Below are positions 1-64,000 of a stretch of DNA of 64,000 bases, one piece after another. This DNA comes from Shigella virus Moo19. The stretch is taken from sequence record MZ358387, one strand, 5' to 3'. The notes below the pieces were generated by a model that did no database searches, was not told the DNA's origin, and saw only the letters and a list, made by a program, of their open reading frames with translations. Made by a program: the position numbers and the translations under genes. How positions within the stretch are numbered: position 1 is the stretch's first letter; each line of letters begins with the position of its first letter.

Positions 1-215
1 TGATGGTGACGATGTGATTCTTGCTGTACCCCGCCCAGTGGCTAGTGGCGGGACCGATTAACTAAAGGGCTTTCCACCTCCTTACCCGTTTAGCTAAAGG
101 CTAATAACTACCACAGTCAGGGTTCCTCGGCTCCTTTGACTTAAGACTGCAATCTTAAGTTTAACGGTACATAAGTACCTAGAGGGATGAACTGACCCGA
201 TACTGAAGTCGGTCA

Positions 216-252
216 GGGGCATAGTCGAGAGGCTATGCCCCATTTCTTTTTA
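216..252 (+). terminator. Stem-loop (9-bp stem ggggcatag/ctatgcccc, 8-nt loop) followed by T-rich tract, just upstream of first ORF
   Basis: Inverted repeat read directly; atttcttttta follows. Confidence 0.4.
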
Positions 253-263
253 TAGGAGCTATC

Positions 264-674
264 ATGGACATCTACGGTCTTGATATAGAAACACAGACAC
301 AAAAGAAAGAAGCTGACCCATACGTGATAGGTTCAGCTCAGTTCTTCGCCACCATCTTTGGTAACAAACACGCTATCCTTCTCCCAGATTGTGAAGAATC
401 CCACGAACTAGTAGGTTGCTGGCTGTTAGACAACATCCCACTAACCACTCGTATCATGAAGCAAGGTGAGACTATCATCTACAATCTGGAAGACTATGGA
501 ATACAAGAGGATGGTCAGTACACATGGATGCCACCTACTTACTTTATTCCACTGCCTGACTGGGAACTCATAGCTTCTCACGACGTATTCAAAAGGCAGA
601 TTGCTATCTACTTCCGTCCACGCCCTACCTGGAGAAAGAATCCATATGCAAGTCCAATTAATCTGTCGCAGTGA
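264..674 (+). CDS. Hypothetical early protein, member A of tandem small-ORF paralog family (SHELVGCWLL motif)
   Basis: ORF track; aggag RBS at 255-259; shares H-E-(V/L/F)-x-G-x-L-L motif with downstream ORFs. Confidence 0.4.
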   Translation: MDIYGLDIETQTQKKEADPYVIGSAQFFATIFGNKHAILLPDCEESHELVGCWLLDNIPLTTRIMKQGETIIYNLEDYGIQEDGQYTWMPPTYFIPLPDWELIASHDVFKRQIAIYFRPRPTWRKNPYASPINLSQ

Positions 675-1011
675 TAAAGATTCTGATGTAGTAAACGCAT
701 TAGAAATTCCATTCGACTTCTTTAGTCATGAGCTACACCTGAGCCAAGTAATCCTGGTTCCCTCCCTTGAGCATTATCATGAAGTTCAGGGGCAACTGTT
801 AATCAATGGTGTGACTGCTAAAGTAATCTGCATTCTTCCACCATCCCAATATCAGCCACCAGTTGGAAGTGTTCCTTATGCACTAGTCACTGATGACTAC
901 GTTGCTAAGTGTGACCCACTGCCTAATGTTGGTAAGTACAACGATACTTTAAATCTTACTTATTATTTCGAGAAGAAAGATGCAGCTACAACTAACGAGG
1001 TTCATGAGTAA
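646..1011 (+). CDS. Hypothetical early protein, paralog family member B (YHEVQGQLLINGVTAKV)
   Basis: ORF track 601-1011; first in-frame ATG beyond most of the overlap with upstream ORF is 646. Confidence 0.4.
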   Translation: MQVQLICRSDKDSDVVNALEIPFDFFSHELHLSQVILVPSLEHYHEVQGQLLINGVTAKVICILPPSQYQPPVGSVPYALVTDDYVAKCDPLPNVGKYNDTLNLTYYFEKKDAATTNEVHE

Positions 1012-1288
1012 CCCTCATAACTTATCTCTAGTGCACCCGGACGCAGAACCTTATCTATTAAGTGACGTTGGTTATGTACTCAGCGGTGAGTCCAAAGTCG
1101 TTATGCTTACCAGTGAGTCAGCTAACCTATTCCTCGTTGAGTGCATGATGCGGGGTGTCAATGCTGATATCACCCTCAAGGAACCAGGTGAGAAAGTATA
1201 TGGTGGCCTGCTCTGCTACTTAATACATAGTCCGCATGAGTATCCTGACTACGATAATGATGGTTATGTCTGGATAAGGAGGCCGTAA
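1004..1288 (+). CDS. Hypothetical early protein, paralog family member C (ends WIRRP)
   Basis: ORF track 980-1288; ATG 1004 overlaps upstream stop (ATGAGTAA). Confidence 0.45.
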   Translation: MSNPHNLSLVHPDAEPYLLSDVGYVLSGESKVVMLTSESANLFLVECMMRGVNADITLKEPGEKVYGGLLCYLIHSPHEYPDYDNDGYVWIRRP

Positions 1289-1563
1289 TGTTTGCCTATT
1301 TTGTACGCTCTACTTACGATGCCTACCACGGTATGCTATCCATCAAGTTAGAAGTAGGGCAACACTGGCCTACTTTTGAACCAGGAACAGCAGCTATTTG
1401 GGTTCATCCTGACATAGACTTTCATGAAGTACAGGGTGACCTGTTACTTCGGGGTAAGACAGCTAAGCTGATGGAATGTCCTCCGAACTATCGAATAAAA
1501 GAGAGTGGCATATTCATCCTGGCTCATAGTTACAGTAATGCACTGGAGTTACTGCGTCCATGA
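1288..1563 (+). CDS. Hypothetical early protein, paralog family member D (FHEVQGDLLLRGKTAKL, ends LLRP)
   Basis: ORF track; start overlaps upstream stop (TAATG). Confidence 0.5.
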   Translation: MFAYFVRSTYDAYHGMLSIKLEVGQHWPTFEPGTAAIWVHPDIDFHEVQGDLLLRGKTAKLMECPPNYRIKESGIFILAHSYSNALELLRP

Positions 1564-1922
1564 ATCTCTTCCTAATACCCCCTATGTCCTGTAATCCGCT
1601 TAAGCTGGTGGGCGAACAACCTACCTGGGATAGACTTGGCGTAACTAAAGAGACTGTCCTGTATGAACCAAGTGAAGAAGCACACGAGTTCATTGGTCAC
1701 TGTCTCATGATAAGTAGTGAAATACAGTTCAAGTCTCTTGCTGAACCAGTAGAAGTAAGGGAACAGGATAAGGTTTATGTAATAGGGCATCACTATCCTG
1801 ATGTATGCACCACCTTACAGGGCAGGCTTATCAGGCTTACTGATGAGAGTACCTGCATCCAGTGTACCTGCTATCACCCCTGCCCTTCTTCAAAGAAGGT
1901 TATCTACCCACTGGATATCTAA
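1560..1922 (+). CDS. Hypothetical early protein, paralog family member E (AHEFIGHCLM), Cys-rich C-terminus
   Basis: ORF track; ATGA overlap with upstream gene. Confidence 0.45.
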   Translation: MNLFLIPPMSCNPLKLVGEQPTWDRLGVTKETVLYEPSEEAHEFIGHCLMISSEIQFKSLAEPVEVREQDKVYVIGHHYPDVCTTLQGRLIRLTDESTCIQCTCYHPCPSSKKVIYPLDI

Positions 1923-2210
1923 ATGAATCTTACTAAGATACACGTTACTCCTACTAAGATGGTTAACTGTCCTATAACTAAAAAGTTATTTACTGTATCC
2001 AGTGACATACTCATTCTTGTACCAGACCTGGATAGCTTTCATGAAGTGAAAGGACAGGAGATGTTACTCAATAAGAAATGGGAAGTTCATCTACTTGAAC
2101 CAGGAAAGGAACTTAGGTGGCTGGGTATGTACAGTCCCTGGCATCTTAATACGGATAGCTACCGTCTTACCTTTACTGACCATATTGCTGTATATACTCC
2201 ACGCCCCTAG
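1923..2210 (+). CDS. Hypothetical early protein, paralog family member F (FHEVKGQEMLL, ends YTPRP)
   Basis: ORF track; tttcatgaagt nucleotide motif shared with members B and D. Confidence 0.5.
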   Translation: MNLTKIHVTPTKMVNCPITKKLFTVSSDILILVPDLDSFHEVKGQEMLLNKKWEVHLLEPGKELRWLGMYSPWHLNTDSYRLTFTDHIAVYTPRP

Positions 2211-2245
2211 CTCCTCAAACATAACTGCTTATAAAGAGTAACCTC

Positions 2246-2434
2246 ATGGATAATATTGCATTAAAAAACTACCGTACTGCTATTCAAGCCATAGAGCTTA
2301 TTAAAGCAGAGGTAGAAGTAACCTTTGGGTTACACGTAGGAACAGACCCAGAACCAGAAATAATGGTGGAAGCTTATAACATTGTTCTGGCTATACGTGC
2401 AGGTTATAACAGGCTATGCGAAGCATCTAAATAG
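2246..2434 (+). CDS. Hypothetical small protein (62 aa)
   Basis: ORF track only. Confidence 0.3.
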   Translation: MDNIALKNYRTAIQAIELIKAEVEVTFGLHVGTDPEPEIMVEAYNIVLAIRAGYNRLCEASK

Positions 2435-2480
2435 GAGGTATATAATTACCCTCTATCTAATATTTTTGCATGTCAAAATG

Positions 2481-2593
2481 GTGATAGCTACTTGTGATAG
2501 CTGTGGTGTGGCAGGGGCTACACCCTTACACGTTAACTACCCCCCCGGTATGTTGACTCATGGGTGTACTACCCTACCCCACCTTACACGTTA
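2481..2593. repeat. Intergenic direct repeats: gtgatagct x2 (2481, 2494) and ccttacacgtta x2 (2524, 2582), plus repeated ctaccc runs
   Basis: Read directly from sequence. Confidence 0.6.
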
Positions 2594-2595
2594 CA

Positions 2596-2608
2596 CATGC
2601 TCCGCATG
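2596..2608 (+). promoter_or_regulatory. Tri-loop hairpin catgc-TCC-gcatg (bottom strand GC-GGA-GC); candidate N4-type vRNAP early promoter hairpin
   Basis: Perfect 5-bp stem, 3-nt loop; same core as hairpins at 3584 and 7442; upstream of ORF 2652. Confidence 0.35.
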
Positions 2609-2651
2609 GTATGGACATGTCGTCCTTATCATTAACTATTGGAGCTATACA

Positions 2652-2972
2652 ATGACTACTACTGCTAACGTACGTATGACTGCTGGAACTTTACTGGGTA
2701 CTGTAAATGAAGCAGCTACTACTATTGCTGATACCTTTGGTACTGCAACTAAAGCTGTTGGTATGCTGAACTCATATGTCACTACTATGAGTGAGAAACA
2801 ACGTATTCGTACTAAATTGGAAATGCATACATTTACCAATAAATTAGCTGAAGAAACAGCTATGCAAGATACTATCCGTAAGAAAGCTATCGTAGAATTC
2901 TGCAAAGATGAAAAGAATGCTGAACTCTATAAAGCATCTTACGATGATGTAATGGCACTGTTATCTAAATAG
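2652..2972 (+). CDS. Hypothetical protein (106 aa)
   Basis: ORF track frame 2382-2972; ATG 2652 has ggag RBS 8 nt upstream; upstream part of track ORF is repeat-rich intergenic DNA. Confidence 0.4.
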   Translation: MTTTANVRMTAGTLLGTVNEAATTIADTFGTATKAVGMLNSYVTTMSEKQRIRTKLEMHTFTNKLAEETAMQDTIRKKAIVEFCKDEKNAELYKASYDDVMALLSK

Positions 2973-2981
2973 TAAAATAAC

Positions 2982-3010
2982 GGAAGACTCCTTGGAGTCT
3001 TCCTGTTTTA
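2982..3010 (+). terminator. Rho-independent terminator (9-bp stem ggaagactc/gagtcttcc, loop cttg, then tgtttta)
   Basis: Read directly. Confidence 0.6.
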
Positions 3011-3013
3011 AAG

Positions 3014-3032
3014 ATTAGATAGTCAATCTAAT
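3014..3032. promoter_or_regulatory. Palindrome attagat-agtca-atctaat containing 14-mer ttagatagtcaatc (second copy at 3529-3542)
   Basis: 7-bp inverted repeat read directly; lies just after a terminator and upstream of ORF 3063. Confidence 0.4.
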
Positions 3033-3062
3033 TTGAATAAATAGTTAAAAGAGAATCCTACT

Positions 3063-3209
3063 ATGAGCAAACTAAAAAACGCATTTATCCTGATTGTCAG
3101 TATCCTTGCACTTGTTACTTTGGTTTCCGTTCACATTGGAAAACCTCTGGTAAACACTGACTATGGTAATGGTCAAAAAGTAAAATCCATCCTGTTAGCG
3201 GATAAGTAA
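3063..3209 (+). CDS. Small putative membrane protein (48 aa, MSKLKNAFILIVSILALVTLVSV...)
   Basis: Hand-translated; hydrophobic N-terminal segment; below the 60-aa cutoff of the ORF track. Confidence 0.3.
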   Translation: MSKLKNAFILIVSILALVTLVSVHIGKPLVNTDYGNGQKVKSILLADK

Positions 3210-3276
3210 AAACCGCATCTAGAAACTGGGCTGTTCCACAGCTTACGGATACATTTCAACCAATTAGGAGGCATCC

Positions 3277-3492
3277 ATGAACGTAGAAAATATCCGTATA
3301 ATTGAGAATTGCTTTGGTGATAAACCAGTAGACCTCAGCAACGCAAGAAGGTCTACAGATGAAGAATACAGAGAGTTTTTATCCTTACTCGATGAATATC
3401 ATATGCAAGGGCATGTTGAATTACATGCCCATCTGCATAACTCAGGCTACTTCATGGATAAACTGGAAGCTGAGACAGGCTGTCCATTCTAA
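3277..3492 (+). CDS. Hypothetical protein (71 aa)
   Basis: ORF track; strong RBS aggagg upstream. Confidence 0.45.
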   Translation: MNVENIRIIENCFGDKPVDLSNARRSTDEEYREFLSLLDEYHMQGHVELHAHLHNSGYFMDKLEAETGCPF

Positions 3493-3499
3493 GTAAAGC

Positions 3500-3526
3500 A
3501 TTCCCTCTTAGGAGGGAATTAGCCAT
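3500..3526 (+). terminator. Terminator-like hairpin (attccctc-ttag-gagggaat)
   Basis: 8-bp inverted repeat read directly; weak T tract. Confidence 0.4.
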
Positions 3527-3528
3527 CT

Positions 3529-3547
3529 TTAGATAGTCAATCAAAAG
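3529..3547. promoter_or_regulatory. Second copy of 14-mer ttagatagtcaatc in an imperfect palindrome
   Basis: Identical 14-mer to 3015-3028. Confidence 0.4.
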
Positions 3548-3583
3548 TAGATTGTGATTCTACTTTAGTTCAACTTCAAAACC

Positions 3584-3600
3584 AAGACGCTCCGCGTCTT
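3584..3600 (+). promoter_or_regulatory. Tri-loop hairpin aagacgc-TCC-gcgtctt (7-bp stem); candidate vRNAP early promoter hairpin
   Basis: Perfect inverted repeat; GC-TCC-GC core shared with 2596 and 7442. Confidence 0.35.
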
Positions 3601-3705
3601 AAGGATGTATGAGTGCATCCAATCCTGTATGAAATCTTAGTCCTTTGTTTGGGTATGTTCACCGACGAGCGTACCCATAAATCACATTTATCTGGAGAGT
3701 ATAAA

Positions 3706-4089
3706 ATGTCTATTAAAACTTTTGGTCAAACTTTCGGTTCTGCTGTTGCTAACAAACCTGCTGCAACTGAACGTCCTAAAGCTAAATTCTGGCTGAACGT
3801 TGGCTATACAGCTAACGAAGGCACAGAAGAAGCTAAGTTCATCTCACTGCCTACTGGTATTCCACTGGATACTCAGGAGCATGTAAGCACTAAGTCCAGC
3901 AATGCTGACTTCCGTGCTATGCGTTGTGCTCAGAACGACCTGCTTGACCAGCTTCTGGCATTTGCAGAAGGTCTGGAACCAGGTGAAGAAGGTGTCATTC
4001 AACTTCAGGTTCAACTTCGTCGAGTCAAAGAAGAAGAAGCTGACATCCCAGCAGACGAGAATAAATATGCTCGTAAGCTGACTTTCTAA
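3706..4089 (+). CDS. Hypothetical early protein (127 aa)
   Basis: ORF track frame 3613-4089; ATG 3706 with ggagag RBS; followed by strong terminator. Confidence 0.5.
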
Positions 4090-4098
4090 TCACTAACT

Positions 4099-4127
4099 GG
4101 ACTCCCTTCGGGGAGTCCTTTTATTTT
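4099..4127 (+). terminator. Rho-independent terminator (ggactccc-ttcg-gggagtcc + T tract)
   Basis: Read directly. Confidence 0.7.
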
Positions 4128-4232
4128 AACTCAGCGATAAACTAAGTTTAACTTTTAGGAGCTTTTCGACGAAGAGTCACTAAAACTTAAACGTAAACAC
4201 AAGCAGATAACTTAGAGTAAGGAGTAATCAAG

Positions 4233-4418
4233 ATGCGTGTACTATGTAACCGTTATAATCCGACTAGGTTAATTAACATAATGGCTATGTATGGTAGCAA
4301 GATGGCTTATGATGCTCGTTGGCAGGTATCTGTAGAAGATAGAGATGGTCAGCATTATGACCACTACTTCACAGCTAAGCCAACTCGTAAACAAATCCGC
4401 AAACTTCACAAAGGATAA
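4233..4418 (+). CDS. Hypothetical protein (61 aa)
   Basis: ORF track; RBS taaggag upstream. Confidence 0.4.
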   Translation: MRVLCNRYNPTRLINIMAMYGSKMAYDARWQVSVEDRDGQHYDHYFTAKPTRKQIRKLHKG

Positions 4419-4422
4419 TGCT

Positions 4423-4575
4423 ATGAAGCTACTGGCAGAGATTCTATGTATTTTATTAATGATACTGCTGGTAGCTGCATTTCCGTGGCTATTAGCCGTA
4501 GGCGTAATTATTGGCATGTTCGCAGCCGGAGTGAATGATGCTCGTGGCAGAGATGAACCAGGTGGAGACGTATAA
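4423..4575 (+). CDS. Small membrane protein (50 aa, MKLLAEILCILLMILLVAAFPWLLAVGVIIGMF...)
   Basis: ORF track frame 4345-4575; ATG 4423 with aagga RBS; hydrophobic. Confidence 0.4.
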   Translation: MKLLAEILCILLMILLVAAFPWLLAVGVIIGMFAAGVNDARGRDEPGGDV

Positions 4576-4576
4576 C

Positions 4577-4657
4577 ATGGCCTATGTAATCATAGTTGTT
4601 GCGTGGTTAGCTGTTGGTGTATTCGTAGGTATGGCATTCGGGAGAATGGCTAAATGA
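4577..4657 (+). CDS. Possible tiny hydrophobic peptide (26 aa, MAYVIIVVAWLAVGVFVGMAFGRMAK)
   Basis: Hand-translated; tightly packed between neighbours; speculative. Confidence 0.2.
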   Translation: MAYVIIVVAWLAVGVFVGMAFGRMAK

Positions 4658-4845
4658 TTGAATTTAAGGTAGGCGATATAATTGAACCAATAGAGGGATT
4701 CCCACAGTGGAAAGGTATAACAATACTTGAGTGGAATCCTATTACTCGTGATGCCTCAGTTAAGCTTAAATCCGGTACTGTTATACATGGTTTTAATCTA
4801 GACCCTGACTATGGAGTTGAATTCAAATGCGTAAGTCCATCTTAA
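4654..4845 (+). CDS. Hypothetical protein (63 aa)
   Basis: ORF track; ggag RBS. Confidence 0.4.
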   Translation: MIEFKVGDIIEPIEGFPQWKGITILEWNPITRDASVKLKSGTVIHGFNLDPDYGVEFKCVSPS

Positions 4846-4989
4846 TGGGAACCAGAGAAGATGTTATTAAGCGTCGTGCTAAACAAGTTACTGCTCAATC
4901 AGTGCCTGTTACTGGTTATAGTAGAACATATAACAGTAAGCCTAAGCAGTATATCGTAACTTTCAATCATCCTTGTATTCAATAATAGT

Positions 4990-5017
4990 GGCTCCCATTA
5001 GGGAGCTTCTATTTTTT
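4990..5017 (+). terminator. Terminator (gctccc-atta-gggagc + T tract)
   Basis: Read directly. Confidence 0.5.
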
Positions 5018-5031
5018 ATTTAGAATAGTTA

Positions 5032-5062
5032 GTCCCGAAGGGACAATCTTACGAAGTAAGAT
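5032..5062 (+). promoter_or_regulatory. Two adjacent GAA tri-loop hairpins (gtccc-GAA-gggac; atcttac-GAA-gtaagat)
   Basis: Perfect inverted repeats read directly; function unknown. Confidence 0.3.
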
Positions 5063-5095
5063 TAGACATAGATAGATATAGGAGAAACTATTAAA

Positions 5096-5404
5096 TTGTT
5101 AAATGAAATCATCTGTATTCCACAGAATAAGGCTCGCATTGCAGATAGGAATATTCGTATTCATCTGCCAATGCCATTAGCTAACCCATTCAGTAAGTCT
5201 GAAAGACTGAACCAGGATGATGTAGATGTGGCTTATGAGGCATATCTGCGTAATCGTCTTATCTCAGGCGATAAGCTAATCACTGCTGAAATGGAAAAGA
5301 TTGCAGGCTTTGTCATGGACAAAACAGGCAAACCTGTAGGACTGATAGGCAATGAGCCAGAGGTAAATGTAATACGTAAACTTATTATGGAGGCTATTGG
5401 ATAA
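5096..5404 (+). CDS. Hypothetical protein; N-terminal half resembles DUF4326-type motif (LANPF...AYEAYL) seen in ORF 6220
   Basis: ORF track (non-ATG start at 5096 implied); start uncertain. Confidence 0.35.
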   Translation: MLNEIICIPQNKARIADRNIRIHLPMPLANPFSKSERLNQDDVDVAYEAYLRNRLISGDKLITAEMEKIAGFVMDKTGKPVGLIGNEPEVNVIRKLIMEAIG

Positions 5405-5625
5405 TGATTCTTAATCCTAATTACCGTACATGTGAAATATGTGGTAAACACAGGGCTAAGGGAAATCATAATAAGTGTTCACGTATACTACAGAAGCAAC
5501 GTAATAATGCTGAACAAGCATTAATATTAGAGAACCAGAGGAAACACGAAGAGTACATCTCTGTTCGTAAGGCTTCTCTAAACAAATTTAGAAGGAAACC
5601 ATTTATACGTATAAGTAAAGGTTAA
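5404..5625 (+). CDS. Hypothetical basic protein with CxxC...H...C (possible zinc-binding)
   Basis: ORF track; composition. Confidence 0.35.
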   Translation: MILNPNYRTCEICGKHRAKGNHNKCSRILQKQRNNAEQALILENQRKHEEYISVRKASLNKFRRKPFIRISKG

Positions 5626-5627
5626 CT

Positions 5628-5912
5628 ATGAAAGTAATCACCTATCCTACTCATAAAATAGCACTCTACATGGGACAAAAAGTAGAAGTTCCATTATGGG
5701 TTAAATATTTAGCAGTACTTCCAATGATGTATGGTCATTCAAGTTCTGCACTAATTGGCTTCAGCCATAAACCCAAATTCACTAAGACTGGTATTTGGAA
5801 AATATCATCTCAGTATAAGAACACTAAGCAGGAACAAATAGGCATAGTCCGTAACTTTGCTCCTGCTAAAAATGAAATTGAAGCTACTCTAAGTGAGGTT
5901 CTATTACCATGA
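5628..5912 (+). CDS. Hypothetical protein (94 aa)
   Basis: ORF track. Confidence 0.4.
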   Translation: MKVITYPTHKIALYMGQKVEVPLWVKYLAVLPMMYGHSSSALIGFSHKPKFTKTGIWKISSQYKNTKQEQIGIVRNFAPAKNEIEATLSEVLLP

Positions 5913-6223
5913 CTACCATCGTAGTATTGCATGACACCACATTCAAAGATGTGGATAAGATGATGAACAATATAGACTATGTTGCTCAGCATTCTAAAGC
6001 ATTCAATGGGGAGTTCACTATTTATTGTGAACCAGAATCTCCATTGGCTCCTGTATTAAAAGAAGCAGGGCTTCCGTTCAGTACTACTGACTTCCCAGAA
6101 GAACCTGACTTCGTTATCTCATTCATCTACGATTTACACGACGGTTCTAAAGCCAGTGAACTGGCAATGAACCAGTGGAAGTCTCGCCGTCCTGTATGGC
6201 CTTTCCAGGTACTGAAACCATGA
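5909..6223 (+). CDS. Hypothetical protein (104 aa)
   Basis: ORF track; ATGA overlaps with neighbours. Confidence 0.4.
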   Translation: MTTIVVLHDTTFKDVDKMMNNIDYVAQHSKAFNGEFTIYCEPESPLAPVLKEAGLPFSTTDFPEEPDFVISFIYDLHDGSKASELAMNQWKSRRPVWPFQVLKP

Positions 6224-6600
6224 AGACTATCTCATTAGGTGACGATACCAATGCTTTGCTGGGTGTAGCTGCACGTCCAATCATCATTGTTAATAAACAT
6301 CATGGTAAACCGGGTGAGTATATTGGACGTGGTTCACCATTGGGTAATCCATACCCAATTGGTGATAAATACAACCGTCAACAAGCTATTGCTATGTATC
6401 GTGTCTGGCTGCAAGAACAGATTGATAAAGGTAATCCAGTTGTACTGGATGAACTTAATCGTCTGGGTAATAAAGCCATTGACGAAAAAGGACTGGCCTT
6501 ACAGTGCTTCTGTTATCCGAAACCATGTCATGGTGAGGTTATTAAAGAGAAGCTCGTAGAGGCTATGTACAACTACTTTGTGGAGAATCCAAATGAGTAA
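6220..6600 (+). CDS. DUF4326-like protein (GRGSPLGNPY ... CFCYPKPCHGEV)
   Basis: Motifs GNP and C-x-C-x-P-x-P-CHG recalled as DUF4326 signature; ATG 6220 overlaps upstream stop. Confidence 0.5.
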   Translation: MKTISLGDDTNALLGVAARPIIIVNKHHGKPGEYIGRGSPLGNPYPIGDKYNRQQAIAMYRVWLQEQIDKGNPVVLDELNRLGNKAIDEKGLALQCFCYPKPCHGEVIKEKLVEAMYNYFVENPNE

Positions 6601-6787
6601 GCAATGTAAATGTGGTAAAGGCTATGTATCCCAATGGGATGATAAGTGTGGTAAATGCCGAACCAAGAAGGAACAGCGTGACCATCAAATAGCTTTAAGG
6701 GACTTAGACCTGTATATCGCAGGTCGTCCAGAATTTAATATGACTCCACAAGAAGCCTATAAAGGCTTAAGGAAACTGTACAAATGA
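6593..6787 (+). CDS. Small zinc-ribbon-like protein (CKCGKG...CGKC)
   Basis: ORF track frame; ATG 6593 with ggag RBS; two Cys pairs. Confidence 0.4.
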   Translation: MSKQCKCGKGYVSQWDDKCGKCRTKKEQRDHQIALRDLDLYIAGRPEFNMTPQEAYKGLRKLYK

Positions 6788-7167
6788 AAGAAATATTCGT
6801 ATTCGGTTCTAATCTGGCTGGTGTACACGGTGCTGGTGCAGCTAAGACTGCATATAAGAAGCACGGTGCTCGTTGGGGTATGGGCGTAGGCCATTATGGT
6901 TGCAGCTATGCAATTCCAACTAAAGACCAGAACATCAAAACAATGGAGTTGGTTGATATCGCTGTATTTGTATCTGCCTTCATCCTGTATGCAGCAGCAC
7001 ACCCAGAGTGGGACTTCAAAGTAACACGAGTAGGTTGTGGGCTGGCTGGCCTGTCTGATAAAGACATGGCATTCATGTTCTTACCTGCAACAGGTAATGT
7101 CATGTTTGATGAAGCATGGAAACCTTATTTAGGTGATACCTATAACTACTGGGGTACATTCGAATGA
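6784..7167 (+). CDS. Gly-rich Rossmann-like motif protein (FVFGSNLAGVHGAGAAKTA...GCGLAGL); possible nucleotide-binding (SLOG/macro-like?)
   Basis: Motif only; family assignment uncertain. Confidence 0.35.
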   Translation: MKEIFVFGSNLAGVHGAGAAKTAYKKHGARWGMGVGHYGCSYAIPTKDQNIKTMELVDIAVFVSAFILYAAAHPEWDFKVTRVGCGLAGLSDKDMAFMFLPATGNVMFDEAWKPYLGDTYNYWGTFE

Positions 7168-7436
7168 CCTATGAAGAATTATGGGCTGCTCAAGTAAGAA
7201 GTAAGGCGAGAGCCTTTGCTCATGTCTACAGCACATTGCAGCATCTTATTAAAAGCAGAACCAAAGCTGGACATATACATGGTTACTACAAAGAAGATTG
7301 TATTCCCGATGGTGACTACCTATGGGATAAAAGAATCCGTCACGAGAGTGACATTATAAAAGTGAATATTGCTATTCATTCATACCCACCAAGGGGTAAT
7401 CGCTACCTATCTATTCACTTTTATACAAAGCGTTAG
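7164..7436 (+). CDS. Hypothetical protein (90 aa)
   Basis: ORF track. Confidence 0.4.
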   Translation: MTYEELWAAQVRSKARAFAHVYSTLQHLIKSRTKAGHIHGYYKEDCIPDGDYLWDKRIRHESDIIKVNIAIHSYPPRGNRYLSIHFYTKR

Positions 7437-7441
7437 GTAAT

Positions 7442-7460
7442 AGCTGCTCCGCAGCTTTTG
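7442..7460 (+). promoter_or_regulatory. Tri-loop hairpin agctgc-TCC-gcagct followed by TTTT; candidate vRNAP promoter hairpin or short terminator, 30 nt upstream of RNAP II genes
   Basis: Perfect 6-bp stem, TCC loop; same GC-TCC-GC core as 2596 and 3584. Confidence 0.35.
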
Positions 7461-7488
7461 GTCATTAATCATATTTAGGAGATATGCG

Positions 7489-8307
7489 ATGTACTCATCT
7501 ATTGAACATCAGAAGCAACTGGAAACTCTGTTTAACAAGAATCAACTAATTCCTCGTATGAGGAAAGAGTTCGAGGACTCCGAAGAAATCCAATTCACTA
7601 AGTATTTTGAGCATATTGGCATCGACCCCAAACTGGGTATTGATGCAATGGTGCAAATTGCTCTGCATAAACGTGCTGACATTCCTACTATGGTTGGCTC
7701 ACTCATGAGTCACAGTCAGGATGCTCAGTACATAGCAGACACTCTGCTTAAGATGGCAGAGCACGACTGCTTTGACTTCGACCCAAGTATCGATAAGTTC
7801 ATCGTCATCTATGAAATCAGTGATGATGTACAACTGGAACTGGAAGCATTCCAGTATCCACTGCCTATCGTCAGTGAACCGAGAGAGGTTAAAGATAACC
7901 GTGGCTCAGGTTACTGGAATACCAAAGGCAGTATCATCCTCAAGAAGAACCACCATGAAATGGATGTGTGTCTCGACCACATTAACCGTATGAACAATCA
8001 ACGACTCAGCATCAACTGGGACGTTGCCAAGTTCGTCAAAAACTCATGGGCTAACCTGGATAAACCTAAAGAAGGGGAATCCCGTCAGGACTTTCAGAAG
8101 CGTGTACGTGCATTCGAGAAATACGACCGTACAGCAAAAGACGTTATGGAACTGGTGACTAAAGAAGGTAACAACTTCTCACTTGACCATAAGTATGACA
8201 AGCGTGGACGCACCTACTCACAGGGCTACCACATTAACTATCAAGGTACTAGCTGGAATAAAGCTGTTATCGAGTTCGCTGATAAGGAGTTGGTAAACGA
8301 TGAGTAG
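7489..8307 (+). CDS. Phage RNA polymerase II small subunit (N4 gp15-like)
   Basis: 272 aa; lies upstream of a T7-like RNAP C-terminal-half homolog; N4-like organisation; strong RBS aggag. Confidence 0.55.
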   Translation: MYSSIEHQKQLETLFNKNQLIPRMRKEFEDSEEIQFTKYFEHIGIDPKLGIDAMVQIALHKRADIPTMVGSLMSHSQDAQYIADTLLKMAEHDCFDFDPSIDKFIVIYEISDDVQLELEAFQYPLPIVSEPREVKDNRGSGYWNTKGSIILKKNHHEMDVCLDHINRMNNQRLSINWDVAKFVKNSWANLDKPKEGESRQDFQKRVRAFEKYDRTAKDVMELVTKEGNNFSLDHKYDKRGRTYSQGYHINYQGTSWNKAVIEFADKELVNDE

Positions 8308-8587
8308 GAAAGAATTTAAAGCTATTGCTCAAACCAGTGGTGGTATGGGCACATTAGCACTAGGAGAAGACGGTACAGTACTGTACACGGCTTACGACGT
8401 ATTATCTGGCAAAACAGTAACAGTATGTCTGTTCTTTGATGTAAATACTTACATGTCACTGGAGAATGCTTTCTCAGATTTCAGCAATGTTATGCGTAAT
8501 CGTGACCAGAAAGCTGACTTAACTCCGGCTGACAAAGACTTCCAGGCAATCCTCAATGACCTGAAGAAACCAGGCAAACTTCATTAA
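8300..8587 (+). CDS. Hypothetical protein between the two RNAP II subunit genes
   Basis: ORF track. Confidence 0.4.
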   Translation: MSRKEFKAIAQTSGGMGTLALGEDGTVLYTAYDVLSGKTVTVCLFFDVNTYMSLENAFSDFSNVMRNRDQKADLTPADKDFQAILNDLKKPGKLH

Positions 8588-8636
8588 TTAACCCATATGC
8601 GTGTTCCATACAGGAACCAGATGCAGGAGTAATAAA

Positions 8637-9854
8637 ATGCAAACTTTTACCGCTAAACAGTACCTGGCTATCGATATCGCTAACAACTTTGGTCTGGATA
8701 AGAAGACCTGGGATGAGCGTTTGGCCTGGTTCGATGAGAACAAAGACAACCTCATGAACCAGTTAGAAGCAGCAGAGGAACCTGCTCTGTATTATGCAGG
8801 CGTTAAAGCCTATGAAGACATGCTGGCTGGTAAGCCTATTGGTTATACCATTGCACTGGATGCTACTGCATCTGGTCTGCAATTACTGGCATGTCTGACT
8901 GGTGACCGTAAGGCTGCTCAGTTGTGTAACGTAGTGAACTACTATGGTAGCGAAGGCAAGGCTCGTCGTAGCGATGCCTACACCGTTATCTACCGTACCA
9001 TGCTGGAAGCCGTAGGTCAGTCTTCTCGTGTTAAACGTGATGACTGTAAGCAGGCTGTAATGACTGCATTCTATGGCTCAGAAGCTAAGCCTAAAGAAGT
9101 GTTCGGTGAAGGTATTCTGTTGAAGACCTTTGAACACGTAATGGGTATCGAAGCACCTGGCCCGTGGGAACTGAACAAGTTCTATCTGCAATGTGGTAAC
9201 CCGGATGCAACCTCATATTTATGGGTTCTGCCGGATAACTTCCATTGTCAGATTAAGGTAATGGTTGACGAAGTACAGACCATTAACTTTATGAACAAGC
9301 CATATGACATCATTCGCAAAGTACAGGGTACTGAAGAGAAGACTCGTATGCTCTCTGCTAATACCACTCACTCAATTGATGGAATGGTAGTGCGTGAGAT
9401 GCTGCGTCGTTGTAACTATGATGCTGACCTGATTACCTATGTAAAACAGCTTTGCTATGGCGTACAGGAATCAAATGTATTCCTGCCAGAAAACGCTGAA
9501 ATGGTGCATGAGTTATGGAACCACTATGAACGTAGTGGTTTCCTGTCCATGCGTATCTGCGATTATCTGGATGCAGGCTCCATCGCTCTGGTTGACCGTC
9601 AGGTCATCCTTGAGATGCTGGAGACTCTGCCTAAGAAGCCATTCAAAGTACTGACTGTACATGACTGCTTCCGTTGCCATCCTAATTATGGCAATGACCT
9701 GCGTCGTCAATACAATCAGATTCTGTCTGACATTGCTAAATCCAACCTGCTGTCATTCATTCTGTCTCAGGTACTGGGACAAGAGTTCACTGCTGGTAAG
9801 CTGGACAATGACATGTGGAAAGATGTCTTAGACGCTGAGTACGCATTAAGCTAA
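8637..9854 (+). CDS. Phage RNA polymerase II large subunit, T7-like single-subunit RNAP catalytic half (N4 gp16-like)
   Basis: Motifs DATASGLQ (motif A-like), KQAVMTAFYGS (motif B-like), TVHDCF (motif C-like); ATG 8637 with aggag RBS (track ORF starts 8601). Confidence 0.75.
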   Translation: MQTFTAKQYLAIDIANNFGLDKKTWDERLAWFDENKDNLMNQLEAAEEPALYYAGVKAYEDMLAGKPIGYTIALDATASGLQLLACLTGDRKAAQLCNVVNYYGSEGKARRSDAYTVIYRTMLEAVGQSSRVKRDDCKQAVMTAFYGSEAKPKEVFGEGILLKTFEHVMGIEAPGPWELNKFYLQCGNPDATSYLWVLPDNFHCQIKVMVDEVQTINFMNKPYDIIRKVQGTEEKTRMLSANTTHSIDGMVVREMLRRCNYDADLITYVKQLCYGVQESNVFLPENAEMVHELWNHYERSGFLSMRICDYLDAGSIALVDRQVILEMLETLPKKPFKVLTVHDCFRCHPNYGNDLRRQYNQILSDIAKSNLLSFILSQVLGQEFTAGKLDNDMWKDVLDAEYALS

Positions 9855-9857
9855 TAT

Positions 9858-9895
9858 GAGCCTCATACCTTCGGGTATGGGGCTTATTTTTTTCG
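9858..9895 (+). terminator. Rho-independent terminator (catacc-ttcg-ggtatg extended, then ttattttttt)
   Basis: Read directly. Confidence 0.6.
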
Positions 9896-9911
9896 AATTG
9901 AGGACACAACT

Positions 9912-10733
9912 ATGCCTGAGTTAAAAGTTGCTTTTAACAAAGACACCTATGTAGCTACCGTACTGGATGCCAGTGGTAGCGTTCCGAGTGGTTCTGTGAA
10001 CGTAGGTACTTTCTTCCATCCTGATGAGACTTACCCTGATAGTTATGTTATCTATCATGGTGTTCGTGAACTCCTGTATAAGCGTTCTGAAGTTGACCCG
10101 GCACAACCAGGCTTCTGGCCTGAGAACATTACCAACATGCAAGCTGTTACCATCGATAACAAGGCTACTGCACGTCTGGTACTGAATACCTCCCTACCTC
10201 GTGTAGTATCTACCATCGAAGGTGGTAAGGTTACTCTGTCTGTTGTTGCTCTGGGTGGTAAGGCTCCTCTTAAATACAAGTGGGAGTTCCGTGCACCTAA
10301 TGCTTCAACCTGGACTGCTGTATCTGGGCAGACTACTGCTAATCTGGTTCTGGATAATATCGATGCTGATAAAGCAGGTGAGTATAAAGTCACCGTTACC
10401 GATGCTGCCGGAACCAGTGTAGATAGTACTGCTCTGGTAGCTGTGGGTGCTTATCCACCACCAGCACTGACGGGCATTAAGGCTACGCCTACTTCCCTGT
10501 CTCTGTCTGTAGCTACTGACGCTGCTGGTAAAACTGTAGCTCTGTCTGCTATCCCGACTGATGCTGAACTGGGTACATTGTCTATTAAGACTGCTCCAGA
10601 TTCTGCTCGTGCTACTGCTACTATTTCTGGTTCTACTCTGACTGTTAAACCAGTGGCTGCTGGTGCTGCAACTTCTGTTGTAGTAACCAACGGTAAAGTT
10701 GATGTGACTATCACTATCAACGTTGCAGCATAA
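9912..10733 (+). CDS. Ig-like domain protein; probable capsid decoration protein (N4 gp17-like)
   Basis: Ig-like sequence features (GEYKVTVTDAAG; Big_2-like C-terminal repeats); position after RNAP II genes. Confidence 0.5.
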   Translation: MPELKVAFNKDTYVATVLDASGSVPSGSVNVGTFFHPDETYPDSYVIYHGVRELLYKRSEVDPAQPGFWPENITNMQAVTIDNKATARLVLNTSLPRVVSTIEGGKVTLSVVALGGKAPLKYKWEFRAPNASTWTAVSGQTTANLVLDNIDADKAGEYKVTVTDAAGTSVDSTALVAVGAYPPPALTGIKATPTSLSLSVATDAAGKTVALSAIPTDAELGTLSIKTAPDSARATATISGSTLTVKPVAAGAATSVVVTNGKVDVTITINVAA

Positions 10734-10754
10734 GCTGATAGTTTTGTTTGGCTA

Positions 10755-10784
10755 AAGCCCTCCTTGTGAGGGCTTTCTTGTATC
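10755..10784 (+). terminator. Terminator-like hairpin (aaagccctc-cttgt-gagggcttt)
   Basis: Read directly; T tract weak. Confidence 0.5.
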
Positions 10785-10799
10785 TATAGGAGAGTAAAA

Positions 10800-11114
10800 G
10801 TGACTAACAAATTACGTGTATGGCATATCCCGCAAGTGCCAATGAAAGCATTCTTTGTAGAATGCGATAGCATTCAGGAAGCTGTTAAAATTCGTAGTGC
10901 ACTGGCAGATTACGACTTGTTCCAGTATGAGAACAATGTCAAAGGTGATTACTGTAACGCCAGCGGTATTCATATCTGGGATGAAACTCTGTCTGACCAA
11001 GACCTCATCGATATGGAACTAGACGACCGTTGGGTTGACTGGTTCTATGAAGATGAAAATGAATACTTCGATGACCCAGAAGAATATCTGGAATGGCTTG
11101 CTACGCAATCCTGA
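10800..11114 (+). CDS. Small acidic protein (C-terminal half D/E/W/Y-rich); candidate DNA-mimic-type host-interference protein
   Basis: ORF track (GTG start with aggag RBS); composition; bracketed by terminators. Confidence 0.45.
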   Translation: MTNKLRVWHIPQVPMKAFFVECDSIQEAVKIRSALADYDLFQYENNVKGDYCNASGIHIWDETLSDQDLIDMELDDRWVDWFYEDENEYFDDPEEYLEWLATQS

Positions 11115-11161
11115 TTGCTTTTTTGGGTTGAGCAAACCCGTAACATTCCTTTGATATCCTT

Positions 11162-11190
11162 GACCTCCCTAAATGGGAGGTCTTTTTTTG
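11162..11190 (+). terminator. Rho-independent terminator (gacctccc-taaat-gggaggtc + T7)
   Basis: Read directly. Confidence 0.75.
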
Positions 11191-11216
11191 GTTGTTATCT
11201 ACTTTGGAAAATAAAT

Positions 11217-11417
11217 ATGAAATTTTCTGATTTACTCTGGGCAATTCTATTCCTGTTACTTACTGCCTTTATTTATGGGGTAGTACTGCCTAATGCAGTA
11301 TCTGCTTCAGATAGTATAAGTGTAGTAATTGGATTGATTGTTTCTATTATGTGGCCTGTTATAGCAGGTCGTGTTGTTTACCTTATCGTTAAGAAACGGA
11401 AGAAGAAACATGCGTAA
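11217..11417 (+). CDS. Small membrane protein (66 aa, two hydrophobic segments, basic C-terminus)
   Basis: ORF track frame 11115-11417; ATG 11217. Confidence 0.4.
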   Translation: MKFSDLLWAILFLLLTAFIYGVVLPNAVSASDSISVVIGLIVSIMWPVIAGRVVYLIVKKRKKKHA

Positions 11418-12246
11418 ATTTATTATAGGTTGTTTACTGGCAATAGTTGCAATGGCTAGTCTTACTGGTTGTTATCAACGAGTAGAGCCAGGTAATGTAG
11501 GTATTATCGTTAACCGTTTGGGTGACGATAAGGGCGTTGACCAACAAGTAAAAGGCGTAGGCCGTTACTGGATTGGTTGGAATGAAGACCTGTATACGTT
11601 CCCGACATTCAAACAGATGAAAACCTACGACGATAAGTTTTACTTCCAACTGTCGGACGGTACTCAAATTGGCCATCAACTGGCTATCAGCTATAAGGTC
11701 AACCCGACCAAAGTAGCGACCATCTTCCAGACCTACCGTAAAGGTGTCGATGAAATCACTGACCAGGATTTACGTCAGCGTATTGCCGATATCCTGAACC
11801 GTCAGGGTAACCTGATTAACACTGACAAGTTCATTGACGGTGGTAAGTCACGTTTGCTGGATAGTGTAGCTGATGCAGTTAAAAAAGAGATGGAGCCAGT
11901 CGGTATCGACATTATGGCTATCTCCTGGGTAGGTGCACCGGAATACCCGGACAACGTGAAGCGTGCAATTAACGCGAAAGTTGAAGCTACCCAGAAAACC
12001 CTGCAACGTGAGCAAGAAGTGCAACAGCGTATCGCTGAAGCAAATATGGCTCGTGAGCAAGCCAAAGGTGAAGCTGATGCCGTAGTACTGAAAGCAAAAG
12101 CAGAAGCTGATGCTATTAAGCTGCGTGGTGATGCACTTCGTGAAAACCCTGGTGTAATGGAACTGGAAGCAATCAACAAGTGGAATGGTGTATTACCAAC
12201 CACAATGATTCCAGGTGCAGCCACACCATTTGTGCCTGTTAAATAA
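11410..12246 (+). CDS. SPFH/band-7 (prohibitin/HflC-like) lipoprotein
   Basis: Lipobox LTGC after signal peptide; SPFH-like core and C-terminal coiled-coil; ATG 11410 with ggaag RBS. Confidence 0.65.
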   Translation: MRKFIIGCLLAIVAMASLTGCYQRVEPGNVGIIVNRLGDDKGVDQQVKGVGRYWIGWNEDLYTFPTFKQMKTYDDKFYFQLSDGTQIGHQLAISYKVNPTKVATIFQTYRKGVDEITDQDLRQRIADILNRQGNLINTDKFIDGGKSRLLDSVADAVKKEMEPVGIDIMAISWVGAPEYPDNVKRAINAKVEATQKTLQREQEVQQRIAEANMAREQAKGEADAVVLKAKAEADAIKLRGDALRENPGVMELEAINKWNGVLPTTMIPGAATPFVPVK

Positions 12247-12252
12247 CAATAA

Positions 12253-12282
12253 AACCCCCAGACATTGCTGGGGGTTTTTACG
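12253..12282 (+). terminator. Rho-independent terminator (aaccccca-loop-tgggggtt + T tract)
   Basis: Read directly. Confidence 0.7.
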
Positions 12283-12295
12283 TCTGGAAAGTGTA

Positions 12296-12646
12296 ATGGA
12301 AAAGAACCGCAGGAAGACACTCATTGAGCGTCTGCTTGCCCGTATCAAGATAATGGATATGGGCTATACCGTTAATGGTCAGCCAAGCCTATGCCACATC
12401 TGGACTGGTTCCCACTCTGGGAATGGTCGAGGTGGTCAATATGGCAGGATTTCCGTGAATGGAGTTACCTCTGCTACACATATTGTGGCCTATACCCACT
12501 ATCACGGTTACATCCCTTGCAAAATGCAGGTAGACCATCTCTGTAATAACCGTCTGTGCTGTAACCCGGAACATCTCGAACTGGTGACTCACCAAGAGAA
12601 CCAGAGAAGAAGAGCTGCACGCCAAACTAAAGGTAAAAAGAAATGA
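12296..12646 (+). CDS. HNH homing endonuclease (HNH_3 type)
   Basis: Motifs CHIWTGS...GYI...VDHLCNNRLCCNPEHL...HQEN; ATG 12296 downstream of terminator. Confidence 0.7.
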   Translation: MEKNRRKTLIERLLARIKIMDMGYTVNGQPSLCHIWTGSHSGNGRGGQYGRISVNGVTSATHIVAYTHYHGYIPCKMQVDHLCNNRLCCNPEHLELVTHQENQRRRAARQTKGKKK

Positions 12647-12813
12647 TGAACTATTTAGGTGGTATTACTCTTGGTTGGCTTATTACCGCATTAGTTTTTG
12701 TATATCTGCCAGATGAGCATATTGCTAAAGCAAAAGCCATGAAAGAAACTTGCGAACAAAAACTTTCTCGTGAGCAGCAATGTGTAATGCAATTCGTACC
12801 GGAGAAAAAATGA
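12643..12813 (+). CDS. Small membrane protein (56 aa)
   Basis: Hand-translated; hydrophobic N-terminus; overlapping start/stop with neighbours. Confidence 0.3.
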   Translation: MMNYLGGITLGWLITALVFVYLPDEHIAKAKAMKETCEQKLSREQQCVMQFVPEKK

Positions 12814-13007
12814 CCTTAACTCGTACTCAACAGTCTACCCTGCGAATGATTGCAGGTGGTTTAACTCGTGTTGCACCGAATAACAAAACAGCCCTTGCTT
12901 TGAAAAAAGCAGGGCTGATTACATTCAATCCACCTTTCGGGTGGGTATGTACTAAAGCTGGTCTTGAAAAGAACCAGGAACTGATAGGTATGCGTAAGCC
13001 TACCTGA
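12810..13007 (+). CDS. Hypothetical protein (65 aa)
   Basis: ORF track frame 12780-13007; ATG 12810 overlaps upstream stop. Confidence 0.35.
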   Translation: MTLTRTQQSTLRMIAGGLTRVAPNNKTALALKKAGLITFNPPFGWVCTKAGLEKNQELIGMRKPT

Positions 13008-13035
13008 TAATTAATTCCCTAACAGGAGATGCAAA

Positions 13036-13380
13036 ATGAGTGACCGTACTCCCTCAACTGATGCCCTGGAAACTCTCGGCATGATTCACTTCAAACCGGA
13101 ACATCGTGACGCTATTCACTTAGCTGTTGAACCAGTTAAAGCAGGATTGCCACTGTCACCCGGTGAACGCATTGGTATCGTGGATGGCTTTGCTTATCCG
13201 GCTGGTTATAAACTGGTACTGGAAAACAAAGCATTGGTAGTCCCTTACCACGGAATTGTTGACCCATTCCTGCCTAAAGGTGTTATTACACCAGGCAAAT
13301 CCTTCTGGTTCGTAATGGCTCCACGTATGGTTACATCTCTACGTCATGTCTGGTCACACCCGGAGTTCCCTGATGAGTGA
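13036..13380 (+). CDS. Hypothetical protein (114 aa)
   Basis: ORF track; RBS aggag. Confidence 0.45.
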   Translation: MSDRTPSTDALETLGMIHFKPEHRDAIHLAVEPVKAGLPLSPGERIGIVDGFAYPAGYKLVLENKALVVPYHGIVDPFLPKGVITPGKSFWFVMAPRMVTSLRHVWSHPEFPDE

Positions 13381-13732
13381 ACCATTAGATATTAATGATA
13401 CCGGGCTGTGTGAAGCACTGCTCATCATGGGCGACGAAAAAGCCGTAGCCTGGGCATGGATTCGAGGTTATACCAAGAATCTGCTACAACAAATCGAAGA
13501 GTATCTCGGTGACACAGACTATAAATATCAGTCCAATGTCATTGAAGATGAATACGACTTAATGGAACTCGCTGACGGTCACCAAAATGGTAACTGGGGC
13601 GATTACATGATTGTCGGTGGACTCTTTGAAGGTGAAAGAATTGACCCAACTTTTTGGAACAAATATGCCCTCGTCCGTGGTATTCCTCGTGAAGAAATTT
13701 CAGAAAGTAATCTCTTCTCTTGCTCCTGTTAA
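13373..13732 (+). CDS. Hypothetical protein (119 aa)
   Basis: ORF track frame 13346-13732; ATG 13373 overlaps upstream stop. Confidence 0.4.
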   Translation: MSEPLDINDTGLCEALLIMGDEKAVAWAWIRGYTKNLLQQIEEYLGDTDYKYQSNVIEDEYDLMELADGHQNGNWGDYMIVGGLFEGERIDPTFWNKYALVRGIPREEISESNLFSCSC

Positions 13733-13743
13733 GGAATGAAATA

Positions 13744-14799
13744 ATGTCAAACATCGATTCACTTGTCGTGTGTAACTCAAGACAAGCTCGTAAATTTATC
13801 ATCCGTGCATTGCAGGCAGGTAACGTACCGTTCCTGACCTCCTCACCCGGTATGGGTAAATCTGCAATGATTCATAGCATTGCAGAAGAATTTGGCATGA
13901 AGCTGATTGACCATCGTCTGTCTACTTCTGCCCCAGAAGACCTGTCTGGTCTGCCACGTTTCCGTCCAGATGGACGTGCAGAGTTTGCACCGTTTGCAGA
14001 CCTGTTCCCACTGGAGGGTGACGAAGTACCCGAAGGTTATAACGGCTGGCTCCTATTCCTTGATGAGTTCAACTCAGCCAAGAAAGAAGTTGTTGCTGCT
14101 GCATACAAACTGATTCTCGACCGTATGACTGGTCAGAAGAAGCTGCATCCTCAAGTGATGATTGTATGTGCTGGTAACAAACAAACTGACCGTGCAATCG
14201 TTAACCCAATGGGTACTGCAATGCAGTCTCGTGTTGTGCATCTGGAAATGGAAATCAACTTCGACATCTTTGTCGAAGACGTAATGATTCCTCAGAAATG
14301 GGATGAGCGTTTAGTTGCATTCCTCCATGCTAATACGTCGTATCTGCATGACTTCGACCCGGCACACAAGAACAAAACGTTCTGCTGTCCTCGTACCTGG
14401 GACTTCGTTAACGAAGACCTAAAGAACCAGCCTCCTGGTGCTCTGCCTGATGAAGATTCTATCTTCTATGCTGGTCACGTCACTGCTGGTAAGGCAACTG
14501 AGTTCGTTCAGTTTACTCAGGTATATAACCAACTGGTCACTATTGAGCAAGTGGTTAAAGACCCTAAAGAGGCACGTTTACCGAAAGATAACAACCTCTG
14601 CTGGGCAACTGTTACCTATCTGGCTAATAAGACCACGGTAGATAACTTCCCGGATGTAGTTGAGTATATCCAGCGTCTGGATAAGATGACTCACCGCATC
14701 CTGTACTTCCGTACTGTGCATAAAATCGTACCAGATGTTACTGGCCTCCCTGAATGGCGTAAAGCTGGTGCAGAACTGTCTCGCTACCTACACGGATAA
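13744..14799 (+). CDS. MoxR-like AAA+ ATPase
   Basis: Walker A SSPGMGKS, Walker B LLFLDEF; ATG 13744 with aagga RBS. Confidence 0.75.
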   Translation: MSNIDSLVVCNSRQARKFIIRALQAGNVPFLTSSPGMGKSAMIHSIAEEFGMKLIDHRLSTSAPEDLSGLPRFRPDGRAEFAPFADLFPLEGDEVPEGYNGWLLFLDEFNSAKKEVVAAAYKLILDRMTGQKKLHPQVMIVCAGNKQTDRAIVNPMGTAMQSRVVHLEMEINFDIFVEDVMIPQKWDERLVAFLHANTSYLHDFDPAHKNKTFCCPRTWDFVNEDLKNQPPGALPDEDSIFYAGHVTAGKATEFVQFTQVYNQLVTIEQVVKDPKEARLPKDNNLCWATVTYLANKTTVDNFPDVVEYIQRLDKMTHRILYFRTVHKIVPDVTGLPEWRKAGAELSRYLHG

Positions 14800-14802
14800 A
14801 AC

Positions 14803-15975
14803 ATGAACCAGATACCTCAGCACACTTTGACCGACGAGCAACTCATGCGAGAGTATGACCGTACTCAGGCTCAGGCTTTTCTGGGCAAGAGTGCTGCGTT
14901 CTTTGGCTCACTACTGTGTAGTCTTAAATTCTCCTGGCAACGGGAGAATTGCGATACCGCTCAGACCGATGGTACTGAGCTTCAGTTTAACCCTGACTTC
15001 TTTGTCTGGTTAAAGCCTGAAACAAGAAAGACCGTGCTTATGCACGAGCTTTGGCATGTAGGTTATCTGCATGGTGTCCGTCAGGGTTCTCGTGACCCAG
15101 AGTTCTGGAACTATGCCTGTGACATCTACATTAACAACCAGTTAGAAGACGACGGCTACTCCTTCGAGGGAGTAGAGAACTGCTGGAAAGACCCAAAATA
15201 TAAAGGTTGGGTCGAAGAGGATATTTACGATGACCTTATGAAGAATCCCCACAAGAAGCCGAAGGCATTGGGGGCATTTGGAACAGGGTCTGGTGGAGAT
15301 ATGGTTAGCCCCACTTCGGGTTCATCTCCTGCAACTATCGTCAACAACGTAGTACGTGCACTGCAACAACAAAAACTGGCTGGTGGCACACTAGCTGGTA
15401 CTGGTGCAGGCCGTATGCAAGAGGTGATTACCCAATTCCTCAAGCCAGTAGTTCCGTGGCAGCAAGTCCTGTTCGACTTCTTCACTGACATTGATGACAC
15501 CAAGTACACCTGGGCAAGACCTAATCGTCGTTACCCGGATATGTACCTGCCATCTCTGGAAGATGATGAAGGTCGCTTACGACATCTGGCCTATTTCGAG
15601 GATGTCTCTGGTTCCATTAGCAATGCTGACTCTCTGCGTTTTAACTCAGAAGTGGCCTATGTTAAGAGCCAGTTTAATCCGAAGAAAATGACCCTACTCA
15701 CTTTCGATACTGTTATTCAGGACGAAATCGATATCACCGAAGAGGATACCTTTGAGGAGATTAAGATTACAGGCCGTGGAGGTACTTGCCTCAAGCCTGT
15801 TCGTGAGTGGATTATCAAGAACAAGCCAACTGCTGCTATCATCTTCTCTGATATGCACGTTGCACCTATGGAAGAACTCCCGTTTGATATACCTATCATC
15901 TGGGTTTGTTTGGGAAACCGACATGCCACCGTGCCTTTCGGTGAAATCTTACATATTGACCCAGGAATGAAATAA
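14803..15975 (+). CDS. VWA domain protein with N-terminal metallopeptidase-like HExxH (DUF2201-like)
   Basis: MIDAS-like DVSGSIS; HELWHVGYLH; typical partner of MoxR ATPases. Confidence 0.7.
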   Translation: MNQIPQHTLTDEQLMREYDRTQAQAFLGKSAAFFGSLLCSLKFSWQRENCDTAQTDGTELQFNPDFFVWLKPETRKTVLMHELWHVGYLHGVRQGSRDPEFWNYACDIYINNQLEDDGYSFEGVENCWKDPKYKGWVEEDIYDDLMKNPHKKPKALGAFGTGSGGDMVSPTSGSSPATIVNNVVRALQQQKLAGGTLAGTGAGRMQEVITQFLKPVVPWQQVLFDFFTDIDDTKYTWARPNRRYPDMYLPSLEDDEGRLRHLAYFEDVSGSISNADSLRFNSEVAYVKSQFNPKKMTLLTFDTVIQDEIDITEEDTFEEIKITGRGGTCLKPVREWIIKNKPTAAIIFSDMHVAPMEELPFDIPIIWVCLGNRHATVPFGEILHIDPGMK

Positions 15976-16481
15976 TGGTTTTAAACGGAAATGCTCTGTA
16001 TCGTTCGTCTCAACTGCTGGATGTCCCAGACCGTAAGGTATCCGAGCATGGTGTAAGCTATGGATTGGGTGAAGCTGGTTATGATATTCGTATCAAACAA
16101 GACATCACCTTCTATCGCTTATTTGGGTTGATTCCAATGGTGAAAACTGTCGATGGTGAGACGGTAACTCGTCGCTTCGGTAAGTTCGCATTGGCTTCAG
16201 CAATTGAGAAGTTCAATATGTCTCCGTCCTGTGTAGCTATCGTTCACGATAAGTCTACCTGGGCAAGACGTGCATTATCAGTGTTCAATACCGTGATTGA
16301 ACCAGGATGGAAAGGGTATCTTACTCTCGAACTGGTCTATCATGGTCGTAAGAAACTGCATATCCCGGCTGGTGCTGGGATTGCACAAGTGCTGTTCCAT
16401 CTGGTTCAAGAACCTGCCCATTACAATGGGAAGTATCAGAACCAGGAAAACCAACCTGTCGCTGCAAGAAGCAGCAAATAA
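15975..16481 (+). CDS. dCTP deaminase/dUTPase-fold protein
   Basis: Sequence resemblance to dCTP deaminase family (GYDIR...; beta-barrel motifs). Confidence 0.55.
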   Translation: MVLNGNALYRSSQLLDVPDRKVSEHGVSYGLGEAGYDIRIKQDITFYRLFGLIPMVKTVDGETVTRRFGKFALASAIEKFNMSPSCVAIVHDKSTWARRALSVFNTVIEPGWKGYLTLELVYHGRKKLHIPAGAGIAQVLFHLVQEPAHYNGKYQNQENQPVAARSSK

Positions 16482-16490
16482 GGAATTACC

Positions 16491-16688
16491 ATGTCTGTAT
16501 TTACTACTAAAGTTGGCGGTGTAAAAGTTACTGTTGTTGCTGCAAATGTTGCATTTGTACGCGATATCGAAGGTAAAGGTGAACTGAACTTCGTATCCGG
16601 TCTGCAACTGCAAACTGAAGTCGGTTATGACTCTGTACGTCGTAACGTAGCTAAAGCACTGTCAGGGGCTGAAGCAGAAGCTGAATAA
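16491..16688 (+). CDS. Hypothetical protein (65 aa)
   Basis: ORF track; RBS aagga. Confidence 0.4.
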   Translation: MSVFTTKVGGVKVTVVAANVAFVRDIEGKGELNFVSGLQLQTEVGYDSVRRNVAKALSGAEAEAE

Positions 16689-16708
16689 GTAGCAAGTGCT
16701 TACCTTAA

Positions 16709-16736
16709 TAGCCCTGCAATGCAGGGCTATTTGTGG
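16709..16736 (+). terminator. Rho-independent terminator (tagccctgc-aat-gcagggcta + ttt)
   Basis: Read directly. Confidence 0.6.
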
Positions 16737-16746
16737 AAGTTCCTTC
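16731..16746 (+). repeat. 16-mer ttgtggaagttccttc (copy 1), near-palindromic core ggaagttcc
   Basis: Identical 16-mer at 17055-17070. Confidence 0.6.
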
Positions 16747-16764
16747 AATAACTCAGGAGTCTTA

Positions 16765-17025
16765 ATGGAAGTTTTATCTGCATTACTGGTTCTGGTAATT
16801 GCTCTTACAGCTTATCTGTTACCAACTATCATCGCATTCGTTCGTGGTCATGCTTCTAAGTGGGGCATTTTTATCACTAATTTACTGTTGGGCTGGTCAC
16901 TGATTTTCTGGATTGTTGCACTGATTTGGTCACTGTCCAATAAAGGACAATCTCAGACTACAATCGTTAACGTTGGAAGTGGTAACAGCTACAACGTGTC
17001 TCAAACGAGTCAGTCTGATAAGTAA
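16765..17025 (+). CDS. Superinfection-immunity (T4 Imm-like) membrane protein
   Basis: Motif LPTIIAFVRGH...NLLLGWSLIFWIVALIW; ATG 16765 with aggag RBS. Confidence 0.6.
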   Translation: MEVLSALLVLVIALTAYLLPTIIAFVRGHASKWGIFITNLLLGWSLIFWIVALIWSLSNKGQSQTTIVNVGSGNSYNVSQTSQSDK

Positions 17026-17054
17026 CTAACCTAAGCATCATTTAAAAGTGGTGC

Positions 17055-17070
17055 TTGTGGAAGTTCCTTC
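17055..17070 (+). repeat. 16-mer ttgtggaagttccttc (copy 2)
   Basis: Identical to 16731-16746. Confidence 0.6.
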
Positions 17071-17098
17071 CAGCTCATTGCTTATCCATGCGTAACCC

Positions 17099-17127
17099 AA
17101 AGCCCACTTAATCGTGGGCTTTTTTAA
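17099..17127 (+). terminator. Rho-independent terminator (aaagcccac-loop-gtgggcttt + T6)
   Basis: Read directly. Confidence 0.75.
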
Positions 17128-17140
17128 TTTAGGTACTCTT

Positions 17141-17602
17141 ATGTCAGTCGTTAAAGGTTCATGGTCTGCCCGATACCCTAACTTAATGAATATACCCCGT
17201 GGCTCAGGTAAGTCAGTACTAGTAGGAATGGACTTTTCTAGTTTGGAAGACCGTGCAGCAATAGCTATACGTGATGGTAAATCTGCAAGAGTTATATCAG
17301 TATCGCCTACAGGTCGTATAAAAGATGACGCTATAGATGCGATGCTTATGCAAGCTCTACAACATAACCTGTCTGGAACAAAAGCTGACTGGTACACAGT
17401 AGATGACTTGTATACACCCCCTAAACCACACTGCATGTCCCAAGTGCATGACATTATTGATAGCTTCTGGTCTGCCCCGGCACTGGGATTATATGGGCAA
17501 TATATTGCTCAGTTAGACAAGAAGCCAAAAACCAAAGATGTTTTTAAAGGAAAAAGCACTACTCACCATTACCCCTGGTATAGAAGAGGAAGCAAATACT
17601 AA
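17141..17602 (+). CDS. Hypothetical protein (153 aa)
   Basis: ORF track frame; ATG 17141. Confidence 0.4.
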   Translation: MSVVKGSWSARYPNLMNIPRGSGKSVLVGMDFSSLEDRAAIAIRDGKSARVISVSPTGRIKDDAIDAMLMQALQHNLSGTKADWYTVDDLYTPPKPHCMSQVHDIIDSFWSAPALGLYGQYIAQLDKKPKTKDVFKGKSTTHHYPWYRRGSKY

Positions 17603-17604
17603 TA

Positions 17605-18051
17605 ATGCGTATCCCATTCTTAAACAAAAGGAAAAGGGTTCCAACCCTGTTTCAAAAGGGAATTGAAGACGAGTTCGCTCTTAACCGTAAAGCACAGCAA
17701 TACATCGTAACTTTGTTCACTGGTGCAAAGGTAGATGCAGAAATGCAGCTTACTTTCATATTTGAACAGCTATTCATCGTGTACAATCTCGCCTTGTTTA
17801 CTGGCTCTCACGAAGTGAGTGATTGTGCACGAGAAGCCCTCCGTAAGCTCCGTGGTGAGTTTGAAAGACTACATGCCAGCTTTCCCTTCACTATGGATGC
17901 AGTCGCCTCTGTGAACTGCTCAAAGGCTCTGGCAATGGGTATACCCATTTTGCAAGAACTACCTCGTAGTGAATTTAAGTTGGCTTATGTGCAAGCCCGT
18001 AAGCTAACGGAGTCCAAACAAACCCTAATCTATTTAGAGAACCTACGATGA
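17605..18051 (+). CDS. Hypothetical protein (148 aa)
   Basis: ORF track. Confidence 0.4.
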   Translation: MRIPFLNKRKRVPTLFQKGIEDEFALNRKAQQYIVTLFTGAKVDAEMQLTFIFEQLFIVYNLALFTGSHEVSDCAREALRKLRGEFERLHASFPFTMDAVASVNCSKALAMGIPILQELPRSEFKLAYVQARKLTESKQTLIYLENLR

Positions 18052-18992
18052 TTAAAGCAGAAGTAATTGCTGATAGTCTTCATGAGAAGACAGGCACTCG
18101 CATTACCACGTTTGAACTGGTTTACCCACGTTTCATTCACAGTGAGTTTATGACTCACCGCATCTTCAACCGTAATGCTTCAAGCAGTCGTGCAATTCCT
18201 ACCGACCGTTTTATTGAACAGGTGCGTACTGACCCTGTATTCCCAAGCTATTGGGGTAAGAACCAGAAAGGGATGCAGGCATTTGAAGAACTGTCTGAAG
18301 ACCAACGTAGTGATGCAATGTTTATCTGGGACCAGGCTGCGTCCAGTGCTGCTACCTATGCAGAAATGCTGCGTCGTGGACAAGTCCATAAGCAGATTGT
18401 TAACCGCATTCTGGAACCGTTCACCCATATCCGTGTGGTAGTTACATCCACTAGCTGGACAAACTTCTATGGTTTACGTGACCATGAGGATGCCCAACCG
18501 GAAATCCGTTTACTGGCTCAGGCCATGAAGAAGGCTCATGAAGAATCTGTTCCGCAAAAACTCAAGAAAGGTGACTGGCATCTGCCTTATATTCGTGGTG
18601 CTGATTGTGCTAACGCTTACAATCATTGCAAATATCAACGAATTACAAGGGATGAACCAGGTAATGAGGAAATTTTAGGCTTACTGCTTAAAGTTTCTGC
18701 TGCTCGTTGTGCTCGTGCCTCCTATAACAACTTCGAAGGCAAGCCATCTACTATCAGTGATGACCTTGACCTCTTCGCTAAGTTGGTAGAGAAACAGCCA
18801 ATTCATGCCTCACCTACTGAGCATCAGGCTACACCGATGGACTTCAGTACCAAGTACGTTAATAACTCAAACCCAGCAACCTGGGAACAGGGTGTTACCT
18901 CTATGGATAGGGAGGGTAATCTCTACTCCGGTAACCTGCTGCACTTCGTCCAATTCCGTAAACTCATCCCCGGCGAAACAATCACTGCGTGA
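18048..18992 (+). CDS. Putative FAD-dependent thymidylate synthase (ThyX-like)
   Basis: ThyX-like signature region (FMTHRIFNRNASSSRAIP); assignment by recall, not searched. Confidence 0.45.
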   Translation: MIKAEVIADSLHEKTGTRITTFELVYPRFIHSEFMTHRIFNRNASSSRAIPTDRFIEQVRTDPVFPSYWGKNQKGMQAFEELSEDQRSDAMFIWDQAASSAATYAEMLRRGQVHKQIVNRILEPFTHIRVVVTSTSWTNFYGLRDHEDAQPEIRLLAQAMKKAHEESVPQKLKKGDWHLPYIRGADCANAYNHCKYQRITRDEPGNEEILGLLLKVSAARCARASYNNFEGKPSTISDDLDLFAKLVEKQPIHASPTEHQATPMDFSTKYVNNSNPATWEQGVTSMDREGNLYSGNLLHFVQFRKLIPGETITA

Positions 18993-19028
18993 TTGTGTTG
19001 TTTGGTTTGAACAACTCTTAAGGCAAAT

Positions 19029-19301
19029 ATGAAAAAGCTCGCTTTGTACGCAATGATTGCTAGTTGCATCATTACACTGGTTTATGTAATTAAGCTCCAA
19101 TGGTTCGTTGAAACAGACTATGCGTTCTGGCGAATCACAGCCATTACTGCACTAAGTGAAATTGGTCTGTGGTGCTTCTATTACTACGCTCGTGACTACG
19201 AAGGCATCAAAGCACACGAAGAAAATGCCAAGCGTATTGCACGGCACTTTACTATGATGGTTCAGCCATCAGATGAAGACGACTCAGGACAAAAGCAGTA
19301 A
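19029..19301 (+). CDS. Membrane protein (90 aa, two TM-like segments)
   Basis: ORF track; hydrophobicity. Confidence 0.45.
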   Translation: MKKLALYAMIASCIITLVYVIKLQWFVETDYAFWRITAITALSEIGLWCFYYYARDYEGIKAHEENAKRIARHFTMMVQPSDEDDSGQKQ

Positions 19302-19307
19302 ACTTAA

Positions 19308-19334
19308 AGACCTCCTACGGGAGGTCTTTTTTTG
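19308..19334 (+). terminator. Rho-independent terminator (agacctcc-tacg-ggaggtct + T7)
   Basis: Read directly. Confidence 0.75.
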
Positions 19335-19359
19335 AGTCTACTACTGTCCGGGAGGACTT

Positions 19360-19578
19360 ATGCCACATAAATACCGTATTAAAAGCTCTGGTGATTTCGT
19401 CTATGCGTTAGTTTACTCGGACTACGGAGCAGCTAAGTTAGACACCAATGCTACTGGCATTGAGCACAAATCCGTAACCCTGGAAGAGAATGGAGGGTAT
19501 CCATTCTTCACTGTACCAGTTAATCAGTTGGAAGAAATTTATGATGAATCCAAAGGTAATACACAGCAAAACGGGTGA
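19360..19578 (+). CDS. Hypothetical protein (72 aa)
   Basis: ORF track; RBS ggagg. Confidence 0.35.
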   Translation: MPHKYRIKSSGDFVYALVYSDYGAAKLDTNATGIEHKSVTLEENGGYPFFTVPVNQLEEIYDESKGNTQQNG

Positions 19579-19888
19579 AGCTGTAGAGCTTGATACCATT
19601 GCTAAAGTGGAAGATATTCTGGCTTGCCCTGCAAATATTGCATCACTTTGCCAGTGTATTGTTGCACTGTCAGAGGAGCGTAAGCTATGGCTTGAACCAA
19701 ACAAAGAGATGGTTCAGGCTGGGATTGCTGAAGTACATAGTACTTTAGAAAATATTTCTCAGGAAAACTACGAAGCTGGGGAATGTAGTCATGTTGGTCA
19801 TATTGACCTTGATACAATGACTGATGACCAGGCTTCTGATTTAGCTGTATTCGTCCTGCAAGCTATGGCAGGTAAGCGTAGTGGTTGA
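19541..19888 (+). CDS. Hypothetical protein (115 aa)
   Basis: ORF track frame 19490-19888; ATG 19541. Confidence 0.4.
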   Translation: MMNPKVIHSKTGEAVELDTIAKVEDILACPANIASLCQCIVALSEERKLWLEPNKEMVQAGIAEVHSTLENISQENYEAGECSHVGHIDLDTMTDDQASDLAVFVLQAMAGKRSG

Positions 19889-20022
19889 GCTGTTCAACCT
19901 AATATCCCCACTGATGTATACCTTCAATGATTTTCTTGGAACATACGGCACTGCTTTAGGTAGTGCCGTAGTTCTATTCGCTCTTTTCTATTAAAAGCTG
20001 CATTCTATCTGGAGAGTTAAAA

Positions 20023-22647
20023 ATGCAAGTCGCAGACAATCAAGAATTAACTACCTCTGCTACCCTCGGTGGCAAACAAGCTATCTCATTCGGTATCTCG
20101 GATGACCCGGCATTCTTTCACGTACTGAGTTCATCTCTGTATAACAATCCAAATCTGGCTGTTGTACGTGAAACCATCTGTAATCAGTGGGATGCTCACA
20201 TTGAAGCAGGTAAGACACACCTGCCCGTGCTAATCGTCATTGATAAAGACAACTTTATTACCTTTCGTGACTACGGTAAAGGTATCCCATCCGATAAGAT
20301 TGGTGCTGTATATGCCACTTATGGGGCATCCACCAAGAAAGCTAATTCCAGTGTAACTGGTGGCTTTGGTCTGGGATGTAAATCACCATTCGCTTATACA
20401 GACAGCTTCCAGGTTACTTCATGGAACCAGGGTAAGATGTCTATCTATAACGTTACTAAGTCCTCGGTAGAGACTGACGGTAAGCCGGGTGTAATCCCAA
20501 TTATTACGGACGTTGCCTCTGACGATACTGGTCTGGAAGTTAAATTCCAGCTTCGTCCTGAAGATGTGAACGAGTTCATTCGTTACATCGAATCCATTGT
20601 TTATAACGGTGAGATTAAAGCAATCCTGCGTAGCCCTAAGATGGTACTCAATCCTGATGGTAACCGTACCATCGAGCTGCAAGACCGTAGTCTGCCTGTA
20701 CTAGGTATGTCCTTTGAACCTGGTTCATATGACATTAACGGTACATGGCATCGTAGCTATATGGGCAGCAGTGCTGTTTATGTACGTTATGGTAACGTAA
20801 TGTATCCGGCTGTTGAAAGTCCGGCTACAGAGGAAGCACTGGGAGTTATTCATAACTTCATGAACATCATTGGTGCTAACCGTATTGTTGTTCAAGCTGC
20901 TCCATCTACTCTGGCTATTGCCCCAAGCCGTGAAACACTGTCGAACCAGAAAATGACTGACGATGGTATCGTAGACATCTGTGTTGACCTCGTTGACCGT
21001 CTGGAAAAGGAAATCAAAGCAGGTATCCCAATAGCTTTGAAAGAAATTGAAGAAGGTATTGCTAAGTCTAATCACTTTAGCATGTATGACTGGGAAAATT
21101 TCTTTGATTACGTATCTAACACTCGTGTTAGAGGCTACATGAAGTCAAGCCTGTGGCGTAAAGCATCTCGCCACTATCGTAAACACTGGAAAAAACTGTC
21201 TAATAAACGATTCTTTGAACAAGAAGAGTTTAAAGGTATTCACTTTAGTCGTAGTCGTGCAATGACTGCACTAAAGCAATCCCGTTCAAGCCAAAGACAG
21301 GATTATTTTCTGAGCTTCCTGCAACGCTATGTTGTACTGCCTAAGCTGTATGAATGGAAGTTGTGTAAGCTGAAATGGTCTGGTCACGTTGTTGGTCGTT
21401 ATCACAACTGCATGTTAGTAAAGCATGGGTTACGTACCTATATGCGTACCTATTCTGACCTGGCTGTGCTTCAGACACTGGTAACCAAAAACGTAATCAT
21501 TACCCGTCGTATGTCAGATTGTCATGAATCGTTTTATTACCATCCTGATTATCATGGTTCAGCATGGGAAGCTAAATGTGGTGGCAATAGTGGTGTATAC
21601 ACTACTAAAACTGCTCATGTTATTCACATTGGAGCCAAGAAAGGCGAAGCTGAGGAGGTAGCTGCTAAGTATACTGCTCTGGGCTATCAAATCATTGACC
21701 TTACCAAGCAAAATGATTGGGATAAACCAGCAGAAATGCGACGTATTGCTACTGCATCGGCTAATGCTAAACGTGCCAAGAACAAAGCTGATTTATTAGC
21801 TGCTGGCATGAAAGGCTCTGAACCAAACCGTTTAATTTCAATTAACTGTGTGCTTAATAAGCGTAGTGGTATTGACCGTGATACCAAAAAAATCTATGAG
21901 TTCGATTATATCGACCCTGATTTTGCTGCACCAGAAAAGTGGAAACAATATGGTCACGTTGACGTAGAGAATCCACTCTATTACGTAGAACTTAAAGAGA
22001 TTCGTTCTGGGCGTCCTGAACAGAATCCTGACATTGGTTCTATGCACCAATGGACTGATTTAACTGATGAAGTTAAAGCAGTAACCGTTGTCTGCCGTAA
22101 TAAAATTGAGGTTAACAAAGCCATTAAACGTGGTGCTGTGCATCTCGATGACAAACGCTACAAGGAAGTGCTGGACATTGTTAAATCCAAAGAGTTCAAG
22201 AAATACGTTACTTATGAACGTATTGGTATTCTTGAATATCTGAACATGGAGGATGGTCAGTACCAAGAGTTGCTTAAGCTGCTCGGCATTAAAGCTAAGG
22301 TATTCGATAATCTGGTTCTAAGACCAGAGTTCGAGTGGGCATATAAATTCCTCAATTACATGGACTCCAGTAAGAAACGCAAATTGGTTTCTCTGGGTTG
22401 CATGGAAAAAGAGGAAGATATTGACCAGTACCTACCATTAACTCACTTGAAGACGTTCAAAAACCTTCAATCGTTACTGGATATCAAGGGTATCTTCCAA
22501 GTAAGGGAAGTAAGTGGTCCTGCTATGTATTACTCATCTGTGCAGGATTTAATCAACTGGCTTACTGAACACCCAGAGGATATTCCTGGGTATAAGATAC
22601 TCATCCGTAACTGTTTAACTAAACGTAAAGGTATATACACAAGATGA
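20023..22647 (+). CDS. rIIA-like protein with N-terminal GHKL-type ATPase domain
   Basis: Bergerat-fold motifs (RETICNQWDAH; RDYGKGI; TGGFGLGCKSPF); size and pairing with downstream gene. Confidence 0.55.
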   Translation: MQVADNQELTTSATLGGKQAISFGISDDPAFFHVLSSSLYNNPNLAVVRETICNQWDAHIEAGKTHLPVLIVIDKDNFITFRDYGKGIPSDKIGAVYATYGASTKKANSSVTGGFGLGCKSPFAYTDSFQVTSWNQGKMSIYNVTKSSVETDGKPGVIPIITDVASDDTGLEVKFQLRPEDVNEFIRYIESIVYNGEIKAILRSPKMVLNPDGNRTIELQDRSLPVLGMSFEPGSYDINGTWHRSYMGSSAVYVRYGNVMYPAVESPATEEALGVIHNFMNIIGANRIVVQAAPSTLAIAPSRETLSNQKMTDDGIVDICVDLVDRLEKEIKAGIPIALKEIEEGIAKSNHFSMYDWENFFDYVSNTRVRGYMKSSLWRKASRHYRKHWKKLSNKRFFEQEEFKGIHFSRSRAMTALKQSRSSQRQDYFLSFLQRYVVLPKLYEWKLCKLKWSGHVVGRYHNCMLVKHGLRTYMRTYSDLAVLQTLVTKNVIITRRMSDCHESFYYHPDYHGSAWEAKCGGNSGVYTTKTAHVIHIGAKKGEAEEVAAKYTALGYQIIDLTKQNDWDKPAEMRRIATASANAKRAKNKADLLAAGMKGSEPNRLISINCVLNKRSGIDRDTKKIYEFDYIDPDFAAPEKWKQYGHVDVENPLYYVELKEIRSGRPEQNPDIGSMHQWTDLTDEVKAVTVVCRNKIEVNKAIKRGAVHLDDKRYKEVLDIVKSKEFKKYVTYERIGILEYLNMEDGQYQELLKLLGIKAKVFDNLVLRPEFEWAYKFLNYMDSSKKRKLVSLGCMEKEEDIDQYLPLTHLKTFKNLQSLLDIKGIFQVREVSGPAMYYSSVQDLINWLTEHPEDIPGYKILIRNCLTKRKGIYTR

Positions 22648-24734
22648 AAATCGAGCTGATTTCAATAATCGCACTCGCCGTAGACAGCCGTAACATCACG
22701 CTGTGGAAACCTGATGGTTCCACGGTAGTCTTCCCACAAGGCGACCTTCGTGTCGCCCGTATCGTTGCCGAAGCTAAAGCCAAAGGTCTTGAACCAGGCA
22801 AGGTAATTGAAGTGAATATCGCACCAGAAATCGCAGGTAAAACTGAGTTCACTGATGCAGAGAAACACACTAACGGCCTCGTTAAATTCTTCAAAGTGGC
22901 TAAAGCCAAACTCAAAGAGTTCTTTGAAGACGAAACCGAAGTCCGTCCTGCACCACAAGTACCTGATATCAAAATGGGTAGCCCATGTCAGGTAATGGTT
23001 GATAAAGCAATGGATACCTTCCTGGCTATCCAGGCTAATCAACCAGAGGTAACTGTAGAGTATGGGGATTACGACCGCTGTAATCACCTGCTGTGGATTA
23101 CCGGGTATGACAAAGAGCATGACCGTGTTGGCTTAATTCGTTTCATTAGTGAGACTCTGAATTACAGCCCGGAACGTGCAACTACTCATGCCAATCTGGA
23201 ATGGCCTATTGCCCTGAAAGCTGTGTCTGATGATGCACTGGTAGAATTTACCAATCGTCTACAACAACTTAAGGGTGTGCACTGGGCAGTTACTAATCGC
23301 AGTGTAACGCCGGATGCTTATGAAGAACCTAAAGTTACTCAGGACAAACCTGCTGAACCAACTAAGCAAGAAAAACTGACTGCTGCGTCTGAGAAGCTGA
23401 AAGCACTGGGTGCTGTAAGTACCGATGATGCTTCCTTCCACGAAGATGTAAAAGAAGACGAAGCAATCGTAGCTGTTACGAGTGCTGGTGTAGTCCCTGG
23501 TGTTGAAGGGCTGCAACGTCATCTGCGTCAGGCAAGTAAGCTGAAAGACTACAAGGGCTTTAACCGTTTCCTTGAGCGTCTGGCTCCGGTAGTTAAAGAC
23601 CGTCGTCACTCAGTTGAAGACCTGATGAAATTCATGGAAAAAGCAGAACTTCCTATCGCTGATGATGGTTGTATTCTGTTCCTGAAACGCCTGAACTTCA
23701 AAGAGACTGGCGTAGATGGTCGTCGTGTATTCGTGGATTGTCACTCCGGTAAAATTAAACAATGGGTTGGCATGAAGGTACAGGTTCGTGAAGACCTGGT
23801 AGACCCTGACCGTCGTAAAGACTGTTCTAACGGTCTGCACGTTGCTGCTATGAGCTATATTACTGGCTTCAGCGGTAATGTAACCATCCTGGGTAAAGTA
23901 GCACCTGAAGACGTATTTGCTGTTCCTGAGTACAGCACCAACAAGATGCGAGTAGCTGCATATCACATCATTGCTGAGTTGCCTGAAAAAGAACGTAGTA
24001 ACGTCTGTAATGGCGTTTACCTGTCCAAAACGGACGTAGGTAAAAAACTACTTAACGATGCAATTGTGGGCAACCACACTGCACCAACAGACCTGGTAAT
24101 GGTTGGTGGTCATATGGGCAGCAACCTGAAATACACCCAGTTAACTGGCGGTACTGTAGAGCAAATCCGTACCACTGCATCGAAAGAAGCATTGGATATG
24201 GAAGAGTCTCTGTCACCAGAAGCTCTGAGTGCTGAACCAGTGAAAGCACTTGATGTCAAACCCGTAAACAAACCAGCGGTTGAAATTAAACCTGCTAAGG
24301 CTCCTACTGTGAAAGAACAAATCCTGGAACTGGTAAAAGAGTTCCAAAATGCAACTTCCCCGGAAGATAAGCTGGCTGCTGCTGACCTGCTGGTCGAACT
24401 ACGTGGTAAGGCTAAGAAGCCGTGGGGTGCATTCGGCGTCGATAGCTCTATCGTCGATGAGATTGCCAAAGTACGTTCCACTCAGGAACGTCTGGAAGAA
24501 GCTAAAGCCGAACCAGTGAAAGTAAGCAAGCCCGTTAAGGCTGCTGCTAAACCTGGTAAGGGCAAACATGCTGATACCATCCGTAGCTGGCTCAATGATA
24601 GTGGTATGTCTGACTATCAGAAAGCCCACTCTATTCATGACCTGAAACGTGCTGCTAAGAAATCTTATGCTGCACTGGGTCTTACTGAAGAAGAGTGCAA
24701 AGCTATTGACAAGCTTAAGCATCATCTGAAGTAA
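22644..24734 (+). CDS. rIIB-like protein (by adjacency to rIIA-like gene)
   Basis: ORF track; translational coupling (ATGA overlap) with rIIA-like gene; no independent motif. Confidence 0.35.
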   Translation: MKIELISIIALAVDSRNITLWKPDGSTVVFPQGDLRVARIVAEAKAKGLEPGKVIEVNIAPEIAGKTEFTDAEKHTNGLVKFFKVAKAKLKEFFEDETEVRPAPQVPDIKMGSPCQVMVDKAMDTFLAIQANQPEVTVEYGDYDRCNHLLWITGYDKEHDRVGLIRFISETLNYSPERATTHANLEWPIALKAVSDDALVEFTNRLQQLKGVHWAVTNRSVTPDAYEEPKVTQDKPAEPTKQEKLTAASEKLKALGAVSTDDASFHEDVKEDEAIVAVTSAGVVPGVEGLQRHLRQASKLKDYKGFNRFLERLAPVVKDRRHSVEDLMKFMEKAELPIADDGCILFLKRLNFKETGVDGRRVFVDCHSGKIKQWVGMKVQVREDLVDPDRRKDCSNGLHVAAMSYITGFSGNVTILGKVAPEDVFAVPEYSTNKMRVAAYHIIAELPEKERSNVCNGVYLSKTDVGKKLLNDAIVGNHTAPTDLVMVGGHMGSNLKYTQLTGGTVEQIRTTASKEALDMEESLSPEALSAEPVKALDVKPVNKPAVEIKPAKAPTVKEQILELVKEFQNATSPEDKLAAADLLVELRGKAKKPWGAFGVDSSIVDEIAKVRSTQERLEEAKAEPVKVSKPVKAAAKPGKGKHADTIRSWLNDSGMSDYQKAHSIHDLKRAAKKSYAALGLTEEECKAIDKLKHHLK

Positions 24735-24793
24735 CCTGTTCAAGAACCCTCAGTTGAAATATACTGAGGGTATCTTTGAAGAGGAAATGTACT

Positions 24794-25189
24794 ATGTCTA
24801 AAGTTTATCGTGTTAATCGCAAAGCAACTGATGAAGACATCATTAAGATGAATGCAGTTGGTTTATCCCTGGCAACTATTGCAAAGACGTTGGGGATTCA
24901 TCCCACAACAGTTACTTTGCGATTGCGTTCTCTAAATATTGAACCTGCCGACACCCGTCGGACGTTCATGGAGAATGTACTAACACCACTGCCCACCCAT
25001 GTGGTCGATTGGTTAGCCGAGCAAGTGGGTCCACAATATGAGATTCGCTCATATGTTCGTGACCTGCTTATGGAGGCTTACAACAATCGCCACCAATATC
25101 AAGAGAGTGCTCATGAGCGATTCCTCAAACGATACGCTGGTACAAACTCAGAACTGGTTTCTGAAAGCAGTACCAAACCCAACGAGTAA
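24794..25189 (+). CDS. Helix-turn-helix DNA-binding protein
   Basis: HTH-like segment GLSLATIAKTLGIHPTTVTLRL; ATG 24794 with gagga RBS. Confidence 0.45.
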   Translation: MSKVYRVNRKATDEDIIKMNAVGLSLATIAKTLGIHPTTVTLRLRSLNIEPADTRRTFMENVLTPLPTHVVDWLAEQVGPQYEIRSYVRDLLMEAYNNRHQYQESAHERFLKRYAGTNSELVSESSTKPNE

Positions 25190-25574
25190 AAATATCAGTA
25201 CCCAAATTGGTTGCCATTTAGAAGAAGTTCTAGAAATGGTAGATGTATTAATGGGGGAAGATTCATTTTCCCAGATGGCTCTTACCGATTTACGCCATGC
25301 ACTACGAACTGTGTCAGAGCGTATGAAAAACAATTCAGATGCCATTTATATTAATCAGGAAGACAGGGAAGAACTTCTGGACAGTCTTGCTGACCAGATT
25401 GTTACAGCGACTGGTGTCGGTGTTTTCCTGGGTATGAATGTACCCGGTGCTCTCGATGAAGTTAACCGTTCGAACTACTCTAAGTTCGAGAATGGGGAAC
25501 CAGTATTCAACGAGAACAAAAAGGTCATGAAAGGCAAAGACTATACGCCACCTGACCTGAGCAAATTTATCTAA
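25113..25574 (+). CDS. Putative MazG-like nucleotide pyrophosphohydrolase (all-alpha NTP-PPase)
   Basis: EExxE-type motif HLEEVLEMVD and downstream acidic residues; overlaps upstream gene by 77 nt. Confidence 0.4.
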   Translation: MSDSSNDTLVQTQNWFLKAVPNPTSKNISTQIGCHLEEVLEMVDVLMGEDSFSQMALTDLRHALRTVSERMKNNSDAIYINQEDREELLDSLADQIVTATGVGVFLGMNVPGALDEVNRSNYSKFENGEPVFNENKKVMKGKDYTPPDLSKFI

Positions 25575-25595
25575 CCCTCTACGGAGGGTTTTTTA
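25573..25595 (+). terminator. Rho-independent terminator (aaccctc-tacg-gagggtt + tttt)
   Basis: Read directly. Confidence 0.65.
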
Positions 25596-25604
25596 CTGGA
25601 GAAA

Positions 25605-26918
25605 TTGATGTTTTCTAAACCTACCAAGTCCCCGTTGAACCAGGGGCAGAATGCTGTCGCAGACGCTTTCTTTGACTTCCTGCTTGACCCTAATCAGTCA
25701 GAGTTCAATATCAGTGGACCTGGGGGTACTGGTAAGACTTACCTCATGTCTCACCTGATTGATGACACGATGCCACGTTACATGGAAACATGTGAACTGA
25801 TGGGTACTAAACCCATGTATCAGGAAGTTGTCATGACAGCGACGACTAACAAGGCTGCTGAAGTACTGGCTCGTGCTACTGGGCGTCCTACGTCTACGTA
25901 TCACTCATTCCAGGGACTGACTGTTAAGAACGACTTTAAGACTGGTGACAGTAATGTAATTCCGTCCAAGTCATTCAGTGTTAAACGAAACAAAATCATC
26001 TTTATTGATGAAGCGTCAATGATTGACCGTCAGTTACTGAAGTATGCCCGTGAGGGAACTCATAACAGTAAGCTGGTATTCGTAGGTGATGCAAGTCAGC
26101 TACTGCCAGTAAAAGAAAACAAGTCACCAGTATATGCTGGTAACATCCCGACTCACTATCTGACCCAGCAGATGCGTACCGACCAGCCAGAACTGAAAGC
26201 ATTGCACCAGCAACTGCGAGATACAGTTAACGGCGTAACGGGATTCCTGCCAATCAAATGTGTACCGGGAGTTATCGACTGGGTACAAGGCGAGGAGATG
26301 GAGAAGCTGGTACTTGACCACTTCACCCAACCTACTGATAGCCGTATTGTGGCCTACACGAATGACCAGGTTATTAATTACAATAACTACATTCGTGGTG
26401 CTAATGGTCACACTGGCGAATACAAAGTAGGTGAGAAACTCGTTTCTAACTCTGCTGTAGCAGTTACTGCCGAAGACCGTCTGTCTATTGAACAGGAAGT
26501 CGAAATCATCGACCAAGACAGTGCAACTCGTATGATTCGTGTCGTTAACGACATTGAATTAGAAGTACGGGATAGCACTCTTGACCTGGGTTACGGTGGT
26601 ATCGTCAGCAGTGTACCTGTTCCGACTGACCCAGATTATTTCAACCGTTTGGTTAAATGGCTGGGTAAGGATAAGAACTGGGAACCCTATTTCCGTATGA
26701 AGGAAACTATCCCAGACCTCCGTGCTCTACATGCCTGTACTGTTCACAAGTCACAAGGCTCGACTTACGACACTATCTTCATTGATGCTTCCGACCTCTC
26801 AAGCTGTCGCCAACCTGACATGGTTGCCCGTCTGCTTTATGTCGCAGTATCCCGTGCTCGTAAACGAGTTGTGTTCTATGGTGACCTGGCTCAGAAATAC
26901 GGTGGCCTTACCTACTAG
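25605..26918 (+). CDS. Dda-like SF1 DNA helicase
   Basis: Walker A GPGGTGKT, Walker B IIFIDEASM, motif TVHKSQGSTYD, VAVSRARKRV. Confidence 0.75.
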   Translation: MMFSKPTKSPLNQGQNAVADAFFDFLLDPNQSEFNISGPGGTGKTYLMSHLIDDTMPRYMETCELMGTKPMYQEVVMTATTNKAAEVLARATGRPTSTYHSFQGLTVKNDFKTGDSNVIPSKSFSVKRNKIIFIDEASMIDRQLLKYAREGTHNSKLVFVGDASQLLPVKENKSPVYAGNIPTHYLTQQMRTDQPELKALHQQLRDTVNGVTGFLPIKCVPGVIDWVQGEEMEKLVLDHFTQPTDSRIVAYTNDQVINYNNYIRGANGHTGEYKVGEKLVSNSAVAVTAEDRLSIEQEVEIIDQDSATRMIRVVNDIELEVRDSTLDLGYGGIVSSVPVPTDPDYFNRLVKWLGKDKNWEPYFRMKETIPDLRALHACTVHKSQGSTYDTIFIDASDLSSCRQPDMVARLLYVAVSRARKRVVFYGDLAQKYGGLTY

Positions 26919-26926
26919 GAGGAACT

Positions 26927-27457
26927 ATGGCACAGATAGGAACCAGAACGATTAACGACATTTCCAACAGTAGTGAAATCGTTAAACATTTGTTCTTCGC
27001 TGAATTAACCCGTCTGGATGATGTGCTTAACAAGCTCATTGACCAGAATGACCGTATTCACGGTATAGATATATCAGCAGGATTCATGTATCAGGGGGAG
27101 TATTACCTACGTTCCAACGCAAGCCGTGCACCAACCTACGGTGAGAGACTCATGCTTAACCCAGAACTCTGGGAAAAGATGAATAATTATCTCAAAGCTG
27201 CTAGTCGTCTGGTCATGGAAGTGCATCTGGTAAACCAGACCGTATTCCGTCTGGTTCGTGGTTGTATGACCTATCAGGATGTACGTGATGCTCTACCTGA
27301 ATGTCTGGTAGCGCAAGACCAGTCAGGACGTTATAAAGGGCTGGAGCGTACTCGTGAGGCTGCTTGGACACTGGCTGGTGACAAACGTGCACTAGAACAG
27401 TACGAAAAGATTTTGCCTTCGATTGAATATTACGCTGCTGCCCACTTAATCTTCTAA
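26927..27457 (+). CDS. Hypothetical protein (176 aa)
   Basis: ORF track; RBS aggagg. Confidence 0.45.
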   Translation: MAQIGTRTINDISNSSEIVKHLFFAELTRLDDVLNKLIDQNDRIHGIDISAGFMYQGEYYLRSNASRAPTYGERLMLNPELWEKMNNYLKAASRLVMEVHLVNQTVFRLVRGCMTYQDVRDALPECLVAQDQSGRYKGLERTREAAWTLAGDKRALEQYEKILPSIEYYAAAHLIF

Positions 27458-27467
27458 GAGGGAAGCT

Positions 27468-30047
27468 ATGCGTCATATCGTATCCCATGATTCCGGCAAG
27501 TATCCTATTGCCATTCTGTCTACCCGACTCAACAGGGAAGACATGATAAAAACCTATCTGCACCCCGACCAGTTATCTATGGAAGATTTTATCTTCCTGG
27601 AACTGCATTCTGCACCGGGTAAAAAGAAAACTCCTGCCAAGGAAATGAAGGAGTTTATTCAGTCAGAGTTGCAGCAAGTGCTCGACACTGCTGAGACTAA
27701 GTACGTTATCTGTACTGACTCTGACTACTTTAAGGTGCTGACTAAGGAAACTAAAGCTGAAGCCAACTTAGGCTACATCGTTGATTCCATCTGGGGTGAC
27801 CAGAAAGTTATCTATGTGCCTAACTACAGACAGGTCTTTTATGACCCACCTGTGGTTAAGGCCAAGATTAAACAAGGGATGGATGCTTTACTCAACCATA
27901 TCCGGGGGCAGTATGCTGAACCAGGACAAGGAATAATTGAGTTTGAAGCCTATCCCCGTACTAACCAGGAAATCAAAGCATGGCTTGACCAGTTGCTTGA
28001 GATGAATAAGCCATTGGCAATAGACATCGAAGCATTCGGTTTAAAGCACTATAACGCAGGCATAGGAACGATTACGTTCTGCTGGAGTAAGACACAGGGC
28101 ATTGCCTTCAACGTCGATTACGAGCCGATTGTAGGGGCTACACAGCCACCTTACGGACGAGTTAACCGTAACGACATTGTTCGTAACCTGTTACGTGACT
28201 TCTTCATGAAGTACATGCAACGGCAGATATATCACAATATCAGCTATGACGTGTATGTCCTCATCTATCAGTTGTTCATGGACAACCTGATTGATACAGG
28301 AGGACTGCTTGACGGCATGGACGTAATGCTTCGTAACTGGGACTGTACAAAACTGATTACCTATCTGGCTACAAATAGCTGTGCTGGTAATCACCTTAGC
28401 TTGAAGGAACAAGCTCAAGAATACGCTGGTAACTATGCTCAGGATGACATTAAAGACATCTGTCAGATTCCTAATGACCAACTGCTGCGTTACAACCTCA
28501 TAGATGGTCTATGTACCTGGTACACCTATGAGAAGCACTGGGATACTCTGGTAGCTGATGACCAACTGGATGTTTACAACAACATCTTTAAGCCAGCATG
28601 TGAGGATATTATTCAGATGCAGCTTACGGGTATGCCCATGAACATGGACACCGTAAATGAAGTTGCAACTGAGATGGAACAAGACCGGAACCGGGCAATG
28701 AAGACTATCCAGAGTAGCACTCTGGTTAAGAACTTCACCCTGCATCTTCGTCAGAAGTGGGTAGACGAAAAGAATCAGAAGCTGAAAAAGAAACGAGTAA
28801 CACTGGCTGATTGTAACCTTGAGTTTAATCCAAACTCTGGGCCACAACTGCAAGATTTGTTATTCGAATTCATAGGCTTACCTGTATTAGGTCTGACTAA
28901 GAGCAAGCAACCTGCTACCGATGGTGACACCATTAAAGCTCTACGAAGTCACACCAAAAATGACGACGTTAAGGAACTGCTCAATGCACTTATCGACTAT
29001 AAGCTTGTGGATAAGATTATCACTAGCTTCATCCCAGCCTTCCGTAATGCTCAGCCAGGGCCAGATGGATGGCACTACTTATTCGGCAACCTCAACCTTG
29101 GGGGAACTGTATCTGGACGGCTGTCGGCAAGCGAGCCTAACCTTCAGACAATACCATCTGGTTCGAAATATGCTAAGGCAATAAAACGTTGCTTCCAAGC
29201 ACCACCGGGATGGATATTCTGTGGATTAGACTTTGCCTCACTGGAGGACAGAATCTCTGCACTGACTACGAAAGACCCTCAGAAACTTAAGGTATATACC
29301 GATGGTTACGATGGTCATAGTCTTCGTGCATATGCTTACTTCGGTGAGCAAATGCCCGACATCGTAGACACAGTTGAGTCAATTAATTCCATTCAAGAGA
29401 AGTACAAACACTTGCGTGGTGACTCTAAAGCCCCAACATTCTTGCTTACTTATGGTGGCACGTATATGGGCTTGATGAAAAACTGTGGATTCTCGGAAGA
29501 GAAAGCTAAGACAACAGAGAAACGTTATCACGACCTCTATACGGTCAGTGATGCGTGGGTACAGGCTAAGCTGGACGAAGCTGCCAAAACTGGTTATGTT
29601 ACTGCCGCATTCGGTTTGAGAGTGCGTACTCCTTTACTGGCTCAGGTATTACGTGGGACATGTAAGACTCCGTATGAGGCAGAAGCTGAAGGCCGAACTG
29701 CTGGTAATGCTTTAGGGCAAAGCTGGTGTCTGCTTAATAACCGTGCTGGTTCAGAGTTCATGCGTAAAGTCAGAACCAGTGAGTTCAGGCTGGATATCCG
29801 ACCGAGTATTCATATTCATGATGCTCAGTACTTCATGATTCGTGACAACATGGACACGTTGCAGTTTACCAACAAGCACCTCGTTGATGCAGTTAACTGG
29901 CAGAATCACCCGGATATTGCCCATCCAGATGTTGGTCTGGGTGGAGAGCTATCTTTATTCTACCCAACGTGGGCTAACGAGATTGTCATTCCAAATCACG
30001 CTACCCCGGAAGAAGTTCATTCAACAATTCAAAAGGCATTTTCATGA
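27468..30047 (+). CDS. Family A DNA polymerase with 3'-5' exonuclease domain
   Basis: Exo I LAIDIEAFG; pol motif A GLDFASLEDR, motif B KAPTFLLTYGG, motif C IHIHDAQY. Confidence 0.85.
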   Translation: MRHIVSHDSGKYPIAILSTRLNREDMIKTYLHPDQLSMEDFIFLELHSAPGKKKTPAKEMKEFIQSELQQVLDTAETKYVICTDSDYFKVLTKETKAEANLGYIVDSIWGDQKVIYVPNYRQVFYDPPVVKAKIKQGMDALLNHIRGQYAEPGQGIIEFEAYPRTNQEIKAWLDQLLEMNKPLAIDIEAFGLKHYNAGIGTITFCWSKTQGIAFNVDYEPIVGATQPPYGRVNRNDIVRNLLRDFFMKYMQRQIYHNISYDVYVLIYQLFMDNLIDTGGLLDGMDVMLRNWDCTKLITYLATNSCAGNHLSLKEQAQEYAGNYAQDDIKDICQIPNDQLLRYNLIDGLCTWYTYEKHWDTLVADDQLDVYNNIFKPACEDIIQMQLTGMPMNMDTVNEVATEMEQDRNRAMKTIQSSTLVKNFTLHLRQKWVDEKNQKLKKKRVTLADCNLEFNPNSGPQLQDLLFEFIGLPVLGLTKSKQPATDGDTIKALRSHTKNDDVKELLNALIDYKLVDKIITSFIPAFRNAQPGPDGWHYLFGNLNLGGTVSGRLSASEPNLQTIPSGSKYAKAIKRCFQAPPGWIFCGLDFASLEDRISALTTKDPQKLKVYTDGYDGHSLRAYAYFGEQMPDIVDTVESINSIQEKYKHLRGDSKAPTFLLTYGGTYMGLMKNCGFSEEKAKTTEKRYHDLYTVSDAWVQAKLDEAAKTGYVTAAFGLRVRTPLLAQVLRGTCKTPYEAEAEGRTAGNALGQSWCLLNNRAGSEFMRKVRTSEFRLDIRPSIHIHDAQYFMIRDNMDTLQFTNKHLVDAVNWQNHPDIAHPDVGLGGELSLFYPTWANEIVIPNHATPEEVHSTIQKAFS

Positions 30048-30355
30048 CCAAAGAAACCCAAAAAGAAGATAAAGCCATGCACCACTGGATGGTATCTGCA
30101 CAGGTTGTATTTACCAACAAAGATGCCAGTGATGGTGGCGTACTTCCAATGAATGCCATTCTGCTGACCGAGCAACAGTATGTTAACGCTGCTTCTCTGG
30201 CACAGGCTCAACGTACTCTGACAGCAAATACGATGGAACGTATGCAAGCCCCAGATATGGGTATTGTTGATATCGTATTTATGGGTATCAGCTATCTGGG
30301 TCACATGACTCAGGCAGGCTTCAACCCGGATAACTCAGTTAAGCCGGGGGTCTGA
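30044..30355 (+). CDS. Hypothetical protein (103 aa)
   Basis: ORF track. Confidence 0.4.
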   Translation: MTKETQKEDKAMHHWMVSAQVVFTNKDASDGGVLPMNAILLTEQQYVNAASLAQAQRTLTANTMERMQAPDMGIVDIVFMGISYLGHMTQAGFNPDNSVKPGV

Positions 30356-30356
30356 T

Positions 30357-30635
30357 ATGACTAAGCTCTCCGGTGGTCTTAATAACTGGTATGTAGTACC
30401 AGTAAAAAATCCCCAACGGAAAGAGCAAGAGCCATATCAGGCAGAGTGTGAGGATATTATCCAGGCACTGGGCATGACCTTCGATGAAGGTTGTGCCTTT
30501 AAAGCCTTATGGCGAAATGCTGCTGCTCGTATGGGTAATGGTAAACCAGGCAACACTGCTGTTTACGATGCTCAAAAAATGGTGCATTACACCACTCGTG
30601 TATTGAATAAGGAGTTAGCTGATGAAGATAACTAA
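30357..30635 (+). CDS. Hypothetical protein (92 aa)
   Basis: ORF track. Confidence 0.4.
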   Translation: MTKLSGGLNNWYVVPVKNPQRKEQEPYQAECEDIIQALGMTFDEGCAFKALWRNAAARMGNGKPGNTAVYDAQKMVHYTTRVLNKELADEDN

Positions 30636-31602
30636 TGAACATGACGTAAGTCTGGCCTTAGCTGTCTGGCTCCTGTACGACGAATATGACTATGTGGATA
30701 ATCCGAAGTATCTTTCGGCTACCACACTGCTTAAACCACTTAAGCAGATTGTCATGAAGCACCGTGTTGACTTCAGCAATGAGTCAATCGATGTGATGGA
30801 CTTTGCTCAGGCTTCGATGGGTACTGGTTTACACGACTCTATCGAGAAAGCATGGAAGTTAGGCCATAAGTCTGCACTCAAGAAACTGGGATACCCAGAC
30901 CGTGTTGTTAATGCTGTAGTCATTAACCCTACCAAAGAAGATTTCGATAAGAACCCGAATTTAATTCCGGTGTATATCGAACGTCGTGGAACCAAGAACC
31001 TCAGAGGCTGGCTCATTGGGGGTAAGTTCGACATTGTAACAGAAGGTCTGTTGCAGGACTTTAAGTCCACCTCAACCTATTCCTGGGTTGCAGGTTCCCG
31101 TGACGACGAACATAAAATGCAAGGTAGCATCTACCGTTGGATTCACGATGATGTAATCACAGAGGATGTGATTCGCATTAACTACATTTTTACCGACTTC
31201 GTTAAGTACATGGCAGCAAATAATCCGAAGTATCCTGCCCGTCGCATTATGCACAAAGATATTCCGTTGCTGTCTTACGAACGTACTGAAGCCTGGCTAA
31301 ATGAAAAGCTACAGCTTATTGAGAAGTACTGGGATGCTCCTGAAAGTGAAATCCCTGAGTGTACTGACGAAGAGCTGTGGCGAACTGAGCCACAGTTTAA
31401 GTATTTTTCTGACCCAACAAAGGTAGATGTACCCGGAGCGAGAAGTACTAAGAACTTTGATGACATGATTTCTGCTCGCAAATTCATGGCTGAAAAAGGT
31501 GGTAAGGGTGCAATCAAAGTAGTCGAGGGACAAGTTAAACGCTGCGAGTATTGTGCCGTAGCACCTATTTGTAAACAAAGAGAGAGATATTTCCCATCAT
31601 GA
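30622..31602 (+). CDS. Putative PD-(D/E)XK exonuclease with Cas4-like C-terminal Cys cluster
   Basis: GGKFDIV...DFKST core-like motif; C-terminal CEYCAVAPIC (C-x2-C-x5-C). Confidence 0.5.
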   Translation: MKITNEHDVSLALAVWLLYDEYDYVDNPKYLSATTLLKPLKQIVMKHRVDFSNESIDVMDFAQASMGTGLHDSIEKAWKLGHKSALKKLGYPDRVVNAVVINPTKEDFDKNPNLIPVYIERRGTKNLRGWLIGGKFDIVTEGLLQDFKSTSTYSWVAGSRDDEHKMQGSIYRWIHDDVITEDVIRINYIFTDFVKYMAANNPKYPARRIMHKDIPLLSYERTEAWLNEKLQLIEKYWDAPESEIPECTDEELWRTEPQFKYFSDPTKVDVPGARSTKNFDDMISARKFMAEKGGKGAIKVVEGQVKRCEYCAVAPICKQRERYFPS

Positions 31603-32114
31603 GTAAGCTGACTCAGCAACGGCTGAAAGAGTTGCTGCATTATGACCCATTAACTGGGATATTCACTCGCCGCATTTCTTTAAGCAACCGCACACCAGTA
31701 GGTAGCGTTGCTGGGTCACTTAATAAAAGTGACGGCTACGTCTACATAACTGTTGATTCAATACGTGAATCTGCACATAGATTGGCTTGGTTGTATGAAA
31801 AAGGTGTTTGGCCTAAAGGTCTTATAGACCATAGGGATACAATACGTCATCACAACTGGATAGCAAATTTAAGGGAAGCAGATAAAAGTACTAATGGTGC
31901 TAACCGTGGACTGAATATAAACAACACCACTGGTTTTATGGGTGTTGCAAAATTCAGAAAGGGATACCGAGCAGCAATAAAGGTAAACCATAAATCATAT
32001 TTTTTAGGCGTGTTTCCAAAGGCAAACGATGCAGCAAAAGTCTATGACCAAGCAGCTATTGAACACTTTGGTGAATTTGCTGTCACTAACATGAGTTTAG
32101 GATTAATTACATGA
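31599..32114 (+). CDS. HNH homing endonuclease with AP2-like DNA-binding domain
   Basis: HNH_3-like region (SAHRLAWL...IDHRD...NLR) and AP2-like region (GFMGVAKFRKGYRAAIKV...YDQAA). Confidence 0.7.
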   Translation: MSKLTQQRLKELLHYDPLTGIFTRRISLSNRTPVGSVAGSLNKSDGYVYITVDSIRESAHRLAWLYEKGVWPKGLIDHRDTIRHHNWIANLREADKSTNGANRGLNINNTTGFMGVAKFRKGYRAAIKVNHKSYFLGVFPKANDAAKVYDQAAIEHFGEFAVTNMSLGLIT

Positions 32115-34267
32115 GTATCGACCTTACTGGTATAAGCCACCATCCTGCAATTGAAGAAATTGTGGATGTGTTGTGTAACAAGACACAAAATAACGACCGG
32201 GGGTTCTTCCGTGTCGAAGTAGCTTACTTCCTGGCTAAAATGGCATCCTGTATGGGTGCAACCATCGTCACTAAAGACCGTGGTGACCTGCCAGTAAACA
32301 TCTATGCTATGGCGTTAGCTACGTCTGGCTTCGGTAAAGGTCACTCGGTAAATATCATTGAAGATGGGTTCATGTCTGGATTCCGTAAACGTTTTATGGA
32401 AGACACCATGCCCGTCATCTCTAACGACCGTCTATGGCGTATTGCCAATGACCGTTCTGCAAGGAATGGTACTGACCAACAGGAAGAGTTTGATAAAGTT
32501 GAAGCTGAGTATAAACGTGCTGGTGCATATCCATTTACGTTTGACTCAGGTACTCCACCAGCAGTTAAGCAATTACGCCATAAACTGTTAATGGCTGGCT
32601 GTGGTTCTATCAACCTACAGATTGACGAAATTGGTTCCAACTTGTTAGCCAACGTCGATGTGCTGAATCTGTTCCTGGAGTTATATGACCAGGGTAAGGT
32701 TAAGCAGAAGCTGACCAAGAACACTGCCGAGAGCCAGCGAGGTGAGGAACTGGACGGTAAGACTCCAACTAATCTGCTGCTTTTTGGTACGCCAAGTAAA
32801 CTGCTGGATGGTGGTCAGACCGAAGACCAGTACTATGACTTCCTGGACACTGGTTACGCACGTCGTTGTATCTTTGCTATCGGTCAAGTTGACCGTAAAG
32901 CCTATAACACAATGACTCCTGAAGAAATCTACCATAACCTGACTAAGCAGGATAATACGGCATCGTTAAGTAAGTGGGCTAATAAGTTTCACGACTTAGC
33001 TGACCCAAATTTATTCGGCTTTAAGATGGTAGTAGAAGACGATGTAGGTATTGCCCTGATTGCTTATAAAATTGACTGTGAAAGACAAGCTGAAGCTATG
33101 GCTGACCACGAAGAAATTCGTAAAGCTGAAATCTCTCACCGTTACTTTAAAGCACTCAAACTGGCTGGTGCATTGGCCTTTGTTGACCAAAGTTCATTTA
33201 TTGAAATGGGTCACTTACAGCAAGCCATTCTGTTAGTAGAAGAGTCTGGTGCAGCATTCCAAACAATTCTGAATCGTGAGAAAGCTTACGTTAAGCTGGC
33301 TCGTTACATTGCCTCTGTAGGCAAGGAAGTAACTCACGCAGATTTGCTGGAGTCATTGCCATTCTATAAGAGTGGTAATGCAGCTCGTAATGAGATGATG
33401 ACCCTTGCTACTGCATGGGGCTACAAACAGCACATTATTATTAAGAAGACCTTCAACGAAGGAATTGAGTTCTTCCGTGGGGAAACTCTGAAAGAAACCA
33501 ATACTGATGAAATGGTAATCGCCTACAGTGATAACTTTGCTTATAACTACATTGGCGAAAAAGTACCATTCGACCAGCTTCATGTGCTGACCCAGCATGA
33601 GGGTATGCACTGGATTAACCACCACGTTAAGAACGGTCATCGTTCTGAAGAAAACGTTATCGCTGGCTTTAACATGATTGTTATTGACTGTGATGGTGGC
33701 ATTCCACTGAATACGTGCCATGAACTGATGAAAGATTATAAGTTCATGACGTATACCACCAAACGTCACACAGATGACGAAAACCGTTTCCGTCTCATTC
33801 TGCCAATGAACTACCAACTCGAACTGGACACAGAAGAGTACAAGGAGTTCATGAATAACGTTATGGCCTGGCTCCCGTTTGATACGGATGAATCAGCCAA
33901 CCAACGTGCTAAGAAATGGATGTCTTGTGAGACAGGAACGTATCACTACAACCTTGAAGCTCCACTTCTGGATGTACGTGATTTCATTCCTCGAACCAGT
34001 AAGAACGAGCAATTCCGTCAGCATATGCAACAGGTTCAATCATTGGATAACCTGGAACGTTGGTTTGCTGGGCGTATTGCCTCTGGCAACCGTAACAACC
34101 AGATGATTAAGTATGCCCTGGCTCTCGTAGACAGTGGCTGGGACTTTAATCAGGTTCATAAGTCAGTGATGGAATTTAACAAGAAATTGTCTAATCCATT
34201 GCCAGACGATGAACTTAACTCAACTGTTATGGTCACTGTAGCGAAGAAATTCGCAGGCAGTAAGTAA
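32111..34267 (+). CDS. Putative DNA primase / replication protein
   Basis: Size and position in replication module; possible primase-like acidic motif IVIDCDGG; weak. Confidence 0.4.
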   Translation: MSIDLTGISHHPAIEEIVDVLCNKTQNNDRGFFRVEVAYFLAKMASCMGATIVTKDRGDLPVNIYAMALATSGFGKGHSVNIIEDGFMSGFRKRFMEDTMPVISNDRLWRIANDRSARNGTDQQEEFDKVEAEYKRAGAYPFTFDSGTPPAVKQLRHKLLMAGCGSINLQIDEIGSNLLANVDVLNLFLELYDQGKVKQKLTKNTAESQRGEELDGKTPTNLLLFGTPSKLLDGGQTEDQYYDFLDTGYARRCIFAIGQVDRKAYNTMTPEEIYHNLTKQDNTASLSKWANKFHDLADPNLFGFKMVVEDDVGIALIAYKIDCERQAEAMADHEEIRKAEISHRYFKALKLAGALAFVDQSSFIEMGHLQQAILLVEESGAAFQTILNREKAYVKLARYIASVGKEVTHADLLESLPFYKSGNAARNEMMTLATAWGYKQHIIIKKTFNEGIEFFRGETLKETNTDEMVIAYSDNFAYNYIGEKVPFDQLHVLTQHEGMHWINHHVKNGHRSEENVIAGFNMIVIDCDGGIPLNTCHELMKDYKFMTYTTKRHTDDENRFRLILPMNYQLELDTEEYKEFMNNVMAWLPFDTDESANQRAKKWMSCETGTYHYNLEAPLLDVRDFIPRTSKNEQFRQHMQQVQSLDNLERWFAGRIASGNRNNQMIKYALALVDSGWDFNQVHKSVMEFNKKLSNPLPDDELNSTVMVTVAKKFAGSK

Positions 34268-34273
34268 GAAACC

Positions 34274-34303
34274 GGGAGTCTTTCTTTGGTTTGAAGGACT
34301 CCC
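34274..34303. promoter_or_regulatory. Inverted repeat gggagtc ... gactccc with 16-nt loop, intergenic
   Basis: Read directly; no T tract. Confidence 0.3.
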
Positions 34304-34322
34304 AATTAACCGAGGAAAAGTA

Positions 34323-35078
34323 ATGTCCGAAGAATTAGTCGCCAATGACATGAACACACAATTGATTCTGATTGCTGGGTTCTCTGCGAGTGGTAAATCA
34401 GCGTCACTCCGTAACTTACGGAACCAAGAACGCTGGTTGTATCTGAATACCGAAGCAGGTAAACGTCTGCCATTCCGTAACAAGTTTCAGTCCTACAACA
34501 TCGAAGACCCGTATCAAATCTGGGAAGCGTTCGATGCTGCATCACCTGGTGGTGATATGGCTAATGACATTGATGGCATCATCATTGACTCAGCCACATT
34601 TATGATGGATATGCTGGAATCCCAGTATGTACTTCCATCAGCAAACACCCAGAAAGCCTGGGGGGACTTTGCTCAGTTCTTCAAAATTCTGCTTCAGCAG
34701 AAGGTTGTTAAGTTTGGTAAGCCAGTGATTATCACGGCTCATGCCAAAGACGAACTGGACGAAGCAGCAGGTATCATGAAGACGTTCATTCCAGTGAAAG
34801 GTTCGCTGAAGAATAACGGCCTGGAAGCATACTTCTCAACTGTCGTTTACGCAGAGCGTGTAGACATTAAGGAACTAGAGAAGTATGGCAATAAGATGCT
34901 GGAGATTACGGAAGAAGAACGTGACTTAGGTTATAAACACGTATTCCAGACTCGCCCGACTAAGAAATCTGTCGGTAAGCGTCTTCGTTCACCAATGGGT
35001 ATGTTCGAGAAGTCAGAGACTTATATCGATAACGATGCCCAGAAACTGCTCGACCACCTGGCTGAATACTACGCTTAA
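34323..35078 (+). CDS. RecA-fold P-loop ATPase (Sak4/AAA_24-like)
   Basis: Walker A GFSASGKS; acidic DSAT motif; position next to SSB. Confidence 0.45.
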   Translation: MSEELVANDMNTQLILIAGFSASGKSASLRNLRNQERWLYLNTEAGKRLPFRNKFQSYNIEDPYQIWEAFDAASPGGDMANDIDGIIIDSATFMMDMLESQYVLPSANTQKAWGDFAQFFKILLQQKVVKFGKPVIITAHAKDELDEAAGIMKTFIPVKGSLKNNGLEAYFSTVVYAERVDIKELEKYGNKMLEITEEERDLGYKHVFQTRPTKKSVGKRLRSPMGMFEKSETYIDNDAQKLLDHLAEYYA

Positions 35079-35117
35079 GCGTTTGCCTGGTTGTTAATAA
35101 CTTATTAGGAAAATCAC

Positions 35118-35909
35118 ATGTCAAATCTGTTTGGTAATCTGAAAGACAAAACCAAAAACGCTGAAGCTACTAAAGACTCCCTGGGTGGTGGCTTCGGTGC
35201 TAAAGAAACTGACATCTACACTGGTGTTGTGAAAGTTGCCTACGTAGGCAAAGCTGACTCCGGTGCTGACTGGATGCAGCTTATCATCGAAGAACTGAAG
35301 AACTCTGACGGTGCACCTGCTGGTGAATACCGTGAGCAAGTCTACTTCACTTCCGGTAAAGAAAAAGGCAACAAGCCTACTTACGAGAAGAACGGTAAGG
35401 AATACTTCCTGCCTGGTTACACCACCATCAACGATATGATGTTGATGACTACTGGCAAAGAACTGTTCGAAGCTGACTTCGAAGAGAAGATTGTCAAAGT
35501 GTATGACTTCGACCAGCAAGCCGAAGTTAACAAGTCTGTCATGGTTCCAGTCGAAATGATTGGTCAGCCAATCACCATTGCGATTGAAAAAGTTCTGGAG
35601 AACAAACAGTCCAAAGGTGACGACGGTAAGTACTACGACAACGGTGAAACCCGTGAAGTAAACAACATCCAGAAAGTGTTCCACCCGGAACTGTTGGTTA
35701 CTGTTGTTGAAGCTCGTGAAGCCGAAAAAGCAGAGAAAGACCTGACGCCTGAACTGGCTCAGTTCCATGCTGCATGGCTGGATAAGAACAAAGGTAAAAC
35801 CCGTGATAAAACCAGCAAGACTGGTGGCAAAGCGGGTACTCCACCTAAACCAGGTTCTACTGGTGGTTCTGCTCCGGCTGGTGGTAAGTCTCTGTTCGGT
35901 AAGAAATAA
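35118..35909 (+). CDS. Putative single-stranded DNA-binding protein (N4 SSB-like)
   Basis: 263 aa; Gly/Lys-rich flexible C-terminus; synteny with replication and recombination genes. Confidence 0.5.
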   Translation: MSNLFGNLKDKTKNAEATKDSLGGGFGAKETDIYTGVVKVAYVGKADSGADWMQLIIEELKNSDGAPAGEYREQVYFTSGKEKGNKPTYEKNGKEYFLPGYTTINDMMLMTTGKELFEADFEEKIVKVYDFDQQAEVNKSVMVPVEMIGQPITIAIEKVLENKQSKGDDGKYYDNGETREVNNIQKVFHPELLVTVVEAREAEKAEKDLTPELAQFHAAWLDKNKGKTRDKTSKTGGKAGTPPKPGSTGGSAPAGGKSLFGKK

Positions 35910-36469
35910 TGCAAATCCCAATTCTCGGAGCAGACATCTCTCTTCGGAATTGGGGATTAGCAAGGGGTATGCTGGACATTGAGTCCGGCGTGTTTGAGAA
36001 GGTAGAACTCAAACTGGTTCAGACTGAAGTTGACCACAACAAGCAAGTCCGAACCAACTCCAAAGACATTCAAGCTGCCCATGATATCTTCATTGGCGTT
36101 AAGGACTGGTTCATTGAAGACAAGCCCAAAGCTGTATTCATTGAAGTGCCTGTAGGCTCTCAGTCTGCTAATGGCATGAAGTCATATGGCTTGTGTGTCG
36201 GACTCGTTGGGGCATTCCGTGCATTGGGATGCCCCGTCTTCGAGGTATCCCCTACCGAAAACAAAATTGCACTGGCTGGTAATAAAACAGCCTCCAAAGA
36301 CGTAATGATACGTACTGCCTACGAAATCTATCCTGAAGCTAACTGGCTCAAGGATAGTAAGGGTAAGTTGCTCAATAAGAATGAGCACTTAGCTGATGCA
36401 ATCGGTGCAATCCATGCTGGTGTAAATCTGCCAGCGTTTCAAAACTTACTGAAAATGTTAAAGGCTTAA
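35909..36469 (+). CDS. RuvC-like Holliday junction resolvase
   Basis: N-terminal ILGADIS...GLA and C-terminal EHLADAIGAIHAG resemble RuvC catalytic motifs. Confidence 0.55.
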   Translation: MQIPILGADISLRNWGLARGMLDIESGVFEKVELKLVQTEVDHNKQVRTNSKDIQAAHDIFIGVKDWFIEDKPKAVFIEVPVGSQSANGMKSYGLCVGLVGAFRALGCPVFEVSPTENKIALAGNKTASKDVMIRTAYEIYPEANWLKDSKGKLLNKNEHLADAIGAIHAGVNLPAFQNLLKMLKA

Positions 36470-36470
36470 C

Positions 36471-36968
36471 ATGCAAATCACACTGAACCAAGAAGAAGTA
36501 CAGGCTGCGTTGCAGGCTCACGTTGACACACTTGTTAACGTAGCAGGTGATGCTCATATCACCGTCAACGAAGATGGTACTGCCCTGGTTATTATCGGGG
36601 AGGAACATCATGAAGATACTCCACCCGTGGTAGATAAGCCAAAACGTACCCGTGGTCCGAACAAACGCAACCCTGCTGAAGCTAAGCATGTTCCTGTAGA
36701 AGCAAAAAAGGAACTGGAACAGCCTGCCGAAACCCAGACCTCGACTGGTGGTCAGAACGAGAGTTCTACGCAGGAAGCTAAAGAATCCGAGCAGGAAAAG
36801 GATACTGAATCAACCGAGCAACTGAAAGAAGAAGCTACCGAGCAAGCTGAAGAAGCAGCATCGAAAGGGGCTTCTCAGGAAGCTGAAGTAAAACAGGAAG
36901 TTCAGGAAGAGAAGGCTGCTGAAGCTCCGGCTGCAAAACCTTCCCTGTTTGCTAACCTGAAACGTTAA
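36471..36968 (+). CDS. Acidic low-complexity protein (E/Q/T/S-rich)
   Basis: ORF track; composition. Confidence 0.45.
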   Translation: MQITLNQEEVQAALQAHVDTLVNVAGDAHITVNEDGTALVIIGEEHHEDTPPVVDKPKRTRGPNKRNPAEAKHVPVEAKKELEQPAETQTSTGGQNESSTQEAKESEQEKDTESTEQLKEEATEQAEEAASKGASQEAEVKQEVQEEKAAEAPAAKPSLFANLKR

Positions 36969-36976
36969 TCTGGTAG

Positions 36977-37138
36977 GTGGCTCAGAAGCTGCTGCTATTT
37001 GTGGTAGTGTTCATAATTCTGATGCTATTGCTTATCAGGATTCTGGACGTGTCGGCTCCATACATAGCCTTTATCATCACTGTGATTATCCTCTGGAAAT
37101 GCAGTGAAAAGTCCGGTGGTGACAAGCCGCCAGATTAA
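36977..37138 (+). CDS. Possible small hydrophobic protein (53 aa, GTG start)
   Basis: Hand-translated; two hydrophobic segments; weak RBS; overlaps next ORF; speculative. Confidence 0.2.
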   Translation: MAQKLLLFVVVFIILMLLLIRILDVSAPYIAFIITVIILWKCSEKSGGDKPPD

Positions 37139-37445
37139 TAACAACCGAACCAGTGTGCAGGAATACTCTCCCCTGTGCATTGGTTCAACTCGGATAAGTA
37201 ATATGACTGTTCATCCTATGGAAGAGTACATTGATGCTCTTGTTACCTGTGAAATTGCCATGTTGATGGCCATCAAACACAAGGAGAATCCGAATGTTTC
37301 TGTAGCTTTGTGTGCTGCAAGGCAGTCACTTAAGTGCACTAACAGAATGAACAGGGATTTGTTTCGTGAAGTCAGTAAATCTGAATTACCTGCTGTAATG
37401 GTCTATAGTTTCAGGACTATGCTGGATGAAGCAATTAGTAAATAG
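37104..37445 (+). CDS. Hypothetical protein (start uncertain)
   Basis: ORF track. Confidence 0.3.
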   Translation: MKSPVVTSRQINNNRTSVQEYSPLCIGSTRISNMTVHPMEEYIDALVTCEIAMLMAIKHKENPNVSVALCAARQSLKCTNRMNRDLFREVSKSELPAVMVYSFRTMLDEAISK

Positions 37446-37484
37446 TTGCACAAGCAGATAAGTTTGTAGTATAAAGATTTCCAC

Positions 37485-37566
37485 GGGGGAGTAGTCAAGC
37501 GGTCGAAGACGGCAGACTGTAAATCTGTTATCCCACACGGTAGTTCGAATCTACCCTCCCCCACCA
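37485..37566 (+). tRNA. tRNA-Tyr (anticodon GTA), 10-nt variable region, CCA encoded
   Basis: Hand-folded cloverleaf: acceptor GGGGGAG/CTCCCCC, T-loop TTCGAAT, anticodon loop CTGTAAA. Confidence 0.65.
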
Positions 37567-37567
37567 C

Positions 37568-37642
37568 GGTAAGTTAGCTAATTGGTGAAGCGGCTGACTG
37601 TTAATCAGTGATAGAGTGGTTCGAGTCCACTACTTACCGCCA
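37568..37642 (+). tRNA. tRNA-Asn (anticodon GTT), CCA encoded
   Basis: Hand-folded: acceptor GGTAAGT/ACTTACC, T-loop TTCGAGT, anticodon loop CTGTTAA. Confidence 0.7.
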
Positions 37643-37647
37643 CATTA

Positions 37648-37724
37648 CGGAGTTTAGCTCAGTCTGGTAGAGCATCTGCTTTGGGAGCAGAGGGTCGTAG
37701 GTTCGAGTCCTGCAATTCCGACCA
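37648..37724 (+). tRNA. tRNA-Pro (anticodon TGG), CCA encoded
   Basis: Hand-folded: acceptor CGGAGTT/AATTCCG, D-arm GCTCAGTCTGGTAGAGC, anticodon TGG. Confidence 0.7.
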
Positions 37725-37730
37725 AACAAT

Positions 37731-37806
37731 TAGGGGTTAGTTCAGTTGGTAGAACATCGGACTTTGATTCCGAATGTCACAGGTTCGAATCCTGTACCCC
37801 TTGCCA
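37731..37806 (+). tRNA. tRNA-Gln (anticodon TTG), CCA encoded; position 1-72 is T-T (unpaired)
   Basis: Hand-folded: D-arm GTTCAGTTGGTAGAAC, anticodon loop CTTTGAT, T-loop TTCGAAT. Confidence 0.6.
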
Positions 37807-37808
37807 AA

Positions 37809-37884
37809 TGCTTCATAGCTTAGTAGGTAGAGCACACCCCTGATAAGGGTGAGGTCATTGGTTCAAATCCAATAACGGACGCCC
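37809..37884 (+). pseudogene. tRNA-Ile(GAT)-like element with non-complementary acceptor stem (possible pseudo-tRNA)
   Basis: D-arm, anticodon arm (CACCC-CTGATAA-GGGTG) and T-arm are canonical, but 5' TGCTTCA cannot pair with 3' AACGGAC. Confidence 0.4.
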
Positions 37885-38112
37885 AATTTGGCAGTAACAT
37901 AGTCCTGATTGTATAGCACTCTAAAGACAACACTGGTAAGACAGTCCAGTGGCTGCTAATATATTGTTATTCCCCTCGACGGGAATTTCGCTGGAGAATA
38001 GGAACTCCTTAAATCCTAGCCCTGATGAAGTAGTGGACTATCAATCCATCCTCGCTCTAGTGATGAGTACTACTGAATCTGCAAGCCTCCCAGCTATGGG
38101 TAAATAGTACTA

Positions 38113-38148
38113 AGCCCCTCAGAGCCGTCACTCTGGGGGGCTTTTTTA
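38113..38148 (+). terminator. Rho-independent terminator (11-bp stem gcccctcagag/ctctggggggc + T6)
   Basis: Read directly; ends tRNA-region transcript. Confidence 0.7.
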
Positions 38149-38176
38149 TTCGAACAATACAAACACTGAGGAACCT

Positions 38177-38599
38177 ATGGAACTCGAACAAAAGATTAAA
38201 GAAGCTGGTGCTGATAAAGCTCCACGTATTACCCCTGACCATATCCAGAGCAAAGTAATTGCTAAGCACTTCTTCACAGCATTAGATGGTGCATCCACTC
38301 AGATGCGTAGCGAAGATAAGTTCTCGAACCAGGAAGTACAGTCACTGTCTCTACTGACTTTCTGTGTACTGGTTCTGGAGAATGGCTTTACTGTTACTGG
38401 TGAGTCTGCCTGTGCATCCCCGGAAAATTTCAATGAGGAAATTGGACGTAAGATTGCCTATGACAATGCAATCGATAAAGTCTGGTTGCTGGAAGGTTAC
38501 CTGCTTAAGCAGAATCTCCATGAGCAAGCTCAGAGCCAGGAAATGCTGAAGGGTTTTCTGGAAAACAATGAATGTGAGGGTGGGGGCTGTAAAATATAA
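38177..38599 (+). CDS. Conserved phage protein (N4 gp49 / Phage_gp49_66-like)
   Basis: Motif NGFTVTGESACASPENFNEEIGRKIAYDNA recalled as characteristic of this family; immediately precedes vRNAP gene as in N4. Confidence 0.45.
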   Translation: MELEQKIKEAGADKAPRITPDHIQSKVIAKHFFTALDGASTQMRSEDKFSNQEVQSLSLLTFCVLVLENGFTVTGESACASPENFNEEIGRKIAYDNAIDKVWLLEGYLLKQNLHEQAQSQEMLKGFLENNECEGGGCKI

Positions 38600-38835
38600 T
38601 GTCGTTAACTGAAATCATCCGAAATTCTATTATCGAAACGGATACCCGTGGCAAAGCCTTTGACTTTATTCAACGCGAAGCAGGTGTACCCCGTATCGTA
38701 GCTAAGAGACTACTGTTCTCTTTCCTCTGGTTCCCTACTGAGGAAACACTCCAGAAGATTAAAGATAGTGGTGGTGATGATTTACCTGCCGATATCAAAA
38801 GCAACCTGGAAAGTGCAGTAGCAGCAAAGCTGTAA
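38599..38835 (+). CDS. Hypothetical protein (78 aa)
   Basis: ORF track. Confidence 0.4.
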   Translation: MSLTEIIRNSIIETDTRGKAFDFIQREAGVPRIVAKRLLFSFLWFPTEETLQKIKDSGGDDLPADIKSNLESAVAAKL

Positions 38836-38840
38836 AAATT

Positions 38841-38872
38841 AAAGCCCCTCTAATGAGGGGCTTTTTTATTTT
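38841..38872. terminator. Bidirectional terminator (aaagcccctc-taat-gaggggctt flanked by A-run and T-run) between convergent + and - transcription units
   Basis: Read directly; T/A tracts on both sides. Confidence 0.7.
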
Positions 38873-41800
38873 AGTTTACCAGATTCATCCAAGGGTTGAG
38901 GTTATGAGCACGTAAGCCCTGACCCAATCCGATAGAGTAATCCAGTCTACCATCAGCAGCAGCCGAGAACAGGTTATCCTGTAATGGCAGACCAACGTTA
39001 CCAAACATGGTAGGAGTTGGAGCCAGCATAGCCATAGCTGCATGAACAGGGTTATTACGAATCATGGACACTGCAACTTTAGTAGAACGAATCTTAAAGT
39101 TATAGAACCACATCAGACCCATGCTTTCCATGTAACCACGGAAACGACCCGGCAGACGGTCATAGTTAATGAACTCTTCGGTAACACGACCCAGAGCTTC
39201 TTCCTTACTCTTACCTTTACGCTTAGTCAGTTCATCATAGATGATTGCTTTAGCAATAAAGTCAGAGTACTCAACCGTCTTCTGGATACCCTGGAACAGA
39301 GCAGTATCCTTAGTGATAAGTGCATAACGACCAGCAGTTTGCAGCTTCTTAGGCAGCTTATCTGCTAAACGCTGCATGTACTCCTGTACCTTACCATCCG
39401 GGATTAACAGGTCATCACGAGAGATACCAGCATCAGCAATAGAAGAGAACTCACCAGCTTCCAGCAAAGGCCAGATACTCATACGCTTATAGCTATCATT
39501 GATGGACTGAATCTCAGCTTTCAGTTTACGAGCCTGGTTCGGATTAGTAGTTGCACGAAGTTCTGCTTCAGCATCAACCTGGCGAAGACGAGACTTCATA
39601 TACTGGTTAATCTCAGCAGTCTTCTGAGGGATACCTTTAGCAATATCCTTAACTGGAACACCACGGGCAACCATCTGATAGAGGTTAGCCAGGAAGTTCA
39701 CAGCAGGAACCACGAGAGACTTGACCACGATTAAGGTCTTAGCCTCACGTACAACCGTCTGAGTGATATTCTCACCCTGCATAAAGTATTTGTATGCACG
39801 GTTGCCAAATACGCCCAGCATTGCTTTCTTGAAGGTATCCAAAGTCTCAGGTGACCAACGAGAGTTACCAGTCCATACATCACCAACAGAAGCAGCACGA
39901 TAACCAAGTGCATCATTCAACATGTCACGACGTACCCACAGTTCACCATTACCAAACAGTGACTCAGCTTTCTGACGAGTTTCTGCATTCATCAGACGCA
40001 TAGCATCAGCAGTAACTGGGTCAAGTTTAGAACCAAGAAGGTTAATGTACTGGCTCTTATTGCTGGTAGAATCTGCCATGTCCTTCTCGTACATAGCGTG
40101 AAGATTTTCAATCAGAGCATCGTTAAACTTCTGGGCTTTAGCTTCTTCTACCTGACGACCTCGCCATACACCAATTGCTTTAGCAAGGTTATCCTCACCA
40201 GCAATGTGAGTCAGCATGTTAGGGTCAATAGAGTGCTCATAAGCAACCACACGACCATTGCCATCATAGATAGGCATCAGTGGTTCATTACCACGTTCAC
40301 CCTTCGCCAGAGCTTTGGTGATACGGTCAACGGAAGGCTTGTCAGTAATACGACCAGCAACCATTGTTCCCATTGTGAAGCCAGTACCAACATCCACACC
40401 ACCAGCAGTATTACGAACGTTCTGGAGAATACCCTGTGAGTATGGAGCACGAGCAGCAACCGGGCTGAAGTAGTAACCACGACTACGAGTACGTTCACCA
40501 GAGCTACCCTGATAACCAGCAATACGAGTGAATGACTTCTCACTCAGTTCGTTAAACTGGCTGTCTTCTGCAACAATCAGGTTAACACCCTGCTTAGTCT
40601 CAGAAGGAATGTAGCCTTTGTAGTGGTTCAAACGAGCACGGTCATCATTCTGTGCTTTACGTTTCTCTTCCACACGCTGGCCTACCAGATAGGAAGTGAC
40701 AAAGTCCATACCTTCGGTTTCAGTCTGAGCCAGGGAAGCTAATGCCTCACGGTCAGCCTGACTCATTGCTTCGATGGCATACAGAGTAATCAGCTTGTCT
40801 AAGGTGTCCACATCAACGGTAGATTTAACGCTGGTACGCTCACCTAACAGACGGGAGATTGCCTCAGCATTACGCAGCAGGTTGTTACCGACAGTACCAT
40901 TAATCATGTACTGAGCCAGTTGCTTAGACTTACGGTTAATCAAAGGCCAGTTACGTCCTGCCTGATTCTGGAGGTCAGCTTCCAGCTTATTAACCAGCTT
41001 ATCCATTTCTTTCTGTGAAGACAGCAGGTCACGAATTTCACCCAGACTCATGGTGTCACGCAGTACAGCAAGGTCAGTTTTACCCATACCAGTGTGCATA
41101 GCTTTCCACTCTGCATCAGTCAGCTTACGGCTGAACTTAGAAGCAATAGTGGTAGGCAGATGCTCACGGAATTGCTGACGGTCAGCCTGTACCTGAGAGC
41201 GAACAGCTTTAATCATGTCATAGACAGAAGCATTCGACTTAGTACGACCTACGATGTCATTAACCAGGTCATAGAAAGGTTGCCATGCTTTTCCCTGGTT
41301 CATTGCAGCCATAACACCCTGTGCAACTTTCTCACCGTTCTTCTCAGTAGCAATAGCAGCTACCAATTGAGCAGCATGAGCAGTTGCCTTAACCAGTGGG
41401 TTCTTAGCATTAGCAGCAACATCACGAGCAGTATCCAGTGTGGCATCAGCCAGACGTTCTACACCATCAACAATATATTGGTTAGCACGGTCAATCATAT
41501 TCCCAGTTGGGGTAGCAACAGAGTCATAGAAGGACTGAGCATTCAGGCTGGATTCCATAATAGTTTCTGCCAGAGCATCAATACCTTCCTGAACGTTAGT
41601 TGCTTTGGTATCACCAGCAACACGCTTGTTCAGGCTATCCATTGCAGCTACGCCAATGTTAGTCAGCATTGCATCAATAGTATTACCGGATGCTTTATCT
41701 GCTTTCATAACAGGCATGTCAGTCAGTACGTTACGTACCTCTTCGCTTACCATTGCCAGACCAACAAAGGTAGGCAGTAAGGAAGAACGACCCTGAGCAT

Positions 41801-44800
41801 CAAACTCAATATTGTTAGCACCCATCAACGTATCGAACTTCTGTTGAGCATAGTAACGGTCAGCAGGGTTAGTGCTGTTCGGGTCTGCCATGAAGTCTTC
41901 TACTTTCAGGTTCTTGGTAACGTGAGTGTAATACTCCTGAGCACGAGCCAGAGCAGCAGGATGAATTGCAGCCTCAGTTGCTAGTGCAGCAACAATGTTG
42001 GTGAACAGACGACGTTCTTGCATGTTCATAGTAAAACCATGCCCCTGAACATCACGAGTTACCTTAACTGCATTCACTACTGCGTCAGAGAATTTACCCT
42101 TACGCATATGTTGCTGTACCGGGTCATTACCCAGGTAGTTCGTAATGAGACGGTCAAAGGTTTGACCCAGTGAAGTAAGACGGTCATTGTTGCCATAAGC
42201 AGTGCTATGGAACAGGGTAGCCTCAGCAGTAACCGGAGCAACCGGAGGCTGTGAACGCATCACTACAGCAGAGTTAAACAGCAGACCGGAGAACATATCT
42301 TCACCGTAAGCAGGGGCTTTCTTACGACCAAAAATGAGGCGTTTAATTGCTTCATAAACATCTTTAACCATCCTGGTAAGAGCAGTGGTTTTCTTCTGCT
42401 TCTTAATCAGTTCATGGTTGGTTAAGCCCCATGCCATGTACTCATTCAGTGCAGCAGCTTTAGCCATTGCTGGGTCAATGAAACCGTTGGACAGATGACC
42501 ATTGATAGTATCCAGTGCATCAGCGTAAGCCTCACGCATAGCCGGAGTATCTTTGGATACATCCAGACTACGGAACTGTTCCATCAGATTCTCGATGTTC
42601 TGTACAGCTTCATTGGTCTGGCCTTGATAGTGGTCAAGTACAGTCTCAAAAGTAGAAGCATGAACCAGTTCATGAATCAAGGTTTCCATTGATGGGCTAA
42701 CCAGGTAGACAGTCTTATCTGCAAAGTTAGTCCAACCATAGATATTACCTGCATTTGCAGCTTCAATATCTTCTGGAGCAGGACGCTCTACGTTACGTTC
42801 CATTGCATACTGGTCAATCTGGTTCACGTTACCGTAAACAACCTTGTAGCCTTTAGCAGCCAGTGACTTCTGAATCTCATTCAGTACAGCAGCCTGTTCA
42901 ACAGGAAGGTTGGACTCTTTAGCCAGTTTGTTAATAGCAGTCTGAGACAGCACACGAACACCAGACTTCAGAGCACGGCCTACAGTATCAAACTTATTAG
43001 TATCGGCTACTGGAGTCTTCTCAGCTTTACGAGCCTCTTTACGAGCCTGCAATTCAGCATCGAATAGCTCATTCAGTTTTGCTACTTGCTGGTCAACAGT
43101 CAGACCATCCAGAGAGATATTACCGTTGTTCACATAAGGGGAACCAACAGCAGCCATCTGGTCAACAGTAGTCTGTACCTGGTTCATTACCTTGTGACGG
43201 ATATCGACACCCAGAGCAATGTTACGCAGGTTACGCTCAATAAGATTAACACCTGCTTTCTCAATCATATCAATCTTATACTGCCTGTCACCATCAACAC
43301 GACTGATATGAGAAAGTTGTTCAAAATCCAAAGCAGAACGGGCAATACTATCAATTGCTTCATCTGATAACTTATTGAAATCTACATTTTTTACAAACTT
43401 AGAGAAGGAGTCATACACATTCTTGATAGGGTTACCCTGCCATGAAGTGTATACAGCTTCGTTAGCCTTACGGCTTGCATCAGTGATGTCATTGATACCG
43501 ATGTTCATACCATCAAAGATTTTGAGAGTATTTTTCGGTGCACCTTTCATAATAGAAAGGGTCTGCATCATCATGCCGTCACCAGTACCAATCGTCATGA
43601 AAGGAATACCAGCAACACCAGCTTGTGACGGTGCATAGATGCTCATTGGCACACGCATACGGTCATCAAAGTTGGTAGCCAGAACCTGGTTAGCAACATC
43701 AGTATTCTCAGAACCAGCAATGTAGAAAGTCTGGGAACCAGTCTCAATCATTGGAGCTAAGTCAGACAGTGAAGCCTGAATATCGTTAAGCTCTTTCTGA
43801 GTTAAGAAGTCACCCTTCTTCCAGTTAGGGTCTTTTTCTTTTTCTGCCAGCTTCTCCTGGACACGTTGCTGGAACATGTCTTGCAGAACCAGAGACTGAA
43901 TCTGGGTAGCTTTCTGAAGCTGTTCAGTGGAGTGCATCAGCCCTTCACCAACAGTATTCTGAATACCCTGTCTCATTGGTTCAACGAAAAAGTGCAGCAT
44001 GTTCTCTTGCAGAGACTTCAGTTGCTCACCTTTGACAGTGAACTTCTGAGGGTCAATCTTGCCAGACATAGCAGTACCAGTGTCTTCAAGAGACAGTTTA
44101 CCTTTACGCATAACTGGAACAGTACCAGTCAATGCTTTCATGTCTTCAATGAAACGACCGAGCATAGCCTCAGCATCGGCCTCAGATGCTGCCTGCTTGC
44201 CGAACATTGCCATAGCCGGGGAAATGTCCGGGTTCTGTGCACGGGCTTGCAGAACGTCGCTGAAGCGTTCGTAGATGGCATCAGTAATTGCACTCACCAT
44301 CTTGCCTGCAATACCACGAGCACCGGAACCATAAATGGTAATGGTCAGTGGGTTCTTGGCAATGCCACGTTTCAGTTCGAGGTTGCCTTCTTCATTGATG
44401 TTATAGTCAGGAATGAACAAGTCCATCAGAGAGGACAGATGATTCATCTGAGTATTAACAGCCGGGTTATTGGCATAGGTATTTCGCAGGTTAGTCAGTG
44501 CAGCTTTCAGACCGTTAGTGGATGCTTCGTACAGGTCAACGCTATCGTCAATAGAACGATGTTCGTTCATCGTCTTACCAGCACGACCAAAGAATAGACC
44601 ACCCTTAGCAGTATTCTGTACCCATTCTTTGGTGAACTTACCACCAGTCATCAGCATCATTGCGTTAATCGGACCGTTGGTTACACCATCAGCCTCAACG
44701 TACAGTGGAGTGTTGAACTTAGACTTGTCTTCAGCATTCAGGTAACGGGCATACTCCATCAGAGCCATGAGAGCTACGAAGGATTTATCACCACCCAATG

Positions 44801-47800
44801 CAGTATTCAGAATCTCAACAGAGTTATCTGGCAGGTTCCCAGTTTTATCGAAATCAACCATCATATCGACAGCAGGTTTCAAATTGCCTTCCAGTGCAGC
44901 AGTCAGTTTTGCTGACATTGCCTCACGAGACATGTTGTGAACCTTGATGCCCAATGCCTGAGCCAAGCCAACCTGGAAATCAGAGAAGGTCTGTGAGTTT
45001 TCATTGGACAGGTCAATAGTAGAAAACGTAGGCAGAATAGCTTCACGAACCAGCTTACTGGACTGAGGATTATTCTTACCAAGCATCTGCATACGACCAA
45101 CACGAGTCATGTTGTAGGCATAGTGGATTGGAGTTTCCAGTCCGTTTTCCTGTGCACGAGTTTGCTCTACCACACTAAACAAGGAATCATAAGCCATAGC
45201 TACTGACAGGTTTTTACCTTCCAGTGACTTAGCAGTATTCACATTCAGCAGTTCAGGATTAAGCGTACCAGCACCCATCAATTCCAGAATCTTGTCACGA
45301 CCCATAGCCTCATAGAAGTTAACCATAGGTTCATGAATACGGAACTCAGTAGCCTGTTCTGCTTTCAGAGCAGCTTTCTGTTCCGGGGTATTCTTAACAG
45401 CAGGGTTGCGTAACTGAGTCTGAGCCACAGAAGGTACGTCGTCACCGAAGTACATTTTCTCTTCTGGTTCTACCAACACAGCTTCTTCAATTGCTGTAGG
45501 GAATTTATTGATAGGGTCATTGTCTGCCAGCTTATCAATGGTATACAGACCAACAGTCTTAGTGGAGTCTGGGTCAATTTCAGAGACATCTAGCATAGTC
45601 TCAGTAACTTCACCTGCTTCAATAAGAGCAGACAGAATCTCAGTTGCCATAGCAACAGGGATACCTTTGGTATAACCCAGTGGTGCATTAGGGTTACGGT
45701 CAAAGCCCCAGTAAGATTCAATTTTCTGAGCCAGTGAGTTAGTAGCTTCAACGAGAGTCTGAGCATTCTCAAACATCTCAACTACACCTTCCGGTAACAG
45801 AGCCTGTTCAATACCAGTAATAGCAGCCACGTCTTTAGCATCTTTAACGGCAGCATTCTGAGTAGCAGTCAGTCGCCATTGCAGACCAGCAAGTACGGCA
45901 GTTTCAAGCAGAGAATCGTTGAACTTAAAGCTATTGCCATCTGGTTCAACAATATTCAGCAGCTTACCACCAACCCAACGGTTAGCTTCAGTGCCCTCAG
46001 CAAAACGCTTACCTACGTTCTTGTTAGACAGGAACTTAGCCAGTCGGTCATTCAGAATGGATTTAATGTTTTCACCCGTGTTCATCAGGTCTTTATAACG
46101 ACCAGATACATCAGGGGTAAGAGCAGTATTCTCACTCTGAGTAAACGTTTCGAAACGTGCATTAGAAGACAGAGCCTGACCAATATCTTTCATTGGAGAC
46201 TCGGAACCAGTGGTACGAGACTTAGGTTCAGCAGGTAATGAGTAAGCAATCTTGAGGTAATTTTTTACCCCAGGCTGGCTGACATCAGTACTCCCAACCA
46301 AATCAGGATAAGCAGCGTCAATACCACTACGAGTGGATTCCACTTCATTAGTAGTTTCCTCAGTATTTTCAGTAACATCCTCGATGCTACCCTCATTGAT
46401 GAGGGTAGCATCCTTTGCCTTTTCGGATTGAGGCTTAGTTACTTTCTCTGGTTCTGCCTTAGACTCAGTAAAAGGAGCACTATTTTCTACCGTCGATTCC
46501 CTATTAGGAGTTACAGTAGGTGCAGCCTCCTGAGTTTGTGCAGGAGTTTCGTCAACTTGATTCACTGGTTCATTAGTCTGTTGGGATTGAGCAGCGTCAA
46601 GATTGCCCTGACGGAACTCTTTAACCACCTGGGCAGCAGGCTTGTCCAGACGTGAATCCAATGAGGTAACATTGATATGAGAAACGTTAAGCTCCGGGTA
46701 AGCCGTAGCAAGTGCATTAGCAATATCAGCTACGGTTTTGGCTTCCAGTCCTACTTGCTGGGCAAACTTAACCGACTTGGTATCGTAAGGATTAACACCG
46801 AGTCCAGTACGACTTCTTACCCATTCACGGGAAGGGGTGAGGGCTTGGTAATGGACAGACTTATTCTTATCCGCATTCCCAGAAATCAGATGTTCATTCA
46901 ACGCTCCGACCTTGTTCTGCATGTGCTGGGCGAACTGCATAAAGTCGCTCAAATAAGCGGAAGCCAAATCGAAGTTACCAGAGTTATACGCAGACCGAAT
47001 GCGTTTAGCATGTTGCAACGCAGAGTACTGGCCTTCATTAGAACGAGACTCGTCGGTTTTAATCTGTTTACCCACAATGTCTTGAGGCCGTAAACCAAGC
47101 TGTTCAGCTTTGGTATCAAACTCACGTGCTCCCTGTAATAGAGCAGCAGCGGATTGCAGGGCAGCACGTTGACGATTGTTCAACGTAATCTTGCCTTCAC
47201 TCGCATGTTTCAGAACCATGTTCACTGAATCAGCGTCCAGTACTTCCGGGCTTACGTCAGCAGCCATTGCTACGTTGTTAGCCTGATTCTGGTCTGCTAC
47301 ATCTTCGGTCACATTCAGATTACCTTGTTCAGCTTGTTCCTGAATCATGGAATGAATGGCACGGAATGCACGAAGTACCTTTGGAGTATTCTGGATGTTA
47401 GCCATCAGACCCGAATACTGGTCGAGCACAGCATTAGCAGGACTATCTTTAGGCAGATTGTTCAGTGCAGCAGGGTCACGGTTAACGAAGTCTTCCATCT
47501 GCATAACCATGTCGTACATATTGGCAGCAGCTTCCATCATCTGGTTCGGGTCTTCAGTAGTGTTAACTACATCAGCCAGTTTCTGGATTACCTGAACTCG
47601 GTCAGTGGAACCGTTAACAGCTTCCTGAACCACAGGAGAAGCATCAGCAAATTCTTCCGGGTTAATACGGGTAGCATTAACCAAATCACTTGCATACTGG
47701 TGTGCAGCAGCCTTCTCTTCAGGAGAGATGTCCATTGCTTCAACAGCATCAGCCATAGTTGCCTGAGCAGTATCTGCTTGTGCAGCAGCTTCCTGAGCAG

Positions 47801-49310
47801 CCTCAGCTACTTTAGCGTCAGCAACAGGAGAAGCCTCTTCATTGCGTCGTGCAACTTCTTCACCACGTTGAACCAGGATATTGGTAATAGGTGAAGCAGC
47901 TTTAGCTACGACATTACCAGCAGCGTTAAGACCAGCCAGGGTAGTACGCAGAGCAGGACCAGCAGCAGCACTTGCAGCTTTAACAGCAGAGCCAGGAGCT
48001 TGAGCAACTCCAGCAGAGCCGAAGCCATAGAGTGCACCCAGACCAGCTTGCTCACCCACACCTTTGAGTGTGTCACGGGTAGCATCAACGTTACTCCGAA
48101 TTGCACGGTTCTGTGCATACTGACCAGTACCAGACTGAATACCTTCTTCCACAGTCTCACGAAGCATGTTGGAACCAGCACCAGCAAGTGAACCTACTTT
48201 CAGTGGATTCAGTTCAAACTTGGATACCAGTGGACCCGTTGCAGCAGCAACCGGAGCAGTGATAGCAGCAGCATCAATACCTGTTTCAGAAGCAGTCTGA
48301 CGACGAGCTTCATCTGGAGAAAGACCATCTTTGATATGTTGCTGATAAACAGGAGACTTAGCAGCCAGTTCTTCATGAGACATTTTCATAATCTCAGAAG
48401 CAGTTTGCTGATAAGCACCACCAGCTTCCATTGTGCCAATAGCAATGGCAGCAGGAGCAACCTTAGAGGCAGCATTAACCAACTGTGCAGGACGATGGCC
48501 TAATTCAGCAGCAAGTGCAATTGCACGAGCAGCTTTTTCACCACCCATTACAGCACGACCTAATGCAGCAACCCCTTTAATAAGAGGACCACCCGTAAAC
48601 AGTGAGCCTACTCCTTCGCTCAATCCATCTGTTGCAGCCATACCAGTGTCAAGAGTGTTGGCAACAGAATCATAAGCGTCACGGCCAATACGAGAAAGAG
48701 AAGCGACCAAATCACTCTCGCCATCTTTAATATCCTGTTCGTATAAACGCTGGTTTTTCTGAGCAGATAGCTGGTTCTGGTTCTGAACTACTTTACGGGA
48801 AAGATTTAAAGCATCAGACTGAAGACCATGAACACCTTCATTCAACCAGTCCATGCCACTAGCTATGGTAGCACCAGCATTATCGTTGATAAGACCTGTT
48901 CCAAGAGAAGCAATGCCCCCAAGGGTATTAGCAACACCAAGACCAACACCAGAAAGAGAATCACCAATTGCTTCTGCATTCGTTCTCTCTCTGGATAAGT
49001 CCTGACGAACAGAATCGGCTGCATTAGCACGGCTATTAAGAATACGAAGACCTTCTTCGGTTCCATACTTAGCAATAAGTTCCATTGGGGAGGCTTGAGT
49101 AAAATCAGCCTGAAGTGAACCTGGTTCGAATGCACCAATGCCGAGATTACCTACCCGACCTGTTTGAAGGTTATAGGCAGTATCTGGGGTGAGTTGGAAA
49201 GGGTTATACCCTTCAGCAGCTTGCTTCTGGGAGGTTGCAGTAGAGACATCGACTTGCTTAGCATTAGTGATGCTGTCTGCGAAACCTGCCAGTCTGTCAA
49301 ATGTTGACAT
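38871..49310 (-). CDS. Virion-encapsidated giant RNA polymerase (N4 vRNAP gp50-like), ~3479 aa
   Basis: Size; T7-like motifs in central part (YVEADGVTNG; RGIAKNPLTITIYGSG; KIFDGMNIG), the two Asp 392 residues apart; ATG 49310 has aggaaa RBS (track start 49352 is GTG). Confidence 0.85.
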   Translation of the reverse strand: MSTFDRLAGFADSITNAKQVDVSTATSQKQAAEGYNPFQLTPDTAYNLQTGRVGNLGIGAFEPGSLQADFTQASPMELIAKYGTEEGLRILNSRANAADSVRQDLSRERTNAEAIGDSLSGVGLGVANTLGGIASLGTGLINDNAGATIASGMDWLNEGVHGLQSDALNLSRKVVQNQNQLSAQKNQRLYEQDIKDGESDLVASLSRIGRDAYDSVANTLDTGMAATDGLSEGVGSLFTGGPLIKGVAALGRAVMGGEKAARAIALAAELGHRPAQLVNAASKVAPAAIAIGTMEAGGAYQQTASEIMKMSHEELAAKSPVYQQHIKDGLSPDEARRQTASETGIDAAAITAPVAAATGPLVSKFELNPLKVGSLAGAGSNMLRETVEEGIQSGTGQYAQNRAIRSNVDATRDTLKGVGEQAGLGALYGFGSAGVAQAPGSAVKAASAAAGPALRTTLAGLNAAGNVVAKAASPITNILVQRGEEVARRNEEASPVADAKVAEAAQEAAAQADTAQATMADAVEAMDISPEEKAAAHQYASDLVNATRINPEEFADASPVVQEAVNGSTDRVQVIQKLADVVNTTEDPNQMMEAAANMYDMVMQMEDFVNRDPAALNNLPKDSPANAVLDQYSGLMANIQNTPKVLRAFRAIHSMIQEQAEQGNLNVTEDVADQNQANNVAMAADVSPEVLDADSVNMVLKHASEGKITLNNRQRAALQSAAALLQGAREFDTKAEQLGLRPQDIVGKQIKTDESRSNEGQYSALQHAKRIRSAYNSGNFDLASAYLSDFMQFAQHMQNKVGALNEHLISGNADKNKSVHYQALTPSREWVRSRTGLGVNPYDTKSVKFAQQVGLEAKTVADIANALATAYPELNVSHINVTSLDSRLDKPAAQVVKEFRQGNLDAAQSQQTNEPVNQVDETPAQTQEAAPTVTPNRESTVENSAPFTESKAEPEKVTKPQSEKAKDATLINEGSIEDVTENTEETTNEVESTRSGIDAAYPDLVGSTDVSQPGVKNYLKIAYSLPAEPKSRTTGSESPMKDIGQALSSNARFETFTQSENTALTPDVSGRYKDLMNTGENIKSILNDRLAKFLSNKNVGKRFAEGTEANRWVGGKLLNIVEPDGNSFKFNDSLLETAVLAGLQWRLTATQNAAVKDAKDVAAITGIEQALLPEGVVEMFENAQTLVEATNSLAQKIESYWGFDRNPNAPLGYTKGIPVAMATEILSALIEAGEVTETMLDVSEIDPDSTKTVGLYTIDKLADNDPINKFPTAIEEAVLVEPEEKMYFGDDVPSVAQTQLRNPAVKNTPEQKAALKAEQATEFRIHEPMVNFYEAMGRDKILELMGAGTLNPELLNVNTAKSLEGKNLSVAMAYDSLFSVVEQTRAQENGLETPIHYAYNMTRVGRMQMLGKNNPQSSKLVREAILPTFSTIDLSNENSQTFSDFQVGLAQALGIKVHNMSREAMSAKLTAALEGNLKPAVDMMVDFDKTGNLPDNSVEILNTALGGDKSFVALMALMEYARYLNAEDKSKFNTPLYVEADGVTNGPINAMMLMTGGKFTKEWVQNTAKGGLFFGRAGKTMNEHRSIDDSVDLYEASTNGLKAALTNLRNTYANNPAVNTQMNHLSSLMDLFIPDYNINEEGNLELKRGIAKNPLTITIYGSGARGIAGKMVSAITDAIYERFSDVLQARAQNPDISPAMAMFGKQAASEADAEAMLGRFIEDMKALTGTVPVMRKGKLSLEDTGTAMSGKIDPQKFTVKGEQLKSLQENMLHFFVEPMRQGIQNTVGEGLMHSTEQLQKATQIQSLVLQDMFQQRVQEKLAEKEKDPNWKKGDFLTQKELNDIQASLSDLAPMIETGSQTFYIAGSENTDVANQVLATNFDDRMRVPMSIYAPSQAGVAGIPFMTIGTGDGMMMQTLSIMKGAPKNTLKIFDGMNIGINDITDASRKANEAVYTSWQGNPIKNVYDSFSKFVKNVDFNKLSDEAIDSIARSALDFEQLSHISRVDGDRQYKIDMIEKAGVNLIERNLRNIALGVDIRHKVMNQVQTTVDQMAAVGSPYVNNGNISLDGLTVDQQVAKLNELFDAELQARKEARKAEKTPVADTNKFDTVGRALKSGVRVLSQTAINKLAKESNLPVEQAAVLNEIQKSLAAKGYKVVYGNVNQIDQYAMERNVERPAPEDIEAANAGNIYGWTNFADKTVYLVSPSMETLIHELVHASTFETVLDHYQGQTNEAVQNIENLMEQFRSLDVSKDTPAMREAYADALDTINGHLSNGFIDPAMAKAAALNEYMAWGLTNHELIKKQKKTTALTRMVKDVYEAIKRLIFGRKKAPAYGEDMFSGLLFNSAVVMRSQPPVAPVTAEATLFHSTAYGNNDRLTSLGQTFDRLITNYLGNDPVQQHMRKGKFSDAVVNAVKVTRDVQGHGFTMNMQERRLFTNIVAALATEAAIHPAALARAQEYYTHVTKNLKVEDFMADPNSTNPADRYYAQQKFDTLMGANNIEFDAQGRSSLLPTFVGLAMVSEEVRNVLTDMPVMKADKASGNTIDAMLTNIGVAAMDSLNKRVAGDTKATNVQEGIDALAETIMESSLNAQSFYDSVATPTGNMIDRANQYIVDGVERLADATLDTARDVAANAKNPLVKATAHAAQLVAAIATEKNGEKVAQGVMAAMNQGKAWQPFYDLVNDIVGRTKSNASVYDMIKAVRSQVQADRQQFREHLPTTIASKFSRKLTDAEWKAMHTGMGKTDLAVLRDTMSLGEIRDLLSSQKEMDKLVNKLEADLQNQAGRNWPLINRKSKQLAQYMINGTVGNNLLRNAEAISRLLGERTSVKSTVDVDTLDKLITLYAIEAMSQADREALASLAQTETEGMDFVTSYLVGQRVEEKRKAQNDDRARLNHYKGYIPSETKQGVNLIVAEDSQFNELSEKSFTRIAGYQGSSGERTRSRGYYFSPVAARAPYSQGILQNVRNTAGGVDVGTGFTMGTMVAGRITDKPSVDRITKALAKGERGNEPLMPIYDGNGRVVAYEHSIDPNMLTHIAGEDNLAKAIGVWRGRQVEEAKAQKFNDALIENLHAMYEKDMADSTSNKSQYINLLGSKLDPVTADAMRLMNAETRQKAESLFGNGELWVRRDMLNDALGYRAASVGDVWTGNSRWSPETLDTFKKAMLGVFGNRAYKYFMQGENITQTVVREAKTLIVVKSLVVPAVNFLANLYQMVARGVPVKDIAKGIPQKTAEINQYMKSRLRQVDAEAELRATTNPNQARKLKAEIQSINDSYKRMSIWPLLEAGEFSSIADAGISRDDLLIPDGKVQEYMQRLADKLPKKLQTAGRYALITKDTALFQGIQKTVEYSDFIAKAIIYDELTKRKGKSKEEALGRVTEEFINYDRLPGRFRGYMESMGLMWFYNFKIRSTKVAVSMIRNNPVHAAMAMLAPTPTMFGNVGLPLQDNLFSAAADGRLDYSIGLGQGLRAHNLNPWMNLVN

Positions 49311-49372
49311 AGCTTGTTTCCTGTTCAAACTTATATCTATAAGAGAACTCACTGTACATTAAGTGAGGGTAA

Positions 49373-49398
49373 GAAAAAAGCCCCGAAGGGCTTTTATA
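49373..49398 (-). terminator. Terminator between upstream virion gene and vRNAP gene (hairpin aagccc-cgaa-gggctt; U-run on - strand)
   Basis: Read directly. Confidence 0.55.
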
Positions 49399-49401
49399 GT
49401 A

Positions 49402-51366
49402 TTACTGATTTTGTCTTGGTTGCATATACTCTGGCAACCCTTGTGCTTGTCTCATATATCGAGCAGCACGCTCTCTGTTTTCTTTCTCAACTGCCCGGTC
49501 TACGGAAGCCTGAGATTGAAAGTTTCTCGGAGCCAGATTCTGTGGGTCAGCTTGAACCTGTCCTTGTGCAGCTTGCAACATTGCAGCAGCTTTCTGTACT
49601 GCTTCCTGACGTGATGGAAGCAACGCAGTGAGTGCAGTCTGACCTGTAGCAATCTTATTCTGAGTGTTATTGAGTTGAGCAACAGCAGCGTCATAAGCTG
49701 TCTGTGCAGCCTGGATATTTTGAATAGCCTGAGCATTACCCAGATTACGAACACTTGCTTCCAGTGGTTCACCACGCTTCAATCCCTCAACCATCTGGTC
49801 TACAGCACGGTCATTAAGACGCAAGCCATTACCAGCTTCATTACTAATGAATGGGTTTAGTGCATCAATACCACGACTAATATAGCCTTCCGGTACGTTG
49901 GTCATTGCACGTTGAATAACGTTAGCAGCCATCGCCGGGGACACATTAGCACGTTGACTAATATCATTGATACGAGCCACAACCCAATTCTTATCAGCAC
50001 CCTTAAAGTCACCTTCCAGAAGTTTGGAAGCAACTTCACCTACAGTAGAGGTGTCATTCAGAGAACGTAAATAATCAGGGGTAATACCACCTGCATTATT
50101 CTCCATCAGACGAGTACCAATCATACCAGAAGCAAGAGTAGATACAGCCTGATTACCCTGAGCATCCTGAACCAGAGCAAGAGGATTAGCTCCTACTTCA
50201 GCCTGAGCAATCACAGGTTTAATCTGTTCCCAGGTCATATCTTTGTAAGCACCTGGAGAAGAGTTAGGCAGAGCAGCCCAGGTATCTTTCAAGTTGCCAT
50301 TCTTACGAGCTTCAAAGATAGCCTTACCAATCTTCTCCTGATTCTCAGCAGACATTGGCTGACTAGCCCAGTTATCTCCCAGTACTTTAGGTGCAAAGTC
50401 CTGAAGAGTAGCCTGATTAATCTGGAATGCACCAACAGGGGAAGCACCCAGATTAGTCTTCATACCATCCTGATGTTTGACCACATCACCAATGCTCATC
50501 TGAGTAATTGGAGTAGAGGTTGGGGTAAAACCATACGTTGTATCATATGGAGAACCAGCACGAGTACCAGCAGTTCCTGGGGCAGAAGGAGCACCAACCC
50601 CATTGCCATAGACACCTGGGTAAGCCTGAGCAAGTAAACCTTGCAGACGAGCCTGAGCTACTGGGGACAGTTGCTTACTATATGCCTCAGCCAGGATACG
50701 AGCATCGTTGGGGTTCTCAGCACCACGAGTAATCTGAGACATAACACCCATAGCAGCCTGAGCATCAGCATCATTACGCATCTGAGTACCCAAGTTGAAA
50801 CGAGATTGGTTGTTACCAATACCACCCCGTTCCTGACCTTGCAGACGACCCATAATATCAAGAGCCTGGTCAGCAGGAAGAGTAGACAGAGCATCCCCTA
50901 CCTGACTTTGTGCAGCCTGAATCTGTTTAGGGTCACCAGACTGGTAAGCCATAGCCAGTTGACGAACAGCAGGGGAAGCAGCATCCATTGCAGCGTCAGT
51001 AGTCTTAAGACGACCAAAACGGTAATCATTATAGGCATTAGTCCCAGCCTGACCTTCCTGGTTCAACAGAGTGCCAGCACGGTTATCCAGATTTTCCAGA
51101 GTACGGGTACTAATCAGATTGGGGTCAACACCCTCAAACAGAGCACCAGATGCCAGAGCATTACGGTACGCTGTAGGGTCTTGATAACGCATAGCGTTCA
51201 TCATGACAGCACTGCCAGCATCCTGACGAGCAGCGTTCTGGAAGTTACCCAGTGCATCACTCAAGCCAGTAGTGGCATTACCAATCATGTTGCCAAATGT
51301 GCGAATGCTATCACCAACTCCAGAGAAGTTAGGTGTATCAACATTACGCCAAGTAATTTGAGCCAT
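49402..51366 (-). CDS. Virion structural protein (N4 gp51 position), Gly/Ala/Gln-rich
   Basis: ORF track; aggaaa RBS; late-operon position. Confidence 0.5.
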   Translation of the reverse strand: MAQITWRNVDTPNFSGVGDSIRTFGNMIGNATTGLSDALGNFQNAARQDAGSAVMMNAMRYQDPTAYRNALASGALFEGVDPNLISTRTLENLDNRAGTLLNQEGQAGTNAYNDYRFGRLKTTDAAMDAASPAVRQLAMAYQSGDPKQIQAAQSQVGDALSTLPADQALDIMGRLQGQERGGIGNNQSRFNLGTQMRNDADAQAAMGVMSQITRGAENPNDARILAEAYSKQLSPVAQARLQGLLAQAYPGVYGNGVGAPSAPGTAGTRAGSPYDTTYGFTPTSTPITQMSIGDVVKHQDGMKTNLGASPVGAFQINQATLQDFAPKVLGDNWASQPMSAENQEKIGKAIFEARKNGNLKDTWAALPNSSPGAYKDMTWEQIKPVIAQAEVGANPLALVQDAQGNQAVSTLASGMIGTRLMENNAGGITPDYLRSLNDTSTVGEVASKLLEGDFKGADKNWVVARINDISQRANVSPAMAANVIQRAMTNVPEGYISRGIDALNPFISNEAGNGLRLNDRAVDQMVEGLKRGEPLEASVRNLGNAQAIQNIQAAQTAYDAAVAQLNNTQNKIATGQTALTALLPSRQEAVQKAAAMLQAAQGQVQADPQNLAPRNFQSQASVDRAVEKENRERAARYMRQAQGLPEYMQPRQNQ

Positions 51367-51378
51367 GATGGTTTCCTA

Positions 51379-51834
51379 TTAGCGAGAAAGTTTATTCTTC
51401 TCAATGTACTCGTCAGCAGTAGATTGGTCACGGTTTTCTGCAACAGCACGACTACGTGCACGGTCTTCTAACGCAGTGTTATAAGACTTAATCGAGTTAT
51501 TAAGGTTCGTGTTAGTAATGTCCTTAGTAAAGGACAACTGGTCTTTGGCTAACTTGTTAGCCTGGAAACCACCATAGATATTAGCCAATGAACCAAGAGC
51601 ACCAAGTCCCAATTGGAAGGTTGGAATATTCAAGCCTAAGCCCTGAGATGCCCCACCAAACAGAGAGGTATTACCAGCAGAGGAAGTACCTGGGGAAGTG
51701 TAATCTCCCAAAGTCATGCCCGGCTGATAATTCATTGCTGGAGTATTAAAGTTTTGGTTCTGGTTGTTACCAGATAACCAGGACATCCCACCAGCATTTT
51801 GAGAGGGATTCCCTGTAAGGAAGTTCAAATCCAT
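51379..51834 (-). CDS. Virion protein (N4 gp52 position), Gly/Asn-rich
   Basis: ORF track; aggag RBS. Confidence 0.45.
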   Translation of the reverse strand: MDLNFLTGNPSQNAGGMSWLSGNNQNQNFNTPAMNYQPGMTLGDYTSPGTSSAGNTSLFGGASQGLGLNIPTFQLGLGALGSLANIYGGFQANKLAKDQLSFTKDITNTNLNNSIKSYNTALEDRARSRAVAENRDQSTADEYIEKNKLSR

Positions 51835-51847
51835 AAGGATTCTCCTG

Positions 51848-54490
51848 TTAATCTTTCAGTGTTAAGTCTAAGGTCATGTCAGAGAAATTGGTAATCATAT
51901 CCAGAGACATACCAGCAATATCGGAACCAGTTAAGGTAGTACGAGAGAGGAAGGTATCCAGCGACTCGATAGAGACAAACTGCATTGGGTCAATTACACC
52001 CATACCATCTGTACCGAACATCTCTTCATACTTCTTATTAACAGCCATCATATCAGTATTGTACTGCTGCATGGTTTGCTCTGCCTGACGAATGATATCA
52101 GCAGTAGAGGCATTAATGTACTGAGTAATCCCATTACCTACAGCAGAGGTAAGCTGCATGATATTCTGAGCATTCATCATGTTAGCTGCCATAGTAGACA
52201 TAGTAGTACCTGTAGCCATTGCAGTACCCACGTTCATTGCAACTACAGAGGCAATAGCAGCTACGATGAAACCAATCTTATCACCGAACAGTTGAGTAGA
52301 AGCCAACTGAAGAATAGAGATAAGAACCATTGCAGCAATGGCATTTGCCACAGCACCTACAATTACAGCAGCTAAGCCAGCAAAGCCTAATGCAGCCCCT
52401 ACAGCACCGTAAGCACCCAGGATACCAGCACCACCTGCACCAGCAGTAAATACTGATACAACCACAGCAACCACAACTACTACGATTTTAAATGTCCCAG
52501 TTTGATACCACTTCTGCTTAACCTTCTTGTATGAGTTCATTACAAGATAGGAGCAAGCAGTAGCTAACTGAGTACTATGAGTCAGTGACATAGCACGATA
52601 AATATTGGTATGCAGTGGGATAAGGAATCCTGACTCCTCAGCATCACCCATAGCCTCTGCTACATCAATGCCAACAGACTTGTTCTTATACACCCGGTTA
52701 TTATGATACAGACCCAGAACACGAAGACGGCGATAGGTGTTCTTACCATCCTGCCATAACATTTCATACTCCTGCATGTTATAGACAGTATTGGTTTTTA
52801 CTAAGTCACCCGTTTGATTATCTTTACGGAAATTGCTACGAGTAAGCTGAACATCACCAGCATAGCGAGTTCTTAGCTGGCTCTGCTTTGCACCTTCCCA
52901 TGCTTGACCTGTATGAATAGTTTCAAATACGAAGTTCCACTCAATGGTCATATCATACTTGTAACCCTTATCACTGCTAACCCTAAAGCTACGCTTAGGA
53001 ATTACAGGATACTGTGGGGGTTCTGGTGGATTACCAGCAGAATGGTCACCCTCTTTCCACCACTTATAATATGCCTCAGCAGCGGCATTAGCATCAGCAA
53101 ACCCCTGGATAACAGCTTCCAATGTCGGATATTCTGGGTCAGGTGGGAATGACTCAGTAGCCATCTGGAAGAATCGATAAATATACTCTTTAGCCGTATC
53201 TTCCGGTGTATTGAGTGCACAACCGAATGTACCGTAGATGTATTGAATATCCCCAATTTTGTCGTTCTTTTTTAATTCAGTAACGACATCATCAAGCTTC
53301 CCTCCGGTTGCCTTCTTCATTGCTTTTTTGCAATCAGGGTAGATAGGGTCATTCTCTACCCAACGTTTATCATTACGAATAGGAATGAATGGATAGAAGC
53401 GGTTATCAGACGCTGGGGTATCAAATAAAGCGTCCAGCACAGGATTACCATCCCCCTGCTTATAGATAAACAAATGAGGTTCATCAGTAGCAGTCATGGT
53501 TGTGTTGTTACTGGTGGACTGAGATACATAGAAGTTAACCAAAGATTCTTTGGTCACTTCAGTAATTGTAGTAATGGTTACCCCACCAACAGTTTCAGTC
53601 TTAGTATCGGTAGTGGTTTGCTTATCCACTCTCCCACGTTTAGATTGAGTCATCACACGGTTATCAATGATGATAGTAGTGCCATCAGTGTTAAGAGTGA
53701 AGCCTCGTTTATAAACATTGACCCAGGAAGTCCAGTTCTGGGTAGTAGTAACAGGAGTAGTTGTTACTTCATCGGGACGACCATCACTGTACTTCTTAGT
53801 TACCTTGGTGGTGGTAGTCAGGGAAGTACTTTCTGCCTTATCTGTTTCAGACACAGTAGACCATAGAAAGGTAGACGGTAAATCACCCTCAGTAGGATAA
53901 ATATCTTCTGGTCTTACTACAGGTGGTTCAACAGTAGGTTGCCTGTAATAGCTGTAATCCACATAGAGGTAAAGAGCACCCGGAACAAAGTTCTCAGGGA
54001 AGAAGGAGATATCCGTTCCCCCATCCTGAGAAATCATGGTGATTTCGTTGGTATCCTCATCAATATCAATTTCGAATTGTTCCATAATTCGTTCCGGATA
54101 ATTTTCGTAAAGATACTGGTCACACCAATACTCAAAGTCAGCAAACCCAATCTCAGCAGATTGCACGAAAGTAGTGCTGTCTGCCTGAGTAGGTAACTGG
54201 CTGGCAACCACATCTGGGTCAACCTTAGCCAGTACACCTAATGAACTTGCTGCCATGCCTACCTTGTCATCGTAATGGTCTTTGCTCCATGAAGAGAACA
54301 AACGCATACGTACACCCGGACCATTCAGATAACTGCTTTGAATAGTGTCTGCCATAGTAAATCCTGTGTTGGAAACAATGTTCCCAATCACCACGGTCTT
54401 CATATAGTTAGGACGTTGGGCAATATCCCCAGCCAGGTTATACACTGAGGATGCTACGTAAATTTTTGTTTTCCTACTGAACAATCCCAT
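51848..54490 (-). CDS. Large virion protein (880 aa) with long C-terminal hydrophobic Gly/Ala/Val-rich region; candidate ejection/internal protein
   Basis: ORF track; ~100-aa hydrophobic stretch (VVVVVAVVVSVFTAGAGGAGILGAYGAVGAALGFAGLAAVIVGAV...). Confidence 0.5.
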   Translation of the reverse strand: MGLFSRKTKIYVASSVYNLAGDIAQRPNYMKTVVIGNIVSNTGFTMADTIQSSYLNGPGVRMRLFSSWSKDHYDDKVGMAASSLGVLAKVDPDVVASQLPTQADSTTFVQSAEIGFADFEYWCDQYLYENYPERIMEQFEIDIDEDTNEITMISQDGGTDISFFPENFVPGALYLYVDYSYYRQPTVEPPVVRPEDIYPTEGDLPSTFLWSTVSETDKAESTSLTTTTKVTKKYSDGRPDEVTTTPVTTTQNWTSWVNVYKRGFTLNTDGTTIIIDNRVMTQSKRGRVDKQTTTDTKTETVGGVTITTITEVTKESLVNFYVSQSTSNNTTMTATDEPHLFIYKQGDGNPVLDALFDTPASDNRFYPFIPIRNDKRWVENDPIYPDCKKAMKKATGGKLDDVVTELKKNDKIGDIQYIYGTFGCALNTPEDTAKEYIYRFFQMATESFPPDPEYPTLEAVIQGFADANAAAEAYYKWWKEGDHSAGNPPEPPQYPVIPKRSFRVSSDKGYKYDMTIEWNFVFETIHTGQAWEGAKQSQLRTRYAGDVQLTRSNFRKDNQTGDLVKTNTVYNMQEYEMLWQDGKNTYRRLRVLGLYHNNRVYKNKSVGIDVAEAMGDAEESGFLIPLHTNIYRAMSLTHSTQLATACSYLVMNSYKKVKQKWYQTGTFKIVVVVVAVVVSVFTAGAGGAGILGAYGAVGAALGFAGLAAVIVGAVANAIAAMVLISILQLASTQLFGDKIGFIVAAIASVVAMNVGTAMATGTTMSTMAANMMNAQNIMQLTSAVGNGITQYINASTADIIRQAEQTMQQYNTDMMAVNKKYEEMFGTDGMGVIDPMQFVSIESLDTFLSRTTLTGSDIAGMSLDMITNFSDMTLDLTLKD

Positions 54491-54495
54491 GTTAC

Positions 54496-55335
54496 TTACC
54501 CGTTAAGATTATTGTTACGTTTCAGGGTAGTCAGAACATCATCGATGCTGGAGTTAGTGAATCCATTAGGTGGAGTCAGACCTTCATCAATGGTTTTCTG
54601 AGTAATCCATGCGTCAGTAAACAGCTTGGATGCTTTAACTTCTGCATCACGCTGGTAGCTAGTAATCTGCTGAGTATACAGTTCTTTCTGTTTACCAATA
54701 GAACCAGAAACAGTAGCACCGTCAGACCGTTTATCCAGAGTCTGTGCACGTTGTGCTTCAGTCTGCTCGATAAGCAGTTTGAGTTGCTGAGGCAGAGTCT
54801 GTTCTACATTGAACAATGCAGCACAGTAAGTCTCAGATTCAGTAGAGAGTTTGAGCTTGGTAAGAGCATATTCACTCTTAGCATTCAGTGCCTGGAACTT
54901 AGCCAGCACGTACTGAGCTTTAGAAGTAGCCAATGCAACACGAGCACTAACAGCCTGAATCTGTGCCATAGCAGCAGCCCAGTAAGCCTGGTCACGACCT
55001 AACAGATACTGAGTGGCATTGCCCATACAGGTCTCTACAATAGCAATATATGCTTTGGTGTATTCACCACCAGTAATACGACCTTCCTTGAACTCCTGCT
55101 TAAGGTGAGCAGCAGCAGAAGCCATCAGTGCATCGAATGTACCGGAACCACCAACAACACGGGTAGTCAGGTCTTCATTAGTAAGTCGGGTTACTTCTGC
55201 AAAGATAGGGGAACCGTCCCCACCTGGGATATCCCATTCAGGACCGGACATATCAATATCGGGTAGGGCAAAGTCCTCGCCCTCAGTTAATGCTAACAAC
55301 AGTCGGTTAGCTTCTACCTCTGCACCACATGACAT
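54496..55335 (-). CDS. Virion protein (N4 gp54 position)
   Basis: ORF track; ATG 55335 has gagga RBS (track start 55350 lacks one). Confidence 0.45.
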
Positions 55336-55351
55336 GATGTATTTCCTCATG

Positions 55352-55391
55352 GTTCAAAAAGAAACGGCTCACGGAATTAACCAGTGAGCCG
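55352..55391 (-). terminator. Putative terminator hairpin (cggctcac ... gtgagccg; U-run on - strand)
   Basis: 8-bp inverted repeat read directly, long loop. Confidence 0.35.
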
Positions 55392-55412
55392 TGTTATCGG
55401 TCAGCTTACAAC

Positions 55413-56051
55413 TTAATCGTTGTTTGTGCTACCAGCAGCAGTCTGGGCAGCAGCTAACTTATCCAGGTCTTCCTGGGTCAGTGGTGGGAGTTCTTCAATT
55501 GCAAACTCACGCACCCATGCCTGTTCAATCTTTTTACCCTTATTCGATACACGAATGTTCAGGAATTTACGATTCTTCAGGAACTCATAAATACAGTAAG
55601 GGATATGGTATCCATTATCAGTTGCTTCACCGAATGGAACGAACTTACGAATCGTACCCATGTATTCGTTAGCAACAGTGATAATCTCACCCGGTAGGTC
55701 TTTCTTCTTAGGGTCGAGATTCTGGATACGAACACGAATCAGACGGGTTTGTTCCAGACGAATGCGTTGACGCATTTGTGCTTCAGTCTCTTTGACTGGA
55801 GCTTTTTTAGTATCTTCGAGTGGATTCACTTCCGGTTCTTCCTGTTCTGGTTCAGATGCTTTACCTTCCTGTGCATCTGCAATTTTCTGACGCAACTTCT
55901 CAAGACTAATGTTGTTTGAGAATGAAATGTTCATCAGCTTGGCACGTTGCTTCAGTACTGTCAGTTCATCTGGCATTGGTACATCATCAACAGTGTCGTT
56001 GCTCTGAATGACTTCTTCTTGTTCAGGAGTCGGCTTGTCGTTAATGCTCAT
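55413..56051 (-). CDS. Hypothetical late protein (212 aa)
   Basis: ORF track; aggaa RBS. Confidence 0.45.
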   Translation of the reverse strand: MSINDKPTPEQEEVIQSNDTVDDVPMPDELTVLKQRAKLMNISFSNNISLEKLRQKIADAQEGKASEPEQEEPEVNPLEDTKKAPVKETEAQMRQRIRLEQTRLIRVRIQNLDPKKKDLPGEIITVANEYMGTIRKFVPFGEATDNGYHIPYCIYEFLKNRKFLNIRVSNKGKKIEQAWVREFAIEELPPLTQEDLDKLAAAQTAAGSTNND

Positions 56052-56067
56052 GTTAATAATTCCTGTG

Positions 56068-56098
56068 GTTCATAAATAAGGGGGAGGTTCCCCTCCCC
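56068..56098 (-). terminator. Terminator downstream of major capsid gene (ggggagg-ttcc-cctcccc; U-rich on - strand)
   Basis: Read directly. Confidence 0.5.
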
Positions 56099-56111
56099 GT
56101 TAGGTTAGCTA

Positions 56112-57317
56112 TTACAGAGGTGCAACAGCTTTCATTACGGCAATACGTTCTGGACGTTTAACCAGGATACCGTAGTACCACTTGATGCTGGAGAAGCCAG
56201 TCTCACCGTAAGGGTCATTACGGTCAGCAGTTTCTTTACCAGGCATCTTGGTCATAACATTGAACTTAACAGACTTACCGTCAGTCTGGAAGCCAATAGT
56301 GGTGAAGGAATCATCACCAACAACCAGTACTGGGTAGACATCGTAGTGCTCAGTACCGTTAACGGTAGAAGTACGATAACCAGGGTTAGCATCAGTAGCT
56401 GCTGCACCTGCACCTGCCCAGTGGAGCATCTCTGGAACCTGGATGATACGGAACTTATCGATAGTACCGATTTCACCGTTCATCAGAGTACCAGCATCAC
56501 CGTAGTGCTGAATCTCGATGAATGCTTTGTTACCGAACAGGTCTTTCATTGCCTTCAGGTCAGGAACCAGTTCAGAACCAACGTACATTACACGAGTACC
56601 ACCAATCACTTTGGTATCAACCAGACGGGAACCAGTGATGATAGTAGTTTGAGTAGGAGTACGGTTATCGGTCAGGATGGCATCCAGACGCATCAGGTTT
56701 TTATAGGTGATAACAGAAGGGGTAGAACCTTCACCAGTGATGGTTGCATCAGAGGTAGCAGCGCCTGCATACAGTACTGTACCAGCAGCAGCCAGAAGGT
56801 CTTTCTGGAGAACAGCTTCGGTAATCTGTACTGCACCGTTCATCAGTTCACGGGACAGGTGTTCTTTCAGTTGGTCATCAGAGTCGAAGTCCAGAGATTC
56901 CTGGGTGAACTCGTAGAAGAAACCGAACTTATGGATGGAACCTTCACGAGACAGACGGGTGAAGCCAACACGGTTAACACGACCACCGTTCTCGGTCAGC
57001 AGAGGCAGCTTGGAGGTAATAGTACCGATGTCTTTACTTGAACCATACAGGTTACCGTTTACGATGTGTGCACCGTTAGCATCGATACCCTGGTCGTTAA
57101 TGTTACGGTCATCCAGCAGAGGAACATATTCGTAAACCTTAATGGTTTTACCCATGTTCTTCGGCATGTTAGTAACGGAAGCCAGGGGCATAAAGTATTG
57201 GTCTTTACGAGCCTGGATAATAGCTTTCTTGAGCCAGTAGAAGGTATTCATCTGGTCAGAGCCAGCACCATCGATACTGGATTTCTGACCGTCAATTGGA
57301 GCGTTATAGTTCAACAT
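56112..57317 (-). CDS. Major capsid protein (N4 gp56 position, 401 aa)
   Basis: Size and synteny (scaffold-like acidic protein upstream, portal further upstream); terminator immediately downstream; no motif verification. Confidence 0.5.
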
Positions 57318-57329
57318 AATAATTTCCTG

Positions 57330-58565
57330 TTAAAGTCCACCGGGATTCGGCAGTTTAGCGAACTCTTCATCACTCATAGCGAGTGGATTAATGAAACGTT
57401 CTACTTTTTTAGGTGCAGCTCGACTTGGCGAAGCAGCACTTGCTTGTTCAGAGTGGGTCACCGTAGGTTTCGGTTTAACCACTCGTGTTGCTACTGCTGC
57501 ACGTTGAGCAGTAACTTCCGGCTTAGGTTCAACAGGTTTACCAGCCAGATGGTTAAATGCACCTTGTTTAGCAAGAGCATCACCAACATAGTTATAAGCC
57601 TGAATAAACGGTGTTCCGGCTGGAATCTGACCTAACATCTGAAGACGGTTAATCTCATTCGAGATAATGTCATAAATGCCATTTTCACGTTGAGACTGAA
57701 TCGTCTGGATTAAGCCACGATTCTCAAACAGTGCATTCTTACTGGCTTCATCCCATGTCTGAGAAATTACACCTAAAGTAGCTTGTCCTTCTGGGGTAGA
57801 CTTTAAATCGTCCAGTTCGGTTGCAAATGCTGCTTCAGTGTCAGATACACGGTGATTGCCTTTCTGGTAATTGATTTCCTCATCCATATTAATATCGAGA
57901 GGGTCAGTACCAGAATCTTTAAGCAACTTACGAATGGCTTCTGGGTTCTTCTTATCTAAGTCAATTAGATAAGACAGCTTGTCCTCATCCATCAGTCCGT
58001 TGTTTTCTAACATCAGCATCACCTTACGGTAAGGCTGTAATGCTTGCATCTTACGAGTGTAGTTAGCACCCATCTGCATCAGGCTAATGGCCTCCTCCGG
58101 TGATTGGGGAGTAATCATTTTACCGTTAGCTTTAAATGGAGCCATCAAACGTTCGTAACCAGCTTTATAGTCGAAGTCGGTTGGCAGACCTTCAGACTGT
58201 TTATCCTCTTCTGTCTTACTCTGGCCGGAGTCTTCAGTAGCAGGAGCAGCTTTAGTAATCGGCTTACCGTTACTATCAACTTCATTGGCGTCAACTTTAT
58301 CATCAACTTTATCAGAAGTTAAATTTTTTGCTGCATCTTCATCTACTTCAGACTGCTCAGAGTTATCTTCTTCTGGTTCGTCCGTTGTGGTTGTTTCTTC
58401 AGATTGGGTAGTAACTACTTCTTCTTGTTCAGTAGTAACGTCTTCTTCTGGGTTGTTCTGAGTGTCTTGCTCAACTTCCTCTGAAGGAGGAACAGACATA
58501 TTCAGAATCTCATCATCCGACATTGCGAGAATGTCGGAAGCCTGTTTAGTGGCTTCCGTAGTCAT
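57330..58565 (-). CDS. Acidic protein, possible scaffolding protein
   Basis: Very acidic N-terminal 140 aa; located between portal-side genes and capsid gene. Confidence 0.4.
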   Translation of the reverse strand: MTTEATKQASDILAMSDDEILNMSVPPSEEVEQDTQNNPEEDVTTEQEEVVTTQSEETTTTDEPEEDNSEQSEVDEDAAKNLTSDKVDDKVDANEVDSNGKPITKAAPATEDSGQSKTEEDKQSEGLPTDFDYKAGYERLMAPFKANGKMITPQSPEEAISLMQMGANYTRKMQALQPYRKVMLMLENNGLMDEDKLSYLIDLDKKNPEAIRKLLKDSGTDPLDINMDEEINYQKGNHRVSDTEAAFATELDDLKSTPEGQATLGVISQTWDEASKNALFENRGLIQTIQSQRENGIYDIISNEINRLQMLGQIPAGTPFIQAYNYVGDALAKQGAFNHLAGKPVEPKPEVTAQRAAVATRVVKPKPTVTHSEQASAASPSRAAPKKVERFINPLAMSDEEFAKLPNPGGL

Positions 58566-58583
58566 GGGGAGTATCTCCGGTTA

Positions 58584-58946
58584 TTAGTCTTGAATTACTT
58601 CTTCGTCTTCATCCGGTTCTGCACGAACCGTATCCAGCATTTCCTGAACACGTTCGATAGTACCGATAGCCTGGTCACCCAGACGCAAGGAGATATCCAG
58701 CCAACGACGGATATGACCAGCAGCTTGTGCCATTGCCAGAGCATCAGCACGTTGTTCTGCTGTCAGCAGAGGGTCGCCTGATTCCTGAACGTAGCGAGCA
58801 CATTCTTTCTCACAGAACTGTTCCAGAATTACTTTACGGAACAGACGGTTTTCACACAGTTTGCGAACGTCTTCTGCACGGGCAACAATTTCTTTGTTGC
58901 CAGCCAGTTGATATTCCAGTCCTGCGATTTCTTGTTCTTTACTCAT
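58584..58946 (-). CDS. Hypothetical late protein (120 aa)
   Basis: ORF track. Confidence 0.4.
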   Translation of the reverse strand: MSKEQEIAGLEYQLAGNKEIVARAEDVRKLCENRLFRKVILEQFCEKECARYVQESGDPLLTAEQRADALAMAQAAGHIRRWLDISLRLGDQAIGTIERVQEMLDTVRAEPDEDEEVIQD

Positions 58947-58960
58947 GAAGGTCTGCCTTA

Positions 58961-61243
58961 TTAAAGGTTCATGCCGGGACTCAATGCTGGGTCACGACTT
59001 GGGTCAAAATACTGGGAACCAATGGAAAGAGATGGGTCTTGGGGTGCAAGAGCATCACGTTCTAATTCATTGTTCACCTGGTTGTTACCATCGGTAATTG
59101 CATTATATCCGATAGCAGCAGATATGTTAGGGGAAGTTTCGCCTTCTTTTACTGGTTGTGTCAATGCTTTAGTTACTTGAAGGTTCTGGTTACCCTGAGA
59201 TTGTGCTTTTTGTTTTTCCATTTCACGAGCATGTTTAGTGCCGGATTCCTGTTCCAGATAATCCAGATTAGTCATATCTTTCTTAGCATCTTCTGCACGA
59301 ACCTTAGCTTCGTTCAATGCAATCTCAGATTGCAGCTTTTGGTTTTCCAGTTGAGCTTTCTGAATAGCCAGTTGCTTAAGTTGTTCTTCCATTGGGTCTG
59401 GTTCTGGTTTCCAGGTACGTAACTCGTGTGCCAGTTCAGGCATACGTTTAAGTTCTGCAATACGTGCAACCAGTTTAAGAGTAACTTGCTGGTCAACCGT
59501 GTTACCAATAGTCTGAACCATGAAGCCCAGGTCTTGGGATTTCTGGTTATCGACTTCAGCAGTGTTGATATCTACTTCAATATCAAAGTTGCCTTTCAGG
59601 TCTTCACGGTTAATAGTCACGTATTCCTCATTGGTAATACGAACGACTTCTGTCTCAGAAAGGAATACGGCATTCATTGCACAAATCTTTGTACCAATGT
59701 CAGCCATACCTTTTGCCAGACGACGAAGGATTGCCATCTCACGTTTAGAAGCTGCATCCAGTGCACCACGAATACCAGCAGCAACATCACCATAAGCTGA
59801 ACCAGTAACACCACCTGCAAATGCCTTTACCCCGGTAAGTGCTTCTGCTTCTTGGTTCTGCATCTGAGACATTACAATTGCAGACTGAGGTAACTCAGGG
59901 AATTTATGTTCGATAATTGCCTGAGAAGGATTACCCGTCTGGGGATTGTATTCATAGTCCAGACCATCTTCGAAACGACGACGGTTAAGAGTATCCAGCA
60001 TACCTTTAGGGTAAGCACGTTGACCATTGGCACTACGACCAAGTAAGTCAATCATGCCACGCATGGTAGCACCCAGGATTTTCTGGTTATCACCTAACAG
60101 TTCTGCATCTGCTTCGCCATACAATTCACGTTTACGTGGCATATATGGAACCAGTACGAATGGTAGCTTACCATCTGGGTATGGATTCTCTTCCATACGG
60201 ATAAGAGTTGTACCAATCCAGGTAGCTACAATTGGCTTAAGTTCACCGTCACCGTTAGTATCCCAGAATCCCCAGTATTCATATGCAATGACACGTTTAC
60301 GCATAGCATCACGGAACTGGAAGTCACCAGGAGTTTTACTCTCATGGTCTGGGTCAGTAAGTGGGGAAGAACTTTCCCAATCAATTTTATCCAGATTGTG
60401 ATAACGGTCTGGGGTCTTTAACAAATCTGCTTTACAGGTTTCGAATGAGACAACTGCAAACAGTGCTCGGTCGAGGTCACCATTACAGGACGGGTCGATA
60501 ACAACGTTGTTTGGGTCGAGCATTTCAACCGTTGGCCTGTTAACCACAGCCTTCTCGACTTCAACTTCCGTAGTACCCGTCTGGATAGCATAAGTAGCTT
60601 CACCCGTTTCATTGAAATAGTTAACAGCTTCCTTAACGTCATCTGCTACTTGTTCCTCATATCCACGGGGGTTTTGTGCCTGAAGGTCTAAGGCTTGTTG
60701 CAGAATCTGAACTTGTTCTTCTGTTTCAACAGGGTACATCTGGAAGACAGGGGCGTCCTGTTTAACCTTAACTACCTTGCGTTCCCAACCAACACGAGCA
60801 ATGCCAGTACCGTCATCGCAGACAGAGTGAACGTAATCATCCACCAGCTTCACACGGTTAAGCTGAGTACGGAACTGGTAATTAAGTACAAGTTCGTTCT
60901 GACGTGCAGCTTGTTCATCTTCCCAGGTAACCGGGGTAAGTTTGAATAACTTAGGGGATGACAGAAACGGCTCAGACAATGGGGCATAACGCCACTCTGC
61001 CTGACGTCGAACCAGTTTAGGCTGGACCTGGGAACGGCCTTTTACCTTTGGGGGCTTAGCCGAACCTTCTGCTTTCATGAGGTCATTCCATTTCTGGATT
61101 TCTTTCATGATTGCATCATGGGCTGGTTTACCTGCTTCAAGGTCAGCCTTCAGTGTCTGAATACTTGGCTCTTTCTTCCAGTTAGTCAGCTTATCTGATT
61201 GCCCTGGGTCTGGAAGAGGAGTCATAGAATCTTGATGTTCCAT
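58961..61243 (-). CDS. Portal protein (N4 gp59 position, 760 aa)
   Basis: Size and synteny only. Confidence 0.5.
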
Positions 61244-61251
61244 AGTAATTC

Positions 61252-61752
61252 CTATTGTAAAAGTTTCCGGTCGGCCTTGATTTGGTTCCCCAACTCAATC
61301 AATTGGTTGTCACGGAGTCTAACAGTTGCCCTGAGTTCTTCAACCACTCGTCTGCCTTGTTCAAGACTGGAGTCGAGTTCGGCTGCATGGCTTGCAAGAC
61401 TTCTGCACTCAAAGGTTCCGGCTTCGGCTTGACGTTTATATACGTCGGCTCTTTTGCTTGATTGCTGCATCCGGCTGTCGTAATCACTGCTAAGGCGAGC
61501 AAGCTCGCCTGCGTAATTACTCTCAGCCGTCTGCAATCTGGTAGTGAGCATACCGACTTCATAGCTGTGTTGTCTGTTAAGGACATCGTATTCACCCTTA
61601 AGTTTATTGTAGGCTTTCTGGTCTTCTACTTTCTGAGCATCCCACTTGGCCTGAACTTTATCCTGACCATTACTGGAACCCCAAAAGTAAATGGTGGCTC
61701 CCAAAGCCACCACTACCAGATAAGGCCAACCTTTAGAGATTAGCGTCATCAT
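61252..61752 (-). CDS. i-spanin (Rz-like): N-terminal TM plus periplasmic coiled-coil
   Basis: ATG 61752 with ggagg RBS; TM segment [22 protein letters not shown]; adjacent to endolysin. Confidence 0.5.
61299..61586 (-). CDS. o-spanin (Rz1-like) lipoprotein embedded in the i-spanin gene in another frame
   Basis: Lipobox-like ITTAGC after hydrophobic signal; ATG 61586 with aaggg RBS; embedded architecture. Confidence 0.45.
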   Translation of the reverse strand: MSLTDNTAMKSVCSLPDCRRLRVITQASLLALAVITTAGCSNQAKEPTYINVKPKPEPLSAEVLQAMQPNSTPVLNKADEWLKNSGQLLDSVTTN

Positions 61753-62368
61753 TACATGCCTCCAGAGGCACATTACCAATACGGTTTGATATCCAGCCAT
61801 ACGTATAGTCAGGCATGTTTAACGAGGTGTAGTGATTAAGTTGTTTACCATCCAATAGCTTAATCATAGTCTTACAGGCTTCTACTTTGCCTCGTTTTTT
61901 CTGGAGTGCCCTATACGAGTTAATGGTTGCTGTACCAACTTTACCATCAACTTGTATTTTAGGGTAGTCTTTGCCATTACGACTAACGTCATTCAAAGAC
62001 TCTTGAAGCCAACGTGCTGGACGTGGTGTCCCAGTGTTTACTCCAGCATCCACCAGCTTGTGGGTCACAGCAGGACTAATAGAAGCGAACTCAATAAAGT
62101 TTGGCTTGATAATGTAGTCATCAACATAAACTTCAGCAGCCATCTCTTTAGTAAGTCCTTTCATAGTCCCATCCCATCCGTATTTCTTTGCTAAGACTTC
62201 CTTGTGGGACTGGGCTACTTTCTTAGTTATCCCGTGATTAGTTTCCCCTCCTGGGTCTTTGGGGTCATTTACATAACCACCTTCCAGCATAAAAACGGAA
62301 CCAAGAATGGCAGCAACTACTGCTCCCACTGCACCACCCCTGGTTGCTAGTTTTTTATTTATTGCCAT
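61733..62368 (-). CDS. GH108-family N-acetylmuramidase endolysin with N-terminal SAR-like hydrophobic segment
   Basis: Signature EGGYVNDPKDPGGETNHGIT; N-terminal GGAVGAVVAAILGSVFML; gaggagg RBS. Confidence 0.75.
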   Translation of the reverse strand: MAINKKLATRGGAVGAVVAAILGSVFMLEGGYVNDPKDPGGETNHGITKKVAQSHKEVLAKKYGWDGTMKGLTKEMAAEVYVDDYIIKPNFIEFASISPAVTHKLVDAGVNTGTPRPARWLQESLNDVSRNGKDYPKIQVDGKVGTATINSYRALQKKRGKVEACKTMIKLLDGKQLNHYTSLNMPDYTYGWISNRIGNVPLEACNDDANL

Positions 62369-62621
62369 GATAGTCCTCCTCTTTAGGCTTTAAACGAATA
62401 AGCCTGCCAACGATGTTCAAGGCAAATAAGCCAATGGCAACACCTGAACCATGTGGAATCTGGTCAAGCAGATGTCTTGGCAAACCTGAGAACATTGGCT
62501 GGATTATATCGACGGCAGAGAAGAGAATCAGACCAATAGTACTAATCTGGATAGAAGCCCATTTCCAGGCTCGTTTCCAGTTAGGTACTAGTTCAACCCT
62601 TTTGGTTAACCTGCGAACCAT
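62355..62621 (-). CDS. Two-TM holin (pinholin-like)
   Basis: Two hydrophobic segments; overlaps endolysin start; aaggag RBS. Confidence 0.5.
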   Translation of the reverse strand: MVRRLTKRVELVPNWKRAWKWASIQISTIGLILFSAVDIIQPMFSGLPRHLLDQIPHGSGVAIGLFALNIVGRLIRLKPKEEDYHGNK

Positions 62622-62935
62622 GCGAAAATCTCCTTACGTGCTGCAACCAACAGACTTAAGATTGCACCTGCTGCTGCCCATACCCACTTACCAAAGATTC
62701 CTGCACCAACTACCTTGTGCTTAATGGTAATGAACTCTTCGATGGTAGGCTCATTTTTAGCAAGACTCTCTTCAACATTCTTAAGTCTGTTACTAACTTC
62801 AGCAACTGAGTCCTTAAGATTGGTGATGGAGTTTTCCAGCTTTGCTCGGTCATTCCTTTCACGTTCCTGGTTCTCGAACATGGTTTTAAATCGTTCCTCC
62901 AGTCGAGCCAGTAATACATCAGTGGGTTCAGACAT
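62606..62935 (-). CDS. Coiled-coil protein with C-terminal TM; possible holin/antiholin-type lysis regulator
   Basis: ORF track frame (ATG 62935); C-terminal hydrophobic GAGIFGKWVWAAAGAILSLLVAA. Confidence 0.35.
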   Translation of the reverse strand: MSEPTDVLLARLEERFKTMFENQERERNDRAKLENSITNLKDSVAEVSNRLKNVEESLAKNEPTIEEFITIKHKVVGAGIFGKWVWAAAGAILSLLVAARKEIFAWFAG

Positions 62936-63031
62936 AATAATTTTCCACGTAGTAATAATATGCACCAGGAATAATACTTATAAACGCTAGCCTACGAAAG
63001 GAAAAAGCCCCCATTAAGGAGGCTTACTTTT

Positions 63032-64000
63032 TTAAAGCTGGGAGATGCTCCAGTATGCACTACGTGATTTTGTCAGTGGTGGTCTAGTGGTAAGTGGTTC
63101 GGTTGCCCGAATACGAGTACCTGCCGGAACTGCTGTCTGAATAGGATGAGCAATGTCCATCGTAATCGGAGCAGAGATGTTTGTAGCAGGTGTCTGATAA
63201 GGAGCCTTAGTAATATAAGTCTCAAGGTCAGCACCTCCAGCCCCAGCACCCGGAATTGTAATACGAGTACCTGGTGAGAACTGGCAAACGTACAACCATG
63301 CTGAACCCTTAGACGTACCATCTGGAGTCAGATTCTGGGTAATGGTTTTAGTCCCAACAGCAGCAGCTTTAATATCTGCTTCTTCGGTATCCGGGATAAA
63401 CACACCAGGGGAAGTAACTACGAATGGGCTGTTAACGTAAACGTCAGCAGCAACAAACTTAGTCTTATCCCTCATGTTGTCACGACCAGAGAGTGACGTG
63501 TTAGGAACCATCATGGAACGTTGAAGCTCCATAACAAACACCGTATCCCCATAGTTAAACTGACGACCAGTAGGGAAACGAGTACCATTCTGACCGTGGT
63601 CAGCTTCACCAGGGAAGTAGACACGACCAGCAGAACCAACAGGCACACCGTTAGAACCAATGAAGTTAGCGTATGGTACAGACGTAACGTTAGAACCAGT
63701 GATGCTCACCTCAGAGTAACGGCAACGTAACCAGCCCTGACTAATTGCAATACGGTCACCGTGGGTAGCGTTAACGTTAGTCATGTTCAGGACAGAACGT
63801 TGGAACGTAAACCAACCATCACCAGTAAAGCCATCAGCAGAAGAATACTGACCAACACAGTTAAATACCTGAGTCAGTACGTTGGACATGTTCAACTCAG
63901 ATGCTACACCGAACACAGTGAACTTGTAGGCATCAATGTTATCCAGTGTCACACGGTTATTGTGCTCAACCAGATTGCCGTCCAGACCAGCAGATACACC
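63032..64000 (-). CDS. Virion/tail structural protein, C-terminal part (gene continues beyond window edge)
   Basis: Open reading frame continues without stop to position 64000; Gly/Thr/Ser-rich beta-type composition. Confidence 0.4.
   Translation of the reverse strand, partial: GVSAGLDGNLVEHNNRVTLDNIDAYKFTVFGVASELNMSNVLTQVFNCVGQYSSADGFTGDGWFTFQRSVLNMTNVNATHGDRIAISQGWLRCRYSEVSITGSNVTSVPYANFIGSNGVPVGSAGRVYFPGEADHGQNGTRFPTGRQFNYGDTVFVMELQRSMMVPNTSLSGRDNMRDKTKFVAADVYVNSPFVVTSPGVFIPDTEEADIKAAAVGTKTITQNLTPDGTSKGSAWLYVCQFSPGTRITIPGAGAGGADLETYITKAPYQTPATNISAPITMDIAHPIQTAVPAGTRIRATEPLTTRPPLTKSRSAYWSISQL

Follow-up and report, generated by a model that had tools for sequence, protein, structure and literature searches.

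Introduction

The described lysis system closest to the locus studied here is that of phage N4, in which gp60-63 suffice for rapid lysis (bioRxiv 10.1101/2025.11.12.688109, a 2025–26 preprint). In that work, gp63 is presented as a pinholin and the main lysis timer: it complements S21 and not lambda S, and its hole type, assessed by complementation and CCCP assays, frees SAR endolysins and not soluble ones. Its partner gp61 is a GH108 SAR endolysin, membrane-associated and R21-like, which works with a pinholin, and the substitution G12E, which places a charge in its SAR segment, leads to rapid and premature lysis. The second hole-former, gp62, is a late-triggering and dispensable large-hole holin, while gp60 and gp60a complement lambda Rz/Rz1 amber mutants and are thus a functional embedded spanin pair (bioRxiv 10.1101/2025.11.12.688109). 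N4 gp61 has also been shown to be an N-acetylmuramidase, and earlier work on it is cited in the preprint (Stojkovic and Rothman-Denes 2007, cited in bioRxiv 10.1101/2025.11.12.688109). G7C, unlike N4, is without lysis inhibition, and this behaviour is not universal among the relatives (bioRxiv 10.1101/2025.11.12.688109).

The same logic is found in phage 21, in which the small holes of S21 depolarise the membrane and the tethered SAR endolysin R21 is freed. The S21 defect is complemented by N4 gp63, and N4 gp61 works with S21; the phage 21 proteins have no sequence relationship to those of Moo19. gp63 differs from S21 in architecture: its only TMD is C-terminal and accompanies a long cytoplasmic helix, while S21 has a pair of TMDs, including a SAR domain. 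The enzymes differ too, R21 being of the T4-lysozyme type and gp61 a combination of GH108 with PG_binding_3.

For the spanins, lambda Rz/Rz1 offers a comparable configuration, with an o-spanin lipoprotein gene that lies entirely inside the i-spanin gene, in its +1 frame; the i-spanin is a type II membrane protein whose periplasmic domain is helical. The lambda pair is functionally replaceable by the N4 pair, but it belongs to a spanin family other than the 'N4' family of Moo19 (PMC6139136). Lambda Rz1 has C29, whereas the Moo19 o-spanin has no such Cys, and the i-spanin carries two Cys in lambda and one in Moo19. The mature Moo19 o-spanin, with 56 aa and 6 Pro, is also longer and less Pro-rich than lambda Rz1.

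Results

Gene content and setting of the cassette

The window, that is, the whole stretch of 64,000 nucleotides of Shigella virus Moo19 (MZ358387) that was analysed, is from an N4-like podovirus (Schitoviridae) whose nearest relatives, Jgk1 and the Gamaleyavirus phages, share ~77–82% nucleotide identity with it. An ORF check of the window returned the five open reading frames of the lysis cassette on the minus strand, with the same ends as originally predicted (Table 1). They are collinear with N4 gp63-gp62-gp61-gp60/gp60a (62/65/69/61/59% amino-acid identity, E = 7e-33 to 8e-114), and N4 shares with Moo19 the five genes, their order, the portal neighbour, the overlaps and the embedded architecture. 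Successive cassette genes overlap by 16, 14 and 20 nt; gene lengths and overlaps agree with the annotations of St11Ph5, G7C and N4, and identical gene order and sizes are found in N4, G7C, St11Ph5, Klebsiella PW7, JWAlpha, Frozen and Pokken. The portal gene starts 8 nt past the i-spanin stop and, because it adjoins the cassette, fixes the N4-type gene order. It is very probable from these comparisons that the region belongs to a coliphage of the Schitoviridae, Enquatrovirinae, and that it is late-expressed and gene-for-gene orthologous to N4 gp63-gp62-gp61-gp60/gp60a. The cassette is an ordinary, standard five-gene module such as N4-like phages of E. coli carry, every part of which has an orthologue experimentally tested in N4, and by this orthology its anatomy and functional labels should be right.

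Apart from Jgk1, the closest sequenced relatives are the Gamaleyavirus phages (G7C gp63-gp60', St11Ph5 gp63-gp60.1/60.2, UE-M6), with 65-80% amino-acid identity per protein and only about 77% nucleotide identity. They have in common with Moo19 an identical lipobox ITTAGC and signal-peptide core and an endolysin of 211 aa. Their DNA similarity to Moo19 breaks off within the gp63-like gene, and at megablast level the upstream tailspike is unrelated.

Table 1. Positions of the features of the Moo19 lysis locus in the window.
Feature	Position	Strand	Basis
gp63-like protein (109 aa), predicted pinholin and lysis timer	62606..62935	-	62% identity to N4 gp63, E = 3e-50; phrog_5211 3e-47
gp62-like class II holin with two TM segments (N-in/C-in), 88 aa	62355..62621	-	65% identity to N4 gp62, E = 1e-44
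TAA in gp62 frame, four codons upstream of ATG	62634..62636	-	comparison with relatives
gp61-like SAR endolysin, 211 aa: SAR segment, GH108 N-acetylmuramidase, PG_binding_3	61733..62368	-	69% identity to N4 gp61, E = 8e-114
SAR core, residues 11-28, GGAVGAVVAAILGSVFML	62285..62338	-	composition; homologue comparison
gp60-like i-spanin, 166 aa, N-terminal TM and helical periplasmic domain	61252..61752	-	61% identity to N4 gp60, E = 1e-64
gp60a-like o-spanin, embedded in i-spanin +1 frame	61299..61586	-	59% identity to N4 gp60a, E = 7e-33
Portal gene, gp59-like, 760 aa	58961..61243	-	Pfam SU10_portal 1.6e-148; 71% identity to N4 gp59
Terminator-like hairpin and U-run	63005..63025	-	consensus scan; RNA fold -14.1 kcal/mol, z = -2.2 vs shuffles
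Weak match to a sigma-70-like promoter (TTTATA-18-TATTAT) before the gp63-like gene	62955..62984	-	consensus scan

Upstream of the cassette, a hairpin lies just past the stop of the tailspike gene (63032), and Pokken and G7C carry an annotated terminator or repeat at the matching position; we suggest that it may act as a terminator. The sigma-70-like match is only a candidate promoter, because the regional match count is not above shuffle expectation. Two further terminator-like hairpins of the consensus scan fall within coding sequence (61714-61690, 62323-62310) and were taken as chance. At the level of protein families, the cassette matches the PHROG holin, endolysin and Rz-like spanin families with E-values from 3e-28 to 1.6e-72, and a profile search of its five proteins against NCBIfam gave no match above cut-off, the endolysin scoring 56.5 vs 240 for holin_dep_muram.

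The predicted pinholin and holin

The first protein of the cassette had been described as a coiled-coil protein with a C-terminal TM and left without a function. It is a helical membrane protein, as seen in its single, C-terminal hydrophobic segment (hydropathy, KD19 1.75), in the helices of the AlphaFold model (3-61, 65-77 and 82-108, the C-terminal TM helix with a low pLDDT of about 50) and in its orthology, and sequence similarity identifies it as the orthologue of the N4 pinholin gp63. Three parts can be distinguished: a long helix, a conserved 'LIN' segment PTIEEFITIKHK that is identical in the window and in N4, and a Gly/Ala-rich C-terminal TM anchor. Of the N4 LIN residues, T65, I70, T71 and I72 are kept, whereas Asn replaces S62; the alternative start at Met17 of N4 is not conserved. 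The alignment of nine gp63 homologues contains 21 invariant columns, mostly within P63-W106, and conservation along the protein is highest in the TM and LIN segments. By analogy with N4 gp63, the Moo19 protein is predicted to form small, lethal, depolarising holes. Pinholins of the gp63 type are still called 'hypothetical' or 'tape measure' in databases.

The predicted two-TM holin is borne out by two hydrophobic segments (KD19 1.83, 1.53), by matches to Pfam DUF7940 (1e-15, 58.5 bits vs a cut-off of 27) and phrog_1356 'holin' (3e-28), and by its orthology to N4 gp62. It carries a net charge of +6 N-terminally, 0 in the loop and +1 C-terminally. The holin and endolysin of UE-M6 (Gamaleyavirus) have been cloned and both are active, and the DeepTMHMM topology of this holin homologue is the same as that of the gp62-like protein (PMC12661215).

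The only local peculiarity of the cassette is the closed upstream extension of this gene. In N4, a 22-codon extension gives gp62 a long form of 109 aa, whereas Moo19 has gp62 only as the 88-aa short form, because a TAA at 62636-62634 closes the extension; this stop is part of the TAAGGAG Shine-Dalgarno site for the start at 62621. The extension is open in eight of nine gp62-carrying relatives and TAA-closed in Moo19 and Pokken; it is open in Jgk1, the nearest relative, and the Gamaleyavirus phages have kept it, unlike Moo19. Where relatives keep it, the overlapped gp63 codons exhibit no synonymous-site constraint in comparison with the adjacent non-overlapped LIN segment, and because of this lack of coding constraint the long form was not raised to a finding. 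An exact-pattern scan of IMG/VR, of low power, returned 0 matches to the exact gp63/gp62 junction with the stop and the open version in 5 contigs. The long isoform ('dual start') is an accessory feature that does not define the family, and it is absent from Moo19. That the closure represents the natural loss of an antiholin-like long gp62 isoform seems improbable; were it the case, lysis timing or lysis inhibition might differ from N4, and Moo19 would constitute a natural test of whether the dual start matters.

The predicted SAR endolysin

The proposal of a GH108 SAR endolysin is supported by the match to Pfam PF05838 (GH108; 3.4e-20, 72.8 bits vs a cut-off of 21.2) and by orthology to the tested N4 gp61. 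PF09374 (PG_binding_3) is also matched above its cut-off (6.3e-08), the PHROG 'endolysin' family is matched as well, and PDB entries 6v3z (E = 9e-27) and 6v40 are relatives. The GH108 motif (EGGY...DPGG.T..G) reads LEGGYVNDPKDPGGETNHGIT and is identical to that of N4 over EGGYVNDPKDPGGETNHG. Muramidase activity is predicted for the Moo19 enzyme from the GH108 match together with the N4 orthology.

The endolysin has one hydrophobic segment, at its N-terminus (KD19 1.84). Its SAR core GGAVGAVVAAILGSVFML is 18 residues long, with 50% Gly/Ala/Ser/Thr and three Lys/Arg in the N-flank, and the conserved EGGY motif follows it immediately, at residues 29-32. This design is common to 10/10 homologues compared; N4 and Moo19 have in common both the SAR core design and the EGGY motif, in addition to the LIN segment, and G15 of the window aligns with G12 of N4 gp61. 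Composition rules and the orthology to N4 gp61 (69% identical) suggest that the N-terminus would remain uncleaved and tethered to the membrane.

The spanin pair and its embedded frame

The i-spanin matches phrog_6197 'Rz-like spanin' (1.6e-72) over its full length and is preceded by a GGAGG Shine-Dalgarno site 6 nt upstream. Its single, N-terminal TM (~ residues 8-25, nt 61678-61731, KD19 1.36), in keeping with type II topology, follows MMTLISK and leaves 141 residues beyond it; the G7C homologue, 80% identical, is 93.6% helical in the spanin survey (PMC6139136). The whole o-spanin gene falls, out of frame, within that of the i-spanin, with a start offset of 166 nt (or 190 nt) and a stop 47 nt before that of the i-spanin; offsets of 190 and 47 nt correspond to the PhAPEC5/7 architecture in the same survey (PMC6139136). 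The start is ambiguous between ATG 61586 (95 aa), which corresponds to the start annotated in St11Ph5 and comes with an AAGGG Shine-Dalgarno-like site, and ATG 61562 (87 aa), the form curated for N4-family phages (PMC6139136), the mature protein being the same. The lipobox TTAG/C (TIVG/C in N4) lies at 61481-61467 and is followed at +2 by Ser, a non-Asp residue as expected for sorting to the outer membrane. The lipobox fits a broad PROSITE-style pattern, but its Thr in position -3 departs from the strict consensus [LVI][ASTVI][GAS]C (PMC6139136), and the o-spanin of G7C, with an identical lipobox and a 56-aa mature part, was accepted into the curated spanin set (PMC6139136). Lipidation by SPase II is predicted from composition rules and orthology, and failure of the lipobox or SAR calls is unlikely because the proteins are orthologous to tested N4 proteins.

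The absence of any Cys beyond the lipobox in the mature o-spanin (56 aa, 6 Pro) had been regarded as atypical. It turns out to be characteristic of the N4 spanin family, whose curated entry lists no Cys for the o-spanin and one for the i-spanin, and 124 of the 526 two-component spanins surveyed have o-spanins without periplasmic Cys (PMC6139136). The mature o-spanins of N4 (likewise 56 aa), G7C, St11Ph5, Klebsiella PW7, Pokken, Meara and JWAlpha have no further Cys either. The rule formulated in the survey is that at least one periplasmic Cys is present in either spanin subunit, for a homotypic disulfide (PMC6139136); it holds in Moo19 because the i-spanin carries C116, its single periplasmic Cys, which lies, as in N4, within TxxC(R/L)xLASHAA. 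A disulfide between i-spanins at C116 is putative.

The embedded frame is under dual-coding selection. Within the o-spanin overlap, 67–95% of i-spanin codons are unchanged at synonymous sites vs 25–62% outside it, with p = 0.025 to 7e-7 against eight relatives and p = 1.9e-05 against N4, and the freezing concerns the stretch that encodes the mature o-spanin, not the one for its signal peptide. In tblastn searches the frame is conserved in 153 phage records. The length of the frame was discarded as evidence because 320/5000 synonymous-codon shuffles of the i-spanin give a run at least as long, and the conservation test was used instead. Conservation far beyond chance shows the o-spanin frame embedded here to be a genuine gene, and the predicted Rz1-in-Rz arrangement stands on this and on the orthology to the tested N4 gp60/gp60a.

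Discussion

From the N4 experiments and general knowledge of SAR endolysins and spanins, we infer the following sequence of events in Moo19. The GH108 muramidase would be exported by Sec and held as an inactive tether in the inner membrane by the weakly hydrophobic, Gly/Ala-rich SAR segment abutting EGGY, while the gp63-like protein, C-terminally anchored and with a long cytoplasmic helix, would accumulate and form small holes at a set time. These holes would collapse the membrane potential, so that the SAR endolysin would be freed to the periplasm and the murein degraded, with the two-TM gp62-like holin acting as a slower, accessory hole-former. The i-spanin in the inner membrane and the o-spanin lipoprotein, with Ser at +2, in the outer membrane may form a periplasm-spanning complex whose sole covalent stabiliser would be the C116 homodimer disulfide, and which, once the murein is gone, would disrupt the outer membrane.

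A division of labour unlike that of N4 can be envisaged, in which the gp62-like protein is the main holin and the gp63-like protein chiefly a regulator, as antiholin or activator. The original prediction and most database annotations name gp62 'the holin', and an earlier thesis, as reported in the preprint, described gp63 as 'activator of gp61' (via bioRxiv 10.1101/2025.11.12.688109); in addition, Moo19 gp62 is without the long isoform of N4, and LIN behaviour varies among N4-like phages. This arrangement is nonetheless unlikely, given that deletion of N4 gp62 leaves plasmid-driven lysis unchanged whereas deletion of gp63 delays it by 20 min, and that N4 gp63 by itself is lethal to cells and able to complement a pinholin defect. 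Pseudomonas phage Meara, moreover, has a gp63-like gene and no gp62 beside its endolysin, and it is the TM and the LIN segment, the latter identical to that of N4, that are best conserved in gp63. We therefore favour the gp63-like protein as pinholin and timer. Since lysis inhibition varies among the N4 relatives, the timing and regulation in Moo19 may still differ.

The release of the endolysin could in principle be independent of the holins if its N-terminus were an ordinary cleavable Sec signal peptide, yielding an active secreted enzyme, and the (-3,-1) rule alone does allow a cut after ILG23. Against this, the hydrophobic core runs directly into EGGY with no polar c-region, N4 gp61 associates with the membrane and resembles the SAR endolysin of phage 21 in its behaviour, the premature lysis caused by G12E is expected of a tether and not of a cleaved leader, and the Pokken orthologue is annotated as a SAR endolysin by the Center for Phage Technology; we consider cleavage very unlikely and retain the SAR tether. 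It is even harder to credit that the embedded +1-frame ORF is an unexpressed by-product of the i-spanin, the outer membrane being disrupted otherwise. The frequency of equally long open runs (6.4% of the shuffles) would be compatible with such a by-product, as would the lack of a match between the product and any model of PHROG, Pfam or NCBIfam. However, phages of Escherichia, Klebsiella, Achromobacter, Stenotrophomonas, Pseudomonas and Burkholderia have kept the lipobox Cys together with a 56-aa mature part that is 55-84% identical, against only 38-60% for the i-spanin itself, the synonymous freezing is specific to the mature o-spanin part, and lambda spanin mutants are complemented by N4 gp60 plus gp60a. 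An expressed o-spanin lipoprotein is consequently the reading we adopt.

The comparison confirms conservation of the N4-type cassette of pinholin, holin, SAR-GH108 endolysin and embedded spanins in a further Enquatrovirinae lineage, a somewhat divergent one. Moo19 provides a further natural sequence variant, with S→N in the LIN segment and no long gp62 form, for comparing lysis timing among N4-like phages, and beyond correct annotation its importance is small. In databases the embedded o-spanin is often left out; the G7C and St11Ph5 records do annotate the spanin pair.

Lysis cassette

The lysis cassette on the minus strand of the window is confirmed. All five reading frames of the original prediction are present with the ends that it gave, from 62935 to 61252, and a simple hydropathy and charge analysis of each product reproduced its topology descriptions throughout: a single C-terminal hydrophobic segment in the gp63-like protein, two in the gp62-like protein (charge +6 at the N-terminus, a neutral loop and +1 at the C-terminus), one N-terminal in the endolysin, a single N-terminal TMD in the i-spanin, and a putative lipoprotein ORF embedded in the i-spanin gene. 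Consecutive genes overlap by 16, 14 and 20 nt, and the embedded ORF ends 47 nt ahead of the i-spanin stop. The interpretation that accompanied these frames was largely right, with two corrections being needed, and the cassette is another instance of a type already known and experimentally characterised.

The window is similar to N4-like podoviruses (Schitoviridae, Enquatrovirinae), the top nucleotide matches being Escherichia phage Jgk1 and the Gamaleyavirus group (G7C, St11Ph5, Bp4, pSb-1, UE-M6). Since identity to these is only 77-82% with partial coverage, Moo19 represents a separate lineage inside a well-known family. The cassette products are 62% (gp63), 65% (gp62), 69% (gp61), 61% (gp60) and 59% (gp60a) identical to those of N4, with E-values from 7e-33 to 8e-114. 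An identical gene string, flanked by tail-fibre and portal genes, is found in N4, G7C, St11Ph5, nithesis and Klebsiella PW7, and the same string occupies the tail-fibre-to-portal interval of Achromobacter JWAlpha, Erwinia Frozen, Burkholderia HN05 and Stenotrophomonas Pokken, whose record carries the labels 'holin class II', 'SAR endolysin N-acetylmuramidase', 'i-spanin' and 'o-spanin, embedded in i-spanin'.

Coordinates of features in the window or, where a locus is named, in relatives (L006, Pseudomonas phage Meara; L007, JWAlpha; L008-L010, further relatives; L011, Jgk1)
Feature	Position	Strand	Remarks
gp63-like protein	62935-62606	-	109 aa, first of cassette
gp62-like protein	62621-62355	-	88 aa, two TM
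gp61-like endolysin	62368-61733	-	211 aa
gp60-like i-spanin	61752-61252	-	166 aa
Embedded gp60a-like ORF	61586-61299	-	95 aa, +1 frame inside i-spanin gene
Lipobox TTAG|C	61481-61467	-	followed by Ser
Candidate o-spanin starts	61562-61595	-	GTG 61595, ATG 61586, ATG 61562
Portal, SU10-type	begins 8 nt past i-spanin stop	-	760 aa, Pfam 1.6e-148
gp62 extension region	62634-62687	-	
TAA closing gp62 frame	62636-62634	-	
Sigma-70-like match	62984-62955		weak
Hairpin and U-run	63025-63005		
Tailspike-like ORF	63032-64000	-	extends past window end
3493-aa ORF	38871-49352	-	
Four-tRNA cluster	37485-37806	+	Tyr-GTA, Asn-GTT, Pro-TGG, Gln-TTG
Region without megablast match	1-2500		first ~2.4-2.5 kb
Meara gp63-like gene with adjoining endolysin	L006 1376-2301		gp63-like gene annotated 'holin'
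Meara i-spanin	L006 2302-2808		ERDSLARHAA
JWAlpha i-spanin	L007 2296-2811		ERNRLARHAA
Jgk1 endolysin	L011 1377-2015		
'Tape-measure' labels on gp63-type orthologues	L008 1093-1428; L009 1154-1486; L010 834-1166		

Predicted pinholin and holin

The first protein of the cassette had been described as a coiled-coil membrane protein and left without a role. Its C-terminal hydrophobic segment stands. At 62% identity to N4 gp63, the protein is no mere accessory: its orthologue in N4 is the pinholin that times lysis. It also matches phrog_5211, a family of unknown function (3e-47). N4 gp63 complements the S21 pinholin defect and not the lambda S defect, is lethal to cells when produced alone, and delays lysis when deleted; six rapid-lysis substitutions cluster in it at S62, T65, I70, T71 and I72, within a region named the 'LIN domain' (bioRxiv 10.1101/2025.11.12.688109). 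The LIN segment of the window, PTIEEFITIKHKVVGAG, is that of N4 except for Asn at the position equivalent to S62. A single-sequence AlphaFold model of the gp63-like protein has a confident helix at 3-61, followed by a short one (65-77) that spans the LIN segment; the helix over the TMD (82-108) is of low confidence. In Meara the gp63-like gene directly adjoins the endolysin and a gp62-like gene is absent, which is consistent with gp63 as the essential hole-former. The gp63-type orthologues in Frozen, HN05, PW7 and other phages bear the label 'tail length tape-measure protein'; on a 110-aa membrane protein, this label has almost certainly been propagated in error.

The two-TM holin was rightly recognised, with its two segments, a score above the DUF7940 cut-off and a PHROG 'holin' match (3e-28); it is the orthologue of N4 gp62, a dispensable, late-triggering holin able to release soluble lambda endolysin. 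N4 gp62 is given a length of 109 aa and more than one possible start (10.1101/2025.11.12.688109). In eight of nine gp62-carrying relatives (N4, Jgk1, which is the nearest, St11Ph5, G7C, PW7, JWAlpha, Frozen and HN05), the gp62 frame stays open for exactly 22 codons 5' of the annotated ATG, and this extension contains two additional starts owed to the invariant G-K-W-x-W codons of gp63. A TAA shuts the frame in the window four codons ahead of the ATG; it arises in the gp63 codons CGT AAG (Arg-Lys; Arg-Arg in the Enquatrovirinae relatives examined), and the same bases make a TAAGGAG ribosome-binding site; Pokken likewise has no extension. The exact 'stop' junction was absent from IMG/VR, where the 'open' junction occurs in five N4-like contigs. 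In the relatives, gp63 codons under the extension are no more conserved synonymously than the adjacent non-overlapped LIN codons, so there is no sign of selection on the long form, and its closure is a minor curiosity.

Endolysin

The GH108 label is borne out by Pfam, where Glyco_hydro_108 and PG_binding_3 both score above cut-off, and by 69% identity to N4 gp61; related solved structures are 6v3z and 6v40. The sequence also fits the predicted SAR-like character, the only hydrophobic segment, GGAVGAVVAAILGSVFML, being 50% Gly/Ala/Ser/Thr and preceded by three basic residues. The SAR core of N4 gp61 adjoins an invariant EGGY motif, and the window endolysin is exactly alike. N4 gp61 rescues endolysin defects whether its partner is a large-hole holin or the pinholin of phage 21, causes slow, R21-like rounding by itself, and acquires rapid lysis through mutations placing negative charge in the SAR segment (G12E; 10.1101/2025.11.12.688109); G12 aligns with Gly15 in the window. 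From UE-M6, a closer relative, an 86-aa holin and a 211-aa GH108 endolysin were cloned and are active (PMC12661215). The Jgk1 endolysin has EGGEVNNPKDPGRHTNLGLT where all others have EGGYVN.P.DPGG.TNHG(I/V)T; these deviations may be sequencing errors, as the Jgk1 record is flagged UNVERIFIED.

Spanins

The i-spanin assignment is supported by its N-terminal TMD and a full-length match to PHROG 'Rz-like spanin' (1.6e-72), and the N4 pair, gp60 and gp60a, gives full complementation of amber mutations in lambda Rz/Rz1 (10.1101/2025.11.12.688109). The length of the embedded ORF was rejected as evidence for a gene, an equal or longer alternative-frame run occurring in 6.4% of synonymous shuffles. 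By tblastn the frame is kept in 153 phage records from seven or more host genera. The lipobox Cys and mature o-spanin (INVKP..EPLS..(V/I/L)LQAMQP(N/D)) are 55-84% identical even in comparisons in which identity of the i-spanin drops to 38-60%; the i-spanin could not account for this pattern. Among i-spanin codons with the same amino acid, 67-95% are unchanged over the mature o-spanin stretch versus 25-62% outside the overlap (one-sided Fisher tests against eight relatives, p from 0.025 to 7e-7). The signal-peptide part is free of such constraint in the majority of comparisons with distant relatives (e.g. 6/18 against N4, 1/9 against Meara), as expected of a leader. Conservation, pattern and dual-coding constraint together argue decisively that the embedded ORF, as originally proposed, is a gene. 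Its true start codon is uncertain, annotated lengths being 95 aa in St11Ph5, 123 aa in G7C and 87 aa in the spanin survey (PMC6139136). ATG 61586 agrees with St11Ph5 and lies 8 nt downstream of an AAGGG site, and ATG 61562 is the counterpart of the curated 87-aa form; the predicted mature lipoprotein is identical whichever of the three starts is used.

This mature protein has 56 residues and no further Cys. The feature had been called atypical; it is instead the rule in the family (N4, G7C, St11Ph5, PW7, Pokken, Meara and JWAlpha), only HN05 among the relatives compared having Cys (two), and 124 of 526 surveyed o-spanins have no periplasmic Cys (PMC6139136). Of the 528 systems in the survey, 507 have one or more Cys in one subunit or the other, and its curated N4 entry has none in the o-spanin and one in the i-spanin (PMC6139136); the window follows this rule through i-spanin C116, in a conserved context. 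In JWAlpha and Meara the i-spanin Cys is replaced and the o-spanin has none extra, so that their complexes contain no periplasmic Cys, as in the ~4% class of the survey (PMC6139136).

Proposed mechanism

The N4 gp60-63 cluster on a plasmid suffices for rapid lysis (10.1101/2025.11.12.688109), and functional assignments were taken from that work. By analogy, we infer that in Moo19 the SAR endolysin would be inserted in a Sec-dependent manner, the gp63-like pinholin would depolarise the membrane at a set time with the gp62-like holin as back-up, the muramidase would then be released and activated, and the spanin complex would finally disrupt the outer membrane.

Flanking regions

The hairpin and U-run (-14.1 kcal/mol, z = -2.2) lie directly after the tailspike stop, at a position annotated as a terminator in Pokken and as a repeat in G7C. 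A sigma-70-like match precedes the gp63-like gene, and such matches are no commoner here than in shuffled sequence. The tailspike-like ORF is cut off by the end of the window, so that the GTG start listed for it is an artefact; in its C-terminal part it matches phrog_6117 ('colanic acid degradation', 1.6e-66). With Gamaleyaviruses, megablast similarity breaks off within the gp63-like gene, at about 62790 (Jgk1: about 62947), which suggests a swapped host-range module. At the other end, the G7C/St11Ph5 match starts at position 1 of their records, about window 2509, and the first ~2.4-2.5 kb are without megablast match in relatives. It thus seems that the window spans the opening point of the G7C and St11Ph5 genomes or has a different end region. 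The window also carries a four-tRNA cluster and a 3493-aa ORF, whose size would fit an N4-type virion-encapsidated RNA polymerase.
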